Of a stretch of DNA of 54,354 nt, positions 1-54,354 are shown in pieces (position 1 is the stretch's first letter; every line of letters begins with the position of its first letter). The position numbers and the translations under genes are program-made. The stretch is from a virus (taxonomy: Duplodnaviria > Caudoviricetes): positions 1-54,354 of the IMG/VR virus record IMGVR_UViG_3300037796_000233; one strand, 5' to 3'. Under the pieces are notes generated by a model. It ran no database searches and was not told where the DNA came from. It worked only from the letters and a program-made list of their open reading frames with translations.

Positions 1-2
1 GC

Positions 3-131
3 CGGGCAATCGAATATGTCCCGCATATGGAGCAACCTTACTTCCTCAGTTATATAGATGACGAAAAAGGAAAACGCTTCAAGGAACAAGTCCTTGATAT
101 AGAGGATTTGGACCGGATGCTCGCCAAATAA
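3..131 (+). CDS. 3' end of a plus-strand gene of unknown function (partial)
   Basis: Open frame RAIEYVPHMEQPYFLSYIDDEKGKRFKEQVLDIEDLDRMLAK* ending at TAA 129-131, followed by a terminator; not in the ORF track. Confidence 0.6.
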   Translation, partial: RAIEYVPHMEQPYFLSYIDDEKGKRFKEQVLDIEDLDRMLAK

Positions 132-148
132 CCGGCTCAACTTCCGAT

Positions 149-188
149 AAAAAGCCCTTTCCGGGAAACCGGAAAGGGCTTTTTATTT
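149..188. terminator. Bidirectional intrinsic terminator
   Basis: AAAAAGCCCTTTCCGG-GAAA-CCGGAAAGGGCTTTTT: perfect stem with A/T tracts on both sides, between convergent genes. Confidence 0.9.
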
Positions 189-256
189 GGGTTCCCCGGC
201 GTGAGAGGGGTTACACCGGGGATGGAAACCTTCAAAAAGGGGGAAAGGAAGGTTTC

Positions 257-412
257 CTAACTGTTGGCCTGAATTGCCCGCCCTTGCTTTTTCGCCTTCC
301 CTCTGGCCGTTTCTTTTGAGCGTTTATCGCCCGGTTTGTAATGATATTTCTTTCCGTTATCGCCCCACCGAAAGTATGGACCTTGTTTGTCCCTTCCTTT
401 AACGACTGGCAT
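257..412 (-). CDS. Small basic phage protein (51 aa)
   Basis: MPVVKGRDKQGPYFRWGDNGKKYHYKPGDKRSKETARGKAKKQGRAIQANS*, preceded by an AAGGAGG RBS; better supported than the tracked ORF 232-471. Confidence 0.75.
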   Translation of the reverse strand: MPVVKGRDKQGPYFRWGDNGKKYHYKPGDKRSKETARGKAKKQGRAIQANS

Positions 413-440
413 ACAGTTCCTCCTTTCTTTTTTCTTTCGT

Positions 441-503
441 CGTTTTCCACTTTGTTTTCACTTCTCTCCAACGCAAATATATTTCCGAATAGTAGGACAC
501 AGG
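441..503 (+). repeat. 63-bp repeat, exact reverse complement of 32803-32865 (candidate late promoter or protein-binding element)
   Basis: CGTTTTCCACTTTGTTTTCACTTCTCTCCAACGCAAATATATTTCCGAATAGTAGGACACAGG matches the reverse complement of 32803-32865 base for base. Confidence 0.9.
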
Positions 504-522
504 CCCCTGTAATGAAACGGCT

Positions 523-1140
523 TTAGATGCCGGAAAAATCGCTCAAAACCTTGATGTAATCTCCGATCAATAACGGATATCCGTGTATTGGCCTTTTTTT
601 TGAGGATAACCAACCCCGTTTTAAGGCCATAAGAAACAAACCCCTCAAAAGCCTCACGTCTCTCTCGTTATATTCGAGCAACTTTTCATATTTCCCTTTT
701 TTGTAAATGTCCTCCGGCCTTTCTTTGATCCTGATTTTTCTTTCTTTTAGGTTTGCTGATGATAAATCATTTAAACTCAAGCCGCCCGGTGAAAACCGTT
801 TTATTGAATCCACAATAGGCAACCTTAACGCTTTCGACTTTGCCCACAAAAATAAATCAAATTCAATCCAACCGCCCGTCCCGTTATAGACCCGAAAGCA
901 ATCTGTAGACCCTATCTGTTTGTATTTTCTCCTTTCGCCTAAAACGACTTTTGAATCAAACCATATACCATTAAACGAAACCGCTAATGAATTATTGAGA
1001 TAAGCCCGAAAAAAATTTAAAGACCTTGTGTGTAAGAAATGAACAAATGAATTTCCCGAAAACGTAAAGACCACCCCAGACAAAAACCTTTTATCTTTAT
1101 AGGTAGTTTCAACATCATAGATTTTAATATCTGGTTTCAT
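523..1140 (-). CDS. DnaQ/RNase H-like 3'-5' exonuclease family protein (YprB/RNase_H_2-like)
   Basis: ExoI YDVET, ExoII SFNGIWFD and ExoIII YNERDV motifs. Confidence 0.75.
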   Translation of the reverse strand: MKPDIKIYDVETTYKDKRFLSGVVFTFSGNSFVHFLHTRSLNFFRAYLNNSLAVSFNGIWFDSKVVLGERRKYKQIGSTDCFRVYNGTGGWIEFDLFLWAKSKALRLPIVDSIKRFSPGGLSLNDLSSANLKERKIRIKERPEDIYKKGKYEKLLEYNERDVRLLRGLFLMALKRGWLSSKKRPIHGYPLLIGDYIKVLSDFSGI

Positions 1141-1738
1141 ATGAAACTATTATCTTTGGATATGAAATATAGTCCGGTTTTTCTCCTTTTGCCGAAAACC
1201 GGAATTCAAGCCGCCTTGCCGTATTTGGTGGGATATCGCCCAGCCTTATATAGTCCCCATCTGCATCGAATCCTCCACCAATAGAAACAAAAGCGGTTTG
1301 GTTATCGTCCACTATTTCTTCGATGCCTGAAAGTCCGTCGCCATCTACTCCTGATGATCTTACTTGGATCCATTTTCCGGTAACGATTTCTTGACCGAGT
1401 TCTTTTGATTGGCCGGTAAAAAATCCGTTTCCGCAAGCCGCAGTAAGTTTGATATTGGTAAGTATAACGCCGTTGTCTGGTTGTCTCGATACAGACCAAA
1501 GGAAAATCTCGGCCGCAATTTCAGAGCCATCAGAGGGAACAACCTTCATAATTCCATTAAGTTCTTGGCCCAGTTCATTTTTCCAAATCAAATCAACATC
1601 GTATTTGAGCGCACCAAAACTATCAGATAAAACGAGAGTATTTTGCCGATGCGCCCTGAAAACGTCTCCAAGATTTAATCGGCCAAGATCGACCGAAATG
1701 TCCTCAATATCGACCTGTTGAAAAAGTAATATAGTCAT
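1124..1738 (-). CDS. Putative tail/virion structural protein
   Basis: 204-aa acidic, beta-rich ORF overlapping both neighbours in the tail module. Confidence 0.5.
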   Translation of the reverse strand: MTILLFQQVDIEDISVDLGRLNLGDVFRAHRQNTLVLSDSFGALKYDVDLIWKNELGQELNGIMKVVPSDGSEIAAEIFLWSVSRQPDNGVILTNIKLTAACGNGFFTGQSKELGQEIVTGKWIQVRSSGVDGDGLSGIEEIVDDNQTAFVSIGGGFDADGDYIRLGDIPPNTARRLEFRFSAKGEKPDYISYPKIIVSYETRY

Positions 1739-2256
1739 GACGGAATCCCGGTTTCAAGAGAGCACCAGACCTCTAAATCACCGCCAATATCGACATTATG
1801 CGGCTCAGCAAAACGAGCAACCGCATAAAGAATTCCCTCCCCTACTATGGTGCCAAGGTCAGAAGTCGAAATCAAACCGGCACCGTATATTGTCGCTGCT
1901 TCCGTAAAGGCAAAAACGGCGGGATTATCCGTATTGGTCAAAATAAGTTCCGGTGAAGATGGTTTGTTCCAAGCCGGTCGCTGGGAATTAGAAAGCCCTA
2001 AAACCTCCGTATATTTCAAGAACATTTCATCATAAAAATCCTCGAAATCCGGCACAACATCGTTACCAAAAAGGAAAATGTACCAACCGGACAAAGGTGT
2101 TAACCCGTAAAAGTTTGTATTGATTGTATAAATACAACCTTCTCTGGTTACCAAATTTGGGTTCCGATTTACGGTCCAAAGTTCTTTCCCGTTTTCTGAA
2201 TATCTTGCTGACCAAACCGTTTTAGGGACAAATATCTTTTCCATATTAAACCTCAA
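1735..2256 (-). CDS. Phage tail-fibre-associated structural protein
   Basis: NLVT..G / WY..L / YTE..RPAW / IYGAGL / GILYAVARF pattern seen in small tail proteins; position in tail module. Confidence 0.55.
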   Translation of the reverse strand: MRFNMEKIFVPKTVWSARYSENGKELWTVNRNPNLVTREGCIYTINTNFYGLTPLSGWYIFLFGNDVVPDFEDFYDEMFLKYTEVLGLSNSQRPAWNKPSSPELILTNTDNPAVFAFTEAATIYGAGLISTSDLGTIVGEGILYAVARFAEPHNVDIGGDLEVWCSLETGIPS

Positions 2257-2974
2257 ATCTGCTTCTATCGGAAAAAAGCGAAAAAAGTTTGGCTTTTAAG
2301 ACCGCCCCTAAACCATTATCGTCATGATTCAAAAAAAGGGCTTTATCTAAATCCGATTTCAAAACCGGCTTGTCATTGGAATAAAAACCGGCTTTGTGAT
2401 GAGCGATATTAAAAACCGCCTGCGGCGCATAAACTTCGTTAACATAAGCTGTGCGAGCAAGCCCGGCCCCGGATTCTATGAATGGATACTTTTCAAAAAC
2501 CCGGTTCAGCTTGCGTGATTCGTAGTAGTATGGCGTGTGGGTTTCCCCGTTGAGTATCGTTTTTCCGTTAGACCGTAAAGCATGTGCCGTTCTCCATAAT
2601 TTCCGCCCCCAATTGTTCCTTTTGGGGTTTTTTACTGTCGAAAGATCGCCTAAGCAATAAGGGGTTTTTACTTGACTATAATCGATTGGTGTTAAAAGAT
2701 AAATATCGTCATTCGACCAGATAAAACTTTCCAAGTTTTTTATTGCCCAACGAAATTTTTCGCCGTGAGTTTGTTCTGGATTCTTTCCCTTATCGTCAAA
2801 ACGAACATGAAAGACATTGTCTATCCAATCAGGAAGATATCCGCCCATTATAAAAACCCTTACATCTTCGTCAAAATCGGCAATGAAATTTTTCTCCCAC
2901 GACCGAAGGACAAGCCGGATTTCATCGCCCCATTTTGACTCCATTAAAGGGATAACGATATTAATTGGCTTCAA
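2246..2974 (-). CDS. Stealth-family-like hexose-1-phosphate transferase
   Basis: EIRLVLRSWEKN, FIWSNDDIYLLTP, HTPY and FLNHDD resemble Stealth conserved regions CR2-CR4. Confidence 0.65.
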   Translation of the reverse strand: MKPINIVIPLMESKWGDEIRLVLRSWEKNFIADFDEDVRVFIMGGYLPDWIDNVFHVRFDDKGKNPEQTHGEKFRWAIKNLESFIWSNDDIYLLTPIDYSQVKTPYCLGDLSTVKNPKRNNWGRKLWRTAHALRSNGKTILNGETHTPYYYESRKLNRVFEKYPFIESGAGLARTAYVNEVYAPQAVFNIAHHKAGFYSNDKPVLKSDLDKALFLNHDDNGLGAVLKAKLFSLFSDRSRFEV

Positions 2975-3600
2975 TTTATAGTCCTTTCTTTAAGTTTTCG
3001 GTTGATTTCTTCCGCCCGATCTCCGAATTTGGATTGCCAAAACCCTTTTTCCGCCCGATTAAGGTTCACAAACAGGGGATCTTTTCCGCACCTCATATCG
3101 TATTTCCTTGAAAGAACATATGGAAAATAAAGAAAATTCGACTCAATTGCTTTCATGAAAGCCCATTGGTCTTCTCTGATCTTTCCTGAGGCAATAAACT
3201 CCTCCATCCACTCGATATAAAGGGAGGTTTTAACCACGAGACGTTGTGTGGAAGATTGCGCCAATGGGCGATTCTTTTCCATTTTCCCGGTTATCGTTCC
3301 GTCATCCCTTACAAATTGGAAAAGAATGGCATCATAGTCCATAAAATTATTCAAATCCGGTAAAGGATTCAACACTTCATCGTCACTATCCAAAAAGAAA
3401 AGCCAGGGCGTTGTAACTTTTCTTGCGGCCTTAAGTCGATAAGTTCCGATATTTGTGTTTAACCAATCAACTCCTTTGTTATAGCTAACGAATAGAGGAT
3501 ATTGATTCAAATAATTCATCACGCCCTTTATCGTATTTTGAGAAAGAGAATGATGAGCCGCCATAACCGTTACTATAGTCAAAAGTTCATATTTTTTCAA
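2971..3600 (-). CDS. GT-A fold glycosyltransferase (GT2-like)
   Basis: VTTPWLFFLDSDD DxD motif and later ED motif; 4-bp overlaps with both neighbours. Confidence 0.7.
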   Translation of the reverse strand: MKKYELLTIVTVMAAHHSLSQNTIKGVMNYLNQYPLFVSYNKGVDWLNTNIGTYRLKAARKVTTPWLFFLDSDDEVLNPLPDLNNFMDYDAILFQFVRDDGTITGKMEKNRPLAQSSTQRLVVKTSLYIEWMEEFIASGKIREDQWAFMKAIESNFLYFPYVLSRKYDMRCGKDPLFVNLNRAEKGFWQSKFGDRAEEINRKLKERTIN

Positions 3601-4859
3601 TATTTCCCCTTTCCTTTATTGACCCTTCTTTCTTCAAAATCGTTTACCCAAATAAACGGTCCCGAAATTGGTTCCATATTCAAAAACGGACATAGTTTTC
3701 CCCAACTATCCCCCTTTTTTATGTCCATTATCAAAAGTTTATCCATATCGTTTTTGAATGAATCCATAACGAAAGTATGATGGGCCAGAAAGGCTTTGAA
3801 GTATTTATCTTTATTGAACTGAAAAGACCCATAACAAGTTTCATGCGCTCTTTTCGATATCGCCTTGAGCTTTTGCGATCTTCTTTGTTCTGGAGGAAAA
3901 GCCTTAAAAAAGATTTCTGCTCTTTCAATCCATTCCCTTGGGTCTCTATAAGTGTAAATATATTTGGCGTTTGGAAAACGGCGCTGGAGTTCGCCCTTTA
4001 TGAAAAGTTCCGTGACGGTTATATCCGCCGAAAAATCAGACCGTTTGATCCTTTTTATCCCATGGGGATACCTTACAACCGAATAACCCAAAAGGCGCAT
4101 CGCTTCTACCAGTGATGTTTGCCCCGTTCTGGATAAACCTATTCCAAAGACCTTTTCGTTGAATTTCGTTTCTTGCCTATCTTTATCGAGACGGCTTGAA
4201 AGCCTTACGTGTTGGTGTTTTGAGTTTGATCCCCAACCTTCGTCTTTGTTCATTGTTCTCCGGCCTTCCCAAATGGTTTTTATTGGCCGGTTTTCAACTC
4301 TTAATTCATCAGAATGAGGTTCGTGAAATAAAACACCATCCGGAAATATTCTTTTTTTCTTTCCATTCTTAACCAATCGGAAATAAAGGTTCACGTCACA
4401 ATCGCAATAAGTCTTTATCTTTTCGTTGAAACCGCCTACACCCCAAAAATCTTCACTTTTCGCAAGAAATGTCCCTGGTGTTCCCGGATAAACTTTATTG
4501 CTATATCCTCGATAAAAGCCGCCGGAATTTAAAAAGCCAAAATCAATCTTTCTAAATATATCAGGGGCAAAGGTTATATCGGAATCAGTAGAAAGTAGAA
4601 ACGGTGCAGTGCAAAGCCTTGCCGCCAAGTTTCTGCTTACTGCCATGTCATATTTTTTTTCGCCGTCAACCCTTACTATTGTGAGTTTGTTAAAAAAACT
4701 TTCTGATAGTTTTTCCTTTAGGAAAGTTCCAAGATTTATTTTTGAGGACCAGTCCACCAAAACTATCTCTTTAAATCTAAAAATCTCCCAATTTTTTAGG
4801 GATTTCAAAATAAAATCTTCACGGTCCATACTTACTGCGCAGATGGAAATTTGATCCAA
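3597..4859 (-). CDS. Glycosyltransferase (GT2/GT7-like)-sulfotransferase fusion
   Basis: N-terminal VLVDWSS, SRNLAAR, TDSD, GGFNEK; C-terminal [15 protein letters not shown] (PAPS-binding loop), YTYRDP.EW and GDSW..LCPFL, typical of Sulfotransfer_4-type domains. Confidence 0.75.
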
Positions 4860-4875
4860 CTTAATTTTCCTTTCT

Positions 4876-4904
4876 TTCCTGGCCGGGATTTTCCCGGCCA
4901 GGAA
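4876..4904. promoter_or_regulatory. Perfect 13-bp-stem hairpin between the SG-repeat gene and the GT genes
   Basis: TTCCTGGCCGGGA-TTT-TCCCGGCCAGGAA; followed on the minus strand by the RBS rather than a U-tract. Confidence 0.7.
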
Positions 4905-4913
4905 GGTAATTCA

Positions 4914-6005
4914 TTAAGTCCCCGAACCCGAACCCGAACCCGAACCGGAACCCGAACCGGAACCCGAACCGGAACCCGAACCCGAACCGGAACCCGAACC
5001 CGAACCGGAACCCGAACCGGAACCGCTGGCCGAACCGGAACCCGAACCGGAACCGCTGGCCGAACCGGAACCCGAACCGGAACCGCTGGCCGAACCGGAA
5101 CCGGAACCCGAACCGGAACCCGAACCGGAACCCGAACCGGAACCGCTGGCCGAACCGGAACCGCTGGCCGAACCGGAACCCGAACCGGAACCGCTGGCCG
5201 AACCGGAACCCGAACCGGAACCGCTGGCCGAACCGGAACCCGAACCGGAACCGGAACCGGAACCCGAACCGGAACCGACTTCAAGTTCATCAATAGAATT
5301 CTGAAGATGGGTCTGAGCATCTGCAGCAGAAACAAGCGTGCGGCCATCCCCGAAAGTATCGATTGCGGATTGAACCACCGTGTCACTCTCGAAAACCGCT
5401 GGATCACGGTCAAAATCAATAGACTTTCCAGAGCAAAAATCCCTCACGCCGGATGGAATTGAAATCCCCGTCGCTGGATCGTTATCAGCATCGATACTTT
5501 GAAGAAAACGGGCAATATTTACAACCCGCTGGTCCGTAACGTCCACCGCTCCGTCCACGATGGATAGCGGTGTGACTGCATCTTCGGTCGCCATCGCCTT
5601 CGTTCCAAGCGTAACATCACCGACTTTGAAGGTGACCGTTTCACCCGGCTTGTATTTGAATTTTCCGCCGTTTTCTGTAAACCCGGAAAAGGAAAGGCTT
5701 GAAAAGGCAATTCCATCAACTGGCGAATCGACAAAAACTGCCTCTGAAATTGCCCTACGAAAAGCCGCCCCGGCCACATGGTCGTCCACACCATAAACGC
5801 CCTCGAAAGAATACAAGACCAGGATCAAATCGTCATCCGCAACCTGGGTATCGTCCAACGTAACGTCGAAAGACCCATCAACGGAAAGACTTTGGCCTTG
5901 CCCTAACAAAACCCCTCGATTTGCCGCCAAAAAAACGTCCACATTGGCGGCAGCCTCAAAGGTGTTTCCGTTTTTGTCCTTTAGGACACCATCAATCTTA
6001 ATCAT
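4914..6005 (-). CDS. Putative virion protein with a surface-protein-like domain and C-terminal Ser-Gly repeat tail
   Basis: [43 protein letters not shown] domain, then about 119 aa of (GS)n with occasional A; GGAGG RBS. Confidence 0.75.
4921..5277 (-). repeat. Tandem hexamer repeat encoding (Gly-Ser)n
   Basis: GGTTCC/GGTTCG units with interspersed GCCAGC on the minus strand. Confidence 0.95.
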
Positions 6006-6016
6006 TTTTCAACCTC

Positions 6017-6874
6017 CTAATTGCGAAAAGGGTAAAACGTAAGGGCACCGCCCGGTCTGAGGGCATCGCCATTCAAATATTCATACGGGAAAAGCCTCAA
6101 TTCATCTCCCGGTCTTAGGGCATCGCCCAAAGGATAAATCCTTTTGTTCACGTCTTCCGGCCCCGGATAAAGTTTGAGATCATTCCCCGGTCTTAAGGCG
6201 TCACCAACCAGGTAAACGTCTTTCTCAACGTCTTCCGGTCCCGGATAAAGCCTCAATTCATCTCCCGGTCTTAAGGTATCACCGACCAGGTATGGAACAC
6301 GGTTCACGTCTTCCGGCCCCGGATAAAGTTTGAGATCATTCCCCGGCTTTAAAGAATCCCCTATCAAATACGGAATTCTCTCAACGTCTTCCGGCCCCGG
6401 ATAAAGTTTGAGATCATTCCCCGGTCTTAAGGCGTCACCAACCAGGTATGGGGTTTCGACCGCAGTCAGGGAAAAGTCGGAATAATAGATTTGTCCATCA
6501 TGTCTTACTTTTAAACGGTCTTCCGTCGTGTTATACCAAATATTTATCGATACATCGGTTGGATCTTCCGATACAAACGAAATACCAGGCCCAGTTTCCG
6601 TCCCGGCTGCCTCCAAAACAACAACCCGATCTTCTAATTGGTCAATATAAAGAGAAAGGCTGCCTATAAGTGTTTCATTTGTCTCGATCTGACTTTCAAG
6701 AGTATTGATCTGGCCCTGTAGGGAGGTATTTTCTGATTGTAAATTCCCTACTTGTACCTGAAGCAAAGATAAATCCGAAAGGATTTGCACCACTTCGTTT
6801 TCCAACAACCTTTCGGCCAAACTTTTACAGGGTTCACCGGCAACCGGATTGTCGCAAACCTTATATGGATTCAT
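6017..6874 (-). CDS. Putative tail-fibre-like protein: coiled coil plus 26-aa repeats
   Basis: Heptad coiled coil at about aa 20-90, EDP..IWYNT linker, then YLVGDALRPGNDLKLYPGPEDV repeats. Confidence 0.6.
   Translation of the reverse strand: MNPYKVCDNPVAGEPCKSLAERLLENEVVQILSDLSLLQVQVGNLQSENTSLQGQINTLESQIETNETLIGSLSLYIDQLEDRVVVLEAAGTETGPGISFVSEDPTDVSINIWYNTTEDRLKVRHDGQIYYSDFSLTAVETPYLVGDALRPGNDLKLYPGPEDVERIPYLIGDSLKPGNDLKLYPGPEDVNRVPYLVGDTLRPGDELRLYPGPEDVEKDVYLVGDALRPGNDLKLYPGPEDVNKRIYPLGDALRPGDELRLFPYEYLNGDALRPGGALTFYPFRN
6020..6451 (-). repeat. 78-bp (26-aa) tandem repeat, four full and two partial units
   Basis: PYLVGDALRPGNDLKLYPGPEDVERI and variants, visible in both DNA and protein. Confidence 0.9.
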
Positions 6875-6875
6875 T

Positions 6876-8000
6876 TTAATTTCTCACTCCGAAATAAAGA
6901 TTGACTGCCCCGCCGCCTTCTATTCCAGTAACGTGTAAAGAAACCTTGTCCGCCCCCAAAAGATCCCAACCAAGCATGGGTGAAGGATATTTTGAAGCGG
7001 ATTTAAAGGGAAAATCAACAGAAGATGCAGACCTTTTTGTTTCCAAAACACCTTTAATTTCTTGTATTTCCCGTTTTTCCCAATCCATATTAGAAAACCA
7101 AGGTTTATTGTAAGTTGGATCGTCTCCATCTTCCCAAGAAGGAATCTTGATATATTCATATTGATCCGAAGTAAGCCTTGGCCCCGGTAAAAGTTGGATC
7201 ACTATGTCCCTTCCCTCCGGCCAATCATCAGAAAGGGTAAAGGCCTGATTTATTATTTCTGAACAATCGGGGAAATAATAGGTGCCATATTTACTCCAAC
7301 TGGACGGGTCAAACTCAACGGAATCGCTCCACAATGAATCATCCCAATGATCTTCTCCGGTGAGGGAAAATGGGTCTTTTGTTGGATCTATTAAAAAACG
7401 CAAATAAATTTTGCTTAGTGGTTCATCGGAGCCAATGTCGGAATAATCGAGTTTAAACCGCAATTTAGCATCGGAAACAATTGCCCCTTTAGAAAAGGGC
7501 ATTGGATACGAAAAGGACATTCTATACTCATCCCCGGCGTTAGACCAGCCAACCTCACCCGAATAAGTTGGATTGATGGTGTTATAACTTATTGACCCGT
7601 AATAATCATATTTATACCAGGCCGCATAATAACTTCCGTCACGCAACTTTAAATCATAATCGGTTTCTTTTTCCAAAAGTGCATCAAGGACGTTTTTCAC
7701 AATTGGCGTAATGATTATTGCGCCGCCCGGCGAATTAAAAACAGGTTGAACGACCAATTTTGACTTATCGTGCGCGTTTAACCAGAGCCAAGGCAATTCG
7801 CCGTCTAAATCGAAAGAATCTGCTGCGGCTATCGTTAGAAAATTCGTCCTTTGATCTTGAAAAACGACCGGCTCAGAAGAAATATCAACGGGTTGAATAA
7901 GGGTTTCTGTGCCATCAATAGAATACCGGCTTGGCCGCATAAGATAACTTTTTCCACTCAATGCGTCTTTTATAACGGCATATCGGATTTCTTCAGACAT
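6876..8000 (-). CDS. Putative tail/receptor-binding protein, possibly with a DNRLRE-like carbohydrate-binding fold
   Basis: Acidic, aromatic-rich; YRMSFSYP..KGAIVSDAKLRF segment; position in tail module. Confidence 0.45.
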   Translation of the reverse strand: MSEEIRYAVIKDALSGKSYLMRPSRYSIDGTETLIQPVDISSEPVVFQDQRTNFLTIAAADSFDLDGELPWLWLNAHDKSKLVVQPVFNSPGGAIIITPIVKNVLDALLEKETDYDLKLRDGSYYAAWYKYDYYGSISYNTINPTYSGEVGWSNAGDEYRMSFSYPMPFSKGAIVSDAKLRFKLDYSDIGSDEPLSKIYLRFLIDPTKDPFSLTGEDHWDDSLWSDSVEFDPSSWSKYGTYYFPDCSEIINQAFTLSDDWPEGRDIVIQLLPGPRLTSDQYEYIKIPSWEDGDDPTYNKPWFSNMDWEKREIQEIKGVLETKRSASSVDFPFKSASKYPSPMLGWDLLGADKVSLHVTGIEGGGAVNLYFGVRN

Positions 8001-8011
8001 TTATCCCCCTT

Positions 8012-10165
8012 TTAAATCTCAAATATTCTCATGCTTTTATGATGTTCGTAATTGAAACCAAAACCGGATGAATCCCAAATCATATCCCCGAAATATTGAG
8101 GAAGGTTTCCTGCGTAATCTCTTCTTATTGTATCCATATATTGTTTATAATATAGGGTTTGAGAACCACCGCCGGAATACCAGGTAAATGACCACCAAGA
8201 TTTAGATAACCAAACTGGACCCGTAAGGGAATATTGAACAACGCCCCCAAAATCTACATCTGAATATATTTCGAGTTTAACGCCCTCGGAAAGTAAAAAA
8301 CCGTTAAGATTAATCCTCCAATAGGAAGGATTCATCCAACTAAGGTAATTGACCAAATCTCCAAAGCAAGTATCCTCCCTTATGTCTCTTGCTTCGTATG
8401 GTGGTTTAAAAATAAAATCATGCGCACCAGCCTGTTCATCTTCACCGCCTACTCCCGGAACCGTTGACTCTCCGCAAGGTAATTTAAAGACCATTTGAGA
8501 TACGCCAGGTTCATCGTAATAACTATTAGGCCACCTCGCAAAATGAATTATTTCTCCTTCTTCTATAATTCTTTGCGGTATATCTCCTGTATATATTTCA
8601 GAAAAATCTTCATTGTTATTTCCGTTAAATGCTTGTGGGTGCCAATGAAGAACTGATTCTTGCGAATAAGGGGCTTTTTCTCCCATTATCCAGCCTGTAG
8701 ATAAGTGCGCGATTTTAAATGTAAATTTCGGAATATAGATATCAAATTTGTTTATTTGAAAACGGCTTTCCGGTTTCCACCATTCTTCTGATTCAAGTTT
8801 TTTATATCCCGAAAGGACATGGTCACGCCCCTCGACAGTTTTTGTTTGTGCTTCCCCTAATCCGACCCCTATGTTCATCCAATATCCGTCATAATCTATC
8901 GGCATGCTCAAATAAAGTTTCCAAGGGAATTCGCTATCTTTTTCTCGGTCATATTCTAATTTTTCGTATAGTATTTCATTTTGATTTGAATCGTAAATAG
9001 TTATAGTTGGATCATCGTCGGGTGTTATGTTTCCTTTGTCTATTATCACGCCAGTTGACGCCTCGCCCCAATTAAGTTTAAACTCTAAAGGACAAGGTCT
9101 TGGATTACTCCAAAAGCCTACGTTCAAAACATCTTCATAAGCGCAATTCCTAAACATTATGACCACAACGTCTCCCGGTTTAAATCCAAAACCGTCACAC
9201 GTCATGTATTGGGTCATTACTTCAATCTCGGCCAAGTTCAAAATATCGATCTTTAATTTATCACGCCCCAAAACCTCTTTCACTATCCCGGTTGTAAAAA
9301 GTGGGCATTCTTCCTGCCAACGCTCATTTCTAAGGCTGGAAAAGAAGTATTCATAGGCCAAACTATACGGATAACCTTTTGCGATCATATCGGTGGAAGT
9401 AAGCCAAATCTTATTCGGTGAATATTTATAAACATAATCCTCTTCACCTTCACCCCGTTCCCCGTCGTCTTCCTTTTCCCGGATAACCCCAAAGGTATTA
9501 CAATAAATTGTAAATGTATCATCAACCGTTCCGCCTTTTGCACCGGATAAGGAAGTACAACCTTGATTCTTTAAGGCAGAAAGGCCCATTTCATCATATT
9601 CAGCATGAAGAATATTCGCCCGATGTCCCGGTGATTCCATCCATAGGTCAAAAACCTCCTTATCTGTCCTGGCCCAACCTACGTTTTCACCTGCTTCGTA
9701 ATCGGTTGCCCCGTCGATATATCCGCTGGCCTCTATCCGGTCAAAAACAGAAGGATATGGGCCTCCGGCCTCATCGTGTCCCGCATAACAATTATGAGCC
9801 ATAAATCCGGCGTGTAATCTTGCCGCCGTCGTTAGCTTGGGATTCATCTTAAGTCTTTGAAGTCCTTCGGTGGTCCTGGCTTTATTTATCATGCCAAGAA
9901 TATTTCCGCCCGAAGCACCTTCACTTGATGGTTCAGTTCCTTCCCTTGTGGCTGCCAATTCATCATTAGGTAAAACTCGGATATTTCCCCAAGTTTTCAA
10001 TGAGTTTGGGTTTAAATTCGATATTTCTACAATTGGAACCACATACTCCTTTTTAAGTGGATCGAGAGTGGCGCATTGCGCAATGATCCGATCCCCGAAA
10101 CCCGGAATTGATATCTTGTATATATTTTGACCGTTATCGGCCCAAACTATCTTTGCCTCAGCCAC
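8012..10165 (-). CDS. Minor tail protein containing a CAP/SCP domain
   Basis: INKAR..GL..L..N..L..AA..HA..M..H / GENVG / WMESPGHRANIL...EMG signature at about aa 88-225. Confidence 0.75.
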   Translation of the reverse strand: MAEAKIVWADNGQNIYKISIPGFGDRIIAQCATLDPLKKEYVVPIVEISNLNPNSLKTWGNIRVLPNDELAATREGTEPSSEGASGGNILGMINKARTTEGLQRLKMNPKLTTAARLHAGFMAHNCYAGHDEAGGPYPSVFDRIEASGYIDGATDYEAGENVGWARTDKEVFDLWMESPGHRANILHAEYDEMGLSALKNQGCTSLSGAKGGTVDDTFTIYCNTFGVIREKEDDGERGEGEEDYVYKYSPNKIWLTSTDMIAKGYPYSLAYEYFFSSLRNERWQEECPLFTTGIVKEVLGRDKLKIDILNLAEIEVMTQYMTCDGFGFKPGDVVVIMFRNCAYEDVLNVGFWSNPRPCPLEFKLNWGEASTGVIIDKGNITPDDDPTITIYDSNQNEILYEKLEYDREKDSEFPWKLYLSMPIDYDGYWMNIGVGLGEAQTKTVEGRDHVLSGYKKLESEEWWKPESRFQINKFDIYIPKFTFKIAHLSTGWIMGEKAPYSQESVLHWHPQAFNGNNNEDFSEIYTGDIPQRIIEEGEIIHFARWPNSYYDEPGVSQMVFKLPCGESTVPGVGGEDEQAGAHDFIFKPPYEARDIREDTCFGDLVNYLSWMNPSYWRINLNGFLLSEGVKLEIYSDVDFGGVVQYSLTGPVWLSKSWWSFTWYSGGGSQTLYYKQYMDTIRRDYAGNLPQYFGDMIWDSSGFGFNYEHHKSMRIFEI

Positions 10166-11261
10166 TTATATATCCCGTTATTTCTGTTTTGCATTCGCTT
10201 CCTTGGGCATAAGAATGCGTAACTGTATGAATTTTTAATGGGTTTAGTTCAGTTGATGAAACTTCATCTTCTATCGTTACCAAAGATCCAACCGAAAGAT
10301 AAGGGTTCATAGAAAGAAGTTCCAACGTAATAAGGTTTCCAAACAAGGAACCATATTCCAAAATATCGTCAGAAAGTTTATCGGCCTTCCAATAAGTATT
10401 TATAAGTCCATTATTTCTGGTGACTTTTCGCCTACCGTATTTGTCTATAATCCCTTGATATGCCTCCTTATGAATGGTTGATTCTTCACCTGCCCCAAAT
10501 ACATCGACAACGGTTATGATTTTTGTAAGGTCAACATCCCGACTTAAAGAGACAATATCTTCAGATCCATAATGAAAATCGGCATTCTCAATCCGGAATA
10601 AAGGAGCATCGCGCCAAACGAAAACCCCGGATGGATCAAAAAAGAAGTCTTTCAACGGACCCAATGCCAGATCGAAAGTATGTATGGCGGTTAATACGGA
10701 TGAATAATTTATCTGCCGATCAATAAAATCAATGTTATCCGTATATGAAAGGCGATATTTAATGCCGGCATTATCGAGCCAATATTGAATCAACTCCTTA
10801 CTTGCCCCGTTAAAATTTGTTGGATAAATTCCGGGCGTGTTTTGGAGGATAAAAGCCAGACTTTTCCCTTTTATCGAAATTGAATTTGAATCTCCATATG
10901 AATATCTTTCTGGTGCCTTCTCCGGAATTCCGGCAAAAATTTGCGTGTAGACGTCCACGCCTTCGATATTGAAACCAAAATAGATATTGACCCTTTTCGA
11001 GATATCTGGAGACAAAACCGAATCCAAAAACCTCGGATTCCAAAGATGGGCGTTTTCCAACGTAAGGCTAAACCCTTCAAGGATTTCGTCTTTGCTAAGA
11101 TTTATTCTGAACGAGGAACAATCGCCCAAAATAAAGACTTCTCCAGCCCCGTTTATCCATTCAACCACAGCCCTCGGTTTTTGAATATTCGAGTTGAATA
11201 TTGCGCTATAAATGCGCCAATCGATAAACTTTATTTGGGTGGAAAGATCGAAAACCCTCAT
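10158..11261 (-). CDS. Tail tip/baseplate hub protein
   Basis: Follows the Dit-like gene; IFAG, FFFDPSGVFVW, IDKYGRR and NPYLSVG..V patterns of hub proteins. Confidence 0.65.
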   Translation of the reverse strand: MRVFDLSTQIKFIDWRIYSAIFNSNIQKPRAVVEWINGAGEVFILGDCSSFRINLSKDEILEGFSLTLENAHLWNPRFLDSVLSPDISKRVNIYFGFNIEGVDVYTQIFAGIPEKAPERYSYGDSNSISIKGKSLAFILQNTPGIYPTNFNGASKELIQYWLDNAGIKYRLSYTDNIDFIDRQINYSSVLTAIHTFDLALGPLKDFFFDPSGVFVWRDAPLFRIENADFHYGSEDIVSLSRDVDLTKIITVVDVFGAGEESTIHKEAYQGIIDKYGRRKVTRNNGLINTYWKADKLSDDILEYGSLFGNLITLELLSMNPYLSVGSLVTIEDEVSSTELNPLKIHTVTHSYAQGSECKTEITGYISG

Positions 11262-11632
11262 CAGATTTCCATTTCCTTTTCGTCTATTACTGAAAACCCA
11301 AACCCGATCATAGCCCTTTTCCCGGTCGCTTGGGAGGTAACAGAAACAATAAGACCTCGATACAGGACGGAACCAACGCCCATTAAACAGATAACATCGT
11401 CAATATCCCTTAATTTTTCCAGCCGGTCAAGGTCTTCTTTTTTACAAACAACGTCGGAAATATTTATGGATCTACCTTTTGGCCGCCCCCAATCTATCGT
11501 TAATGTCTTGCGCCCCAAAGAATCCCGGCGTGTAATTTTCCGGGTAGAACTATCCGAAATTTGCGCCTTGTCAAAATTCAGGATAAGCTCACCGATTTCA
11601 GAAAAGGTTTCTGTCGTTATTATCGCCCTCAT
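11261..11632 (-). CDS. Distal tail protein-like
   Basis: Directly after the tape measure gene; start moved to ATG 11632 (MRAIIT) with a GGGGT RBS, avoiding overlap with the TMP gene. Confidence 0.55.
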   Translation of the reverse strand: MRAIITTETFSEIGELILNFDKAQISDSSTRKITRRDSLGRKTLTIDWGRPKGRSINISDVVCKKEDLDRLEKLRDIDDVICLMGVGSVLYRGLIVSVTSQATGKRAMIGFGFSVIDEKEMEI

Positions 11633-11651
11633 CTTATCGACCCCATACCAG

Positions 11652-11700
11652 ACTATTAGTGGAGTGTTGAAAATCGATCTCGGCACAAAACAAAGTGGAA
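11652..11700 (-). promoter_or_regulatory. Diverged copy of the 63-bp element upstream of the distal tail gene
   Basis: TTCCACTTTGTTTT-N29-AATAGT: same two boxes and same 29-bp spacing as 32803-32865. Confidence 0.65.
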
Positions 11701-11708
11701 TTCGCTCT

Positions 11709-14700
11709 TTAAAATTCGCTACCGAAACATGAAAAGGCTTCAGCTTCAGCCTTGGCAAAAATATCCTCCATAAGCGATTGGACAAGACCTCTTAACCAAC
11801 CTTCAGCATCGCCCTCTATCGAAACCGCTATGGGCCTCAATTCATCGGCCTTCATTAATTCGGTTTGGGTGTTAAGTTTTTCTATTTGCGCATCGGCAAC
11901 TTCCATTTGTTTTGCGGCAATCTTTTCTTGAAGGGCCATCTGTCGTTCCATTAGGTCTTCCATGAACCACTTATCGCTCATATCCTCAAAGTCGGTTGAC
12001 GCAAAAGTCCCGAACATTGACGAAAGAGTATCACCAGCCGTCGCTATTGACTGACCTAATGAATCCATGGTGGCTCTCATTTCTTCCGATGCCGCCCGAA
12101 TTCGATCTGTTTGGGCCTCATACATATTTACGGATTGCTTCATCCGCTCTATATCGAATTCAGCCCTCAGTTCAAGGTTTAATTCCTCCATTTCATTCAT
12201 ATGGCGGACATTTTCCTCTACTATCCGAAGGTCTGATTCAAATTTTTCTTTCTTCAGAGAAAGTTCAAGCTCACTCTCTTCCTCCATTTTCTTTTTCATT
12301 CGCTCTGCTACGGCAGCAGCATCTTGTTCCGCCTGATCCCCGTCTATCCGGACATAAGTTTCTACCCACATGCCCTCTTCGTTTTGAACTAATTCAGTGC
12401 GAAAGTTTTCCAATGCCGCTTGCGCTGCTTCTTCATCATATTCGACCGTGACAGCAGTCTCGTATTTTTGATCAACCAGCTTGTCGAGTTCTTTGTTGAG
12501 TTCCGATATTCTCTGATTGGCGCCCTCCGAATCCGCCGTGATAAGGATTTGTTTTTCCTCTTCCAAATTCTCTATCTGGCGCCCAATTTCCTCAAATTCC
12601 TCATATAGTTCTTGGCCGCCTTCACCCGCCATTAACTTGAGTTGTATTTCGGCCCGCCTATCTTCCAAATGATTTATTTGGCCTTGAACCTCACCTAAAG
12701 CCGCATTAATTTCGTCGATATTTGCCCTGGCTTTTTCGGTTTCAATTTCGAGTTCTACTGCCTTGATTTTGTCTTCAAGGTCCCATATTTTCTGAAGGTC
12801 TGTGACAACCTCTTCCGCTGATTTCAAAACCTTTTCAGAATCGACTTTAACCTCAACTGGTAACCATTGATCACCGAAAAGTTTATATGTGTCTTGGCCC
12901 ACTTTCTTTATCTTGCTTCCATCAGCGGTTATCTCTATTTCAACATAGGTTTCCTCCAACTCGGCGTCAATTTCCTGTGAAACTTTGTAAATTGAATCCT
13001 TATCGGCCATTGCTTTAAATATTACCGCTTTTTCCCCGGTAATTTCAGCCAATTCAGCTTTAAGCCGTTCTCTTTCCTCATCGTTGGTCTCTGAACTCTT
13101 GAGTTTGACCCTGACTTCGTTCTCTCTGGCTGTAATCTCCTGGAGTTCCGCTTGGAGTTCCGCTAATTCTTCACGGTTTTCTACCTCTGTCGACAAAACG
13201 ATTTCTTTGAGGTTTTCTATGGAATCGAGTTTTGCCTGAAGTGATTCTATTTCCTCATCGGTTTGGGCTTTTGAAATCGCAATTTTTATCTCTCGTTGCT
13301 TCTCCGTTAGTTCGTCAATCTGTTTTTGAGCGTTCTCTTTATGTGTGGCATCTACCATGGCAAAGAAAGCCGCTTTCCGATCTTCCGCCACCTTGTCAAG
13401 TTCCGCTGATAATGCTCTTATCTCTTCCTTGGTTTCTGCCGTAGCAAGAGACAATTTTAATTCGGTTTCTTTTTTCTCTAAATCTTGGAGGATTGCCTGG
13501 ACACCTACCACCGTTGAATCGTCGGCCTGTATACCGATCAAAATGTCTTTCTTCTCAGTTACTTCGTCAAGCCTTTTTTTAAGTGAAGCTATTTCTTCAT
13601 CTGTCTCTGCTTTTTCCAACGCCAACCGGATGTTCTTTTCTTCCGCCGTAAGGGTTTCAATGCTCTCCCTTACTTTTTCGAGTTCTGCTGCGGCGTTTTC
13701 CGCGCTGATCCCCTTTATTGCCTCATCCGCTTTCGCTATTGCTTGAACAACTTTATCGGTCCAATTCTCAACGTAATCGACGTTTTGAAAGGCTTCTGCC
13801 GCCATATCGTCGAACATCTGAATTGTACCGTTAAGGCTTTCAATTTCGCCTTCGAGATCAACAAAAGGAAGATAATCAGCCGCTTGAAGAATCCGGCTGA
13901 AGCTATCCAAAACAAAAGCCCCGAATTCACCAACGACCAATTTCAGCGTTTCAAATCCGACTTTTCCCAAATTGATGAGGCCAGCCAAAGAATCGTGGGC
14001 CGCTGCTACGGAAAGGGCCATTGCGCCCATAGCGGTATTTATAACGGTCAAGACCGTTTGAACGGCAGTTCCTTCCTCCGATGCCTCCGCAAACATTCCT
14101 CCGAATTCCGTGGCATAAATCGATATCAATTCCACGTTTCCGGAAAGGATAGAGGAAACATCAGCAAGAATGTTATAAAAACCCCTGATGGACCCTTCTC
14201 CATCGTCAAAACTTCCAGCCATCCCCTTCACGTTATCGACTATTGAACTGAAGGTGCTGACCATAGGTCCACCGATGCCTCCAGTGACCTTCTCCAATTC
14301 CATCATCTTTGTTATAACGCCCCGAATACCGGATTTTTCATCGCGCCCGACTAAATCCAGGATAAGGGGGACAAGGTCTTCACCTATCGTCTTTTTGAAA
14401 ACATCCGTCGTTCCGCCCAGGTTGTTCATAACGACTTCCCACTTTTGGGATTTCGTTGCTGCGGCGTCGATGGCTGCGGAAGTTCCGGTAATGGATTCTG
14501 TGTAATAATCGAAAGCCGCCTGACCTTCGTTGATTATTGTAGCAAGGGTGGCCGCCCTTACGCCAAAAATAGCGATTGCGTCACCGGCAGAAATAGTTTG
14601 TCCGCCAAACGCCCCGATAATTTCGGAAAGGGAATGAGTTTGTGGGTTAACATCATCAAGGGTCAATCCGTATTTGGCCAAAGCCGCCGTTGTGGTATCG

Positions 14701-15410
14701 GTTCCTTTTGCGAGTTGCGCCAGGGCCATACGAAGGTTTGTGCCCGCCGTCGATGCCTCCAAACCTTTATCAACTAACTTGGAAACGGCTGCGACAGTTT
14801 GTTCAAAGTTTTGGCCGGCAAGTGCCGCAACCGGGGCAGCGTATTTCATGGCCTCACGCAACTCTTCAGTCCCGGCCGCAGAGGTAAATGCGGCAGCGGC
14901 AAAAGTGTTTATCACGCGGTCTGTCTCTTCGATAGACATGCCGAATGAATTCATGGTGGCCATCGTGGCCGCTGCCGCTGTCTGAAGGTCTGATGAGGTG
15001 GCTATCGATAAAGTAATTGCGGCATCAGAAACCGCCAAAAGCTGTTCCTCTGCGCCATAACCCATCTGTGCGATAAGCTGCATGGCCTCACCTGCCTCCT
15101 TCCCGGTAAGAGGGAATTTGGCCACAAGAGTGTCTAATATATCCCCGATCTCTTGTGAGGTAGTTCCGAATGAAGCAGCAACCGCTTCAATATCAAAGAT
15201 GGCGTCATGGAATTCCGCAGCGGATTGAACGACCGAACCGCCCATCTTAACCGCTAACAAGGCGGCAACAGTCGAAAGGGCCAAGACCGCAGCCTCACCG
15301 GCCATTGCAAGTTTGCCGATAGAGGTTAAGCCACCCCGGATATTGTCGAAAGCCTTGGAATACTTATCGACAACGCCAACTATGACATTGAGTTTCCTAT
15401 CGATAGCCAT
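11709..15410 (-). CDS. Tape measure protein (TP901-like N-terminal region)
   Basis: 1233 aa; LREAMKYAAPVA and AGTNLR motifs; Ala-rich helical and coiled-coil; follows the chaperone genes. Confidence 0.9.
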   Translation of the reverse strand: MAIDRKLNVIVGVVDKYSKAFDNIRGGLTSIGKLAMAGEAAVLALSTVAALLAVKMGGSVVQSAAEFHDAIFDIEAVAASFGTTSQEIGDILDTLVAKFPLTGKEAGEAMQLIAQMGYGAEEQLLAVSDAAITLSIATSSDLQTAAAATMATMNSFGMSIEETDRVINTFAAAAFTSAAGTEELREAMKYAAPVAALAGQNFEQTVAAVSKLVDKGLEASTAGTNLRMALAQLAKGTDTTTAALAKYGLTLDDVNPQTHSLSEIIGAFGGQTISAGDAIAIFGVRAATLATIINEGQAAFDYYTESITGTSAAIDAAATKSQKWEVVMNNLGGTTDVFKKTIGEDLVPLILDLVGRDEKSGIRGVITKMMELEKVTGGIGGPMVSTFSSIVDNVKGMAGSFDDGEGSIRGFYNILADVSSILSGNVELISIYATEFGGMFAEASEEGTAVQTVLTVINTAMGAMALSVAAAHDSLAGLINLGKVGFETLKLVVGEFGAFVLDSFSRILQAADYLPFVDLEGEIESLNGTIQMFDDMAAEAFQNVDYVENWTDKVVQAIAKADEAIKGISAENAAAELEKVRESIETLTAEEKNIRLALEKAETDEEIASLKKRLDEVTEKKDILIGIQADDSTVVGVQAILQDLEKKETELKLSLATAETKEEIRALSAELDKVAEDRKAAFFAMVDATHKENAQKQIDELTEKQREIKIAISKAQTDEEIESLQAKLDSIENLKEIVLSTEVENREELAELQAELQEITARENEVRVKLKSSETNDEERERLKAELAEITGEKAVIFKAMADKDSIYKVSQEIDAELEETYVEIEITADGSKIKKVGQDTYKLFGDQWLPVEVKVDSEKVLKSAEEVVTDLQKIWDLEDKIKAVELEIETEKARANIDEINAALGEVQGQINHLEDRRAEIQLKLMAGEGGQELYEEFEEIGRQIENLEEEKQILITADSEGANQRISELNKELDKLVDQKYETAVTVEYDEEAAQAALENFRTELVQNEEGMWVETYVRIDGDQAEQDAAAVAERMKKKMEEESELELSLKKEKFESDLRIVEENVRHMNEMEELNLELRAEFDIERMKQSVNMYEAQTDRIRAASEEMRATMDSLGQSIATAGDTLSSMFGTFASTDFEDMSDKWFMEDLMERQMALQEKIAAKQMEVADAQIEKLNTQTELMKADELRPIAVSIEGDAEGWLRGLVQSLMEDIFAKAEAEAFSCFGSEF

Positions 15411-15421
15411 TCTTTATCTCA

Positions 15422-15880
15422 TTATTGGTTCATCCCCAAAGCGAATTCCACGATATTATGAACCACATGCGGAAAGGCATGGGATAAACTTATTGTTTCT
15501 TTTAAATTGAATTTCGGAAAGGCCACAACCCGTCGAAAAAGGTCGATTTCAAACATCGTATTTTCATGAAGCCCGGTCCCGTCTGAACCTTCCTCAAATT
15601 CGTTATTGATCTTTCCAATCAACCCTTCAAGGTCCAGCTTTTCGCCCTTCTTTATTTTGTTCAAAACCCAGGCAAGGACGTGACCTTGCTTGTTTCCTAA
15701 AGTAGATGCCCGAATGTGATCATCCAAAGCCGCTTTCCTTACTTTGAAAACGCAAGGGCTTCCAAAAACCCCGTCTAATTCTGGAACAGGAAAATTCATT
15801 GGCCTTTGGGCCGCTTTCGCTTTTTCTTTGATGTGTTTCTTGGCCGCCTTGTCGCTGAAACGAGTTCTCTTGTTGGTCAT
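15422..15880 (-). CDS. Second tail assembly chaperone-like protein (apparent paralog of 16155-16799)
   Basis: Shares PEL..G / VR..L / P..(L)...FP.V...I pattern with 16155-16799. Confidence 0.5.
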   Translation of the reverse strand: MTNKRTRFSDKAAKKHIKEKAKAAQRPMNFPVPELDGVFGSPCVFKVRKAALDDHIRASTLGNKQGHVLAWVLNKIKKGEKLDLEGLIGKINNEFEEGSDGTGLHENTMFEIDLFRRVVAFPKFNLKETISLSHAFPHVVHNIVEFALGMNQ

Positions 15881-16158
15881 GACTTCCCCTTTCCTTTGTT
15901 TCTCAAACGTTCCAATTCTTTTTCTTTCTCTCTCCGTTTATCATCGATCATTTCAATCACATGATCTAAACCCTTACCTATGGAATCAATATCGAGTGTA
16001 TTGGCTGTATTTAAAATTCCGTAAGCAATCCAATATTCTACTTCTTCAACCGTCAATTCGTCTCCAAATATACCTTTGGAAATCTGGAAAACAAAAAGGC
16101 TTTTACCGCTACACAAAGCGAAAAGCTGATACAAAAAATTATTATTTTGCAGAATCAA
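15877..16158 (-). CDS. Frameshift extension of the tail assembly chaperone (lambda gpT-like)
   Basis: In the -1 frame of 16155-16799, no RBS; ELTVEEVEYWIAY resembles gpT-type C-terminal domains. Confidence 0.7.
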   Translation of the reverse strand: MILQNNNFLYQLFALCSGKSLFVFQISKGIFGDELTVEEVEYWIAYGILNTANTLDIDSIGKGLDHVIEMIDDKRREKEKELERLRNKGKGKS

Positions 16159-16799
16159 GAATTTTTTTTTAAAGTTGAACCGCCATGAGTAAGAGATAAG
16201 ATTTTTGTGGATAACCTTACCGCAACTTCAGGAAAACTATCACCAAGCCAAACAATATCGGTCCAACTTAAGACTGGATCAACCAAACCGGCTTTAATTA
16301 CATTCAAATGAAATTGAACATCGGCAGGTAATTCGTTAAACAGCGCAACCGTCTCGCTTTCGACCAACCCAGCGTTTACTGATGCATTTAAAATCCCTTC
16401 AACGAGATTCAAGGCTGCATCGTTGGATTCTTTCTTGGCCCCTAAATATTCAGGCAAGGTAAGTTGACGAACAAGAACAACCGTGATTTGGTTCTTTTCC
16501 TCAAACGCTTCAAGTTCAAGTTCAAGTTCGTTTATCCTGTCTTGTATTTTCTCCTTTTTGTCCTCTTCGGTTTCGTTTATGATTGAATCCTTAAATTGGC
16601 CAATAACCGCTTTGTGTCCGTTTATCTTTTTCCTGATCTCTTGAATCTCTCTTGCGTCAGGAAGGCCCATCAAGATATTAAGCTCCGGGCACTCAACTTC
16701 CGCTTCTGATCTCTCAAGGTTTTCCCGACCCCTTGAAAAATTCCGTTTGTCCAAACGAACCATCCCCTTGTTCGTTTCCTTATCCCCGTTCTGGCTCAT
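16155..16799 (-). CDS. Tail assembly chaperone (lambda gpG-like)
   Basis: Between tail tube and tape measure; ends TLKKNS* over a slippery sequence. Confidence 0.75.
   Translation of the reverse strand: MSQNGDKETNKGMVRLDKRNFSRGRENLERSEAEVECPELNILMGLPDAREIQEIRKKINGHKAVIGQFKDSIINETEEDKKEKIQDRINELELELEAFEEKNQITVVLVRQLTLPEYLGAKKESNDAALNLVEGILNASVNAGLVESETVALFNELPADVQFHLNVIKAGLVDPVLSWTDIVWLGDSFPEVAVRLSTKILSLTHGGSTLKKNS
16161..16173 (-). other. Programmed -1 ribosomal frameshift site
   Basis: T TTA AAA AAA AAT just before the stop; a -1 slip reads into ORF 15877-16158. Confidence 0.75.
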
Positions 16800-16809
16800 A
16801 AAATCTCCG

Positions 16810-16856
16810 AAAAATAAGGGCGGCCAGGTCTGGCTTTTAACGGACCCAACCGCCCT
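16810..16856 (-). terminator. Intrinsic terminator after the major tail gene
   Basis: AGGGCGGTTGGGTC...GACCTGGCCGCCCT stem (with G-U pairs) followed by TATTTTT. Confidence 0.65.
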
Positions 16857-16866
16857 GTGTGTGGGT

Positions 16867-16905
16867 TACTATTCGGAAAAGACTTTGCGTTGGATACGCG
16901 TGAAA
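16867..16905 (-). promoter_or_regulatory. Diverged copy of the 63-bp element
   Basis: TTTCAC-N5-TCCAACGCAAA-N4-TTTCCGAATAGTA, colinear with the 32.8-kb copy. Confidence 0.75.
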
Positions 16906-16914
16906 TCTATCCAC

Positions 16915-17949
16915 CTATGATATCGTAAAAAGCTCACCTGCCCCATCCAGGGTAATCGTCGCCGTCATGTTATCAGCCTTGGGCATCGATTTCGACACCT
17001 TCACAACCGCAATGCCGGCATAATACCGTTTGGGATCATTCCGGTCAGGATAGATTTTCACCCACCGCTTTGTGGCATCGATCTGATCCGAAAAATCCCC
17101 GGCTTTGGTCCAGTAAACCGAACCGCTGGAAGACCAAGACTTTGCGCCCAAAGCCTTCTGGGGATAATCCTCCCCGTATGCCTGCGATTCACTCGTGGCG
17201 ACATCGCGGTCAACCGAAAAATCGTATGAATCCGGAAGTTCCTCAAAATCCGGTTCCGTGTAGGAGGCAAAAAGCCGCCGCCGGTGCGTCCCTTCTGAGG
17301 CCATGGGGTCTGCGGCGTGGATAAGAGGAAGGGCGTTGGAAAGCATAAACGCCCCTTTGTTCGATCCCATTTCGCCGCCGTCCCGGTATGCGATGGAAAC
17401 CCCCGGAATTGAGGTGCGCTCTTTGGAATCACTGTCGATCTCGGATGAAGAAAAAACCGCCCCATCAGAAGCAGAGGCATAGGTGGCCGGCACATAACCC
17501 AGAAGGATATCCTCAACAGGGAGAAAAGGAAGACCACCGGCCACGCCCCGGTCCCGACTCACAGCCCCTTCATCCGCCGCCGTCTTCACCATGGCCCCTG
17601 TGGGATCAATCGTAATAGCTGTCACCATTACGTTCCCCGGCGTGGACGGTCGCGCCACAGCGGTCACCGTGACTTCATTTTCGATAACGAGCACTTGACC
17701 GCCCACCCGTGCTTCGCCCGGTTCCACGATGACTTCATTGGGGTTGAGGCCCGGCTTGATTCTCAGACCGGAAATGACCCCGTCAAGATAAACCTCCGGC
17801 TCACGCAACGGAGAAATGAAAGGTGCATCGGTCAGATATCGCGCACCCTTCCCTGTATAGTTTTCGTCCATCATCATTTCCGAAAGAGGCACAGGCATTC
17901 CGCCCATTTCGACTTCCACCAATGTTTCAAGTCCAGTCTTCCGACTCAT
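16915..17949 (-). CDS. Major tail (tube) protein with an inserted domain
   Basis: Start at ATG 17949 (MSRKTG) after AGGAGG; C-terminal KSWSSSGSVYW..YYAG..ATITLDGAGEL is typical of tail tubes; upstream of the chaperone. Confidence 0.75.
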   Translation of the reverse strand: MSRKTGLETLVEVEMGGMPVPLSEMMMDENYTGKGARYLTDAPFISPLREPEVYLDGVISGLRIKPGLNPNEVIVEPGEARVGGQVLVIENEVTVTAVARPSTPGNVMVTAITIDPTGAMVKTAADEGAVSRDRGVAGGLPFLPVEDILLGYVPATYASASDGAVFSSSEIDSDSKERTSIPGVSIAYRDGGEMGSNKGAFMLSNALPLIHAADPMASEGTHRRRLFASYTEPDFEELPDSYDFSVDRDVATSESQAYGEDYPQKALGAKSWSSSGSVYWTKAGDFSDQIDATKRWVKIYPDRNDPKRYYAGIAVVKVSKSMPKADNMTATITLDGAGELFTIS

Positions 17950-17951
17950 GA

Positions 17952-18779
17952 CTAAACCTCCTTGAAGTAATCTCTCATTTTTTCTTCGGTTATCTCTATG
18001 GGCAAAATACGATATCTTGCCGGCCAAGCAGTATTCAGAGCAGTTATCTTACCGATATTGACGTTTGTAATTTTTCGCCCCATTAATTCTGTTGGATTGT
18101 CGAAACCTAAAAGCCCTGAACAATCAAATTCGCCATCCGGAAAGACATTCACTCTCCGATCTGCGCCCTCATCCGCCGTCTCTATTTTGAAAGACCTCCT
18201 TTCCGAATTCCAAGAAACCGTAACGCCATCATAACAGTCGTCTTGTCTTTTCGAGTTATTCCTTATTTGTTCCTGAATTAAGGTTGCGACATCCTCCGGT
18301 TCCGCCATTGAATATCCACAAAATACATTTACAGGATCATTCCCGTTAATGGATACTTTTATCTTATTACTTTCCGCCGTAAAATTAAAGGGGATATTTT
18401 CTTCAGATACTACGGACCCTTCGCTTGACCCCTTTCGGTTATAACCGAAAAAACCGCCTTTCGCAATTGCCGTCCTAATGTCTTCTGTAAACTTTAAAAG
18501 TCCGACCCATTTGCCCGTCCCCAATATCGTTCCCTCTATATTGGAGGCAGGCATTACCAATCTGGCATAAATATGTAAAATATATTCAGTATTCACTAAT
18601 CCGGATGACGCACGGGTTTCCAAATCCTCTTCGCTCACTGGTTCAAGGATTATCGTATGGCCTTGACGCGGATAACTTTGTGCGAAACCCACTTTGAATT
18701 GATCTCCGCCCACATACGAAAGACCTTCAAAACCTTTTATCTGATAGTAAATGGCCCTTAAAACCGAATCAAAAGACAT
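17952..18779 (-). CDS. Tail terminator/completion protein with an inserted domain
   Basis: Synteny directly before the tail tube; YP..IILEP..E pattern. Confidence 0.5.
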   Translation of the reverse strand: MSFDSVLRAIYYQIKGFEGLSYVGGDQFKVGFAQSYPRQGHTIILEPVSEEDLETRASSGLVNTEYILHIYARLVMPASNIEGTILGTGKWVGLLKFTEDIRTAIAKGGFFGYNRKGSSEGSVVSEENIPFNFTAESNKIKVSINGNDPVNVFCGYSMAEPEDVATLIQEQIRNNSKRQDDCYDGVTVSWNSERRSFKIETADEGADRRVNVFPDGEFDCSGLLGFDNPTELMGRKITNVNIGKITALNTAWPARYRILPIEITEEKMRDYFKEV

Positions 18780-18789
18780 GATAAACCCT

Positions 18790-19389
18790 TTATTTAATGC
18801 CCAAATCTTTCTTGAGGTGAATATCGATCATTTCTGCAAAAGCCGTAAGAATGTGTCCAACGTCCGTATCTCCGGGCACTCTGGAATGAGAATCCGAAAT
18901 GCCTAAATGAACCCTTGGAATAATTTCAACCTCAATATTCCATTCATTCCCGGTTTCGACTTCAAGAAGTTCGATGACCCCGTCTTTTCCTTCTTGAGTT
19001 GCCTGCGCCCGTTCCTGGGCGTCTTCGCTGTAAACAACTTCCGTCTCTACCTTCGTGGAATCAACCAAGACCTCAAGTTCATTCCGCATCCTGGTTCTGT
19101 TTACGTTTTTGAATTTATACTTTTTTGCAAAAGGCCCATCATCGATTTTATTTGTGAGTGGTCCAACAAGAGTAGTTTGACCGCCTTTCATTTCCTTATA
19201 CCACTCAGGGTTTTCCGGCCATTGCTCTCCGTCTGGATCTATCTGCTGCATAAATCCGGCGTGGGTAGAATTTAAGATAATTTGACCGGCATCATAAAGG
19301 GCGCTGTCCAAATCCTTCTTCTTGATCCTGGTAAAAAGTTTCTTTAGGGCTTCAACCTGGCCCATATCAAGTTTTGCATCTTTTGCCAT
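18790..19389 (-). CDS. Virion morphogenesis/tail completion protein (Mu gpG/P2 gpS-like)
   Basis: F..Q.DPDG..W and Q.G....IIPRVHLGIS motifs. Confidence 0.7.
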   Translation of the reverse strand: MAKDAKLDMGQVEALKKLFTRIKKKDLDSALYDAGQIILNSTHAGFMQQIDPDGEQWPENPEWYKEMKGGQTTLVGPLTNKIDDGPFAKKYKFKNVNRTRMRNELEVLVDSTKVETEVVYSEDAQERAQATQEGKDGVIELLEVETGNEWNIEVEIIPRVHLGISDSHSRVPGDTDVGHILTAFAEMIDIHLKKDLGIK

Positions 19390-20105
19390 TATGCCCTGTC
19401 TATCCTTCCCACCGTCTCGATTTTTCCGTGGGCGGCATAGGTGTAAAATTCAAATCGATCTCCGTATTCAAAAGGGGTATCGCCTTGCTTTATTTCCAAA
19501 ACAAAAGGAAAATCCCCGGCCCCTTTTGATTTTCGGTCAAAACCATAATCGCTGAAGCCACCTGGAACCCAATCTTTTGAAGGGTAAACTTCTCCAACGA
19601 TTACATTCGGAAGCGCACCCGTCCTTGTTCCATATGGAACAAACTCTCTTTTCGACAAAGCAGTCAACGTCCAAAATTCGGTCCTGGTAAACTGGTCTTT
19701 TGTCTCCAAAAACGATATATAGCCATTTCCCGAATTTGTCCTGGCCTTCTTTATTTCCGATGCGCTGGAAGGGAAACGAAGGGCTTTAAGCCTATCCTTG
19801 TAACTCTCCTTGAATTCCGTAACCCAATCTGAAACATTGGAAGATGATTGAACAAAACTCGAATTAAGAAGGCGAACAAACACCATTAATTTTTCGATAT
19901 CGTGAAGAGAAGAAATGTGCCAGGCTGGCACCGCCGTCTTCCCTCTCAAATATTCGTCGTTGATTTCGTTAAATGCGGCCAATCGGGATGTATTGAGAAG
20001 TTCTTCAACTTTGTTCTCTTCAATATCTTCCCGGAAATAATCGGTCAGGCTTTCGCCGTTTGGCAAAATAAGGTCTGCGTTTTTCGAGTAAGTTTTTGTT
20101 GCCAT
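19389..20105 (-). CDS. Head-tail adaptor-like protein with a C-terminal extension
   Basis: N-terminal helical A..EIN..YL...P pattern of adaptor proteins; synteny. Confidence 0.5.
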   Translation of the reverse strand: MATKTYSKNADLILPNGESLTDYFREDIEENKVEELLNTSRLAAFNEINDEYLRGKTAVPAWHISSLHDIEKLMVFVRLLNSSFVQSSSNVSDWVTEFKESYKDRLKALRFPSSASEIKKARTNSGNGYISFLETKDQFTRTEFWTLTALSKREFVPYGTRTGALPNVIVGEVYPSKDWVPGGFSDYGFDRKSKGAGDFPFVLEIKQGDTPFEYGDRFEFYTYAAHGKIETVGRIDRA

Positions 20106-20114
20106 GATTTTCCC

Positions 20115-20672
20115 TTAATAGTCGAAAGTCAAAACGGAATTGAAGAAAAAGACCGGATATGGATATGGAACCGAAACCCCGCTGACGTCATTCCTTTTAA
20201 GTTGTAAACACATCATACATCCCGGCCCAACCGTTCCATTTGGCGTAAGAACACAACCGTTTTCCGTTTCATCGAAATCTATTATTTTAAGTTTATGATA
20301 ATCCGTCGATAATACTGGCGTTTTATGAAAGGTTGGCGCTGGAAAGTTTTTGTCCATTATGCTATTATTTCCAAACCCTCTGACGGCAAAAGACCAATTA
20401 AATTCACCGTTTACCTGTCCCGAATTAATATAATAAAGAGTTTGTAACCTTAAATCGCCCCCGGAATAGTCGGGAGGCATTGGAAAAAACCAGTATGCCT
20501 CCCAATCCACTCCGTTATCGTACTGTAAGCATGGAAGTTGAGCTGTAACGTCTCCAGAAACAATCTCGATTGAGCCCCGGATTGGATCTTTATTGGTTCT
20601 GACGTAAAGTTCCGCTGCCTTTACGTTAATGACCCCTACGTCACTGCGTGTTATGAAATCGTGTCGTGTCAC
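20115..20672 (-). CDS. Hypothetical virion protein
   Basis: 185-aa beta-rich ORF with GTG start in the structural operon. Confidence 0.5.
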   Translation of the reverse strand: MTRHDFITRSDVGVINVKAAELYVRTNKDPIRGSIEIVSGDVTAQLPCLQYDNGVDWEAYWFFPMPPDYSGGDLRLQTLYYINSGQVNGEFNWSFAVRGFGNNSIMDKNFPAPTFHKTPVLSTDYHKLKIIDFDETENGCVLTPNGTVGPGCMMCLQLKRNDVSGVSVPYPYPVFFFNSVLTFDY

Positions 20673-20696
20673 AGCCCAACTTCCTTCAGGGGTTTC

Positions 20697-21053
20697 CTAC
20701 CGAATCAAGACCTTGCCGGCAAAACGTCTGTCCGGTTTCTTCCGCACAGTGATGGTGACGGTCCCGGTGTCGCTCACGGAAATGTCTTCCATCATCTTTT
20801 TCCCGTACACCGACCCGTCGCCGTTCACATCTTCATAGACGACCGCGTCAACCTCCGTCCCTAACAAAACCGTTTGCTCGATTTCCTCCTGGAAATGAAC
20901 TGAAATAAATTCCTCATCATCAAAAACCGCCCGTTTGGCGTCGCCGCCTTCCTTTGAAACGTCAACAAAAGTTTCTTCCGGGTTGATCTCAACCGGCTTT
21001 AAAACTTCCTCTGTAACAACTACTTTTACGGGCTCATCGGAAACAATCGGCAT
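20697..21053 (-). CDS. Hypothetical structural protein
   Basis: 118-aa acidic, Val-rich ORF in the operon. Confidence 0.5.
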   Translation of the reverse strand: MPIVSDEPVKVVVTEEVLKPVEINPEETFVDVSKEGGDAKRAVFDDEEFISVHFQEEIEQTVLLGTEVDAVVYEDVNGDGSVYGKKMMEDISVSDTGTVTITVRKKPDRRFAGKVLIR

Positions 21054-21068
21054 GAGGAAAATCCAGTT

Positions 21069-21419
21069 TTAGTCGGGAATAACGGTCACTGTCGGTATAA
21101 ACTCGATTGAACCCTTAACCCATGTTTTTGCTTCCGTCGTCTCTACAATATCGTAATCCCCTTCAGTTACGTTTACTGCCCCTGTTTTGGTTCGTTCTGC
21201 TGAAATATAAACCTTGCCCTCGGTTGGATTGCCCTCTATCCCGCAATCAAAATCAAAAACAAGCTGAGAATCCCGCCCTTCATCTTCACGTACCTGCGAC
21301 ATAAAGGTTTTTCCAGTTAGGTCCATTGGGGTTGTTGCTTCTTTATCCGGATAGAAGGTAAAAATGCGCTTGAAACTTCTCCCTTTTTCGATGGTAAGGT
21401 CTTTATTGAAAGCGGACAT
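21069..21419 (-). CDS. Small beta-sandwich virion protein
   Basis: DLTIEKG.SF...PMDLTG....QVR...YDI....G pattern common in small phage structural proteins. Confidence 0.6.
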   Translation of the reverse strand: MSAFNKDLTIEKGRSFKRIFTFYPDKEATTPMDLTGKTFMSQVREDEGRDSQLVFDFDCGIEGNPTEGKVYISAERTKTGAVNVTEGDYDIVETTEAKTWVKGSIEFIPTVTVIPD

Positions 21420-22138
21420 CAGTCATCCTCCCGTCTTTTTTTCTTCAGGTTTTCAATTATCCGCCTGGAAATATCTAAATTTTTATTGAACGTCCAAAGG
21501 AGGATTATCAAAGTCACAGAAAACATTACGGAATCAAGTTCCTTCTCAAAAATAACCCCCTCAGAAAGAAACCGAAAACCACCCATAGCAAGAAGTCCGG
21601 TTGAAATTATCGTTGCCCGTAAGGATTGAAGACAAAGTGGTTTCATAAAACCTTGCCTCATCTTGATTTCCTTATCTGTCCTGCCTATCTCAATCGACAA
21701 AAGCCCGTGGAGATAAAGTCCCCGAACAAAGATATAAATTGAAAAACTAATCACCCAAACGGAAAACAAAGGGAAAAACCCTACGCAAAGACTTATACTC
21801 CAAGCCCAAATAAGAACGACCGAAAAGAAAAGACAAGAAATAAAAAGGCCCCAAAAGGTTTCATATAAAAATTTCCCGTCAAAAAGACTTTTCAATATTA
21901 CATTGATTCGCCTTGAGACCTTCTCACCGGATTTGGATTTGTTTAATCGTGAAACGCCCGAAAGCCAAAGCCAAATCCGCTCTGCCCTTTCCGAATAATC
22001 CCGACAAGAATGAAGACCGCGCTGGAATAGTGTCCAACAATGGATTTGGCGATATCCAAAAAGAAGAAGAAAAAAGGCGATTGCCCCTTGTCCGAAATAA
22101 CCCAACGTGCCATTTATAAAATTACAATATTCATACAT
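21419..22138 (-). CDS. Multi-pass membrane protein
   Basis: About five hydrophobic segments and a basic C-terminus. Confidence 0.55.
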   Translation of the reverse strand: MYEYCNFINGTLGYFGQGAIAFFLLLFGYRQIHCWTLFQRGLHSCRDYSERAERIWLWLSGVSRLNKSKSGEKVSRRINVILKSLFDGKFLYETFWGLFISCLFFSVVLIWAWSISLCVGFFPLFSVWVISFSIYIFVRGLYLHGLLSIEIGRTDKEIKMRQGFMKPLCLQSLRATIISTGLLAMGGFRFLSEGVIFEKELDSVMFSVTLIILLWTFNKNLDISRRIIENLKKKRREDD

Positions 22139-22496
22139 CTTTATTACTTCCTTTGATTTCTACATCTTCCTTGTCTTTGAGTTTTTCGATTCTTTTCATA
22201 ACAAGGTAATTCACAAAATCTAAAACCGATCTATAACAAAAGCCCGCTGCACCTACAGAGAAAAGCCTTGTTTTTTCAGATATATCAAAATCTATAAAGG
22301 CAAGGTAAACCAAAAGAGAGACAAAGCCAGAAGAAACAAAACCGACGACGAAAACCCCAAGGGAATATCTTTCTGAGTTCATATCCCGGACGAATCCGCC
22401 CAAAATACCAAGCAAGACCGGCGTGAAAAAGTCGGTGTGGACAAGCCACCGAATGAACTCAAAAACTATCCCGCTAAAAACCGCACTCTCAGTCAA
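22131..22496 (-). CDS. Putative holin
   Basis: 121 aa with about three TM segments (LLGILGGFVR, FVSSGFVSLLV, GAAGF) and a charged C-terminal tail. Confidence 0.6.
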   Translation of the reverse strand: MTESAVFSGIVFEFIRWLVHTDFFTPVLLGILGGFVRDMNSERYSLGVFVVGFVSSGFVSLLVYLAFIDFDISEKTRLFSVGAAGFCYRSVLDFVNYLVMKRIEKLKDKEDVEIKGSNKDV

Positions 22497-22509
22497 TTTA
22501 TTTCACCGA

Positions 22510-23529
22510 TTAGTCCAAAAGTTCTTTTGTATCAACATCCCGTAATTTCCGCGCTGGGTTCCCTGTCCAAATTTCGCCCTCTGGAATATCTTTCGTGACT
22601 ACCGAACCGGCCCCAATAACGGCGTTTTTCCCTATGGAAACCCCCGGACAAACACAACAACAGCTACCTATTCGGGCAAAATCCCCTACTTTAACCGGCT
22701 GGGGAACAAATTTTTCAACCCGCAAATACGAAAGGATTTTATCATTGGTAATCGTGACCCTTGGGCCTACATAAACGCCCTTTCCAATTTCGGTGTAAGC
22801 ACCGATATTTGAAAACTGAAATACTTTCGTTTGTGAACCAATTGAAACACCTTCTCCAATGAAACAATGATCCCTTATTTCAGACGTTTCATCGATAAAT
22901 ACGTTGGGTCTTATTTTGATATAATATCCAAGAAAAACGGTTGGAGAAATTAAAGCCGTTTTATGGATTATGTTTCCCTTGTTATCGAGATGAACCCCCG
23001 GCTCAATAAGGGTTTCGTTCATTATCTTTACCGGATTGCCTATGTAAATGCCCGGTTTTTCCAATGACCTTGGAACAAACGAGTTTGCCCCAATCGAAAT
23101 ATCCGGACCAATCTCCACGCCTGGCCCGATAATTGCCCCGGCCCCAATCTTAACCCGGTCCCCGATCTTGGCCGGTGAATGGTTCCCTTTAAAATCCGAA
23201 TGAAGGATGACCGCCTTTGGGCCTATGAAAACGTCTTCACCTATAATGGTATCTGGGGAAATAATTGCCCCGGCCTTAACTATTGATCTTGTACCGATCT
23301 TGCAGTTTGAGCCGGTTCGCACAAAACTTCCGATTGTCGCATTGTCACCAATCTCGGTTCCCCGTACTAACTTCACGTAATCACCAACCGTCGTTTTGTC
23401 GCCAATAACAACGTCCCTTTCGATGATTACAAACTCGCCAAGTTTAACGTCTCCGACCGCTTGAAACTGACTTCCCCGATAAACCACGTTTGATCCGCTA
23501 ATCATGACAGCGTTCTCCTTGCTGGTCAT
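22510..23529 (-). CDS. Tandem double hexapeptide-repeat (LbH) acyltransferase
   Basis: Two LbH domains of [IV]G[DE]xxx repeats, ending IGANSFV..YIGNPVK and IGAGSVVTKDIP..TGNPAR. Confidence 0.85.
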   Translation of the reverse strand: MTSKENAVMISGSNVVYRGSQFQAVGDVKLGEFVIIERDVVIGDKTTVGDYVKLVRGTEIGDNATIGSFVRTGSNCKIGTRSIVKAGAIISPDTIIGEDVFIGPKAVILHSDFKGNHSPAKIGDRVKIGAGAIIGPGVEIGPDISIGANSFVPRSLEKPGIYIGNPVKIMNETLIEPGVHLDNKGNIIHKTALISPTVFLGYYIKIRPNVFIDETSEIRDHCFIGEGVSIGSQTKVFQFSNIGAYTEIGKGVYVGPRVTITNDKILSYLRVEKFVPQPVKVGDFARIGSCCCVCPGVSIGKNAVIGAGSVVTKDIPEGEIWTGNPARKLRDVDTKELLD

Positions 23530-26221
23530 CTAATAAACCGGCTTTCGTTAGTTCCAAAACCAACCCAGGAAAGTTTAATGCCAACCAAATATGTTGATCC
23601 CTAAAATCCATAGTAAGAACTGATCCGCAAAAATTCTCTATGAAATCAATAGGGTTCAGCATATCCCAGTTGCCCTTAATACACATCGCAACCGTCTGTG
23701 GTATTTTTTTCCGAATGATCCCGGCCATGCCCATAACATCTTTTCTCATATGGCCCAGGGTTTCATCCTTCGTATTTTGATATAGGTTCCAGTGTATCTC
23801 TTCAAGGGCTTTCTTGGAAAACATTTCGCCTGAATCGAAATATCCGCCCTTGAATCTCTTTTTGATAATTGGATTGCGGTGTCGGATATCTAACATTGCG
23901 ATATCCGACCCGGCAAGAAAACCCTTACCTTTCCAAATTTCCTTTAATCCTCTTTCGATCCATCGGTCACAAAAGACATCGTCAGAACCAGCCACCATAA
24001 GGGCGTCAGGCTCCATCGTACTGGCTTCAAAAACTGCGTCCGACATCTTAGACCACAGAGGAAGGTTGGGCCGCTCTAAGAACAAATCTGCGCCACTCCC
24101 GGATGCTATCTTCCGGTTTTCTTTCTCCCCGGTAATTATCAATATTGGCTTAACGGTCTGGCGTTCCTTCAACCTTTTCGCCGTAAGGGTTGCAATCTCA
24201 TATCGACCGTGAACCGGCATAATAACCACAACCTTGGCGCTGATCTTTATCCTCGATTGCGGCGCTGAATTCGTTATCTCTTCTTGTGTAAGATTTGGAA
24301 ACCAGGTTTCGCAAAAAATTTGCCTGCTACGGACCCAGGCTGCCTTCATATCGAATTTTTTTTGGTGCCCCGTAGTAGAATGTGCCTTGTGTTCAACGCC
24401 GTGATCTAAAGCCAACGCTATACTAAAGCCCAACCTCTTCGACCTGAAGCAAAAATCGGGATCATCGAACCAACACGGTGAATATCTCTCGTCAAGAAAC
24501 CCGACCCTTTGGAAGACCTCCCAAGATGCATACATTCCGCCTATACCAACATATGAAGGTTCCTCAAGTATAGATTCCATTTTATAGGCCCAAGCCTTTG
24601 AATCCATAAACCAACCTTCAACCCCGGCGATATCACCCCCGGCCACTTTTAGCCTATGAATTGTTTCTGGCGAAATATATTGGTCATTATCCGGACAAAA
24701 AAGAAATCGACCCCTTGCCGCCGTTAAAACCTGATTGCGCCCTTCTATTGCTCCGTTGTTCTTATCGTTTCTCATAAACTTAAACAAAGGACCAAATGAA
24801 GGGAATTTTTCTTTAAGTTTATCAAATGAAAATTCGTCAGTTCCATTATCAAGTAAAACGATTTCTTCATTATATTTTTTGAAAGCTAAAATCCGTTTAA
24901 TTGCTTCAACAGTGACGTCTAATTTATTATGATATACAACGCAATAGGAAACATCCGGTTTTTCCAGCACTCTTTTAACCTTCAACGCAACCGCTTCTGG
25001 TTTTATCGCCTTGGAACAAGAGACGTTACCTTGATATCCACTTGAATTACATTTAATATTATACCAGCATGGACCGCCTGTCGGGCAATCTTCTGGCGTT
25101 ACTTGAATCACGAAACTGTTTCTGTAGTTTCTGGTCCTTATCTTCCCGTCAATATGGGTAAAAAGCCATATTGTCGGAATGTCTAAGGCAGCGGCAATGT
25201 GTGAAAGTCCCGTATCTGGACCAATAAATAAATCGCACTCACCTATAAGGGTGGTAACATTCCTCAAATCTCGTCCAAAATAAAACGAAACCTCTTCATT
25301 TTCCTCTAAATTGAACCATTTCGGTTTCTCTTTAGCAAAAACCAACAATTTATGATTTATAATTTCGACCGATGTGTGAATATCTCTTTTGTTCTCCCTT
25401 AAAATATCAATAAGGCTTTCGATTTCATACCAATCTCTTGCAGGCGCAGCGGATTCTAACGCAACCCCTATGGTCAAACCCCTTAAGGTTTCGTGCTTCG
25501 CCAAAAGTATCTCTTCTCTGGAGAGATAAAGTTTTGGCATTGGGGTTTCTTCCGGATTAAATCCCGCCGCCTTTACAAAAATCTCCGCTCTATTTAGATC
25601 GACTAATGGTTGAGTTTTTCTTTCGTAATCAATGCACTCAGTCGTTAGATCGATAGAAACATCCCAAAGAGAAGGGGCAACAATACTTACGCTAAAAGGA
25701 ACAAGTGAGTCAATAAAGGGGTTGTTTTTCGCCAAACATAAAAATTGTTTAGGGCAGGAAAAGGTTATTTTTGATTTTGGAAATCTTTTCTTGACCAATT
25801 CTATGACCGGAAAGGTCATAACGATATCACCTATCCCGCCCAAAGATCGATAGACAAGAATTTTTACAGGCTTGTCCGTGTTTCTTATTTCGCCTAAGTC
25901 TATGTGTCTTGTAGTTTCTATTTTAAAGAAATATTTTGATACAGTCTTAATTTTCGATTGAAGGAAGACAAAGGGGATGGCCCGGATTTCAACCGCATTC
26001 TGTTCTCCTGATACAACAAAAGTATCCGGCTTTACAAACCGGATATCGTAACCGCGCAAAGGTCTTCTATCGAATCGACAAAGGGTTTCTACATCCTTTT
26101 GGGAAGAAAGAAATTCAAAAAAATCTATTGTTGGCACAAGTGAAAATTCACCCGTCAGGGTTATCTTTTCCCCTTTGCTGGCAAAAGTTTTTGGGCCATC
26201 CCCTTTTAATCTTGCAAGCAT
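23498..26221 (-). CDS. Multidomain glycosyltransferase (GT9 + GT2 + GT-A-like)
   Basis: GT9: GGIGDIVMTFP..FIGPDTGLSHIAAAL; GT2: LLDNG, PDND, LDERY..FDDPDFC; third domain VIMPVHGR..GSDD. Confidence 0.85.
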   Translation of the reverse strand: MLARLKGDGPKTFASKGEKITLTGEFSLVPTIDFFEFLSSQKDVETLCRFDRRPLRGYDIRFVKPDTFVVSGEQNAVEIRAIPFVFLQSKIKTVSKYFFKIETTRHIDLGEIRNTDKPVKILVYRSLGGIGDIVMTFPVIELVKKRFPKSKITFSCPKQFLCLAKNNPFIDSLVPFSVSIVAPSLWDVSIDLTTECIDYERKTQPLVDLNRAEIFVKAAGFNPEETPMPKLYLSREEILLAKHETLRGLTIGVALESAAPARDWYEIESLIDILRENKRDIHTSVEIINHKLLVFAKEKPKWFNLEENEEVSFYFGRDLRNVTTLIGECDLFIGPDTGLSHIAAALDIPTIWLFTHIDGKIRTRNYRNSFVIQVTPEDCPTGGPCWYNIKCNSSGYQGNVSCSKAIKPEAVALKVKRVLEKPDVSYCVVYHNKLDVTVEAIKRILAFKKYNEEIVLLDNGTDEFSFDKLKEKFPSFGPLFKFMRNDKNNGAIEGRNQVLTAARGRFLFCPDNDQYISPETIHRLKVAGGDIAGVEGWFMDSKAWAYKMESILEEPSYVGIGGMYASWEVFQRVGFLDERYSPCWFDDPDFCFRSKRLGFSIALALDHGVEHKAHSTTGHQKKFDMKAAWVRSRQIFCETWFPNLTQEEITNSAPQSRIKISAKVVVIMPVHGRYEIATLTAKRLKERQTVKPILIITGEKENRKIASGSGADLFLERPNLPLWSKMSDAVFEASTMEPDALMVAGSDDVFCDRWIERGLKEIWKGKGFLAGSDIAMLDIRHRNPIIKKRFKGGYFDSGEMFSKKALEEIHWNLYQNTKDETLGHMRKDVMGMAGIIRKKIPQTVAMCIKGNWDMLNPIDFIENFCGSVLTMDFRDQHIWLALNFPGLVLELTKAGLLDDQQGERCHD

Positions 26222-26664
26222 TACTTCTTCTTACTGCGCCGCCGTTTGGCCCTGGCATCATCGCCATCGCCAAGGTCATCGTCATTTACTTCAGGCGGAT
26301 TTTTGATGTTAGCTGCTTCTCCGCTTTGGTAAACGGCTTGCTCGACGAAAAGCCCGAATTCTTCAGCCAAAATTTCTTTCTGGCGGTCAGGGTCTATCCC
26401 GGCGTTTGAGAAAGCATCGATAAGGTTTCTGGCCTCAACGCGCAGCACAGATTCAGGATCAAGGTTTTCTATTTTGACAGACCAGATTGTCGGAAAATCC
26501 CTGGCCAAATCCCTGGCCACGTTCTCCGGGATTTCTTCCGGGACCAAAAAACCTTTTCCTGGTTCCACGTTAATGTTTTTGAATCTGTGCTCCGTGGGGA
26601 GATATGGAACCGAAACTGGGCCGGTTTTGTTTCCTTTGTAAATTATTCGACGTTGCTGAAACAT
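26221..26664 (-). CDS. Hypothetical head-associated protein
   Basis: Start moved to ATG 26664 (MFQQRR) after AAGGAG; stop overlaps the GT start (TAATG). Confidence 0.55.
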   Translation of the reverse strand: MFQQRRIIYKGNKTGPVSVPYLPTEHRFKNINVEPGKGFLVPEEIPENVARDLARDFPTIWSVKIENLDPESVLRVEARNLIDAFSNAGIDPDRQKEILAEEFGLFVEQAVYQSGEAANIKNPPEVNDDDLGDGDDARAKRRRSKKK

Positions 26665-26679
26665 TGAATCTCCTTCCCG

Positions 26680-26731
26680 AAAAAACAGCAGGGCCATAAA
26701 TACCCAACTTCATAGTATTATATGGCCCTGC
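26680..26731 (-). terminator. Intrinsic terminator after the major capsid gene
   Basis: GCAGGGCCATA...TATGGCCCTGC stem followed by TGTTTTTT. Confidence 0.7.
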
Positions 26732-26787
26732 CCCCTTTCTGGTTACTATTTTGCGATAAGCGTTATTTCATAAGCCTTCCTGGACGT

Positions 26788-27807
26788 CTATTTGGTCTGA
26801 TCTACAGCCGCCGTATAAATCTGGATAATACCCTCGGAAGACAGCACCAGGTCTTCCCACGCAGCGCTGATCGCAATGCCGTGTCTGAAGCCATAGTCCG
26901 TTTCTTCTTCGTACCAGTTCACGTCTTCCGCCTCACCGGTGCACAGACACTCAGCGCCAACCATAACGGCCCCGGCGACAGTCACGGCGGGTGAAGCAGC
27001 GTTGGCAAAAGCCGAACACTGCGTGGTTTCATGAACGATGGCCCCGGCAACTTCGCCCATGGCCCCGGTAAAAAGCGGGTTGGTCGCGCCCCGTTCCCCG
27101 GCTGACCGATAGTTTGCGATCCAGTCAGGGTCTTTCCGAAGGGAATAGGCCTGCCACGGATTCACGAAGCAAAGATAATACCCTTCACCATCGGGCATAT
27201 CCGGCAGCTTGATCCGCGCCACGTGGTTGTCGGTCAGTTTGGCAACACCCCGTCGAATGAGTTCAACGGAAAAGACGTCTGCAGGATCAACATCGTTGAC
27301 ATCACTGGAGCCACCACCGAAAACCTGGGCAATTGGAGCCTTTTCCCAGCCTTGGTTCCCGGTCGCAAGGGCGGCAGCCCACACGCCGGAATCACGTTTT
27401 TTGGCCATCCAGTTGCCGAGTGCGATCTGCGCCTTGTCCCGAAAGGCAAAGGTGATTTGCTTCTTGACCTTATGGGTTTCGGACACAGCGTTCCGTTTCC
27501 AGTCCGGCGTGGTTGTAACGCTTCTGGGCGTGAGTTTTTGCTCCTTGCCCATCAGGGTTTCTTCCCCGTTCACGCCGGAATCATCCGGCAGGTTGATGAG
27601 CTGGCTGATCTGGATCGTATCGCCCGGCTGGTCCACGAGTTCACGCTTGACGATAACGGGCATGCCGCTGCCCTCTTCGCCCGAAAACCGTGTCCAGTAC
27701 ATCCGGCCCAGTGTCTCTTGATAGACCTTCTGGGAATAGATTTCCGGAATCATTTCAGCCATATCGGCTGCCGTCGTTGCGTTCATCTGAGAAATTGGAT
27801 CTGGCAT
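26788..27807 (-). CDS. Major capsid protein (N4-gp56-like, HK97 fold)
   Basis: IPEIYS, GDTIQI, GEETLMGKEQKL, NPLFTGAMGEVAG and EETDYG motifs; follows the scaffold gene. Confidence 0.9.
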   Translation of the reverse strand: MPDPISQMNATTAADMAEMIPEIYSQKVYQETLGRMYWTRFSGEEGSGMPVIVKRELVDQPGDTIQISQLINLPDDSGVNGEETLMGKEQKLTPRSVTTTPDWKRNAVSETHKVKKQITFAFRDKAQIALGNWMAKKRDSGVWAAALATGNQGWEKAPIAQVFGGGSSDVNDVDPADVFSVELIRRGVAKLTDNHVARIKLPDMPDGEGYYLCFVNPWQAYSLRKDPDWIANYRSAGERGATNPLFTGAMGEVAGAIVHETTQCSAFANAASPAVTVAGAVMVGAECLCTGEAEDVNWYEEETDYGFRHGIAISAAWEDLVLSSEGIIQIYTAAVDQTK

Positions 27808-27886
27808 TTTTATCTCCCTTTAGTGTAATTGGTTATCGTTCCGGTTCCGGTTCTTGGATCATTCCAATCACCAAAGGGTCATCCCT

Positions 27887-28729
27887 TTAACCTTGTAAAC
27901 TTTGTCGCAATGATGCGGTCAATTCGTCCAGCCGCTTTCGCTCTTCCTTGGTAAGCCTTCCCTTTTTGCCGGTAAGGGCTTTGATCTCTTCCGTGATGGT
28001 CTGGTCGCCTTTCGGTTTCGGTGACGGTCCCGATGGTGAAGCAGCGGGTTTTCCGGCTTCTGCAACGAAATCGTCAAACTTCAGAATGACCTCTTCCTCC
28101 AGCAGATCAAACTCTCCGTCTTCATTCAGCTGAGTCATTTCGTTGATGAAGCCACGGCGTTCAAAATCCGACCGAAACTGAAAGCCTTTTTTGCTGGCCA
28201 AATCCGAAATGAACTGCTTGCGATCCAGAATCCGGTTTTTCTTGGCCTGCTCCTGAAGTTTGCGGTCTTTCTCTTCCGCTTCCTTCCTGAGCCGTTCTTG
28301 CTCGGCCTTCATCTTATCGAGTTCGGCCTGGGCACGTTCAAGTTCCGTCTTCTCCTTGGCGGAAAGTTCTTCATCCTTCTTTTTCAGCTGGTTGACTTCC
28401 TCTTGGAGTTTTTCCAACTGCTCATGGCTTTCCTGGGCCGCCTTTTCCGCCTTCTCCAGTTTTTCTTTCGCCTTCTTTTCCGCTATGCGGCGTTCAGCGT
28501 TTTCCTTCTGGATCTTGCGGATGTACTCTTGCGTTTCTTTTTCGGTGTACTCTTTATCACCGCCCTTGCCGCTTTCTCCATCGGTTCCGCTTTGGCCGCC
28601 GGTCTGATGATCCTTTTCCTTCTCCTTTCCTTCATCGGTTCCTGTGTTTGTGGATGAATCTTGGCCGCCTTTTTCCGTGCCGCCGTCTCCCTGACCTTGT
28701 TTGGGGTCTTCCCCTGTTTCTCCGTCCAT
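27887..28729 (-). CDS. Capsid scaffolding protein
   Basis: Disordered acidic N-terminus, IQKENAERR coiled coil, directly upstream of the MCP gene. Confidence 0.8.
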   Translation of the reverse strand: MDGETGEDPKQGQGDGGTEKGGQDSSTNTGTDEGKEKEKDHQTGGQSGTDGESGKGGDKEYTEKETQEYIRKIQKENAERRIAEKKAKEKLEKAEKAAQESHEQLEKLQEEVNQLKKKDEELSAKEKTELERAQAELDKMKAEQERLRKEAEEKDRKLQEQAKKNRILDRKQFISDLASKKGFQFRSDFERRGFINEMTQLNEDGEFDLLEEEVILKFDDFVAEAGKPAASPSGPSPKPKGDQTITEEIKALTGKKGRLTKEERKRLDELTASLRQSLQG

Positions 28730-28850
28730 TCTCTTCTCCGATCATTCGGTTTAATTAAATTTGTCCACCTACAATGATGGCCCTTTTTCCTAAACTAAAA
28801 AAATATCGGTGGAAAGTAAAGGGGAAAAATAAAAATCAAAAAGATATAGC

Positions 28851-29300
28851 TTATTTTCGCCCAATCAAAAAACCTCTGATATGAAGGTTTTCCAAGGTAC
28901 GAATAACGGAATGAAGTTCCGTATCTAAATGAAGTTCCGTTGTATCGAACCGAGATTTTGCAGCAATGTGAACTGGGATAAGAAGAAGGTGAACGACTTC
29001 GTGAAGGGCGGAAAGATTTATTTGCTCTTCGATCTTTTCTGTTAACGCTTCTTCTTCATCTTCTGAAGGCCAAGAGGTTAATCCCCAACTGCTCCAAACG
29101 CTTCCCAGGGTAAAAGTAACCGCCCGACCCTCACTGTTGGTCGAAATTTCGGCGAAATCGCCTTCAATGTTTTCAAAATTGAAGTAAAGTTTCCAACTAT
29201 GGAGACCAAAAACATCGATCCAATGCCTGACTTTTTCCTCGAAAAATTTAAAGTCATCCCGATTCAACTTAATTTCTCTGGTTTCATATTCGTCGCTCAT
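28851..29300 (-). CDS. HExxH zincin-like metallopeptidase-domain protein
   Basis: Start at ATG 29300 (MSDEYE) after GAGGAAG; ALHEVVHLL motif. Confidence 0.6.
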   Translation of the reverse strand: MSDEYETREIKLNRDDFKFFEEKVRHWIDVFGLHSWKLYFNFENIEGDFAEISTNSEGRAVTFTLGSVWSSWGLTSWPSEDEEEALTEKIEEQINLSALHEVVHLLLIPVHIAAKSRFDTTELHLDTELHSVIRTLENLHIRGFLIGRK

Positions 29301-29347
29301 TCGTCTCTTCCTCTCATGGTTCCGCCCACCCTCCCCTGGTTGATATT

Positions 29348-29719
29348 TTAAATCTTGCCCTTTTTCTTTGTCCTCACCGGCGCATTCTTGTATACCGCCC
29401 CCGGCTGCTGTGGCGGCGTTCCCGTTGATGGCCATAAAGATCGTTGTTGCCTTGACGTTTCTGCCCTCGGCGTTTTGCTTCTGGGCGGTGGCGTCGGGTT
29501 GGGGTTTCCACCTTTCTTTCCCTTCGCAATCCGCTCCATGGCCTTGGCTTGATCCACCTGATTCTTGGCCCGTTCCTTTTGATCTTCCGCCATACGTTTG
29601 GCTGCTTCTGAAGCCGCATTCATTCGCTCTTCGTCCTTCTTGATTGCTTCCGCCCGCGCCAATGTGTATGCGTCGTCTTCCGCCATCCACCGTTTTTCTT
29701 CTTCACTGAATTTTAGCAT
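29348..29719 (-). CDS. Hypothetical basic protein
   Basis: W.AEDDAYTLARAEAIKKD helix and Pro/Lys-rich tail; ATG 29719 after AGGGGG. Confidence 0.55.
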   Translation of the reverse strand: MLKFSEEEKRWMAEDDAYTLARAEAIKKDEERMNAASEAAKRMAEDQKERAKNQVDQAKAMERIAKGKKGGNPNPTPPPRSKTPRAETSRQQRSLWPSTGTPPQQPGAVYKNAPVRTKKKGKI

Positions 29720-29910
29720 GTAACCCCCTAACAACTAAAAGTTTGAGATAAGTAAAACTAACGCCAAACACGCAATAAAACCGCTTATCCATGAAAAGGT
29801 TAAGGTTTTTTGCCGACTTTCTGACATATCGGCAATCGCTATTAGCAACAAGAATAAGATGGTCAATCCCGCTACAAAAAAAAGTCTTGCTATGTGTATT
29901 TTATCTGGTG

Positions 29911-30144
29911 TCATTTATTCGCTTTTGGTTCGTAAATGAAAACCCCGACTTGATCCGAAAAAGGAAGGTCATGACGGACATCCCCGGAAAGAATCACATC
30001 TGGAATCCCCTTTGGGAAGGCCAAACAAGCCGCTGCCTTGTTGAATTTATGAACGCAATACGGACAAAAGCCAGCCGTTTCAAGGTCACCCGACTTCCAA
30101 GAAAATTTATCGGCCGCATTATAATCTTCTTTCTTTTTTGCCAT
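29911..30144 (-). CDS. Small Cys/His protein coupled to MuF-ART (candidate immunity or partner protein)
   Basis: CxxCxH..CLAFPKGIP..I..G...H..P motif; start overlaps the MuF-ART stop. Confidence 0.6.
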   Translation of the reverse strand: MAKKKEDYNAADKFSWKSGDLETAGFCPYCVHKFNKAAACLAFPKGIPDVILSGDVRHDLPFSDQVGVFIYEPKANK

Positions 30145-32792
30145 TAGCCTATTACCTCCATAACTAATGTTGGCCGTTCATTTATAAGTTTCTCCCCAAG
30201 CACTTTAAATTTTGTTCCAGCGTTCAATATTATCTCCTGTTCCGCTCCAAAATAAGGGGATAGTTCATTTGGCGGCAAAATAGGCGTTCCCTTGGGCACT
30301 CTGATTTCAATCTCTTTTGATTTCCAACCCTTCGCAACTCGATATTCAACGCTTGCCGAACTAAACCCCTTGTCGGTCAAAACCGTCCCTATGCTTTCTT
30401 TTGTTTCATTATAAACCCGATCTGAAACGCCCCGATACAAAACGGTATTTTCTGGCATTTCATATTTATTAAAGGCTTTTTTGAATGTATTATTATCTTT
30501 CATTACTTTTTTCACGGCTGCATCTGAAACGTCGTACTTTTCCATGAACTTCTCTTTTCCTTCTCTTAAAAGATAGTTCATTTCAGAATAACCGTTACTG
30601 CAATAATGTTTTGTCGTTTTCTTTTGCGCCTCCGTAAGCGGTGTTGACTTCCTTGCCCTCTTCTCTAAGTCCTCAAGATATTTGGTTGTATTTCTTTGAG
30701 GCGCTGCTACATAATCCTCGGCATCTGGAACCGTATCCACTGGCGTTGCCGTTGGAATGGGCTTGGAAATATCCGATGGGCTTGTTACTTTTTTGGGCGC
30801 TGGTTTCGCCTTCTTTTTGACACCTCCTAAAATATCCGCTTTTTGTTGTTTGAGGTCATTATAAAGTTTTTCAACGGGCGCTGGTACTGAAGCTGGGTCC
30901 GTTAATAGTTTTGGATGAACACTTACTATGTCTGTTATCTCTTCGTCTATTTTTTTGACCGCTTCTGGCACCTCAGATAACCCAACCGATTCTGCCGACT
31001 TATTTTTGGCAGCCTGAAGTTTCTTTTTGTTATTAACTAATGTTTGGTATTTTTCCAGCTGCGACTTAGGAAATTTCCCTTTGATTGTTTTTTCCTGAAT
31101 TAGTTTATTTATCGCGGTTTGAGCGCCCACCAAACCGTCGTTTATCTCCCCCAGGGATAGTTTTGATACATCCTCATCCGTTAAGGCTTTAACTTTCGTT
31201 GGGATTACAGGTTTCAATTCGCCTTTCTTCGCCTTCTTGAGTAGTTTCTGATTTGCCAAAAGGATATCAAACTGATCCTCTATTTCCTTTGGCATTTTAG
31301 TGGTCCCTGGATACAATTCATCTATATCGTCCAAGGTCTTCTTTGTCATTGCAATACTTTTATCGAGTTGATCATTGGATAAACTCAAAACCTTTTCTTT
31401 GGCAAGGGGCACCGCCTTTGGTAAATCCTTGATCTTTTTCTCTTTTTTCTCTTTTGCTTCCTTTAATAAATCAATTTTTTTATTAACAAGAGCTTTTTTT
31501 TCATCCATTAAAGCCTTATAATGCGCATAAGCCCCCGGCCACTTATCTGGAGAAAGGTCTGCCCCTGGATAATTAGCTTTGATTTCTTTCATCTGATCAA
31601 AGACTTCTTTTACCCTATCATCAATATCGTCAATATTATCGGGTACGGGTGGCGGTGGCGGTGGCGTTTTGGGAAGGTCTTTTGGCCCCGGTTTTTTCTT
31701 GAGGTCATATAAAGGGGTTTCGGGTGGCGCAACATATTCCCAATCGGGCACCTCATTATCAACAGCCTTATTTAGTTTTTTCTCTACTTCGGCATACATC
31801 TTCTTCCCCTTGTTTGGATCTGAAGATTTTGCCCATGTTCCTGCTGCCGACCCCTTAGCGATATACCACGTTGCGAGTTGCTTTGGAGCGGTCGCCAATT
31901 CTTCAATAAGTCTGCGCCGCCCGACTTCGATTGCGGCGTTGATTCCAGCATTAAGGGTATTCCATTCACCACGAGTAAAAACGAGTTCACACCGGCAAAT
32001 ATACCGTGGCGGGAAACCGTGATCCGTTCCCATCTCGGTTTCTTTAATTACGCCAGCAAGGGTGGCCCCTATGCACTCCGGTTTCGTGCGTCTGTCTAAA
32101 GGGTTTGAGTTCCAGCAATATTGATATCCGTGCTCTTTCGCTAATTCCCTCACCAACGCCGTCCTTTGTGCTACGGCAGCCATAATAATTTCGCCATCCA
32201 CATCACCGTTAAGGCTTGACCCAATTTTTATCGTTCCGCTTTCGGTCCAAAATGACGCCAAAAACTCTCTTTCCGTTAGTTGGCGACTTATCCCCTCAAG
32301 AAAGTTATCAAGTGCGAAAGCATCCCATTTCTGCTCGGCTGCATAAATCCGCTTTCGTAGTTTCTCAAATATGGCTTGAGCAACAGACAAAATCGCCGTC
32401 TCGGTTTCGGTTGGAAGATAAAGTCTATCCTCTTCAACGCCCTCCTTTTTCAAAATTGACTGAATTTCCCGTTCCCGTTCCCTTGTTCCTGAAATGAGTT
32501 GACTCGAAATATCCCGCGCAATTTCCATGGCTGCGGCCAAATGGAAGTCTTGAATGGGCTGAAGTCGGTTAAGGATAGTATGGCCCAGCTGGACGTTTTG
32601 GGGTGTGCTTAAAATCCGTCCATCTTGCTTTTCGAGCAACGAAGCAAGACTGACATAAACGTCGCGCGCCCTTCGGATAACTTCTTCATTCAAATTTCTG
32701 AGTGCCTTGTCTGCTTTCTTTAAAACCTTGTTTGAACGCCCTTTATGGGCCAGGGCAACATCAAAAACTTTCTTACCAGTTCTTTCGTCCAT
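30144..32792 (-). CDS. MuF-like minor head protein fused to a VIP2-type ADP-ribosyltransferase
   Basis: D.RT..EC...PP...CRC MuF motif; C-terminal Y..MN..LR, VLYRG, GFSSAS and EQEIIL (R-S-ExE); directly after the portal gene. Confidence 0.85.
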   Translation of the reverse strand: MDERTGKKVFDVALAHKGRSNKVLKKADKALRNLNEEVIRRARDVYVSLASLLEKQDGRILSTPQNVQLGHTILNRLQPIQDFHLAAAMEIARDISSQLISGTREREREIQSILKKEGVEEDRLYLPTETETAILSVAQAIFEKLRKRIYAAEQKWDAFALDNFLEGISRQLTEREFLASFWTESGTIKIGSSLNGDVDGEIIMAAVAQRTALVRELAKEHGYQYCWNSNPLDRRTKPECIGATLAGVIKETEMGTDHGFPPRYICRCELVFTRGEWNTLNAGINAAIEVGRRRLIEELATAPKQLATWYIAKGSAAGTWAKSSDPNKGKKMYAEVEKKLNKAVDNEVPDWEYVAPPETPLYDLKKKPGPKDLPKTPPPPPPVPDNIDDIDDRVKEVFDQMKEIKANYPGADLSPDKWPGAYAHYKALMDEKKALVNKKIDLLKEAKEKKEKKIKDLPKAVPLAKEKVLSLSNDQLDKSIAMTKKTLDDIDELYPGTTKMPKEIEDQFDILLANQKLLKKAKKGELKPVIPTKVKALTDEDVSKLSLGEINDGLVGAQTAINKLIQEKTIKGKFPKSQLEKYQTLVNNKKKLQAAKNKSAESVGLSEVPEAVKKIDEEITDIVSVHPKLLTDPASVPAPVEKLYNDLKQQKADILGGVKKKAKPAPKKVTSPSDISKPIPTATPVDTVPDAEDYVAAPQRNTTKYLEDLEKRARKSTPLTEAQKKTTKHYCSNGYSEMNYLLREGKEKFMEKYDVSDAAVKKVMKDNNTFKKAFNKYEMPENTVLYRGVSDRVYNETKESIGTVLTDKGFSSASVEYRVAKGWKSKEIEIRVPKGTPILPPNELSPYFGAEQEIILNAGTKFKVLGEKLINERPTLVMEVIG

Positions 32793-32802
32793 CTAACACA
32801 CC

Positions 32803-32865
32803 CCTGTGTCCTACTATTCGGAAATATATTTGCGTTGGAGAGAAGTGAAAACAAAGTGGAAAACG
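32803..32865 (-). repeat. 63-bp element filling the portal-MuF intergenic gap (candidate late promoter)
   Basis: Exact inverted copy of 441-503; runs into the MuF RBS. Confidence 0.9.
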
Positions 32866-32872
32866 CCCCGTG

Positions 32873-34330
32873 TTATTTCTCCTTCTCTTCTTCGTCTTCT
32901 TCGTCGTCTCCCCTTACCGACCGCATAAAGTAGTCATAGTCACCTTCTCCATTTTCTAAACCACCAGCCCCAAGCAAATCTCTTTTTTCCTCTAAATTCC
33001 TTTTGATCTGCTCTGCTGCTTCTTCTCTCGTCATATCAGGATTCTTTCTGAGCAAAATATCGATTGGTGAAATAATCCCGTGTTTGAGTTCAAAGTTATC
33101 GATGACTTGTTGCTCTTCCGGCGACAATGGAGCGGTAAAAGATGAAAAATCAATTTCGGCAATTTCGCCTTCAAGCTCTATTTTTCGCCCCGTCTCATGA
33201 AGCCGTTTAACATAAAGGGCTTTCTTTGCCAATTGGACAAGAGTTGGCCCGTAACTCTTGCGCCTTGCCTTCCATTGTTGTTCGATAGGCATACGCTTTA
33301 TGCGTAGGGAATAACCAGATTGTGGTTGTTTAATATCGCCCGTTGAAACTACATCCTCTGGAACCCTTGCTATATTCCTCAGTTCATCCTTTAAGGTCTG
33401 CGCCACCTTCAGCACATCCCCGATCTTGGCGTCAGGAGTAATATATTTGGCATCGCCCTTTTCGCTATCGGGCAGCTTTAAAAAACGGGTTGGGGCAATA
33501 TCGACTTGGATATCATTATCCGACCGAATAAAGAGAAGGGAAAAAGACTGAAAGTCACAGATGCGCATAAGTGCTGACCAAAGGTTATTATACACATCAT
33601 TAACCTCCACGACATCGAGCACCGATGACTTGCCGTAAAATGTAGCTTCATCGCCTTGCGGTTGAAATAGTTCTATCGGAATGAAGCCATAAGGATTATC
33701 ACCTTGAGCCTTAACGTCATAAGATTTCTTCGCCCGGTTAAAATGCGCAACAAGGTATTTATCCCTGCTCCATATCTCTATCCGGTTTTGAAGTCGATTT
33801 TCACCCGCCCCCACGCCTGTATCAAATTGGTAACTTATTACAATGGCCCCGATCCTGCGTGGGTTTTCCGTATCTGGAATGACGTGAATAAATTCCCCTC
33901 GGATATCTTCAAACGAAAGGGATTTATCACTGTCATTCCACCGAATAGCCACAGCGCACGTGTCGGATATCTCCGCAACACGTTGGACCGTCTCGAAAAA
34001 AGGATAAACGCCCTGGCTCCATAATGGCGTCACTATCTCTTTCCAATCCTCCTGTAATGACTCATCCGTAAATTTGATTTCAAACCCTCTACCGAAAACG
34101 CCATTCACGTATTCATCGACCACGGTTTTGGTATAGTTAAAAACCGGCTTTTTTCTCAGGGCAAATTCGTCGTCATCTTCCTTGAAAAGCCTTTTTATGT
34201 ACTGCTTTTGAAAGCCATTATAAAAATCCCAGGCCTTTCCTATTTGTTGAATATAAGCCGTTCTCTCTGACATCAAAAGCGCTGAGAAGGATTCTTTGAC
34301 CACTTTTTCAACTACGGATTTGAACAGCAT
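32873..34330 (-). CDS. Portal protein (SPP1 gp6-like)
   Basis: FYNG.Q, NYTKTVVD, NPYGFIPI and SGYSLR motifs; follows terL. Confidence 0.9.
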   Translation of the reverse strand: MLFKSVVEKVVKESFSALLMSERTAYIQQIGKAWDFYNGFQKQYIKRLFKEDDDEFALRKKPVFNYTKTVVDEYVNGVFGRGFEIKFTDESLQEDWKEIVTPLWSQGVYPFFETVQRVAEISDTCAVAIRWNDSDKSLSFEDIRGEFIHVIPDTENPRRIGAIVISYQFDTGVGAGENRLQNRIEIWSRDKYLVAHFNRAKKSYDVKAQGDNPYGFIPIELFQPQGDEATFYGKSSVLDVVEVNDVYNNLWSALMRICDFQSFSLLFIRSDNDIQVDIAPTRFLKLPDSEKGDAKYITPDAKIGDVLKVAQTLKDELRNIARVPEDVVSTGDIKQPQSGYSLRIKRMPIEQQWKARRKSYGPTLVQLAKKALYVKRLHETGRKIELEGEIAEIDFSSFTAPLSPEEQQVIDNFELKHGIISPIDILLRKNPDMTREEAAEQIKRNLEEKRDLLGAGGLENGEGDYDYFMRSVRGDDEEDEEEKEK

Positions 34331-34345
34331 AATAATTACCTCCCT

Positions 34346-35713
34346 TTAATAGCCAGTGCCTGAATTGGTAGTTGTCCTGACCGGATGTTCCCTCTCAACG
34401 TAATATCCTATTGCGTCAGATAAATGGGTATATAAACCGTCAGAGGTTTTGATAATCGCCCCTGATGAATCGGATTCTACAATTTCAAAATCCTCAACCG
34501 TATGTTCCGCCGTCTCCGGATCGACCATAAACTTTATTTTGCCATTGGCCGATACAATTCTGGAATTGACGGCGTTGATTCGTGCCCTTTCTGGTGGGTT
34601 TCTCTTTCTGACCCTTATATTGAGCCGGTCCCCGAAAACCTGACCGAGTTCATATTTGATAATATCCCAATCGCTTCCTTTAATCTTTGCTGAACCTTTT
34701 GCTCCGCCAGAAGCATCACCGTAACAATAAACCTTCCCGGCGTGCTTCCGGTATTTCTCCAGCAACTTGTAACAAATTATTCTTGTATTTGAATTTTTCT
34801 TGACCCAAACCTCGTCGATAATCCCTGTACCAGAATTCCTTTGCGGCGTTGGCAATTCATCGAATTCCTGACCTACAGCGGCAACGCCCGGCGACACATT
34901 AAAATCGAACATCAACAATAAAGGTCTTTCGGGATTATATAGATGACGAAGGGCAGCGCAATTATTCTTTCGGGAAAAGGTATAATATGTGTTGCCTTGA
35001 AAATTAACGTATTCACCGTCAAGTTCTTGCCTGGCGGTTTCTTTATCCATGTCCTGTTCAAGTTCTTCAATTTCTTCAGGCGGCAATATATCCTTCGACC
35101 GCCAATGAAAAACCTCCCATGTCGGAATTTTTCCCCGTTTTAATGCTTCCAAATATCGCTTGAGGGCTTTTTCCTTTAATCGAAAATAATGATTCATGCC
35201 CTCTGGAACACCAACGAAAGACGCCCAACCCTGCCTATCGGCCAAGGCTGGGCGCACGTTCTCTTCCCAAACCCCATCTTTCATACTTCCGATCTCATCG
35301 AGCACGCACCCATCCCATGGCGTACCTTCGACCCGTTCTGGTTTGTCCATTCCCATTACGAAAAGTTGAACATTATGAACCAAAAGAATCGAAAGTTCAG
35401 ACTCAGATTTGTCCAGAATAAGGTCTTGCGGAATCATCGTCTTTAAGTCGTTCCAATAAATCCGCTTGGCCTGATCTCTCGTTGGCGCACCAATAAAATA
35501 TCTTGGGTCAGGAAACCTTGACCCCTTCAAAATCTTTTGAACAAAAAGCCTTTTCCCCTCAAGTTCCGTTTTTCCGCTTCGCCGACCGGCGTGAATCACC
35601 TTAAAACGGGCTTGGCTCTGGGCCAAACGGGCTTGAACCGGATGATACCGTAATGGGTAAAACCTTTCTTTGGACCTCTCTAATGATGCGCCCGGTTTTT
35701 TGTCTCTAAACAA
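34346..35713 (-). CDS. terL: Terminase large subunit
   Basis: Walker A GRRSGKT, APTRDQAK, Walker B VLDE, GVPEG, nuclease FDFN..HLSDA. Confidence 0.95.
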   Translation of the reverse strand: MFRDKKPGASLERSKERFYPLRYHPVQARLAQSQARFKVIHAGRRSGKTELEGKRLFVQKILKGSRFPDPRYFIGAPTRDQAKRIYWNDLKTMIPQDLILDKSESELSILLVHNVQLFVMGMDKPERVEGTPWDGCVLDEIGSMKDGVWEENVRPALADRQGWASFVGVPEGMNHYFRLKEKALKRYLEALKRGKIPTWEVFHWRSKDILPPEEIEELEQDMDKETARQELDGEYVNFQGNTYYTFSRKNNCAALRHLYNPERPLLLMFDFNVSPGVAAVGQEFDELPTPQRNSGTGIIDEVWVKKNSNTRIICYKLLEKYRKHAGKVYCYGDASGGAKGSAKIKGSDWDIIKYELGQVFGDRLNIRVRKRNPPERARINAVNSRIVSANGKIKFMVDPETAEHTVEDFEIVESDSSGAIIKTSDGLYTHLSDAIGYYVEREHPVRTTTNSGTGY

Positions 35714-35769
35714 TAAGCCCCCCTATTTATTCATGGCTTTATTTGATTTCGTAGAAGTTCCAGGGATAA

Positions 35770-35925
35770 TTATAAGTAAAGTTCATCCCTAAGTAATTCC
35801 GGAAACATCATACGGGCAAAGGGATTTAAAAGCAAGGTATAGTAAACCATGCGATAATGCGCCACCATGAGAAAAACGACCACTGGAGACGCATACAAAG
35901 GATAGGTCATAAATGGATTGATCAT
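35770..35925 (-). CDS. Small hydrophobic protein
   Basis: MINPFMTYPLYASPVVVFLMV..; ATGA overlap with the RF-like gene and a GGGAGG RBS. Confidence 0.45.
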   Translation of the reverse strand: MINPFMTYPLYASPVVVFLMVAHYRMVYYTLLLNPFARMMFPELLRDELYL

Positions 35926-36287
35926 GCTGCCTCCCCGTCGAAAGGTTCCCATTTCCCGGTTTCGCCCCGTTTCTCTATCTTGAGGTTTTCCAGGCTCATT
36001 TGTCTTTCAACGCGATCTTCTATGGACTCACCGGCGCAAAGTTCCGCTGATTTCCGTTTTAACCAAAGATCAAAGGCTTTTGTCTTCACCAATCGAACAA
36101 AAGCCCTCTTCTTATTCTGAAATTGGCTCTTCATCTCCCGGCTTTCCCCCACCGCCCCGGATGGACGATGAATAAGTCTAACCCCGGATTCAGTCTTGTT
36201 TTGGTGTTGTCCGCCCTTACCGCCAGCACGAAAGGTTTGGACTTCCAAGTTTTTTATTGAAACCGTAAAAAGTTTTTGCCTACGCAC
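35922..36287 (-). CDS. Stand-alone GGQ peptide-chain release factor domain protein (ArfB/PrfH-like)
   Basis: FRAGGKGGQHQNKTESGVRLIHRPSG..SQFQNK; probable GTG start at 36287 after AAGGGGG. Confidence 0.85.
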   Translation of the reverse strand: MRRQKLFTVSIKNLEVQTFRAGGKGGQHQNKTESGVRLIHRPSGAVGESREMKSQFQNKKRAFVRLVKTKAFDLWLKRKSAELCAGESIEDRVERQMSLENLKIEKRGETGKWEPFDGEAA

Positions 36288-36495
36288 GAGCAACCCCCTT
36301 ATCGAAAAAACAAACAAAAACCTCTGGCTCTACCTCAAACCCTCTTCCCTCAAGATCGAAATCCCAAAGAACATCCTCAACATCATAACGCAACCCAAAG
36401 GGATCACTCTCTATGGAAGGGGTTTCGCAAACAAATTCGTCAAATATTTCCTTTTCTATTGTCGCCAAACCCCCTCCTTTCGGACTATCCCTCAA
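36280..36495 (-). CDS. Small acidic hypothetical protein
   Basis: 71-aa ORF filling the gap; true start may be a downstream TTG. Confidence 0.45.
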   Translation of the reverse strand: MRDSPKGGGLATIEKEIFDEFVCETPSIESDPFGLRYDVEDVLWDFDLEGRGFEVEPEVFVCFFDKGVARA

Positions 36496-37384
36496 GCAAC
36501 TTGAGTGCGTCCTTTTCTTCGTTTCTGAATCGTCGTCTTACACCTTCCTGGACTGCTGCGGAGCATCGGGAAAAATATTTCAATTCCCCGTTTCTCCGTT
36601 CTGAAGACCTTTCGGTGTAAATGAGCTTGATGATATCTCGATCCGTTAAAAAATTAAGGTTTTGCGCGCGCATCGCTCTTTCGATTAGTTCCGCGCCATT
36701 AAATGCGCCGTGTTGAACGGACACAGACCAAATAACGTCATAAACGGCGAAATGTCTGTTGAGAAAACCAAAACCTTTCTTCTCTAACCGGCGCATACAT
36801 GGTTCATAATGCGTCTGGCGGATAAAGTCGTGTTGCTGGGCGGCAAATTCCTTTCCATCCCGGTCCCGGCGACAAATCCTCAACCAGACTTCATCAAAGT
36901 TTTCGTCTCCGGGCATAAAGTAATCTGCGTGGCCTTTAAACTCAGAGTGCCATCTTGAACCGGCAATAAACTTTCCGACCGTAGAAGACCATGTGTGCCG
37001 CCCTTTTACCTTTGAGGCCATCTGGTATGAGCCATAAGACTTGCCGCCCCAATCGCCTTTTCCGCCCGATATCGTACACGGCCCCCGGCCCCCGGTTTCA
37101 TATTTTTCCGATAAGGAGCCGAGTTCATGAAGGGGTTTTGATTCAACCGGCTCAATGAATTCCGGATAATCGTGTTGAATATCGACTTCTTCAGGCATCG
37201 GTTTAAGCCCTAAGCCTTCCCAATCAGGCTCATCAACATCCGCTACAACATCCGGTTCCCCTTCTATCTCGGCATGAGTTTTTTCTTCCTCTTCAATCTT
37301 TATCGCTTCTGGCCCCTTTCTTCCAGAAAAGAGGTTTTTGACCCAACCGAAAAAACTTTTAAACAGGTTATTATTCTTTCCCAT
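36485..37384 (-). CDS. Lysozyme-like muramidase, probable endolysin (VgrG3 C-terminal-like)
   Basis: LGSLSEKYETGG..TISGGKGD.GGKSYGSYQM, QHDFI..HY, WS.SVQHG and V..RF.NE motifs. Confidence 0.75.
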   Translation of the reverse strand: MGKNNNLFKSFFGWVKNLFSGRKGPEAIKIEEEEKTHAEIEGEPDVVADVDEPDWEGLGLKPMPEEVDIQHDYPEFIEPVESKPLHELGSLSEKYETGGRGPCTISGGKGDWGGKSYGSYQMASKVKGRHTWSSTVGKFIAGSRWHSEFKGHADYFMPGDENFDEVWLRICRRDRDGKEFAAQQHDFIRQTHYEPCMRRLEKKGFGFLNRHFAVYDVIWSVSVQHGAFNGAELIERAMRAQNLNFLTDRDIIKLIYTERSSERRNGELKYFSRCSAAVQEGVRRRFRNEEKDALKLLEG

Positions 37385-37519
37385 TTCACTCTCCTTAAAA
37401 TGCTGTTCATTTTACCCACTTTTGGAAAACCCAGAAGTGGGTTTTAAAGGGTATAGATATAAAGAAGGTAGACCGAAAGATAAGTTTTAAAGCGAATTAT
37501 CACTTGTGTGATCATTAAT

Positions 37520-37771
37520 TCACTTTAAAAGGGCTTGCGCCCCCTCACTTCCTAACTCTATACCTGAAAGGGAATCAATAAGCCTTCCCTTTCTTGTTTT
37601 CTTTTCTTTGTTTACCCTTTCTTTCGTGAGGCTGCGTTGCATACCGTATAAGGGCAGTAATGCGTCAGCAGCCTCATCGTTTCCTGTTTTGGCTATTTCC
37701 TCCAGGTAACTTATCGCTATCGACACCGCTTTTTCACGCGTCATTACCGTTCTATTTTCACCCGTATCCAA
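37520..37771 (-). CDS. Hypothetical protein
   Basis: 83-aa ORF co-oriented with neighbours. Confidence 0.45.
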   Translation of the reverse strand: MDTGENRTVMTREKAVSIAISYLEEIAKTGNDEAADALLPLYGMQRSLTKERVNKEKKTRKGRLIDSLSGIELGSEGAQALLK

Positions 37772-37824
37772 TTTTCATAAACCTTCCTGTGTATAGGTAC
37801 AGACCCGCACGCCTGAACTCGGTT

Positions 37825-38103
37825 TTATCCGTCGTTTTTCTTCTCTGATAAAAGGTCATAACGCCCGACCACTAACGCACCACGAGTGAATGCCTCGAAA
37901 CATTCAGGGTGAATCCCGTCTTCTTCTCTGGCCCAAGATAAAATCCCTTTTATCAAATCCTCGATAATGACCCTTGCGTCGCCTTCTGGGTCATAATGAG
38001 GACAACGATAATGATGTGTCGTAAAAAACTTTTGCGGTTGTCTCGCCCACTTCTGACACTCGCAACCTCTATTAAAAAAGGCTTTTGGATCATCCATTAG
38101 CAT
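37825..38103 (-). CDS. Hypothetical Cys/His protein
   Basis: CEC..W..HH..CP motif; overlaps the ThyX-like stop. Confidence 0.5.
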   Translation of the reverse strand: MLMDDPKAFFNRGCECQKWARQPQKFFTTHHYRCPHYDPEGDARVIIEDLIKGILSWAREEDGIHPECFEAFTRGALVVGRYDLLSEKKNDG

Positions 38104-38828
38104 TCTAACCTTTCCGCCTTAAACCGCCCGGCGATATCTTCAAAGACGACCGGCACCTGAGAGTTGAGCCAATTTAGGGCCATGAGCATAACCGATCTTG
38201 TCTGCCTTGCCGACTTCCGGGAACATCCCGACCAAAGCGCATGACGCCATTCAAGAAGGTTTGCCGTCACAAATATCTCGCAGCGGTTTGACGTCGATAA
38301 TATCGCCCGTGCGTCTGTACGGTTCCAACCGAGTTTTTGCGTCAACTCAAGATATCGCCCTTCAATATCGAGAGCAGACTCAAGCCACACTCTCTCTTCT
38401 TTCTTGAGGGTATCATCGAACAATCGCCCTTTGAACAATATTGCGCCCGATGAATCACGCCCATATTTCCCCGGCGCAATTCCCTCAAACCAAGTAGGAA
38501 GGATGAACGTCAGGTCAGTCGATTTATGTCCATTGGAAAAAAGGGCAAGCTCATCGGGTGTCTGGGTTACGTTCTTGAAGCCAAACCCCAAAATGTCCTT
38601 TCCGGTCCCGATATCGACTACAAAAAAAAGGGTAACTGACGCATGTTGAATCGCCTTTGAATTCCCTCCCTTGATTTGCTCCCTCACAAACTCATAGGCA
38701 GAATCCTCGGTCATTCCCTCCATCGTCTTTTCCGCATGTCGCCCGATTTCCTCTATGCGTCTCAACATCTCGATGCTGCCGCCATATGGAAACATGATAG
38801 GCGTTATTCTTGATCTATTGAGGATCAC
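38097..38828 (-). CDS. thyX: ThyX-fold protein with degenerate catalytic motifs
   Basis: IE.IGR..TEDSA..FV, HASVT, LTFI.P, AR.IL, VTANL.EWRH and PVVFEDI scaffold is present; the RHRx7S motif is absent. Confidence 0.7.
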   Translation of the reverse strand: MILNRSRITPIMFPYGGSIEMLRRIEEIGRHAEKTMEGMTEDSAYEFVREQIKGGNSKAIQHASVTLFFVVDIGTGKDILGFGFKNVTQTPDELALFSNGHKSTDLTFILPTWFEGIAPGKYGRDSSGAILFKGRLFDDTLKKEERVWLESALDIEGRYLELTQKLGWNRTDARAILSTSNRCEIFVTANLLEWRHALWSGCSRKSARQTRSVMLMALNWLNSQVPVVFEDIAGRFKAERLEC

Positions 38829-38872
38829 ACAAGTCTCCTTTTTTATTTCGGAATCACATAGTTATAAAATTG

Positions 38873-39175
38873 CTATATTCGCTCAGACATTTGGACTTCC
38901 GTTGACATCGACTTAAGATTGAGCAAAAGTCTTTCGATTACCACTATGGCGTCGGTTCCTTCATCGATAATCTCTTCAATAGTAACCGGATTTGGTCTTG
39001 AATCAGGGTTACAATCGACCGGACAGCAATAATCGTTTACCGCCCCGGCAATTTCTCCCACTTCCTCATAAAGAAGGCCAAGAGCATGGTGGACGTTATC
39101 GGGAAAAAAGGGGTGTCTCTTTCTCGCTTTCTTTCGTTTTTCCTCTATGGCGTCGGAAAGTTGTTCTGGCGTCAA
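38873..39175 (-). CDS. MazG-like NTP pyrophosphohydrolase domain protein
   Basis: LYEEVGEIAGAV...IIDEGTD motif; start moved to TTG 39175 after GAAGGA, just past the terS stop. Confidence 0.6.
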   Translation of the reverse strand: MTPEQLSDAIEEKRKKARKRHPFFPDNVHHALGLLYEEVGEIAGAVNDYCCPVDCNPDSRPNPVTIEEIIDEGTDAIVVIERLLLNLKSMSTEVQMSERI

Positions 39176-39179
39176 GCTA

Positions 39180-39830
39180 TTATCCTTCCTGCGGCGATAA
39201 GGGAATTGATCCTTCAATTGCCCCCATATGTTCCCGAATTTTCTTGGCGACATCTCCTGGGTCTTGAATTTGAAAGACGTTCGTTTTGAGCCAAACATCA
39301 GGATAAAGGCTTTCAAGCATACGGACTGCTGCGTGCCAATCCGGCGCTGCTTCCCTTCTTTTAATGACGTGTTTAACGGTTTTCATTTGACCCGTCTTTT
39401 GGTCCAAAATCCGTTCTTTTGTCGTCTCCGTCCTTACGTCACCGCCTTTCGCCGCATTGAATACTACCGAAACAAGGTTGATCTCCTTTTTTCCCATTGC
39501 TTCTTCGTATTTTTTTGCGAAATACTCAAAGCCAGGCCTTCCCTCTTCTGCGTTTCTTCTCCACAATGAAACGGTTCCCAAACTGAGACCAACTGCCCTT
39601 TCCGCGCTGCTTTGCGACACTCCCTTTTCGAGTTCTAAAGCCAGTGCGTCAACCATCTCCTTTGTACAAAGGGATTCTGGCCCTGTGGGGTTTTTCCTTT
39701 CGGTTTTCCTCCCTTTTGCATTGGTTTCGTCTCCGTTACTTGGTCTGAAACCATTCCCGTTCCCATTGATTTCCTTTATTTCTGCTGCTGCCGGTCTTCC
39801 GGTATAAGGTTTGCGCCGTTTAAGTTCCAT
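39180..39830 (-). CDS. terS: Terminase small subunit-like protein
   Basis: HTH segment (GVSQSSAERAVG..TVSLW) and DWHAAVRMLE..P..W motif; first gene of the late block. Confidence 0.65.
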   Translation of the reverse strand: MELKRRKPYTGRPAAAEIKEINGNGNGFRPSNGDETNAKGRKTERKNPTGPESLCTKEMVDALALELEKGVSQSSAERAVGLSLGTVSLWRRNAEEGRPGFEYFAKKYEEAMGKKEINLVSVVFNAAKGGDVRTETTKERILDQKTGQMKTVKHVIKRREAAPDWHAAVRMLESLYPDVWLKTNVFQIQDPGDVAKKIREHMGAIEGSIPLSPQEG

Positions 39831-39945
39831 TCCGATATCCTCCTGGATTCAAAGTATCTATCCTAAGAAATAAACGGTTGGCGCTGAAAAGTAAAGGGGA
39901 AATAGAAGTCAAAAAAGTTTTCGATCTTAAAATAATGGGTTTTTG

Positions 39946-39984
39946 AACAAGAAAACCCTGGAGCGGTTTCCCGTCTCCAGGGTT
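39946..39984 (-). terminator. Intrinsic terminator closing the early cassette array
   Basis: AACCCTGGAG...CTCCAGGGTT stem followed by TTCTTGTT. Confidence 0.75.
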
Positions 39985-40018
39985 CAAAGGTGGGATATGT
40001 GGTAAGGTATGGGGTGGG

Positions 40019-40204
40019 TTAATTCGTTTGGAGATTTCTGGAAAGAAACACGATTTCGTCCCATTCTTCCTTCGTGCACGACTGCCTCATATCCTCTACC
40101 TCTTCCATTGGGACCATTCCGGGATGGCCCAAGGAAAGATAAAGCTGGACCGCTTCCTTGTCGCTGAAGGATTCACTGATGGGGTGCTTTCTCATTCTGG
40201 TCAT
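40019..40204 (-). CDS. Small early protein (61 aa)
   Basis: ATG 40204 (MTRMRK) directly after the leader repeat RBS AAGGGAG. Confidence 0.65.
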   Translation of the reverse strand: MTRMRKHPISESFSDKEAVQLYLSLGHPGMVPMEEVEDMRQSCTKEEWDEIVFLSRNLQTN

Positions 40205-40262
40205 TTCGTTCTCCCTTCGGTGGGGCGGTCCCGGTTTCCCGGTTCCGCCCCGGTTTCGGTTT
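40205..40262 (-). repeat. Leader repeat (ACCGAAACC + GC hairpin + RBS)
   Basis: ACCGAAACCGGGGCGGAACCGGGAAACCGGGACCGCCCCACCGAAGGGAGAACGAA; near-identical to 41271-41328. Confidence 0.9.
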
Positions 40263-40512
40263 AGCCTATCTTTACCAATCGCCATTCTTTGCCCGGATTC
40301 AATCCCTCAAGCCGGTCTTTGATTTTGATCGCTTCTTCTTCGGTGAACCGGCTGGGGCGGCTTGCGCAACTCTCTTCGTGCGGCCGCTTGTACAGGCCAC
40401 CGTCTTTCTTCACCTGATAAAGTTCAAAGTTCTTGCCCGCTTCCATCTGGCCCTTGCGGGTTTCGTTTTTTGCTCTTTTGAAATCGCCGTAAAAAGTTTT
40501 GCTGATCGCCAT
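40261..40512 (-). CDS. Small early protein (83 aa)
   Basis: ATG 40512 (MAISKT) after the leader repeat; the longer tracked ORF runs through the promoter. Confidence 0.65.
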   Translation of the reverse strand: MAISKTFYGDFKRAKNETRKGQMEAGKNFELYQVKKDGGLYKRPHEESCASRPSRFTEEEAIKIKDRLEGLNPGKEWRLVKIG

Positions 40513-40660
40513 TTTGTTTCTCCTTTCGGGTGGGGCTTTCCGCCCCGGTTTCGGTTTCCCTCTGAACTTGATTACTAATATAGGGGATTCTTGACCCAAA
40601 GTCAAGTCTTTTTTTGACTTTTTTTGATTTAAGGTCAAAAAAATTTTAAGTATGTGAAAA
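40513..40660 (-). promoter_or_regulatory. Sigma70-type early promoter plus leader repeat
   Basis: TTGACT(40605-40600)-17-TATATT(40582-40577) with an A-rich UP region; 40513-40585 is identical to 43218-43290. Confidence 0.85.
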
Positions 40661-40666
40661 TATAAG

Positions 40667-40696
40667 AAGGGCCACCGTTGAATCCGGTGGCCCTTT
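40667..40696 (-). terminator. Terminator hairpin between cassettes
   Basis: AAGGGCCACCG-N7-CGGTGGCCCTT followed by CTTATATTTT on the minus strand. Confidence 0.7.
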
Positions 40697-40706
40697 GAGG
40701 TTTCCC

Positions 40707-40925
40707 TTAGTCGATAAAGGGCTTCAGTTCGTTTTTTGCCTTCTGACGTTCTTTTTTCTTCCAAATGCGCCTTACCAACTGACGCCCTTTCGACTTCTGG
40801 TGGCCACGATAATCACCGCCCTTTCTTTTAAATTGACCGGTGCTCGACTTCATGGCAAATCGGTGGATATCGGCGACATCCGGTTGAGCCTGATCCTTAT
40901 CCCTTGGAATTCCGTAAGGTTTCAC
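40707..40925 (-). CDS. Small basic early protein
   Basis: 72 aa, GTG start after AAAGGAG. Confidence 0.6.
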   Translation of the reverse strand: MKPYGIPRDKDQAQPDVADIHRFAMKSSTGQFKRKGGDYRGHQKSKGRQLVRRIWKKKERQKAKNELKPFID

Positions 40926-40937
40926 TATGTCTCCTTT

Positions 40938-41270
40938 CTAAGACATAAAAAACGATATTTTGCCGTTGGTTTTAAAGTATTTTATGATTGGTGAAGGGGC
41001 ACTGATGGCTGCCGGCGTGAACATCTTCAAAACCCTAACGCCCCTGACTGCGCGAAAATGGCGTTTAATTTCCGAAAGAAGGGCATCCAAGGCCATTTGA
41101 TCACCCTTAAAGGAAACGATTTGAACCCTGCCGCCTTCTTGGTTCGCATAATCAACCTCGAAATCCGCCCCGGAAAAAGTCATATGGGTTCCGCGCCATT
41201 TCGCCTTAGTTTTTGGAAGGTCAAAAAGTTTGATAAGTTGATCTCTTAATTCGGTGGATTTGAACTTCAT
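40938..41270 (-). CDS. Early hypothetical protein (110 aa)
   Basis: ATG 41270 (MKFKST) after the leader repeat. Confidence 0.65.
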   Translation of the reverse strand: MKFKSTELRDQLIKLFDLPKTKAKWRGTHMTFSGADFEVDYANQEGGRVQIVSFKGDQMALDALLSEIKRHFRAVRGVRVLKMFTPAAISAPSPIIKYFKTNGKISFFMS

Positions 41271-41328
41271 TTCGTTCTCCCTTCGGTGGGGCGGTCCCGG
41301 TTCCCCGGTTCCGCCCCGGTTTCGGTTT
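41271..41328 (-). repeat. Leader repeat
   Basis: One mismatch from 40205-40262. Confidence 0.9.
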
Positions 41329-41767
41329 ATGCGGCCAAACTTACCTTTTTGATGCACTCAGGGCCATAACCGCTTTCGATGCTTTCGGGCACCGTAAGTT
41401 TGCGCCCGCAACGCCCGCAACGCCCTTCGTGCCAAACCTCTACGCATTCCGGCAAATCCCGACCAAAAAGAACCATTCTAAAAACCCAATCGAAAGCCTT
41501 AAACGCAATTGACCCCTTATCCGCGTGGGATTTCTTCGTCAACCGGAATTCTTTTTTGTTAAATACGGTTCCGAGATAACGATAATCAGCCTCATTATCC
41601 GCCCCGTAAAGATACGAAACAAACCATAAATCTTTTTCGGAATGTTTTTTGATTTTATAGGTGACCCGGTTTCCGGTTTCCCGGTTCCGGATAGTGACGG
41701 TGGCGCTACCGGCGTGGAGATAATCGAAAATATCTTTGGCGCTTTTAATTTGACCCTTGAAGTCCAT
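41327..41767 (-). CDS. DUF6011-like zinc-finger phage protein
   Basis: WHEGRCGRCGRKLTVPESIESGYGPEC motif. Confidence 0.75.
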   Translation of the reverse strand: MDFKGQIKSAKDIFDYLHAGSATVTIRNRETGNRVTYKIKKHSEKDLWFVSYLYGADNEADYRYLGTVFNKKEFRLTKKSHADKGSIAFKAFDWVFRMVLFGRDLPECVEVWHEGRCGRCGRKLTVPESIESGYGPECIKKVSLAA

Positions 41768-41923
41768 TCCATTCTCCTTTCAAGTGACCCGTTTTGGGCC
41801 GGTTTCGGTTTTGAGCCTTTCCCTGCGCTCTTGATTATTAATATAAGGGATTTGAACCCCAAAGTCAAGTCTTTTTTTAACTTTTTTTGACTTTAGGGCA
41901 AAAAAATTTTAAGTATGTGAAAA
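41768..41923 (-). promoter_or_regulatory. Sigma70-type early promoter plus leader variant
   Basis: TTGACT(41868-41863)-17-TATATT(41845-41840); upstream flank similar to the 40.6-kb copy; AACCGAAACCGG then AAAGGAG RBS. Confidence 0.85.
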
Positions 41924-41925
41924 CC

Positions 41926-42144
41926 TTACTTAATCAATCTGATTTCACCCTTATCGGCCATCTGCTCGATAAATTGCGTATAGTTTCCAAACCTTATCTC
42001 TTTGTCCATCTCGGCCATTCTCTCTTTGACTCCCTGTGTAAACTCCCAAAGGGTCTGGAAATTCATGTGGCTACGGCTGGCGATTTGTTCCGTGATCTCT
42101 TTCGGTGTTCCGGTGTATTCTTTCCCGTTAATGATCGCTTTCAT
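41926..42144 (-). CDS. Small early protein (72 aa)
   Basis: ATG after leader hairpin and AAAGGAG. Confidence 0.65.
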   Translation of the reverse strand: MKAIINGKEYTGTPKEITEQIASRSHMNFQTLWEFTQGVKERMAEMDKEIRFGNYTQFIEQMADKGEIRLIK

Positions 42145-42195
42145 TTGTCTCTCCTTTTGAGTTGGGGCGGGATATCCCGCCCCGGTTTCGGTTTA
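42145..42195 (-). repeat. Leader repeat variant
   Basis: TAAACCGAAACC + GGGGCGGGATATCCCGCCCC palindrome + RBS. Confidence 0.85.
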
Positions 42196-43218
42196 TGCGG
42201 CGTTAGCCATCTGGGGCTGAAAGTGAAAGTAACGACTTTTCAACCATTCGACCGCTTCACTATAGTCGTTGGTGGTTCCGATCATGGCGAAGGAAGGGAA
42301 ATGAAGTTTTCCTTCGGAATTCTTGGCGGCCAAAATCTTAAGGGGAGCATATTTGGAATTTTTGGAATCTGCGAGCATCGTGTTGACGGTGTTTTTGTTT
42401 AAACCTTTGACGTTAATAAAGTAGTTGGCGATTTCTTTTTGGGTATAACGACCGGTGGCGATCATCTCAAATGCTTCCTTGTACCAATCCTTCTTGAAGG
42501 TAAAATCGGAAGTTGAAATGGTATTATGATGAGCGCTGAGGATAAAATCGGCCACTGTGTCGATATTGGCGCCGTTGGCGGTTTCGCCTTTAAGGCTTGC
42601 CTCGATAATCCCTTTGGTGACCAAGGCCCAGTTGATGATCTTGGTTGCTTCGGTGGTCCCTGCGGCGCAACGGAATTCGACCGTTTTACGAAGGGAATAA
42701 GAGTTGAGATTGAGGGTTTGATACCGATTAATAGAAATGGTGTCAAGAAGTTTATTTGCGATGGGCGCGCAGTAAGTATAATTGGTGCGGCGGCTGGGCG
42801 GCAGGGCGTTGAGAATAACTCCCTCAATATTTTGAAAGTTGGCGGCAACCTTTAAGGCTGATTCGTAGCTTTCGATGCCGTGATGAACGTGAAGGCCGCA
42901 AGTGCGGTTGACGTAAGCAATTGAGGGATTGTCGATGACGCGTGAAACCGCCTGGACCGCTTTGAACCCTAAATCCCCGGAAAGAACTGGGGAAACGATC
43001 TCAACGCCGTGGCCGCCCCGGCTGTCGGGATGAAGGCTGGCGTCGGTTTTGAGTTCCCACCGAGTAGTGTTGGTGGCGTCGGTATTATGGTGATATGAAG
43101 CTGAATTGAAAACCGTAAAAGGAAGGTTGGCGGCCTGAAACTCATCTTTAATCCGGTTGGCGATTTCTTCGTTGTTAACCCGGCTGATGATTTCGATTTC
43201 GATGCCGTATGTCCTCAT
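42193..43218 (-). CDS. Putative amidoligase (COOH-NH2 ligase type 2)
   Basis: MRTYGIEIE, WELKTDASL, EIVSPVL, TCGLHVH, RY..LN and TVEFR motifs; start moved to ATG 43218. Confidence 0.85.
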   Translation of the reverse strand: MRTYGIEIEIISRVNNEEIANRIKDEFQAANLPFTVFNSASYHHNTDATNTTRWELKTDASLHPDSRGGHGVEIVSPVLSGDLGFKAVQAVSRVIDNPSIAYVNRTCGLHVHHGIESYESALKVAANFQNIEGVILNALPPSRRTNYTYCAPIANKLLDTISINRYQTLNLNSYSLRKTVEFRCAAGTTEATKIINWALVTKGIIEASLKGETANGANIDTVADFILSAHHNTISTSDFTFKKDWYKEAFEMIATGRYTQKEIANYFINVKGLNKNTVNTMLADSKNSKYAPLKILAAKNSEGKLHFPSFAMIGTTNDYSEAVEWLKSRYFHFQPQMANAA

Positions 43219-43339
43219 TTGTTTCTCCTTTCGGGTGGGGCTTTCCGCCCCGGTTTCGGTTTCCCTCTGAACTTGATTACTAATATAGGGTATTTGAACC
43301 CCAAAATCAAGTCTTTTTTTGACTTTGGGGCAAAAAAAT
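43219..43339 (-). promoter_or_regulatory. Sigma70-type early promoter plus leader repeat
   Basis: TTGATT(43310-43305)-17-TATATT(43287-43282); leader identical to the 40.5-kb copy. Confidence 0.85.
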
Positions 43340-43747
43340 TCACCGTCCATAATAAGTATATGAAATATTAGGCTTTTCTTTCCAGCTATCCGAAAGGCTC
43401 AAAGCCAATTCAGCCCTTTGAAGTTGACCCTTCAAAATCTTTATTTGTCTATTTTTACGTGCCTGAAATGATTCAAGTGCCTCTTCTATAGTTGGACAAG
43501 CATACCGCTTTCTGGCGGACAAAAGTACAAATCGCATTCCGCCCCATCCACGAATCCAAACCCCTTTCGGTGTTCTTCTCTCGATAGGAAATTTATGAAG
43601 ATGAACTTCCATCGTATATCCGGGCAATGGATCATCGAAATCGTCAACGCCAGGTGAATATATTGCTTCTTCAAACCGATAAAGGGCTTCACCGTCTTCC
43701 GGTTCCCATAAGGTTACATGTTCAGGTGTTTTCATTTTCATTTTCAT
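43340..43747 (-). CDS. Hypothetical phage protein
   Basis: RTPKGVWI...RFVL..ARKRYACPT.EEALESF pattern typical of small phage proteins. Confidence 0.6.
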   Translation of the reverse strand: MKMKMKTPEHVTLWEPEDGEALYRFEEAIYSPGVDDFDDPLPGYTMEVHLHKFPIERRTPKGVWIRGWGGMRFVLLSARKRYACPTIEEALESFQARKNRQIKILKGQLQRAELALSLSDSWKEKPNISYTYYGR

Positions 43748-44565
43748 TCCTCTTTTCGACTTTGGCCCAATTTATCGCTATAAAATCCAAAAAATAATTC
43801 CCTTGCCTCAGCCGCCCCACTGTTGATTTTACCTTTTCCTCTGGCAAAAGCCCTTTGGCGCTGATACCTTATTGCATCACCAACGGACATTCTTAACGTA
43901 ATTTTAGAATGAGATGAAAGCCCGTTATTGAGAGTTGCCGGCCATGGCTCTATCCAAACAACGTCATAACCTTCCTGATCAGCAAATGCTTCATCGATAT
44001 CGACCGGATCAACCGACAAAGGGCCACTCTCTTCGTTTTCCAAATCTCCAATGTCAATTCCGCATCTAAGGCAAAGTTTTCCGGCTTCTGTACCTCCATA
44101 ATCTCCTGAACCAACAAAGTCATGACCGATATCTTCGCAGGAAAAGTCCTGAGAAAATGGCTCATCATCTCTCTCTTTTTCCTTTCCGCATTTCCAACAA
44201 ACTTGTTGCAATTTACCTCCAGAATAAAAACCCGTAGAAACAAAATCGTGACCGCCAGTTTCTTCGCAAATCAACTTGCGTTTATCCGTTATCGATCTAT
44301 CGACCTCAAGAAACTGGTCAAACGATTTCTTGAGGGCTTCCATATCGTAATCAAAAAGCATATCCCGAAAATATCTGCCTTTGGTCTTATAATATTCTTT
44401 TTCTTGATCTCTTTGTTTAATGGCATTCCCGATATAAACGGAAAGTGACGATACCTCACCAAGCTCAAGGCGACAAAGGGCTTTTGTCAAAATATCGATA
44501 TCCTCTGAATCAGCTACCCTTAACCCATCAAGAATTTTTTCGATGTAATCCATATTATCGGCCAT
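43744..44565 (-). CDS. Hypothetical protein with two C...GH.F...CxxCG zinc-binding repeats
   Basis: CEETGGHDFV..CWKCG and CEDIGHDFV..CLRCG. Confidence 0.6.
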   Translation of the reverse strand: MADNMDYIEKILDGLRVADSEDIDILTKALCRLELGEVSSLSVYIGNAIKQRDQEKEYYKTKGRYFRDMLFDYDMEALKKSFDQFLEVDRSITDKRKLICEETGGHDFVSTGFYSGGKLQQVCWKCGKEKERDDEPFSQDFSCEDIGHDFVGSGDYGGTEAGKLCLRCGIDIGDLENEESGPLSVDPVDIDEAFADQEGYDVVWIEPWPATLNNGLSSHSKITLRMSVGDAIRYQRQRAFARGKGKINSGAAEARELFFGFYSDKLGQSRKEE

Positions 44566-44607
44566 TTTATCCCCTTTCCTGGACGGGTTTTCCCGTCGTA
44601 AGACTTC

Positions 44608-44659
44608 TTGTTTTCACTTCTAACACACGCAAATATATTTCCGAATAGTAAGACACAGG
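44608..44659 (+). repeat. Third near-complete copy of the 63-bp element
   Basis: 52 bp matching 452-503 with five mismatches, same orientation. Confidence 0.85.
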
Positions 44660-44687
44660 GTAAAAGACTTGAAAGCCTTTTCGCCCG

Positions 44688-45023
44688 TTAAACGGGCCGT
44701 TGCTTCTTTATCCGGTTGGCGGTTTTTTCATCTAAAGTCAATTGAACTTCTTTTCGCCTTGTGAATTTGACCTCTTTCATTCGTCTTCCTACCTCCGCAT
44801 AAAGCATGCACTTATAGGTGTTGACCTTTCGATCTATCCAAGGCTGTTGGGTTTTTTCATACCTGTAGGCATCCTTTCCGTAAACGTACCTTGCCCCGTA
44901 ATGCGAAAAGCCGCACATCGGACAACCGTCCAGTGTAAGTTTATTTCGCTTTCGTTTTTCGACGTCAATGCGAAAAATCCATTCGCAACTTGCGCACGTT
45001 CTCAAATTCGCTTTTTTGCTCAT
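44688..45023 (-). CDS. Zinc-ribbon protein
   Basis: CASC..CPMC; start at ATG 45023 (MSKKAN). Confidence 0.6.
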   Translation of the reverse strand: MSKKANLRTCASCEWIFRIDVEKRKRNKLTLDGCPMCGFSHYGARYVYGKDAYRYEKTQQPWIDRKVNTYKCMLYAEVGRRMKEVKFTRRKEVQLTLDEKTANRIKKQRPV

Positions 45024-45352
45024 AGGTCTTCTGGGTCCCTTTTCCGTCTTTGTCTTCCGGTTTTTGGTATTTCTTCCCTCCAACCATTCTGCGGTTTTAA
45101 AACAAGGGTTTGACCCACATCTATGCAAAAATAAAGGTTTCCAAAATCAGTAAGGACAACCTCACCATTTTCCTTTATTCTAAACCCCACCTGCGTTATT
45201 CCTTTGCGTTTGATCTCAATTTCTTTTATTTCTCCGTCAAGTATTACCTTTTCCCCGTCTTCACCCCAACCGTTTTGCGCTGAACGGTTTTCGATAGACA
45301 CACTGCTTGTTGAATATAAAGTCACTTCCAATCCATCGATCTTCTTTTTCAT
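45020..45352 (-). CDS. Hypothetical protein
   Basis: Start at ATG 45352 (MKKKID); ATGA overlaps at both ends. Confidence 0.5.
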   Translation of the reverse strand: MKKKIDGLEVTLYSTSSVSIENRSAQNGWGEDGEKVILDGEIKEIEIKRKGITQVGFRIKENGEVVLTDFGNLYFCIDVGQTLVLKPQNGWREEIPKTGRQRRKRDPEDL

Positions 45353-45819
45353 ATCTCTACCTTTCTTGGTTTGAGGTTTTCTAAAACTAATGCTTTTTGC
45401 CAACCATCTGCCTCCCAACGTCCCGATCTTGACCCGGTTTGAATGTCGATGACGTTTGATATCGGTGCGGTATAGGTTGCGCCCTCATCCGTCTCGAAAA
45501 GTTCATGAATGGGCCCATCCGGAATTCGCCGAAAGAAAAAAAGATGGCCTTTAGATTCTGGTACTTTCCCCAATACCGCCCTGTTTGACCTTCCTTCAAA
45601 TTCGACATCCGGGAATTCCGCAAGATCAACTTTACCGTTATATCTCCTGTTGTTAAATTCAATTTGGTTCGTAATATATCTTGCGTCAACCTTAGACAAA
45701 CCCGGATTGTGCTTAATTAACCAATCTTCCAAAAAAGACTTCGTGGCCATGCCTCCGGCCTGGACCACTGCCGCCGTCAATTTTAGGGCTTGTTCCGTAA
45801 TGAAATCAAAATCCGTCAT
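45349..45819 (-). CDS. Early hypothetical protein
   Basis: 156 aa, directly after a promoter-leader repeat. Confidence 0.6.
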   Translation of the reverse strand: MTDFDFITEQALKLTAAVVQAGGMATKSFLEDWLIKHNPGLSKVDARYITNQIEFNNRRYNGKVDLAEFPDVEFEGRSNRAVLGKVPESKGHLFFFRRIPDGPIHELFETDEGATYTAPISNVIDIQTGSRSGRWEADGWQKALVLENLKPRKVEI

Positions 45820-45915
45820 TTCGTTTTCCTTTCAGTTGGGATGGGATGTCCCGCCCCGGTTTCGGTTTATGCGTTCTTAATTTCCAATATAGGGTATTTT
45901 TGATCCAAAGTCAAG
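45820..45915 (-). promoter_or_regulatory. Sigma70-type early promoter plus leader repeat
   Basis: TTGACT(45914-45909)-17-TATATT(45891-45886), then GCATAAACCGAAACC-hairpin-AAAGGA. Confidence 0.85.
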
Positions 45916-45920
45916 AGGTT

Positions 45921-46259
45921 TTAAAGCCCCACCAAACTTAAGGCGCATTTGGTAGAGCAAACTGGAAATTTTCCGCACATTTTACTTTCGCTTTCAGGCA
46001 TTACCTTTCCGCACTCTTCGCAAGTTACAAAACCATCGAATTCAGCATAAATACCGTGACCCTTTGATGGAAATTGTTTCGCGGATGGATCATAAATAGA
46101 GCCATCCTCCCTTTTCGTCCACCAATGTTGTTCCTCCTTATTCCATATCGGGTCAAAATAATATCCCCTAACGAGAATCAATGATGGGTCCGATTTAATC
46201 GCTTGGTCACATAACTCTTTACATCTTCCCCTATACTTTAAATAATCGCTTTGGCTCAT
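45921..46259 (-). CDS. Hypothetical protein with a C-terminal zinc finger
   Basis: LVRG..HWW....G.IYDP...QF and CEEC..CS.KC. Confidence 0.6.
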   Translation of the reverse strand: MSQSDYLKYRGRCKELCDQAIKSDPSLILVRGYYFDPIWNKEEQHWWTKREDGSIYDPSAKQFPSKGHGIYAEFDGFVTCEECGKVMPESESKMCGKFPVCSTKCALSLVGL

Positions 46260-46260
46260 T

Positions 46261-46740
46261 TTATCCCTTATTTTTTAGTTCATTAAAAAGTCGTTTCAAA
46301 AAATAAAAAGAATCACTGAAGGCATTATTGTTATTAGTCTTTCTTGATCCTGCCACATTCAAAACCCTTATACCGTTAAGCCGTCTTCTGGCCCGAATTA
46401 AAGCCCTTTCGTCCAACTCTCCAGACATCATAAAAATAAGGGGTTTCACCGCATATTTCTTACAGGCTTTAATGGTACAAACTGTCCCACGGCTTTCCAG
46501 GTCATAAGTAAGGATAAGAGTTGCCCCGGCTGTCTGGACGTTCTTATATGTGCGGATTGCATAAGATTTCGTTTTCAACGGAATCAAACCAAACCTTTCC
46601 CCCAACGAAGGCATCGGACCCTCATTGGTCATAAAATCCTTTGTGATATATCCGCCCGTTTTAAGTCCAACCTCCCTGGCCGCAAAAAGAGCAGCTTGGT
46701 CCACTCCAGTTTGTCCGCCCGATTGAATCTTGATCGCCAT
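46261..46740 (-). CDS. Circularly permuted YpsA SLOG-family protein (often annotated 'molybdenum carrier')
   Basis: KIQSGGQTGVDQAAL, Y..RT.KNV, SRGT..T and VLNVAG.R motifs. Confidence 0.8.
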   Translation of the reverse strand: MAIKIQSGGQTGVDQAALFAAREVGLKTGGYITKDFMTNEGPMPSLGERFGLIPLKTKSYAIRTYKNVQTAGATLILTYDLESRGTVCTIKACKKYAVKPLIFMMSGELDERALIRARRRLNGIRVLNVAGSRKTNNNNAFSDSFYFLKRLFNELKNKG

Positions 46741-46748
46741 ACCTTCTC

Positions 46749-47660
46749 CTATACGTCCACACCGACCATCCGCTTTATTTGTCTAACTTGCTTCATTTTA
46801 AGGTCTGCTGGGTCCCCTTCGTACAACTCCAAAACCTCCGCATGCGGAACAAATCCAGACAAGTATTCAGCCAATTTTATCGCTCTTTTTGTCGCTTCTG
46901 GTCCGGAATCATACAAAATATAATATTCATCAACGCCAGCATTCTTTAAAAGCCTTATTTGGTCCGGTGTGAATACGGTTCCGAGTGTTCCCACTACGTT
47001 TTTGGGGCCAAATCGCCAGGTATCCAAAAGCCCTTCTGTAACAAAGGCTTTATTGCCAAATACGTTATCGATATTGTATACAGTCTCCCTAACAGGAACA
47101 ATTGACTCTTCGTTTGGTAAGTTTGTATATTTTGTGTTAAAATTCCTTGTTGCGTCTGCACCGATAAAAGAAACCATTTCACCGCGCAAAAAAACCGGAA
47201 CAATTATCCGAAATCTCCAATGGCCAAAAGTCTGACCAAACATTAAACCGTATGTTTTTATTGTTTCTTTTGGTTTAAAACGTCTTTCTCTCAAATACTT
47301 TATATGACGCTTTAAAGGTTGACTCGTTATCTCTATTGGGATTTTAAGTGAAGATGCCCTCTTTCTCCCTTTCTCAACCGGAATTGGATCTAAATCGGAA
47401 AACCTTTCCGCTATTCTAAATGCTTCACGCCACTCGACTTCCTCCAACTCTCGAATGAGTTTAACTATGCCGCCCCGTTCTCCGCAAATCCAACAACTAA
47501 ATCTTTCCTGCGGCGATATACCCAGGTGATTGTTTCCGGAATAGTCATGATCACCGCAGAAAGGACACTCTATATTAACCCAACCTCTTGATACGTTGCG
47601 CCCACTCGTGAAATAATTTATCCCTCTATCTTGAAGGTATTTTATCGAATCAAATGACAT
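46749..47660 (-). CDS. DNA primase (zinc finger + TOPRIM)
   Basis: CPFC..HLG..CWICG, RIIVP, VTEG..D, ILYD and GDP motifs. Confidence 0.85.
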   Translation of the reverse strand: MSFDSIKYLQDRGINYFTSGRNVSRGWVNIECPFCGDHDYSGNNHLGISPQERFSCWICGERGGIVKLIRELEEVEWREAFRIAERFSDLDPIPVEKGRKRASSLKIPIEITSQPLKRHIKYLRERRFKPKETIKTYGLMFGQTFGHWRFRIIVPVFLRGEMVSFIGADATRNFNTKYTNLPNEESIVPVRETVYNIDNVFGNKAFVTEGLLDTWRFGPKNVVGTLGTVFTPDQIRLLKNAGVDEYYILYDSGPEATKRAIKLAEYLSGFVPHAEVLELYEGDPADLKMKQVRQIKRMVGVDV

Positions 47661-48510
47661 TTTCGATCTTTAATGACTTGGTAATTTCTCTTTCTCTCGC
47701 AAGCACTTCTTTCCTCTTTTCCTTGTTCAAAAAACAACCGATTTCCTCCCTCAATTTTTTCAACAAAAGAAAGGGATCAACCGATTCAATTTCAAAAGAC
47801 ATTAGACCAAACTTTTTTCTGAATTCCCCGCACATAACGGCTTTTGGATAAGGAATAAGAGAAAATTCACGCCCATCGCTTTCGTTGACTAAAAGTTTTT
47901 TTATCGTAAAAACACTACAAGGAAGGATATCTTCAAGTGAAAGCCTTACCGAATTATAAACTTTTGGTCCAAATTCGTCGAAATCTCCAAGGAACAAAAC
48001 GAATGTTGATTGCCCCTTTTCTTTGGATCTCCTTACAAACCGCCTTCCTGCACTCCATATTTCCGCTTTCGTCGGTTCCCCGTAAGTAAAAAAACAATCA
48101 ACATCTAATTCCCGGAATAACCAAGGAGCAAGTCCAAAAATCGGTTTCTCTATCCATATTTCAGGCCTAATCGTTTGGTTTTCCCATCTATCTAATCGAA
48201 ATTTATTGAAATCACACTTTCTACCTGTTTCGTCAAATAAAAATCCGTTTGTTTCTCTTGGAACCCTTTGATTTATAAGGTTTTCCCTCTCAAATTCGTT
48301 GTGAAAAAACACTTCTTTTAGTTCTCCCTCGAACAAAGAAAGACTTCTCAAATGGTTCTTTATTATTCCAGCTTTGACCGCGAGATAATAAAGTTGTCGC
48401 AAGGACAATTTAAGACCTTGTTTTTCATACTTCTCCATAATGTCTTGCGTGTCATTTATCCTTCTGAGCGAATCTGGAGGAAACCTTTTTTGTAAGGCCA
48501 TTAAAGCCAA
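47650..48510 (-). CDS. TopoVI-A/Spo11-like TOPRIM-domain protein
   Basis: SLRQLYY, EIWIEK and FLGDFD..G motifs. Confidence 0.65.
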   Translation of the reverse strand: MALMALQKRFPPDSLRRINDTQDIMEKYEKQGLKLSLRQLYYLAVKAGIIKNHLRSLSLFEGELKEVFFHNEFERENLINQRVPRETNGFLFDETGRKCDFNKFRLDRWENQTIRPEIWIEKPIFGLAPWLFRELDVDCFFTYGEPTKAEIWSAGRRFVRRSKEKGQSTFVLFLGDFDEFGPKVYNSVRLSLEDILPCSVFTIKKLLVNESDGREFSLIPYPKAVMCGEFRKKFGLMSFEIESVDPFLLLKKLREEIGCFLNKEKRKEVLAREREITKSLKIENVI

Positions 48511-50030
48511 CCTTCCCTTTTATAGATTTTAATCCTTTCAACTGTATGCTCGGCCAAATATCGATATGGGTCCAAAAAATCGATTATTTTAACGGTTGTT
48601 TTTCCTTCGGATATCCTAAGACCACGCCCAACTGCTTGCAACGTCCCGATCTCGGATTTGCCGCCACAAGCGTTTATGACATTTCCCAAACTCTTAATGT
48701 TGGCCCCTTCCCTCCATATATCCGAACAAATCACCACTTTTATTATACCGTCTTCAAGGTCTTTTTTAATGCTTTCACGCCTTTTGGACCCTTCCAAAAA
48801 TCTCCGTGCTATTTTTACTTCCTCTGAATTCTCTATTTCTCTATTTCGTCTTGTTATCTCTGCTTCTATCCTTTCTCTTTTTGCCTCCGATCCCGTGGTC
48901 ATCTTCTTGGCGTGAAGTTCCTTTAAAGGGTTTTTCATTTCCTTGATTGCGGCGTTTATCTCCGTTGGTGGTCCGGCTGATAAAACTTCGTGCTCGATAT
49001 CTTGACCGATCAACAATTCAGAAAGAAGTATTCCATGCCTGATGCTTTTTATCATGATCAAAACGGTCTCATCGTTACGCAATGCCAAAATCGTTTCTCT
49101 CACAATAATTCGATTTCGGGTTTTGTTTTCAACTATTCCAGCATTATAAACGTCTTGATATTTTATAGTTCGTTGAATCTTTGCGTCTGTATGAACCGAC
49201 TTTAAAACAATAATAGGGCGGGCAATCATCCCCTTTTCCACCGCTTCGCTTATACTAACTTTATTAATAACCGGACCCAAAACCCCTTCTATGGTTAACG
49301 CCCTTTCTTTTTGCTTTTCTTCATCTGGCAAGGTAGCAGTAAGACCCACCTTAACCGGCGCAAGGGAATAACTCAAAACCCTTTCATAACTTTTAGATCC
49401 AGCGTGATGGGTTTCGTCTACTAAAACAACGTCAAAATAATCCATCCAAACATCTTCGTGTATATTGGAAAAAGTCTGGATCATAGCCACTACAACTTCC
49501 CCGTCAAGGTCTTTCGCCCCATCCCCTATTTTACAAATATCGTTAAAGCCAAACCCTTCCAATTCTGAAGCTGTTTGATGTAAAAGGGTTTTTGTATGAA
49601 CCAAAACCAAACGCCGTTTTCCGGGAAAACAAGAAAGAATACCGGCTGAAACCACCGTCTTTCCGGATGCAGTTGGGTGATGAATAATACCTCTTTTTTG
49701 TTTCGTAACTGCTTCTATTGCGGCCTTTTGTTCTGGATGAAAGGTTATCCCTTCAATAAATGGTTCTCTTGGCGTAGGGGCATCTTTTCTGTTTTCTACG
49801 TCTGGTTCAATATCCCTACCTTTAAGCCCATCTAAAACCCTTGGGATGAACCCGGCCAAAAAATATCCGTCTTTCAACAAAAAGGATTTCTTGGTGGCCT
49901 TCCTATGTTTGCGGAATTGACCTTGAATCCAAAATTCCGAATCAAAAGAAAGAATTTCTTTGATATACGGCCAAAGGTCTTTCGATGCCAGCGCAAAAGT
50001 ATCAACTACCTTTATTGAATTCTCTTTCAC
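48501..50030 (-). CDS. Superfamily II helicase (UvsW-like)
   Basis: PTASGKT, VDETHH, GLTAT, EGANI and QAVGRGLR motifs. Confidence 0.9.
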   Translation of the reverse strand: MKENSIKVVDTFALASKDLWPYIKEILSFDSEFWIQGQFRKHRKATKKSFLLKDGYFLAGFIPRVLDGLKGRDIEPDVENRKDAPTPREPFIEGITFHPEQKAAIEAVTKQKRGIIHHPTASGKTVVSAGILSCFPGKRRLVLVHTKTLLHQTASELEGFGFNDICKIGDGAKDLDGEVVVAMIQTFSNIHEDVWMDYFDVVLVDETHHAGSKSYERVLSYSLAPVKVGLTATLPDEEKQKERALTIEGVLGPVINKVSISEAVEKGMIARPIIVLKSVHTDAKIQRTIKYQDVYNAGIVENKTRNRIIVRETILALRNDETVLIMIKSIRHGILLSELLIGQDIEHEVLSAGPPTEINAAIKEMKNPLKELHAKKMTTGSEAKRERIEAEITRRNREIENSEEVKIARRFLEGSKRRESIKKDLEDGIIKVVICSDIWREGANIKSLGNVINACGGKSEIGTLQAVGRGLRISEGKTTVKIIDFLDPYRYLAEHTVERIKIYKREGWL

Positions 50031-50257
50031 CCGTCTATCTCCGATATTGCGGCCAAAAGGGCTTCGTTTGGGGTTTCACCTTTTCCGGTTTTAAGCCTGC
50101 CGCCCTCTACGTGTTGAATTCCTGCTTCCCAAATTAATGGTTTGTGTTTCTCTCCGACCAGGCCTGCTCTTGTGTGTAAGTGATAAAGCTCGTGTAAGAA
50201 CCAATTGTCAGGGATAACCGAAAAGTCAACCTTTAGATCAATATCGTCTTTTACCAT
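50027..50257 (-). CDS. Hypothetical protein
   Basis: 76 aa, overlaps neighbours; G.TP.EAL..A motif. Confidence 0.5.
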   Translation of the reverse strand: MVKDDIDLKVDFSVIPDNWFLHELYHLHTRAGLVGEKHKPLIWEAGIQHVEGGRLKTGKGETPNEALLAAISEIDG

Positions 50258-50589
50258 GCCTTCAACTCCCTTACTCCATTCAAAGTAGGAGCATAAAAAG
50301 CAAAACTTTCCATAGGGCTTTCCATTTCTTCCAGATCAAAAATAATCCCTCCAGCCTTTCTGATCTCCGCTTCCATATTGTCGAAATATTCGGTTTTAAC
50401 GTAAAACTTGAAGGCAAGCCCGTGTCCGATCTCAAAGCCATCCGGAATTTTATCTTCATCGAAATATTCGCCTTCAATCTCATACCCTTTACACCAAAAG
50501 AGTATTTTTTGAAGATCTTTAATTGTCGCCACTTCAGGCAACAAAAAATTGCCCCTTATCCGTTCCATTCGACACACCCTTTCATCCAA
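50251..50589 (-). CDS. Hypothetical protein
   Basis: ORF tiling the operon; start uncertain. Confidence 0.5.
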   Translation of the reverse strand: MDERVCRMERIRGNFLLPEVATIKDLQKILFWCKGYEIEGEYFDEDKIPDGFEIGHGLAFKFYVKTEYFDNMEAEIRKAGGIIFDLEEMESPMESFAFYAPTLNGVRELKAW

Positions 50590-50900
50590 AGCTCAAACTC
50601 TATTTCTTTTTGATCTGGCGGTCTAAAGAAAACTTCACCCGGTTCGCCCGTAACCTTATAAACGTGATTACAGCCGGCGAAAAAGATTTCATATCGAGCA
50701 CCTGGTTTAACAAGGGTTTCCCTTTTACAAAACGTACAAAAAACCCCTTCTATTTCATCATCAGGCACTTCGTACCTTCCCACGTCCGCACCCGGTCTTG
50801 GAAAAACCGCCCCTGTGCACCAACGCCAGCCGTTTGATACTCTTATCCAATACCCTCCTGAATAACTGTGCGCCTTTGTGCCCAAGGGATAATCGTACAT
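50556..50900 (-). CDS. Hypothetical protein
   Basis: 114 aa with RBS; Trp/Cys-rich. Confidence 0.5.
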   Translation of the reverse strand: MYDYPLGTKAHSYSGGYWIRVSNGWRWCTGAVFPRPGADVGRYEVPDDEIEGVFCTFCKRETLVKPGARYEIFFAGCNHVYKVTGEPGEVFFRPPDQKEIEFELWMKGCVEWNG

Positions 50901-50901
50901 T

Positions 50902-51150
50902 TCAACCTTCCTTTCCGTCTCTTTCCATTCGCTCTTTTATATCCTTCAAAACGATTTTGGCATGCTGTCGGCAAAACGCACCATCTGGTCCATGCCCCGA
51001 CTTTCTAAGGCATTGACTTGAAATAAAACCACCAACCCGCAAAACCTTATAGGCGCACTTTTCTGGATTATAAGATTTCCCTTTTGGTTCACCCGACCAA
51101 ACACCATATCGCCACGTTTTCGCTTCCTCTTTTGATTTCGGATACCTCAC
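50902..51150 (-). CDS. Small Cys/His protein
   Basis: C..QC.RK.GHGP..FCRQH motif. Confidence 0.55.
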   Translation of the reverse strand: MRYPKSKEEAKTWRYGVWSGEPKGKSYNPEKCAYKVLRVGGFISSQCLRKSGHGPDGAFCRQHAKIVLKDIKERMERDGKEG

Positions 51151-51584
51151 TTGATCCGTCTCCTTTTCTTGGTAAACACCAAGCCTTCTCTCGATCTTAG
51201 CTTGGGTTTTGTTTCCGGTTTTGATTTCGGTTCCGGCTCAACCATCCGGCCCAAATCGAAATATTTTGAATTAACAAACGAATAAATTTCTTGAATTATT
51301 CGTATTGCTTCTTGTCTCCCAACTTCCCTTTCGAGATAGATAAGGATTTTTACTTTTGCGTCAGAACTAATCCTTGAAGTTGGAGTCAAAACCCCTTCTA
51401 TTTCTTCTGTTTGATAAACTATCTTTTGTATTGTTTCTTTGGCCTTTCCGGAAAGACTATCCCAAAGAAATCGCTTTATTGTTGCCTCTTCAGGTCCGTC
51501 TTCTTTTTCTGAAAGCACAACATCGTCTATATCACTAAAGGCCTGACCGCTCACGATTAAATAAGCAATCTCAATATCATCCAT
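51147..51584 (-). CDS. Hypothetical protein
   Basis: Start probably ATG 51584 (MDDIEI) after GAAAGGGA. Confidence 0.5.
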   Translation of the reverse strand: MDDIEIAYLIVSGQAFSDIDDVVLSEKEDGPEEATIKRFLWDSLSGKAKETIQKIVYQTEEIEGVLTPTSRISSDAKVKILIYLEREVGRQEAIRIIQEIYSFVNSKYFDLGRMVEPEPKSKPETKPKLRSREGLVFTKKRRRIK

Positions 51585-51816
51585 TCTGTTCCCTTTCTTT
51601 TGCCCGTCTCTGGGCTTCAAGACGTTTTTGTTTGGTCCTTCTAAACCTTCTAAACTGCTTCATTTTAACCCTTTCGAGCCAAAGTTCAGCAATGATCATC
51701 CAATCTTCTTTAATCCCTCCTTTTTTTCTTTTGGCCATTTTCTCCGCAATAGACGCATCAATCATTGCTGATTCAAGTTCCGTAAATTCCCAATCTTGCT
51801 CCAATTTTTCATCCAA
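51577..51816 (-). CDS. Hypothetical protein
   Basis: 79-aa ORF tiling the operon. Confidence 0.45.
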   Translation of the reverse strand: MDEKLEQDWEFTELESAMIDASIAEKMAKRKKGGIKEDWMIIAELWLERVKMKQFRRFRRTKQKRLEAQRRAKEREQNG

Positions 51817-51819
51817 AAC

Positions 51820-52119
51820 TTACCCTTTCTCAAGTCGAAATTTTCCTTTGTTCAACTTTGTAATATAAAGGGTGACGACTTTCCGCTTGCCGTCGTCTAT
51901 GACCACTATAAACAAAAACCCTCGAAAGTAATAAGGTTCAATCTCCTTAAATCCAGTTTTTATCATTCTGGTAACGAGCCAATCTGGTCTCGCTTCCAAT
52001 GGTTCCGCTTTTCCTAAAAGGTTTTGTATTTTTTCCGCAACCTCCTTGTCGCCTTTTTTGCTTCCGGTCCATTCCCGAAAGCGTTGAATGGCATGATCTG
52101 TGACTATAACCTCTTCCAC
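51820..52119 (-). CDS. Small protein, possibly RelE/BECR-fold
   Basis: VIVTDHAIQRF...VVTL pattern; AGGAGG RBS. Confidence 0.5.
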   Translation of the reverse strand: MEEVIVTDHAIQRFREWTGSKKGDKEVAEKIQNLLGKAEPLEARPDWLVTRMIKTGFKEIEPYYFRGFLFIVVIDDGKRKVVTLYITKLNKGKFRLEKG

Positions 52120-52136
52120 CTGAAATCCCTCCTTGT

Positions 52137-52391
52137 TTATAAATCAAATTTGCGGTATTTAATTAAACGTAAATTTAGTTCGTGTTCCCGGATACCAACA
52201 ATGCACAATTCGTCTTCACCATCCCATGAAACGCCCTTCAGAGAAAAATCCTTTCCCTCAATAAAAACCGGGCAAGTATACGGACCAAATTTCCTGCGAA
52301 TAATCTCCTTTCTTTTTAATCTTGCATTGGCTTTGGCCCTTTTAATCCTATCCAGCCTTGCCCTTTCCGCTTTTTTTGATCTTCTCTTCAT
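52137..52391 (-). CDS. Small basic protein
   Basis: 84 aa, AAAGGAG RBS. Confidence 0.55.
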   Translation of the reverse strand: MKRRSKKAERARLDRIKRAKANARLKRKEIIRRKFGPYTCPVFIEGKDFSLKGVSWDGEDELCIVGIREHELNLRLIKYRKFDL

Positions 52392-52403
52392 TCCAATCTC
52401 CTT

Positions 52404-52637
52404 TCATTCGATAACATCGATAAGTTTAGTTTCAACCAAAAGGTTGATTCGTTCTTGGTTCTCCATTCTCTCGAATTCCCAAAACGAAATCTTTCCTGTT
52501 TCTATCTCCAATGGAAAGTGTTTCTCAAACGCATAAGGGTTTATTTTCATATCCGAAAACCGCCCGCAAGCCGGACAAAACAACCGCCCTTTTTTTACCG
52601 CTATATCAACATGGGCCAAAAAATTACAATGAGCCAT
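52404..52637 (-). CDS. Small zinc-binding protein
   Basis: CPACG motif; follows the leader hairpin repeat. Confidence 0.6.
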   Translation of the reverse strand: MAHCNFLAHVDIAVKKGRLFCPACGRFSDMKINPYAFEKHFPLEIETGKISFWEFERMENQERINLLVETKLIDVIE

Positions 52638-52685
52638 TTTGATCTCCCTTCGGTGGGGCGGTCCCGGTTCCCCGGTTCCGCCCCG
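52638..52685 (-). repeat. Leader repeat hairpin, lacking the ACCGAAACC head
   Basis: CGGGGCGGAACCGGGGAACCGGGACCGCCCCACCGAAGGGAGA identical to the 41.3-kb copy. Confidence 0.85.
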
Positions 52686-52692
52686 TTAGGAT

Positions 52693-53670
52693 TTATTGAA
52701 TCCGCTTCCTGATAGAAACCTTTTGAAACGCACCCAAACGTCTTAACTCTGGCCGTTCAAACTGCGATCTCGACAAAATATAATCCGATGCGGTCTGCGC
52801 CTTTCCTACTGCCTGGACAAACTCTACGCTATTCAACTTGATAAACTTGAGCCAGCCCTTAACGTAAGCTGCGGCGTTTTTGAGGTCATTATCTATCCCT
52901 AAAACGCCGCAAATAAACGCGCTTGAAATCTCCGCTATCAACTCTTCAAAAGAATAGGATTCAGATCCAAAACCCGAAACCCCTATGTCCCTTTTAAGTC
53001 GATCTTGATGCCCTGTAGAATGAGATATTTCATGGAAATATGTATCAAAGAAATCCGCCGTTGAATCAAAATCCTTTTCAAAGGGCATTTGAATAAAATC
53101 AAAAAAAGGCGAATAGCAAGCCCTATTTCCGCCAAATCGAGTGTCAGGCAATTCTGAATAGGTTTCCAAAACCATGCGCGCCCGTCTTTCCCAAGCAGGC
53201 ATGACCTCTTCTACCTCTTCCGGTTCCGTTATTTCTTCCGGTTCCGTTTCCAACTCTGAAAGCCGTTTGTGCTTAATATCGTTTACTTGATCTGTATTCC
53301 AAACTTCGTAAATACGAAGAAAGGGCACGGTGCGTTCTTTTGTCTCTCCGTTTTTCCCTTCCTTTTCTTTCTTGATGAATTTGGTGAACAGGATAGTTTC
53401 CGGCTTTCCCGTGACAGTTCCACCGCAACTCTCTGCCTGTTTTGCCGTCACCCAATAAGGGGATTGATATTTGGACCCGGAAAGAATGAGGCGATTTATG
53501 CCCCTGTAGGGTTTTCCGCTGATGAGGTTTTTCGGTGAGTTAAGAAAAATGGCGTGTTCCATCGAACCATTGGAAACTTTCCAGGGTTTCCTCCAGGGCA
53601 AAACCCCTTCTTGTTCTATGGTTTCGATAATCCGTTGAGAAATCCTTTTGTAGATTTCTTCTTGGTTCAT
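52693..53670 (-). CDS. ardC: ArdC-like antirestriction protein (ssDNA-binding domain + zincin metallopeptidase)
   Basis: LPWRKPW, YRGIN, W.T.KQA..GG.V, ACYSP..D.I.MP, HEISHSTGH..RL and YSFEELIAE motifs. Confidence 0.9.
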   Translation of the reverse strand: MNQEEIYKRISQRIIETIEQEGVLPWRKPWKVSNGSMEHAIFLNSPKNLISGKPYRGINRLILSGSKYQSPYWVTAKQAESCGGTVTGKPETILFTKFIKKEKEGKNGETKERTVPFLRIYEVWNTDQVNDIKHKRLSELETEPEEITEPEEVEEVMPAWERRARMVLETYSELPDTRFGGNRACYSPFFDFIQMPFEKDFDSTADFFDTYFHEISHSTGHQDRLKRDIGVSGFGSESYSFEELIAEISSAFICGVLGIDNDLKNAAAYVKGWLKFIKLNSVEFVQAVGKAQTASDYILSRSQFERPELRRLGAFQKVSIRKRIQ

Positions 53671-53763
53671 TTGTTTCTCCTTTCGGGTGGCCGCCTGGCC
53701 GGTTAAGGGTTAAAATTTTCTGACTTTCGATTCAAGGATACCTCTATTTTTATAAAAAGTAAA
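53671..53763 (-). promoter_or_regulatory. Sigma70-like promoter and partial leader repeat for ardC
   Basis: TTTACT(53763-53758)-17-TATCCT(53740-53735); CCACCCGAAAGGAGAAACAA shared with the 40.5- and 43.2-kb leaders. Confidence 0.65.
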
Positions 53764-53850
53764 ATCCGGTTAAACATAACTACAAACAAATATAGATCGC
53801 TTTACGACTAAATCCCCTTTTTTCTCCTTTTTTCTTGGTTTTTCGTCAAA

Positions 53851-54093
53851 TTAACCTTTCATGCCTAAAACAACCATATCTGGCGTTTGAATAATCCGTA
53901 AGCGGTCTGCCTCTACTTCCATCAAGTCCCCGTTTTCTAACTCAACAAGGGCGGCAATGGAAAAACCGTCTTGAGCGTTACCGATCTGGCCTATATAATG
54001 CACTTTTACCATTGGCACCCCATCGGGATCATCCGTCTTTTTATGATCCCTGAATAAAAGGGCTATCGTTGCTGCTTGATGTTGGTCTATCAT
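53851..54093 (-). CDS. Hypothetical protein
   Basis: 80 aa, AAGGAG RBS. Confidence 0.55.
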   Translation of the reverse strand: MIDQHQAATIALLFRDHKKTDDPDGVPMVKVHYIGQIGNAQDGFSIAALVELENGDLMEVEADRLRIIQTPDMVVLGMKG

Positions 54094-54094
54094 T

Positions 54095-54352
54095 TTATCT
54101 CCTTACCTCTACCATTTTATGAATACCGTTCCGGTAACGCAACTCTGTAAACCGGCTTGTGCGGGAAACGACCGTTGCGTGTCCCTTGTCAACTATCCGT
54201 TTTATCCAAACCTCTGTGCGCTTTATTGGTTCATCTTTTATCAAATCGTAATCGCAATCAGCGCAACGGGTTTCGCCGTCAGTAAACCAGTCACCACAAT
54301 ATGGACAGCGCCACGCCCTTTTCCCTCTTGCCGGTCCAACTATAAAGTCTTT
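54095..54352 (-). CDS. Partial zinc-ribbon protein (5' truncated)
   Basis: ..WRCPYCG..RCADCDY..VEVRR*, open to the window edge; not in the ORF track. Confidence 0.6.
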   Translation of the reverse strand, partial: KDFIVGPARGKRAWRCPYCGDWFTDGETRCADCDYDLIKDEPIKRTEVWIKRIVDKGHATVVSRTSRFTELRYRNGIHKMVEVRR

Positions 54353-54354
54353 AT

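Follow-up and report, generated by a model that had tools for sequence, protein, structure and literature searches.

The window analysed here is a stretch of 54,354 nucleotides from an uncultured tidal-flat phage (IMG/VR record IMGVR_UViG_3300037796_000233), best explained as siphovirus-like, with a contig completeness of 61%. The genes of interest all lie on the minus strand. Upstream of them are a tape-measure gene (about 7 kb away), a tail protein (phrog_34501) and the major tail protein and, closer by, a 374-aa tail-region protein (6876..8000) and a 285-aa protein (6017..6874) with an N-terminal coiled coil and 26-aa tandem repeats, which is likely a fibre-like tail protein. Then comes a 363-aa protein, here called the scaffold (6005-4914), and in the same orientation three enzyme genes: a GT-A-like/sulfotransferase fusion (4859-3597), a small glycosyltransferase (3600-2971) and a Stealth-like enzyme (2974-2246). 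These overlap each other, as the sequence-only reading had stated, by 4 nt each. Its statement that they follow the scaffold gene directly holds nearly: a spacer of 54 nt intervenes, containing a GC-rich hairpin (4876..4904, minus strand; 13 bp, -32 kcal/mol, z -4.4, with 0 of 200 shuffles folding as well). No T-run follows the stem and a terminator scan made no call there.

The genes after the enzyme trio overlap by 11, 4 and 17 nt. Right downstream, with an 11-nt overlap to the Stealth gene, is a fibre-like candidate of 173 aa (1735..2256, minus strand; phrog_8123 at 2.6e-9, function unknown); its nearest Atlas clusters are viral and some have PF23140 Gp80 fibre domains in 26-31% of their members, which serves as a lead only. 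Given that the last gene (1140-523) weakly resembles an RNase H/DNA polymerase exonuclease in profile searches, this module may close the tail operon instead of lying in its middle. The location in a tail-gene region stands.

The C-terminal tail of the scaffold (residues 244-363; 4917..5276, minus strand) is ([Gly/Ala]-[Ser/Thr])x60, a slightly longer repeat than the roughly 119 aa first reported. Over 120 aa the alternation is perfect (odd positions G53/A7, even positions S59/T1), and at the DNA level TRF finds a 30-nt unit in 11.9 copies with 88% matches (4921-5277). The tail closes with a double stop, TAA (4916-4914) and TGA (4913-4911); the repeat terminates the protein and therefore links nothing, so we rejected a role as linker. 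Against NCBIfam the tail gives compositional matches to SdrC/SdrD/ClfA repeat regions (3e-7 to 3e-4), far under the cut-offs. The preceding 243 aa have 35 homologues (best E 2.2e-57) and at least 450 GTDB genome matches, mostly in Desulfobacterota and marine Gammaproteobacteria. Residues 1-88 form a poorly modelled beta region (AF2 pLDDT 41-62 for residues 1-80), while residues 80-240 reach 86-98; residues ~89-243 form a domain in common with the N-termini of bacterial lipoproteins. In these bacterial homologues CAP, MopE, PKD, lipase or RHS modules are fused behind a lipobox and a G/S linker. No PDB fold matched the AF2 model significantly (best E 0.016). The scaffold is best explained as an appendage protein of the tail region.

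The fusion consists of a GT-A-like domain (residues ~1-224, with a DSD motif) and a Sulfotransfer_4 domain (residues ~236-410) that holds a 15-residue loop motif and in which the PAPS loop is conserved. The GT-sulfotransferase assignment made from the letters stands: Pfam gives Sulfotransfer_4 for the second half at 1.1e-18 (68.3 bits, the cut-off being 22.8), and GT2 for the first half at 2.4e-4 (21.5 bits, under the cut-off of 23.3), and homologues carry PF00535/PF10111/PF02709. Relatives of the sulfotransferase with solved structures are small-molecule enzymes. The small glycosyltransferase (2971..3600, minus strand; 209 aa) has the motif FFLDSDDE; its call as a DxD GT-A enzyme stands, with a GT2 match (4.6e-4) that like that of the other GT-A domain lies under the Pfam cut-off; GT2 makes up 23 of its 30 nearest Atlas clusters (a lead only).

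The third enzyme, which we call mini-Stealth (2246..2974, minus strand; 242 aa; phrog_7999 at 2.5e-14), is a putative hexose-1-phosphate transferase. Its single sequence gives no Pfam match at E<=0.01. The earlier Stealth call is nevertheless sustained by its family: 22 of 24 members match Stealth_CR2 at E<=1 (best 2.4e-7), the family profile finds GNPTAB (5.5e-6) and CpsY (2.8e-4), and the NDD and THTP motifs are invariant in the family alignment (A1). The fold agrees: with an AF2 model at pLDDT 89.2, Foldseek returns M. tuberculosis CpsY at the top (3.4e-11), followed by GNPTAB (8e-9).

The same arrangement recurs in a second viral contig of 76.8 kb (L162). Here a 149-aa coiled-coil protein ends in (SP)x22-S, and 12 nt further on comes a cassette made up of a sulfotransferase (40% identity to the window enzyme), a small GT (37% identity, with 35% along the whole protein; phmmer 2.7e-32), a gene resembling GH130, a Stealth-like gene (6e-35 against the A1 profile) and a methyltransferase. 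Around this cassette lie genes for tail fibres, one of which has an Mtd_N domain. Only 5 of the 62 window ORFs are matched in L162: the three enzymes, one tail protein and the tape measure; no match was found there for the window capsid proteins or for a 907-aa glycosyltransferase. The sole structural neighbour in common is the 374-aa protein (29% identity over the full length to L162 6395-7504; tblastn 46% over 50 aa), and the 285-aa protein shows weak coiled-coil similarity to the SP-tail protein. The repeat unit (SG vs SP) and the carrier domain differ, whereas a C-terminal tail, Ser at alternate positions and the adjoining cassette are kept. Given the common tail gene, both loci may descend from one cassette and need not be fully independent.

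Overall, the complete arrangement was found at these two loci only. Such repeats have a low background near the enzymes, which counts in favour of the link: searching for (X-S)>=10 repeats in any frame gave 2 of 80 viral sulfotransferase loci (L162 being one of them) and 0 of 40 viral Stealth loci (L002-L041); with (X-S)>=8 there were 0 of 27 among metagenome Stealth loci, so that Ser-dipeptide repeats accompany 0 of 67 other Stealth-like loci overall. Conversely, no Stealth, sulfotransferase, GT7C-like or small-GT match was seen at any of 80 other viral SG-repeat loci. The link between a Ser-repeat tail and the enzymes recurs in L162 but not at the SG-repeat loci in general. Homologous enzymes independent of Ser-rich repeats, which the sequence-only reading had named as counting against its idea, are the more usual case, and this speaks in part against it. 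Of the 80 sulfotransferase loci, 73 lack any S- or S/T-rich protein at a distance of up to 4 kb. A GT-then-sulfotransferase order in one ORF is present in 23 of these 80. Three loci (L192, L206, L254) even have the sulfotransferase and Stealth fused in a single ORF, which ties both enzymes to one pathway; in L192 and L206 the fusions directly follow fibre-like proteins. Other loci with close relatives of the sulfotransferase (L167-L169) have poly-Thr mucin-like fibre proteins ~2.3 kb away from it. In 38 loci (L003-L040) mini-Stealth comes after the head protease as part of a conserved head/terminase module, and there neither a sulfotransferase nor a GT7C-like or Ser-repeat match was obtained.

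Taken together, these observations support the sequence-only interpretation in part. We consider it about an even bet (probability roughly 0.5) that the enzymes of the cassette place an anionic glycan at every second tail residue, transfer of sugar-1-phosphate to Ser probably being the first step. The tail serines would most likely be decorated by the adjoining cassette in the cytoplasm of the infected cell. Stealth may move hexose-1-phosphate from a UDP-sugar onto the Ser hydroxyl or the first sugar, giving a phosphodiester; both GT-A enzymes could then extend the glycan, and the fused sulfotransferase would sulfate the sugar just added by its own GT domain, using host PAPS. The predicted product is a dense anionic glycan brush or fibril, which the scaffold would anchor to the virion through its folded N-terminal part; it could serve to shield, to adhere or to mimic sulfated exopolymers of marine origin. 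If true, this would be a hitherto undescribed route by which a virus covers one of its own proteins with glycan.

The proteoglycan label given to the module by the sequence-only reading holds as an analogy only. In animal proteoglycans such as serglycin, Ser-Gly repeats are the attachment sites for sulfated glycans, a role for which the repeats are a candidate here. However, Pfam/NCBIfam profile searches detected no xylosyltransferase, linker GTs or GAG polymerases, the sulfotransferase is of another family (Sulfotransfer_4), and the proposed site is the cytoplasm instead of the Golgi; the cassette is an analogue of that machinery and not a member. Staphylococcal SD-repeat adhesins (Clf/Sdr) and streptococcal serine-rich repeat proteins likewise have long Ser-rich repeats, which are glycosylated in the cytoplasm by adjacently encoded enzymes (SdgA/SdgB and GtfA/B, respectively). 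These are GT-B (GT4) enzymes, in contrast to the GT-A-like, Stealth and sulfotransferase set seen here, where the carrier is a phage protein and comes with neither an accessory Sec system nor a sortase signal. In bacteria, Stealth enzymes are capsule phosphotransferases; CpsY (PDB 8j2n) has the same fold and the NDD and H-x-P motifs, the phage form being minimal and under the Pfam thresholds with its own sequence.

The Stealth enzyme fits a more specific mechanism than the proteoglycan type, namely Ser phosphoglycosylation, as described for GlcNAc-1-P-Ser in Dictyostelium proteinase I (bioRxiv 10.1101/2025.09.30.679562). According to the same preprint, the pond glycofibril TLP-2 has a dipeptide-repeat core (each unit pairing a conserved Ser with a small residue that varies) with a phosphodiester-linked glycan on each Ser and a rise of 6.2 Angstrom per dipeptide; its authors modelled Ala-Ser tentatively, the peptide sequence and genes not being known. 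The likeness lies in the linear Ser dipeptide repeat and in the transfer of sugar-1-phosphate by the Stealth family (GNPTAB, CpsY), and if the same rise applies the brush would be ~37 nm long. The relevant section of the preprint does not report sulfation, and nothing connects TLP-2 with phages. Actinobacteriophages O-glycosylate virion proteins at their C-termini with phage GTs thought to be cytoplasmic, shielding being among the proposed roles (PMC12619734); in mycobacteriophages the glycans are at the C-termini of capsid and tail-tube subunits (PMC12619734, citing Freeman 2023). Compared by description, the candidate acceptor here is instead a dedicated protein whose tail has 60 dipeptides, and the Stealth phosphotransferase and the sulfotransferase come in addition to the GTs.

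It might also be argued that the target of the cassette is a glycan of the host envelope or its lipid-linked precursor, with receptor masking, superinfection exclusion or seroconversion as the purpose; the SG tail would then be an unmodified flexible neighbour. We regard this as doubtful, yet as the most serious of the alternatives: the homologous enzymes mostly occur without Ser repeats, bacterial Stealth proteins are capsule phosphotransferases and the top fold match, CpsY, is an exopolysaccharide phosphotransferase, accessory genes commonly adjoin phage tail-fibre genes, and the window also encodes a protein with GT9 (an LPS heptosyltransferase family) and GT2 domains and a hexapeptide acyltransferase. 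Nonetheless, a Ser-dipeptide tail again lies 12 nt upstream of the cassette in the otherwise unrelated L162, a 120-aa C-terminal repeat that links nothing would still want explaining, and the scanned ORFs of the 61% complete contig showed neither an integrase nor any lysogeny gene. Ranking behind it, and unlikely in our view, is glycosylation of virion proteins such as tail fibres and capsid in general, with the SG tail not a specific target. The fibre-like proteins (747-1327 aa) preceding the L192 and L206 fusions lack dipeptide repeats, the genes preceding mini-Stealth in L003-L040 are those of the head protease and a 490-aa protein, and the mycobacteriophage glycans on capsid and tail-tube subunits (PMC12619734) point the same way; against this, no other Ser/Thr-rich stretch is prominent in the window capsid and tail proteins whose translations were inspected, and the adjacency kept in L162 favours the repeat-bearing protein as target.

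Hypermodification of phage DNA, by glycosylation or sulfation of modified bases, is highly improbable. Abstracts describe phage GTs with this activity, one paper refers to reported phage systems that modify nucleotides by means of GTs and sulfotransferases (PMC10829341), and the window has a weak ThyX match and a SLOG-family protein; still, the cassettes (window, L162, L192, L206) are located in tail-gene regions and not in replication modules, and the 40 Pfam-scanned proteins of this incomplete contig include no TET/JBP, DNA methyltransferase or base-kinase family. Least credible of all is that the repeat is an assembly artefact or non-coding low-complexity DNA. Independent short-read contigs stop at both repeat edges and none was found to span the interior (4914-5246), so that the copy number is that of this assembly only, but they match both flanks (2200-4913 and 5247-6100) with 0 differences and thereby reproduce both junctions. 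Moreover, the repeat is in frame with the conserved N-terminal domain and ends in two stops, adding or losing 6- or 30-nt units preserves the frame, and L162 has an analogous tail.

Besides the candidate tail-decorating cassette, a second block of glycan enzymes is found between the capsid and neck genes (22510..26221, minus strand). The 907-aa protein that combines GT9 with GT2 is encoded here, along with a double hexapeptide-repeat acyltransferase of 339 aa, and the block is a possible partner pathway.

The HMM and structure searches that we ran supported all three enzyme calls made in the sequence-only reading (a GT-sulfotransferase fusion, a second GT and a Stealth-like enzyme), and the boldest of these, Stealth, is also the best confirmed. 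In the fusion (4859-3597, minus strand) Sulfotransfer_4 (PF17784) is matched at residues 284-409 above its gathering threshold (68.3 against 22.8 bits, E 1.1e-18), and relatives in the PDB (9e-4 to 7e-3) are sulfotransferases from schistosomes and bacteria. All 14 aligned sequences share an identical stretch of 11 residues, presumably the PAPS-binding loop; the R/W motif downstream of this loop is also present, with K75, T79, R81 and W86 invariant. The N-terminal 224 residues of the fusion reach 21.5 bits with GT2 (cut-off 23.3) and match proteins annotated PF00535, PF10111 and PF02709 with an identity of up to 42%. The small GT (209 aa; 3600-2971, minus strand) scores 20.6 bits and matches GT2 at 4.6e-4, below cut-off, with an additional lead from the Atlas. 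A DxD motif is present in both enzymes (STDSDI in the fusion, FLDSDDE in the small GT), the latter being invariant between the window and L162, a second contig with a like arrangement.

With tblastn of the fusion a single match was obtained, which is partial (residues 1-190) and to a GT from a Synechococcus phage, and an index of 5.8 billion proteins gave no full-length homologue (coverage at most 49% of the query). The blank in the word-indexed search can be attributed to the method, because an HMM scan found the same domain order, GT then sulfotransferase in one ORF, in 23 of the 80 viral sulfotransferase loci. Judged from these ORFs, the architecture is recurrent in viruses.

As a single sequence, the mini-Stealth (2974-2246, minus strand) matches Stealth_CR2 below cut-off (E 0.28) and belongs to phrog_7999 (2.5e-14). 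Within a 24-member alignment of its family, however, Stealth_CR2 is matched by 22 members (best 2.4e-7), CR3 by one and CR4 by three, with CR1 absent from the matches listed. We read the CR2 conserved region of Stealth (PF11380/PF17101-3) as ELRYSLRS ... NDD; the NDD and T-H-x-P motifs are invariant in the alignment. The corresponding profile finds the GlcNAc-1-phosphotransferase catalytic domain of GNPTAB (5.5e-6), fly GNPTAB (1.1e-5) and M. tuberculosis CpsY (2.8e-4), aligning EL..LRS and NDD, and the THTP motif of the mini-Stealth aligns with H-x-P of GNPTAB. Similar tendencies are observed for the AF2 model (pLDDT 89.2, pTM 0.88): Foldseek ranks 1-9 are all CpsY or GNPTAB chains (3.4e-11 to 3.5e-7, TMq 0.54-0.72), and generic GT-A (GT6) folds start at 5.8e-7. 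On profile and model, the gene is a member of the Stealth family, with a predicted activity of hexose-1-phosphate transfer from a UDP-sugar.

The Ser-Gly tail described for the protein before the enzyme genes was found as well: the last 120 residues of the 363-aa scaffold ORF (6005-4914, minus strand) alternate strictly and are in frame with a conserved domain. Odd positions hold Gly (53) or Ala (7) and even positions Ser (59) or Thr (1), encoded by a 30-nt unit in 11.9 copies at 88% identity. The reading frame is not in doubt, because the first 243 residues, which have 35 homologues (best 2.2e-57), run in frame into the repeat, and the repeat ends with a double stop (TAA TGA). Fusion of the scaffold with the GT-sulfotransferase, or read-through into it, was considered since the two share a frame, but is unlikely because this double stop and AGGAAA, which resembles a ribosome-binding site, precede the TTG start of the enzyme ORF. 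Between the double stop and the enzyme genes lies a 13-bp perfect GC-rich hairpin (4876-4904, minus strand; -32 kcal/mol, z -4.4), for which the terminator scan found no T-run on the 3' side. Possibly this element acts as an attenuator or in RNA stability, and would so keep the output of a structural gene, which is abundant, apart from that of the enzyme genes. The genes that follow overlap successively by 4, 4, 11, 4 and 17 nt.

Residues ~89-243 of the scaffold are modelled confidently as a beta-sandwich plus helical domain (pLDDT 86-98), for which no PDB fold relative was obtained at E<=0.001; single-sequence pattern scans gave no viral relative of the N-domain, nor of the fusion. In bacteria the domain occurs at the N-termini of lipoproteins, directly after the lipobox and a Gly/Ser linker, with CAP, MopE, PKD, lipase or RHS modules as fusion partners. 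GTDB genomes contain at least 450 occurrences, mainly in Desulfobacterota and marine Gammaproteobacteria, a distribution that fits a tidal-flat host and names none. In one bacterial lipoprotein (P0027) the scaffold N-domain is joined to a CAP domain sharing 30% identity with that of a 717-aa tail-region protein of the window (8012-10165, minus strand; CAP/SCP, YkwD-like, 5e-14), which hints that both modules were derived from host surface lipoproteins. From the position of its gene, the scaffold may be part of the virion: tail genes lie upstream of the module, and downstream is a 173-aa protein that, as a lead, is closest to viral Atlas clusters, some of which carry Gp80 fibre domains. Since the gene nearest to the contig end shows a weak likeness to a polymerase exonuclease, the module may close the tail operon instead of lying within it.

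Stealth enzymes use a UDP-sugar as donor and pass a sugar-1-phosphate on to a hydroxyl (as in GNPTAB and the capsule polymerases), and sulfotransferases require PAPS, a cytoplasmic compound. Our main reading, to which we assign a probability of about one half, is that the cassette glycosylates the Ser-repeat tail. In the simplest scheme, each step of which we infer, the Ser hydroxyls of the tail would be decorated in the cytoplasm before assembly: the Stealth enzyme would initiate or branch the glycan by a phosphodiester, both GT-A enzymes would extend it, and the sulfotransferase domain fused to one of them would add sulfate. Such a scheme, one of phosphoglycosylation, differs from synthesis of the GAG type and from the 'proteoglycan' that had been proposed from the sequence. 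No xylosyltransferase, linker GT or GAG polymerase is found among the Pfam and NCBIfam matches of the four module proteins. Gram-positive Ser-rich and SD-repeat systems are also different, as these combine adjacent GT-B enzymes with a dedicated export/anchoring signal, a combination not seen in the module; its proteins match only GT-A-like, Stealth and sulfotransferase families in Pfam and NCBIfam (none of the GtfA/B or SdgA/B type), and the SG tail gives compositional matches to the Sdr/Clf models that are far below the cut-offs.

An association of SG-repeat genes with these enzymes across phages did not appear in the general surveys. Among 80 viral loci picked out by a Gly-Ser codon-repeat pattern, not one has a gene of the Stealth-like, sulfotransferase, GT7C-like or small-GT kind. 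Short linkers, alternative frames and genes of giant viruses account for many of these SG frames. Conversely, no frame of the 40 viral Stealth loci contained an (X-Ser)>=10 repeat, and these loci were without a sulfotransferase or GT7C-like match and, apart from two weak tape-measure matches, without other window genes; an (X-Ser)>=8 repeat was likewise absent from all 27 metagenome Stealth loci. Scanning of the IMG/VR viral contigs with the sulfotransferase-domain alignment yielded 201 stretches confirmed by tblastn. Sulfotransfer_4-type genes are frequent there and often lie beside fibre genes. The best 80 of the 201 were examined (L162-L241), with L162 as top match; among the 79 others a single (X-Ser) repeat was seen.

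The L162 contig encodes a 369-aa protein homologous to the 374-aa tail protein of the window and a 149-aa coiled-coil protein with (Ser-Pro)x22-Ser at its C-terminus, followed 12 nt later by a stand-alone sulfotransferase (40% identical to the window's). Its small GT is 37% identical (2.7e-32); after it come GH130-like and Stealth-like genes, the latter at 6e-35 with the profile, as well as genes for a methyltransferase and a cupin. Tail-fibre genes lie after the cassette, one with an Mtd_N domain. What the two arrangements have in common is an alternate-Ser C-terminal tail immediately upstream of sulfotransferase, small GT and Stealth genes, whereas the partner of Ser (Gly/Ala against Pro) and the carrier domains differ. 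Only 5 of 62 window ORFs are matched in the whole 76.8-kb contig and the window capsid protein gave no match (an empty answer that in itself proves little), so the two phages appear to share little beyond the cassette. Given the repeat background of 1/79 sulfotransferase, 0/40 viral and 0/27 metagenome Stealth loci, this likeness is unlikely to be a coincidence. Alignment scans with the small GT and with the 374-aa tail protein returned the L162 contig alone; consequently, the lineage has been sampled just twice. The two observations may be of shared ancestry.

In three further contigs Stealth and Sulfotransfer_4 are encoded in one ORF, in either order (L192 7155-9236, L206 7998-9293, L254 2720-4033), which argues for a common pathway of the two activities. 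L192 adds a third, C-terminal DxD domain and has a second sulfotransferase-like gene nearby. The proposal that the enzymes act on the tail, as the putative acceptor, is partly supported by one independent recurrence and three fusions. Further support comes from the sulfotransferases next-closest to the window's, those of L167-L169, at ~2.3 kb from poly-Thr fibre-like proteins. In this one lineage (contigs of 42-165 kb) the fibre-like proteins carry mucin-type (Thr9-11-Ala-Ala-Pro) repeats (L167 3811-8501); behind them lie two short ORFs resembling sulfotransferases and a Sulfotransfer_4 gene. Some viral Sulfotransfer_4 genes belong to clusters of sugar enzymes located behind tail fibres; one such cluster, in L163, comprises an epimerase, a GT and, by inspection, radical-SAM-like and methyltransferase-like genes.

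The strongest rival to glycosylation of the tail would have the cassette act on glycans of the host envelope or on precursors of these. Most enzyme homologues occur without Ser repeats, and the best fold match of the mini-Stealth is an exopolysaccharide enzyme. Moreover, the window has a second glycan-enzyme block between the capsid and neck genes (22510-26221, minus strand), with a 907-aa protein of GT9 (heptosyltransferase family, 5.1e-10) and GT2 (1.2e-13) domains, ~380 C-terminal residues of which have no domain assignment, and a 339-aa double hexapeptide-repeat acyltransferase (2e-46); the 907-aa GT gave no match in the L162 contig, an empty answer that proves little. A general glycosylation of fibres or capsid ranks second. 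Here it counts that the L192 and L206 fusions directly follow fibre-like proteins of 747-1327 aa, and that the mini-Stealth is conserved behind the head protease in L003-L040. As far as the contigs reach, these 38 viral loci share one order: head maturation protease (phrog_53, 6e-50), a 490-aa and a 196-aa protein, the Stealth-like gene, a few genes and a terminase-like gene. By this order the mini-Stealth is a conserved head/terminase-module gene in one phage group, many copies having a low-complexity N-terminal extension, and its acceptor there may be a head protein.

DNA hypermodification, for which phage GTs are known, is not favoured, since in four contigs the cassette has tail genes around it. 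In the window, L162, L192 and L206, GT genes lie inside or next to the structural genes, and virion glycosylation by phages has been described (PMC12619734). It is also unlikely that the repeat is an assembly artefact. Its flanks (2200-4913 and 5247-6100) show zero differences in independent contigs from another assembly; the interior is spanned by none of these, so the exact repeat length is uncertain, though any change in unit number stays in frame.

TLP-2 is a pond-water glycofibril seen by cryo-EM; according to the preprint that describes it, its density is best fitted by a Ser-linked sugar-1-phosphate and the authors' sequence search found no origin (bioRxiv 10.1101/2025.09.30.679562). 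The window's tail and Stealth enzyme are the kind of gene set that a TLP-2-like fibril would need, which makes them a lead, not a link. With the 6.2 Angstroms per dipeptide given for TLP-2, 60 dipeptides would span ~37 nm. It might even be argued that we have here the first genetic programme for glycofibrils of the TLP-2 class, mounted on phage tails and built on a dipeptide repeat that is phosphoglycosylated and sulfated, with the mini-Stealth starting a Ser-O-phosphodiester glycan on every second residue of (X-Ser)n, but we consider this improbable.

In the literature searched we came across no account of a Stealth enzyme in a phage, of a phage sulfotransferase with virion proteins as substrates or of a Ser-dipeptide scaffold, nor of viral protein phosphoglycosylation or sulfation for any phage. 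If the tail is the acceptor, a dedicated viral scaffold for dense glycan display would be new, as would a viral protein that serves as Stealth acceptor and the sulfation of a phage virion component. The module would then also supply candidate genes for glycofibrils with a linear dipeptide core, the origin of which was not traced by their discoverers. Given that viral Sulfotransfer_4 genes are common near fibres and that a mini-Stealth is conserved in a head module, the virion and host-surface glycan chemistry of environmental phages may be far richer than the mycobacteriophage examples.

The window, an IMG/VR record of 54,354 bp, is classed as linear with a CheckV completeness of 61%. Near-identical fragments occur in several tidal-flat metagenome runs, and no RNA run was among those listed for the region. 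Megablast of 1-12000 against 50,697 phage records gave no match and thus no close relative, and no tRNA genes were found in the window. All long ORFs except two are on the minus strand, in the order terminase, portal, head protein with an ADP-ribosyltransferase-like end, capsid protein (Phage_capsid_3, 1.2e-17), glycan-enzyme block, holin, neck and major tail proteins, and a 1,233-aa tape measure (15410-11709), which is separated from the SG/enzyme module by six tail-region genes. The head protein, downstream of the portal gene (882 aa; 30144-32792, minus strand), has a C-terminal ADP-ribosyltransferase exoenzyme-like domain (PF03496, 7.9e-15, residues 717-866) and may be a head-packaged enzyme. 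The holin is of the LydA type (22496-22131, minus strand), with a multi-TM protein beside it. A 285-aa coiled-coil ORF (6874-6017, minus strand) contains 78-nt (26-aa) tandem repeats at 6091-6451, of the form YLVGDALRPGNDLKLYPGPEDV in 3.8 copies. Other minus-strand genes, at 36485-37384, 38097-38828, 42193-43350, 46261-46740 and 52693-53670, are listed in this order as a protein with a VgrG3-like C-terminal domain (4.2e-49), probably a lysin, a weak ThyX match (2.2e-8) and an amidoligase (1.4e-24), followed by a circularly permuted YpsA SLOG protein (4e-30) and a protein combining ArdC-N with a zincin peptidase (6e-33).
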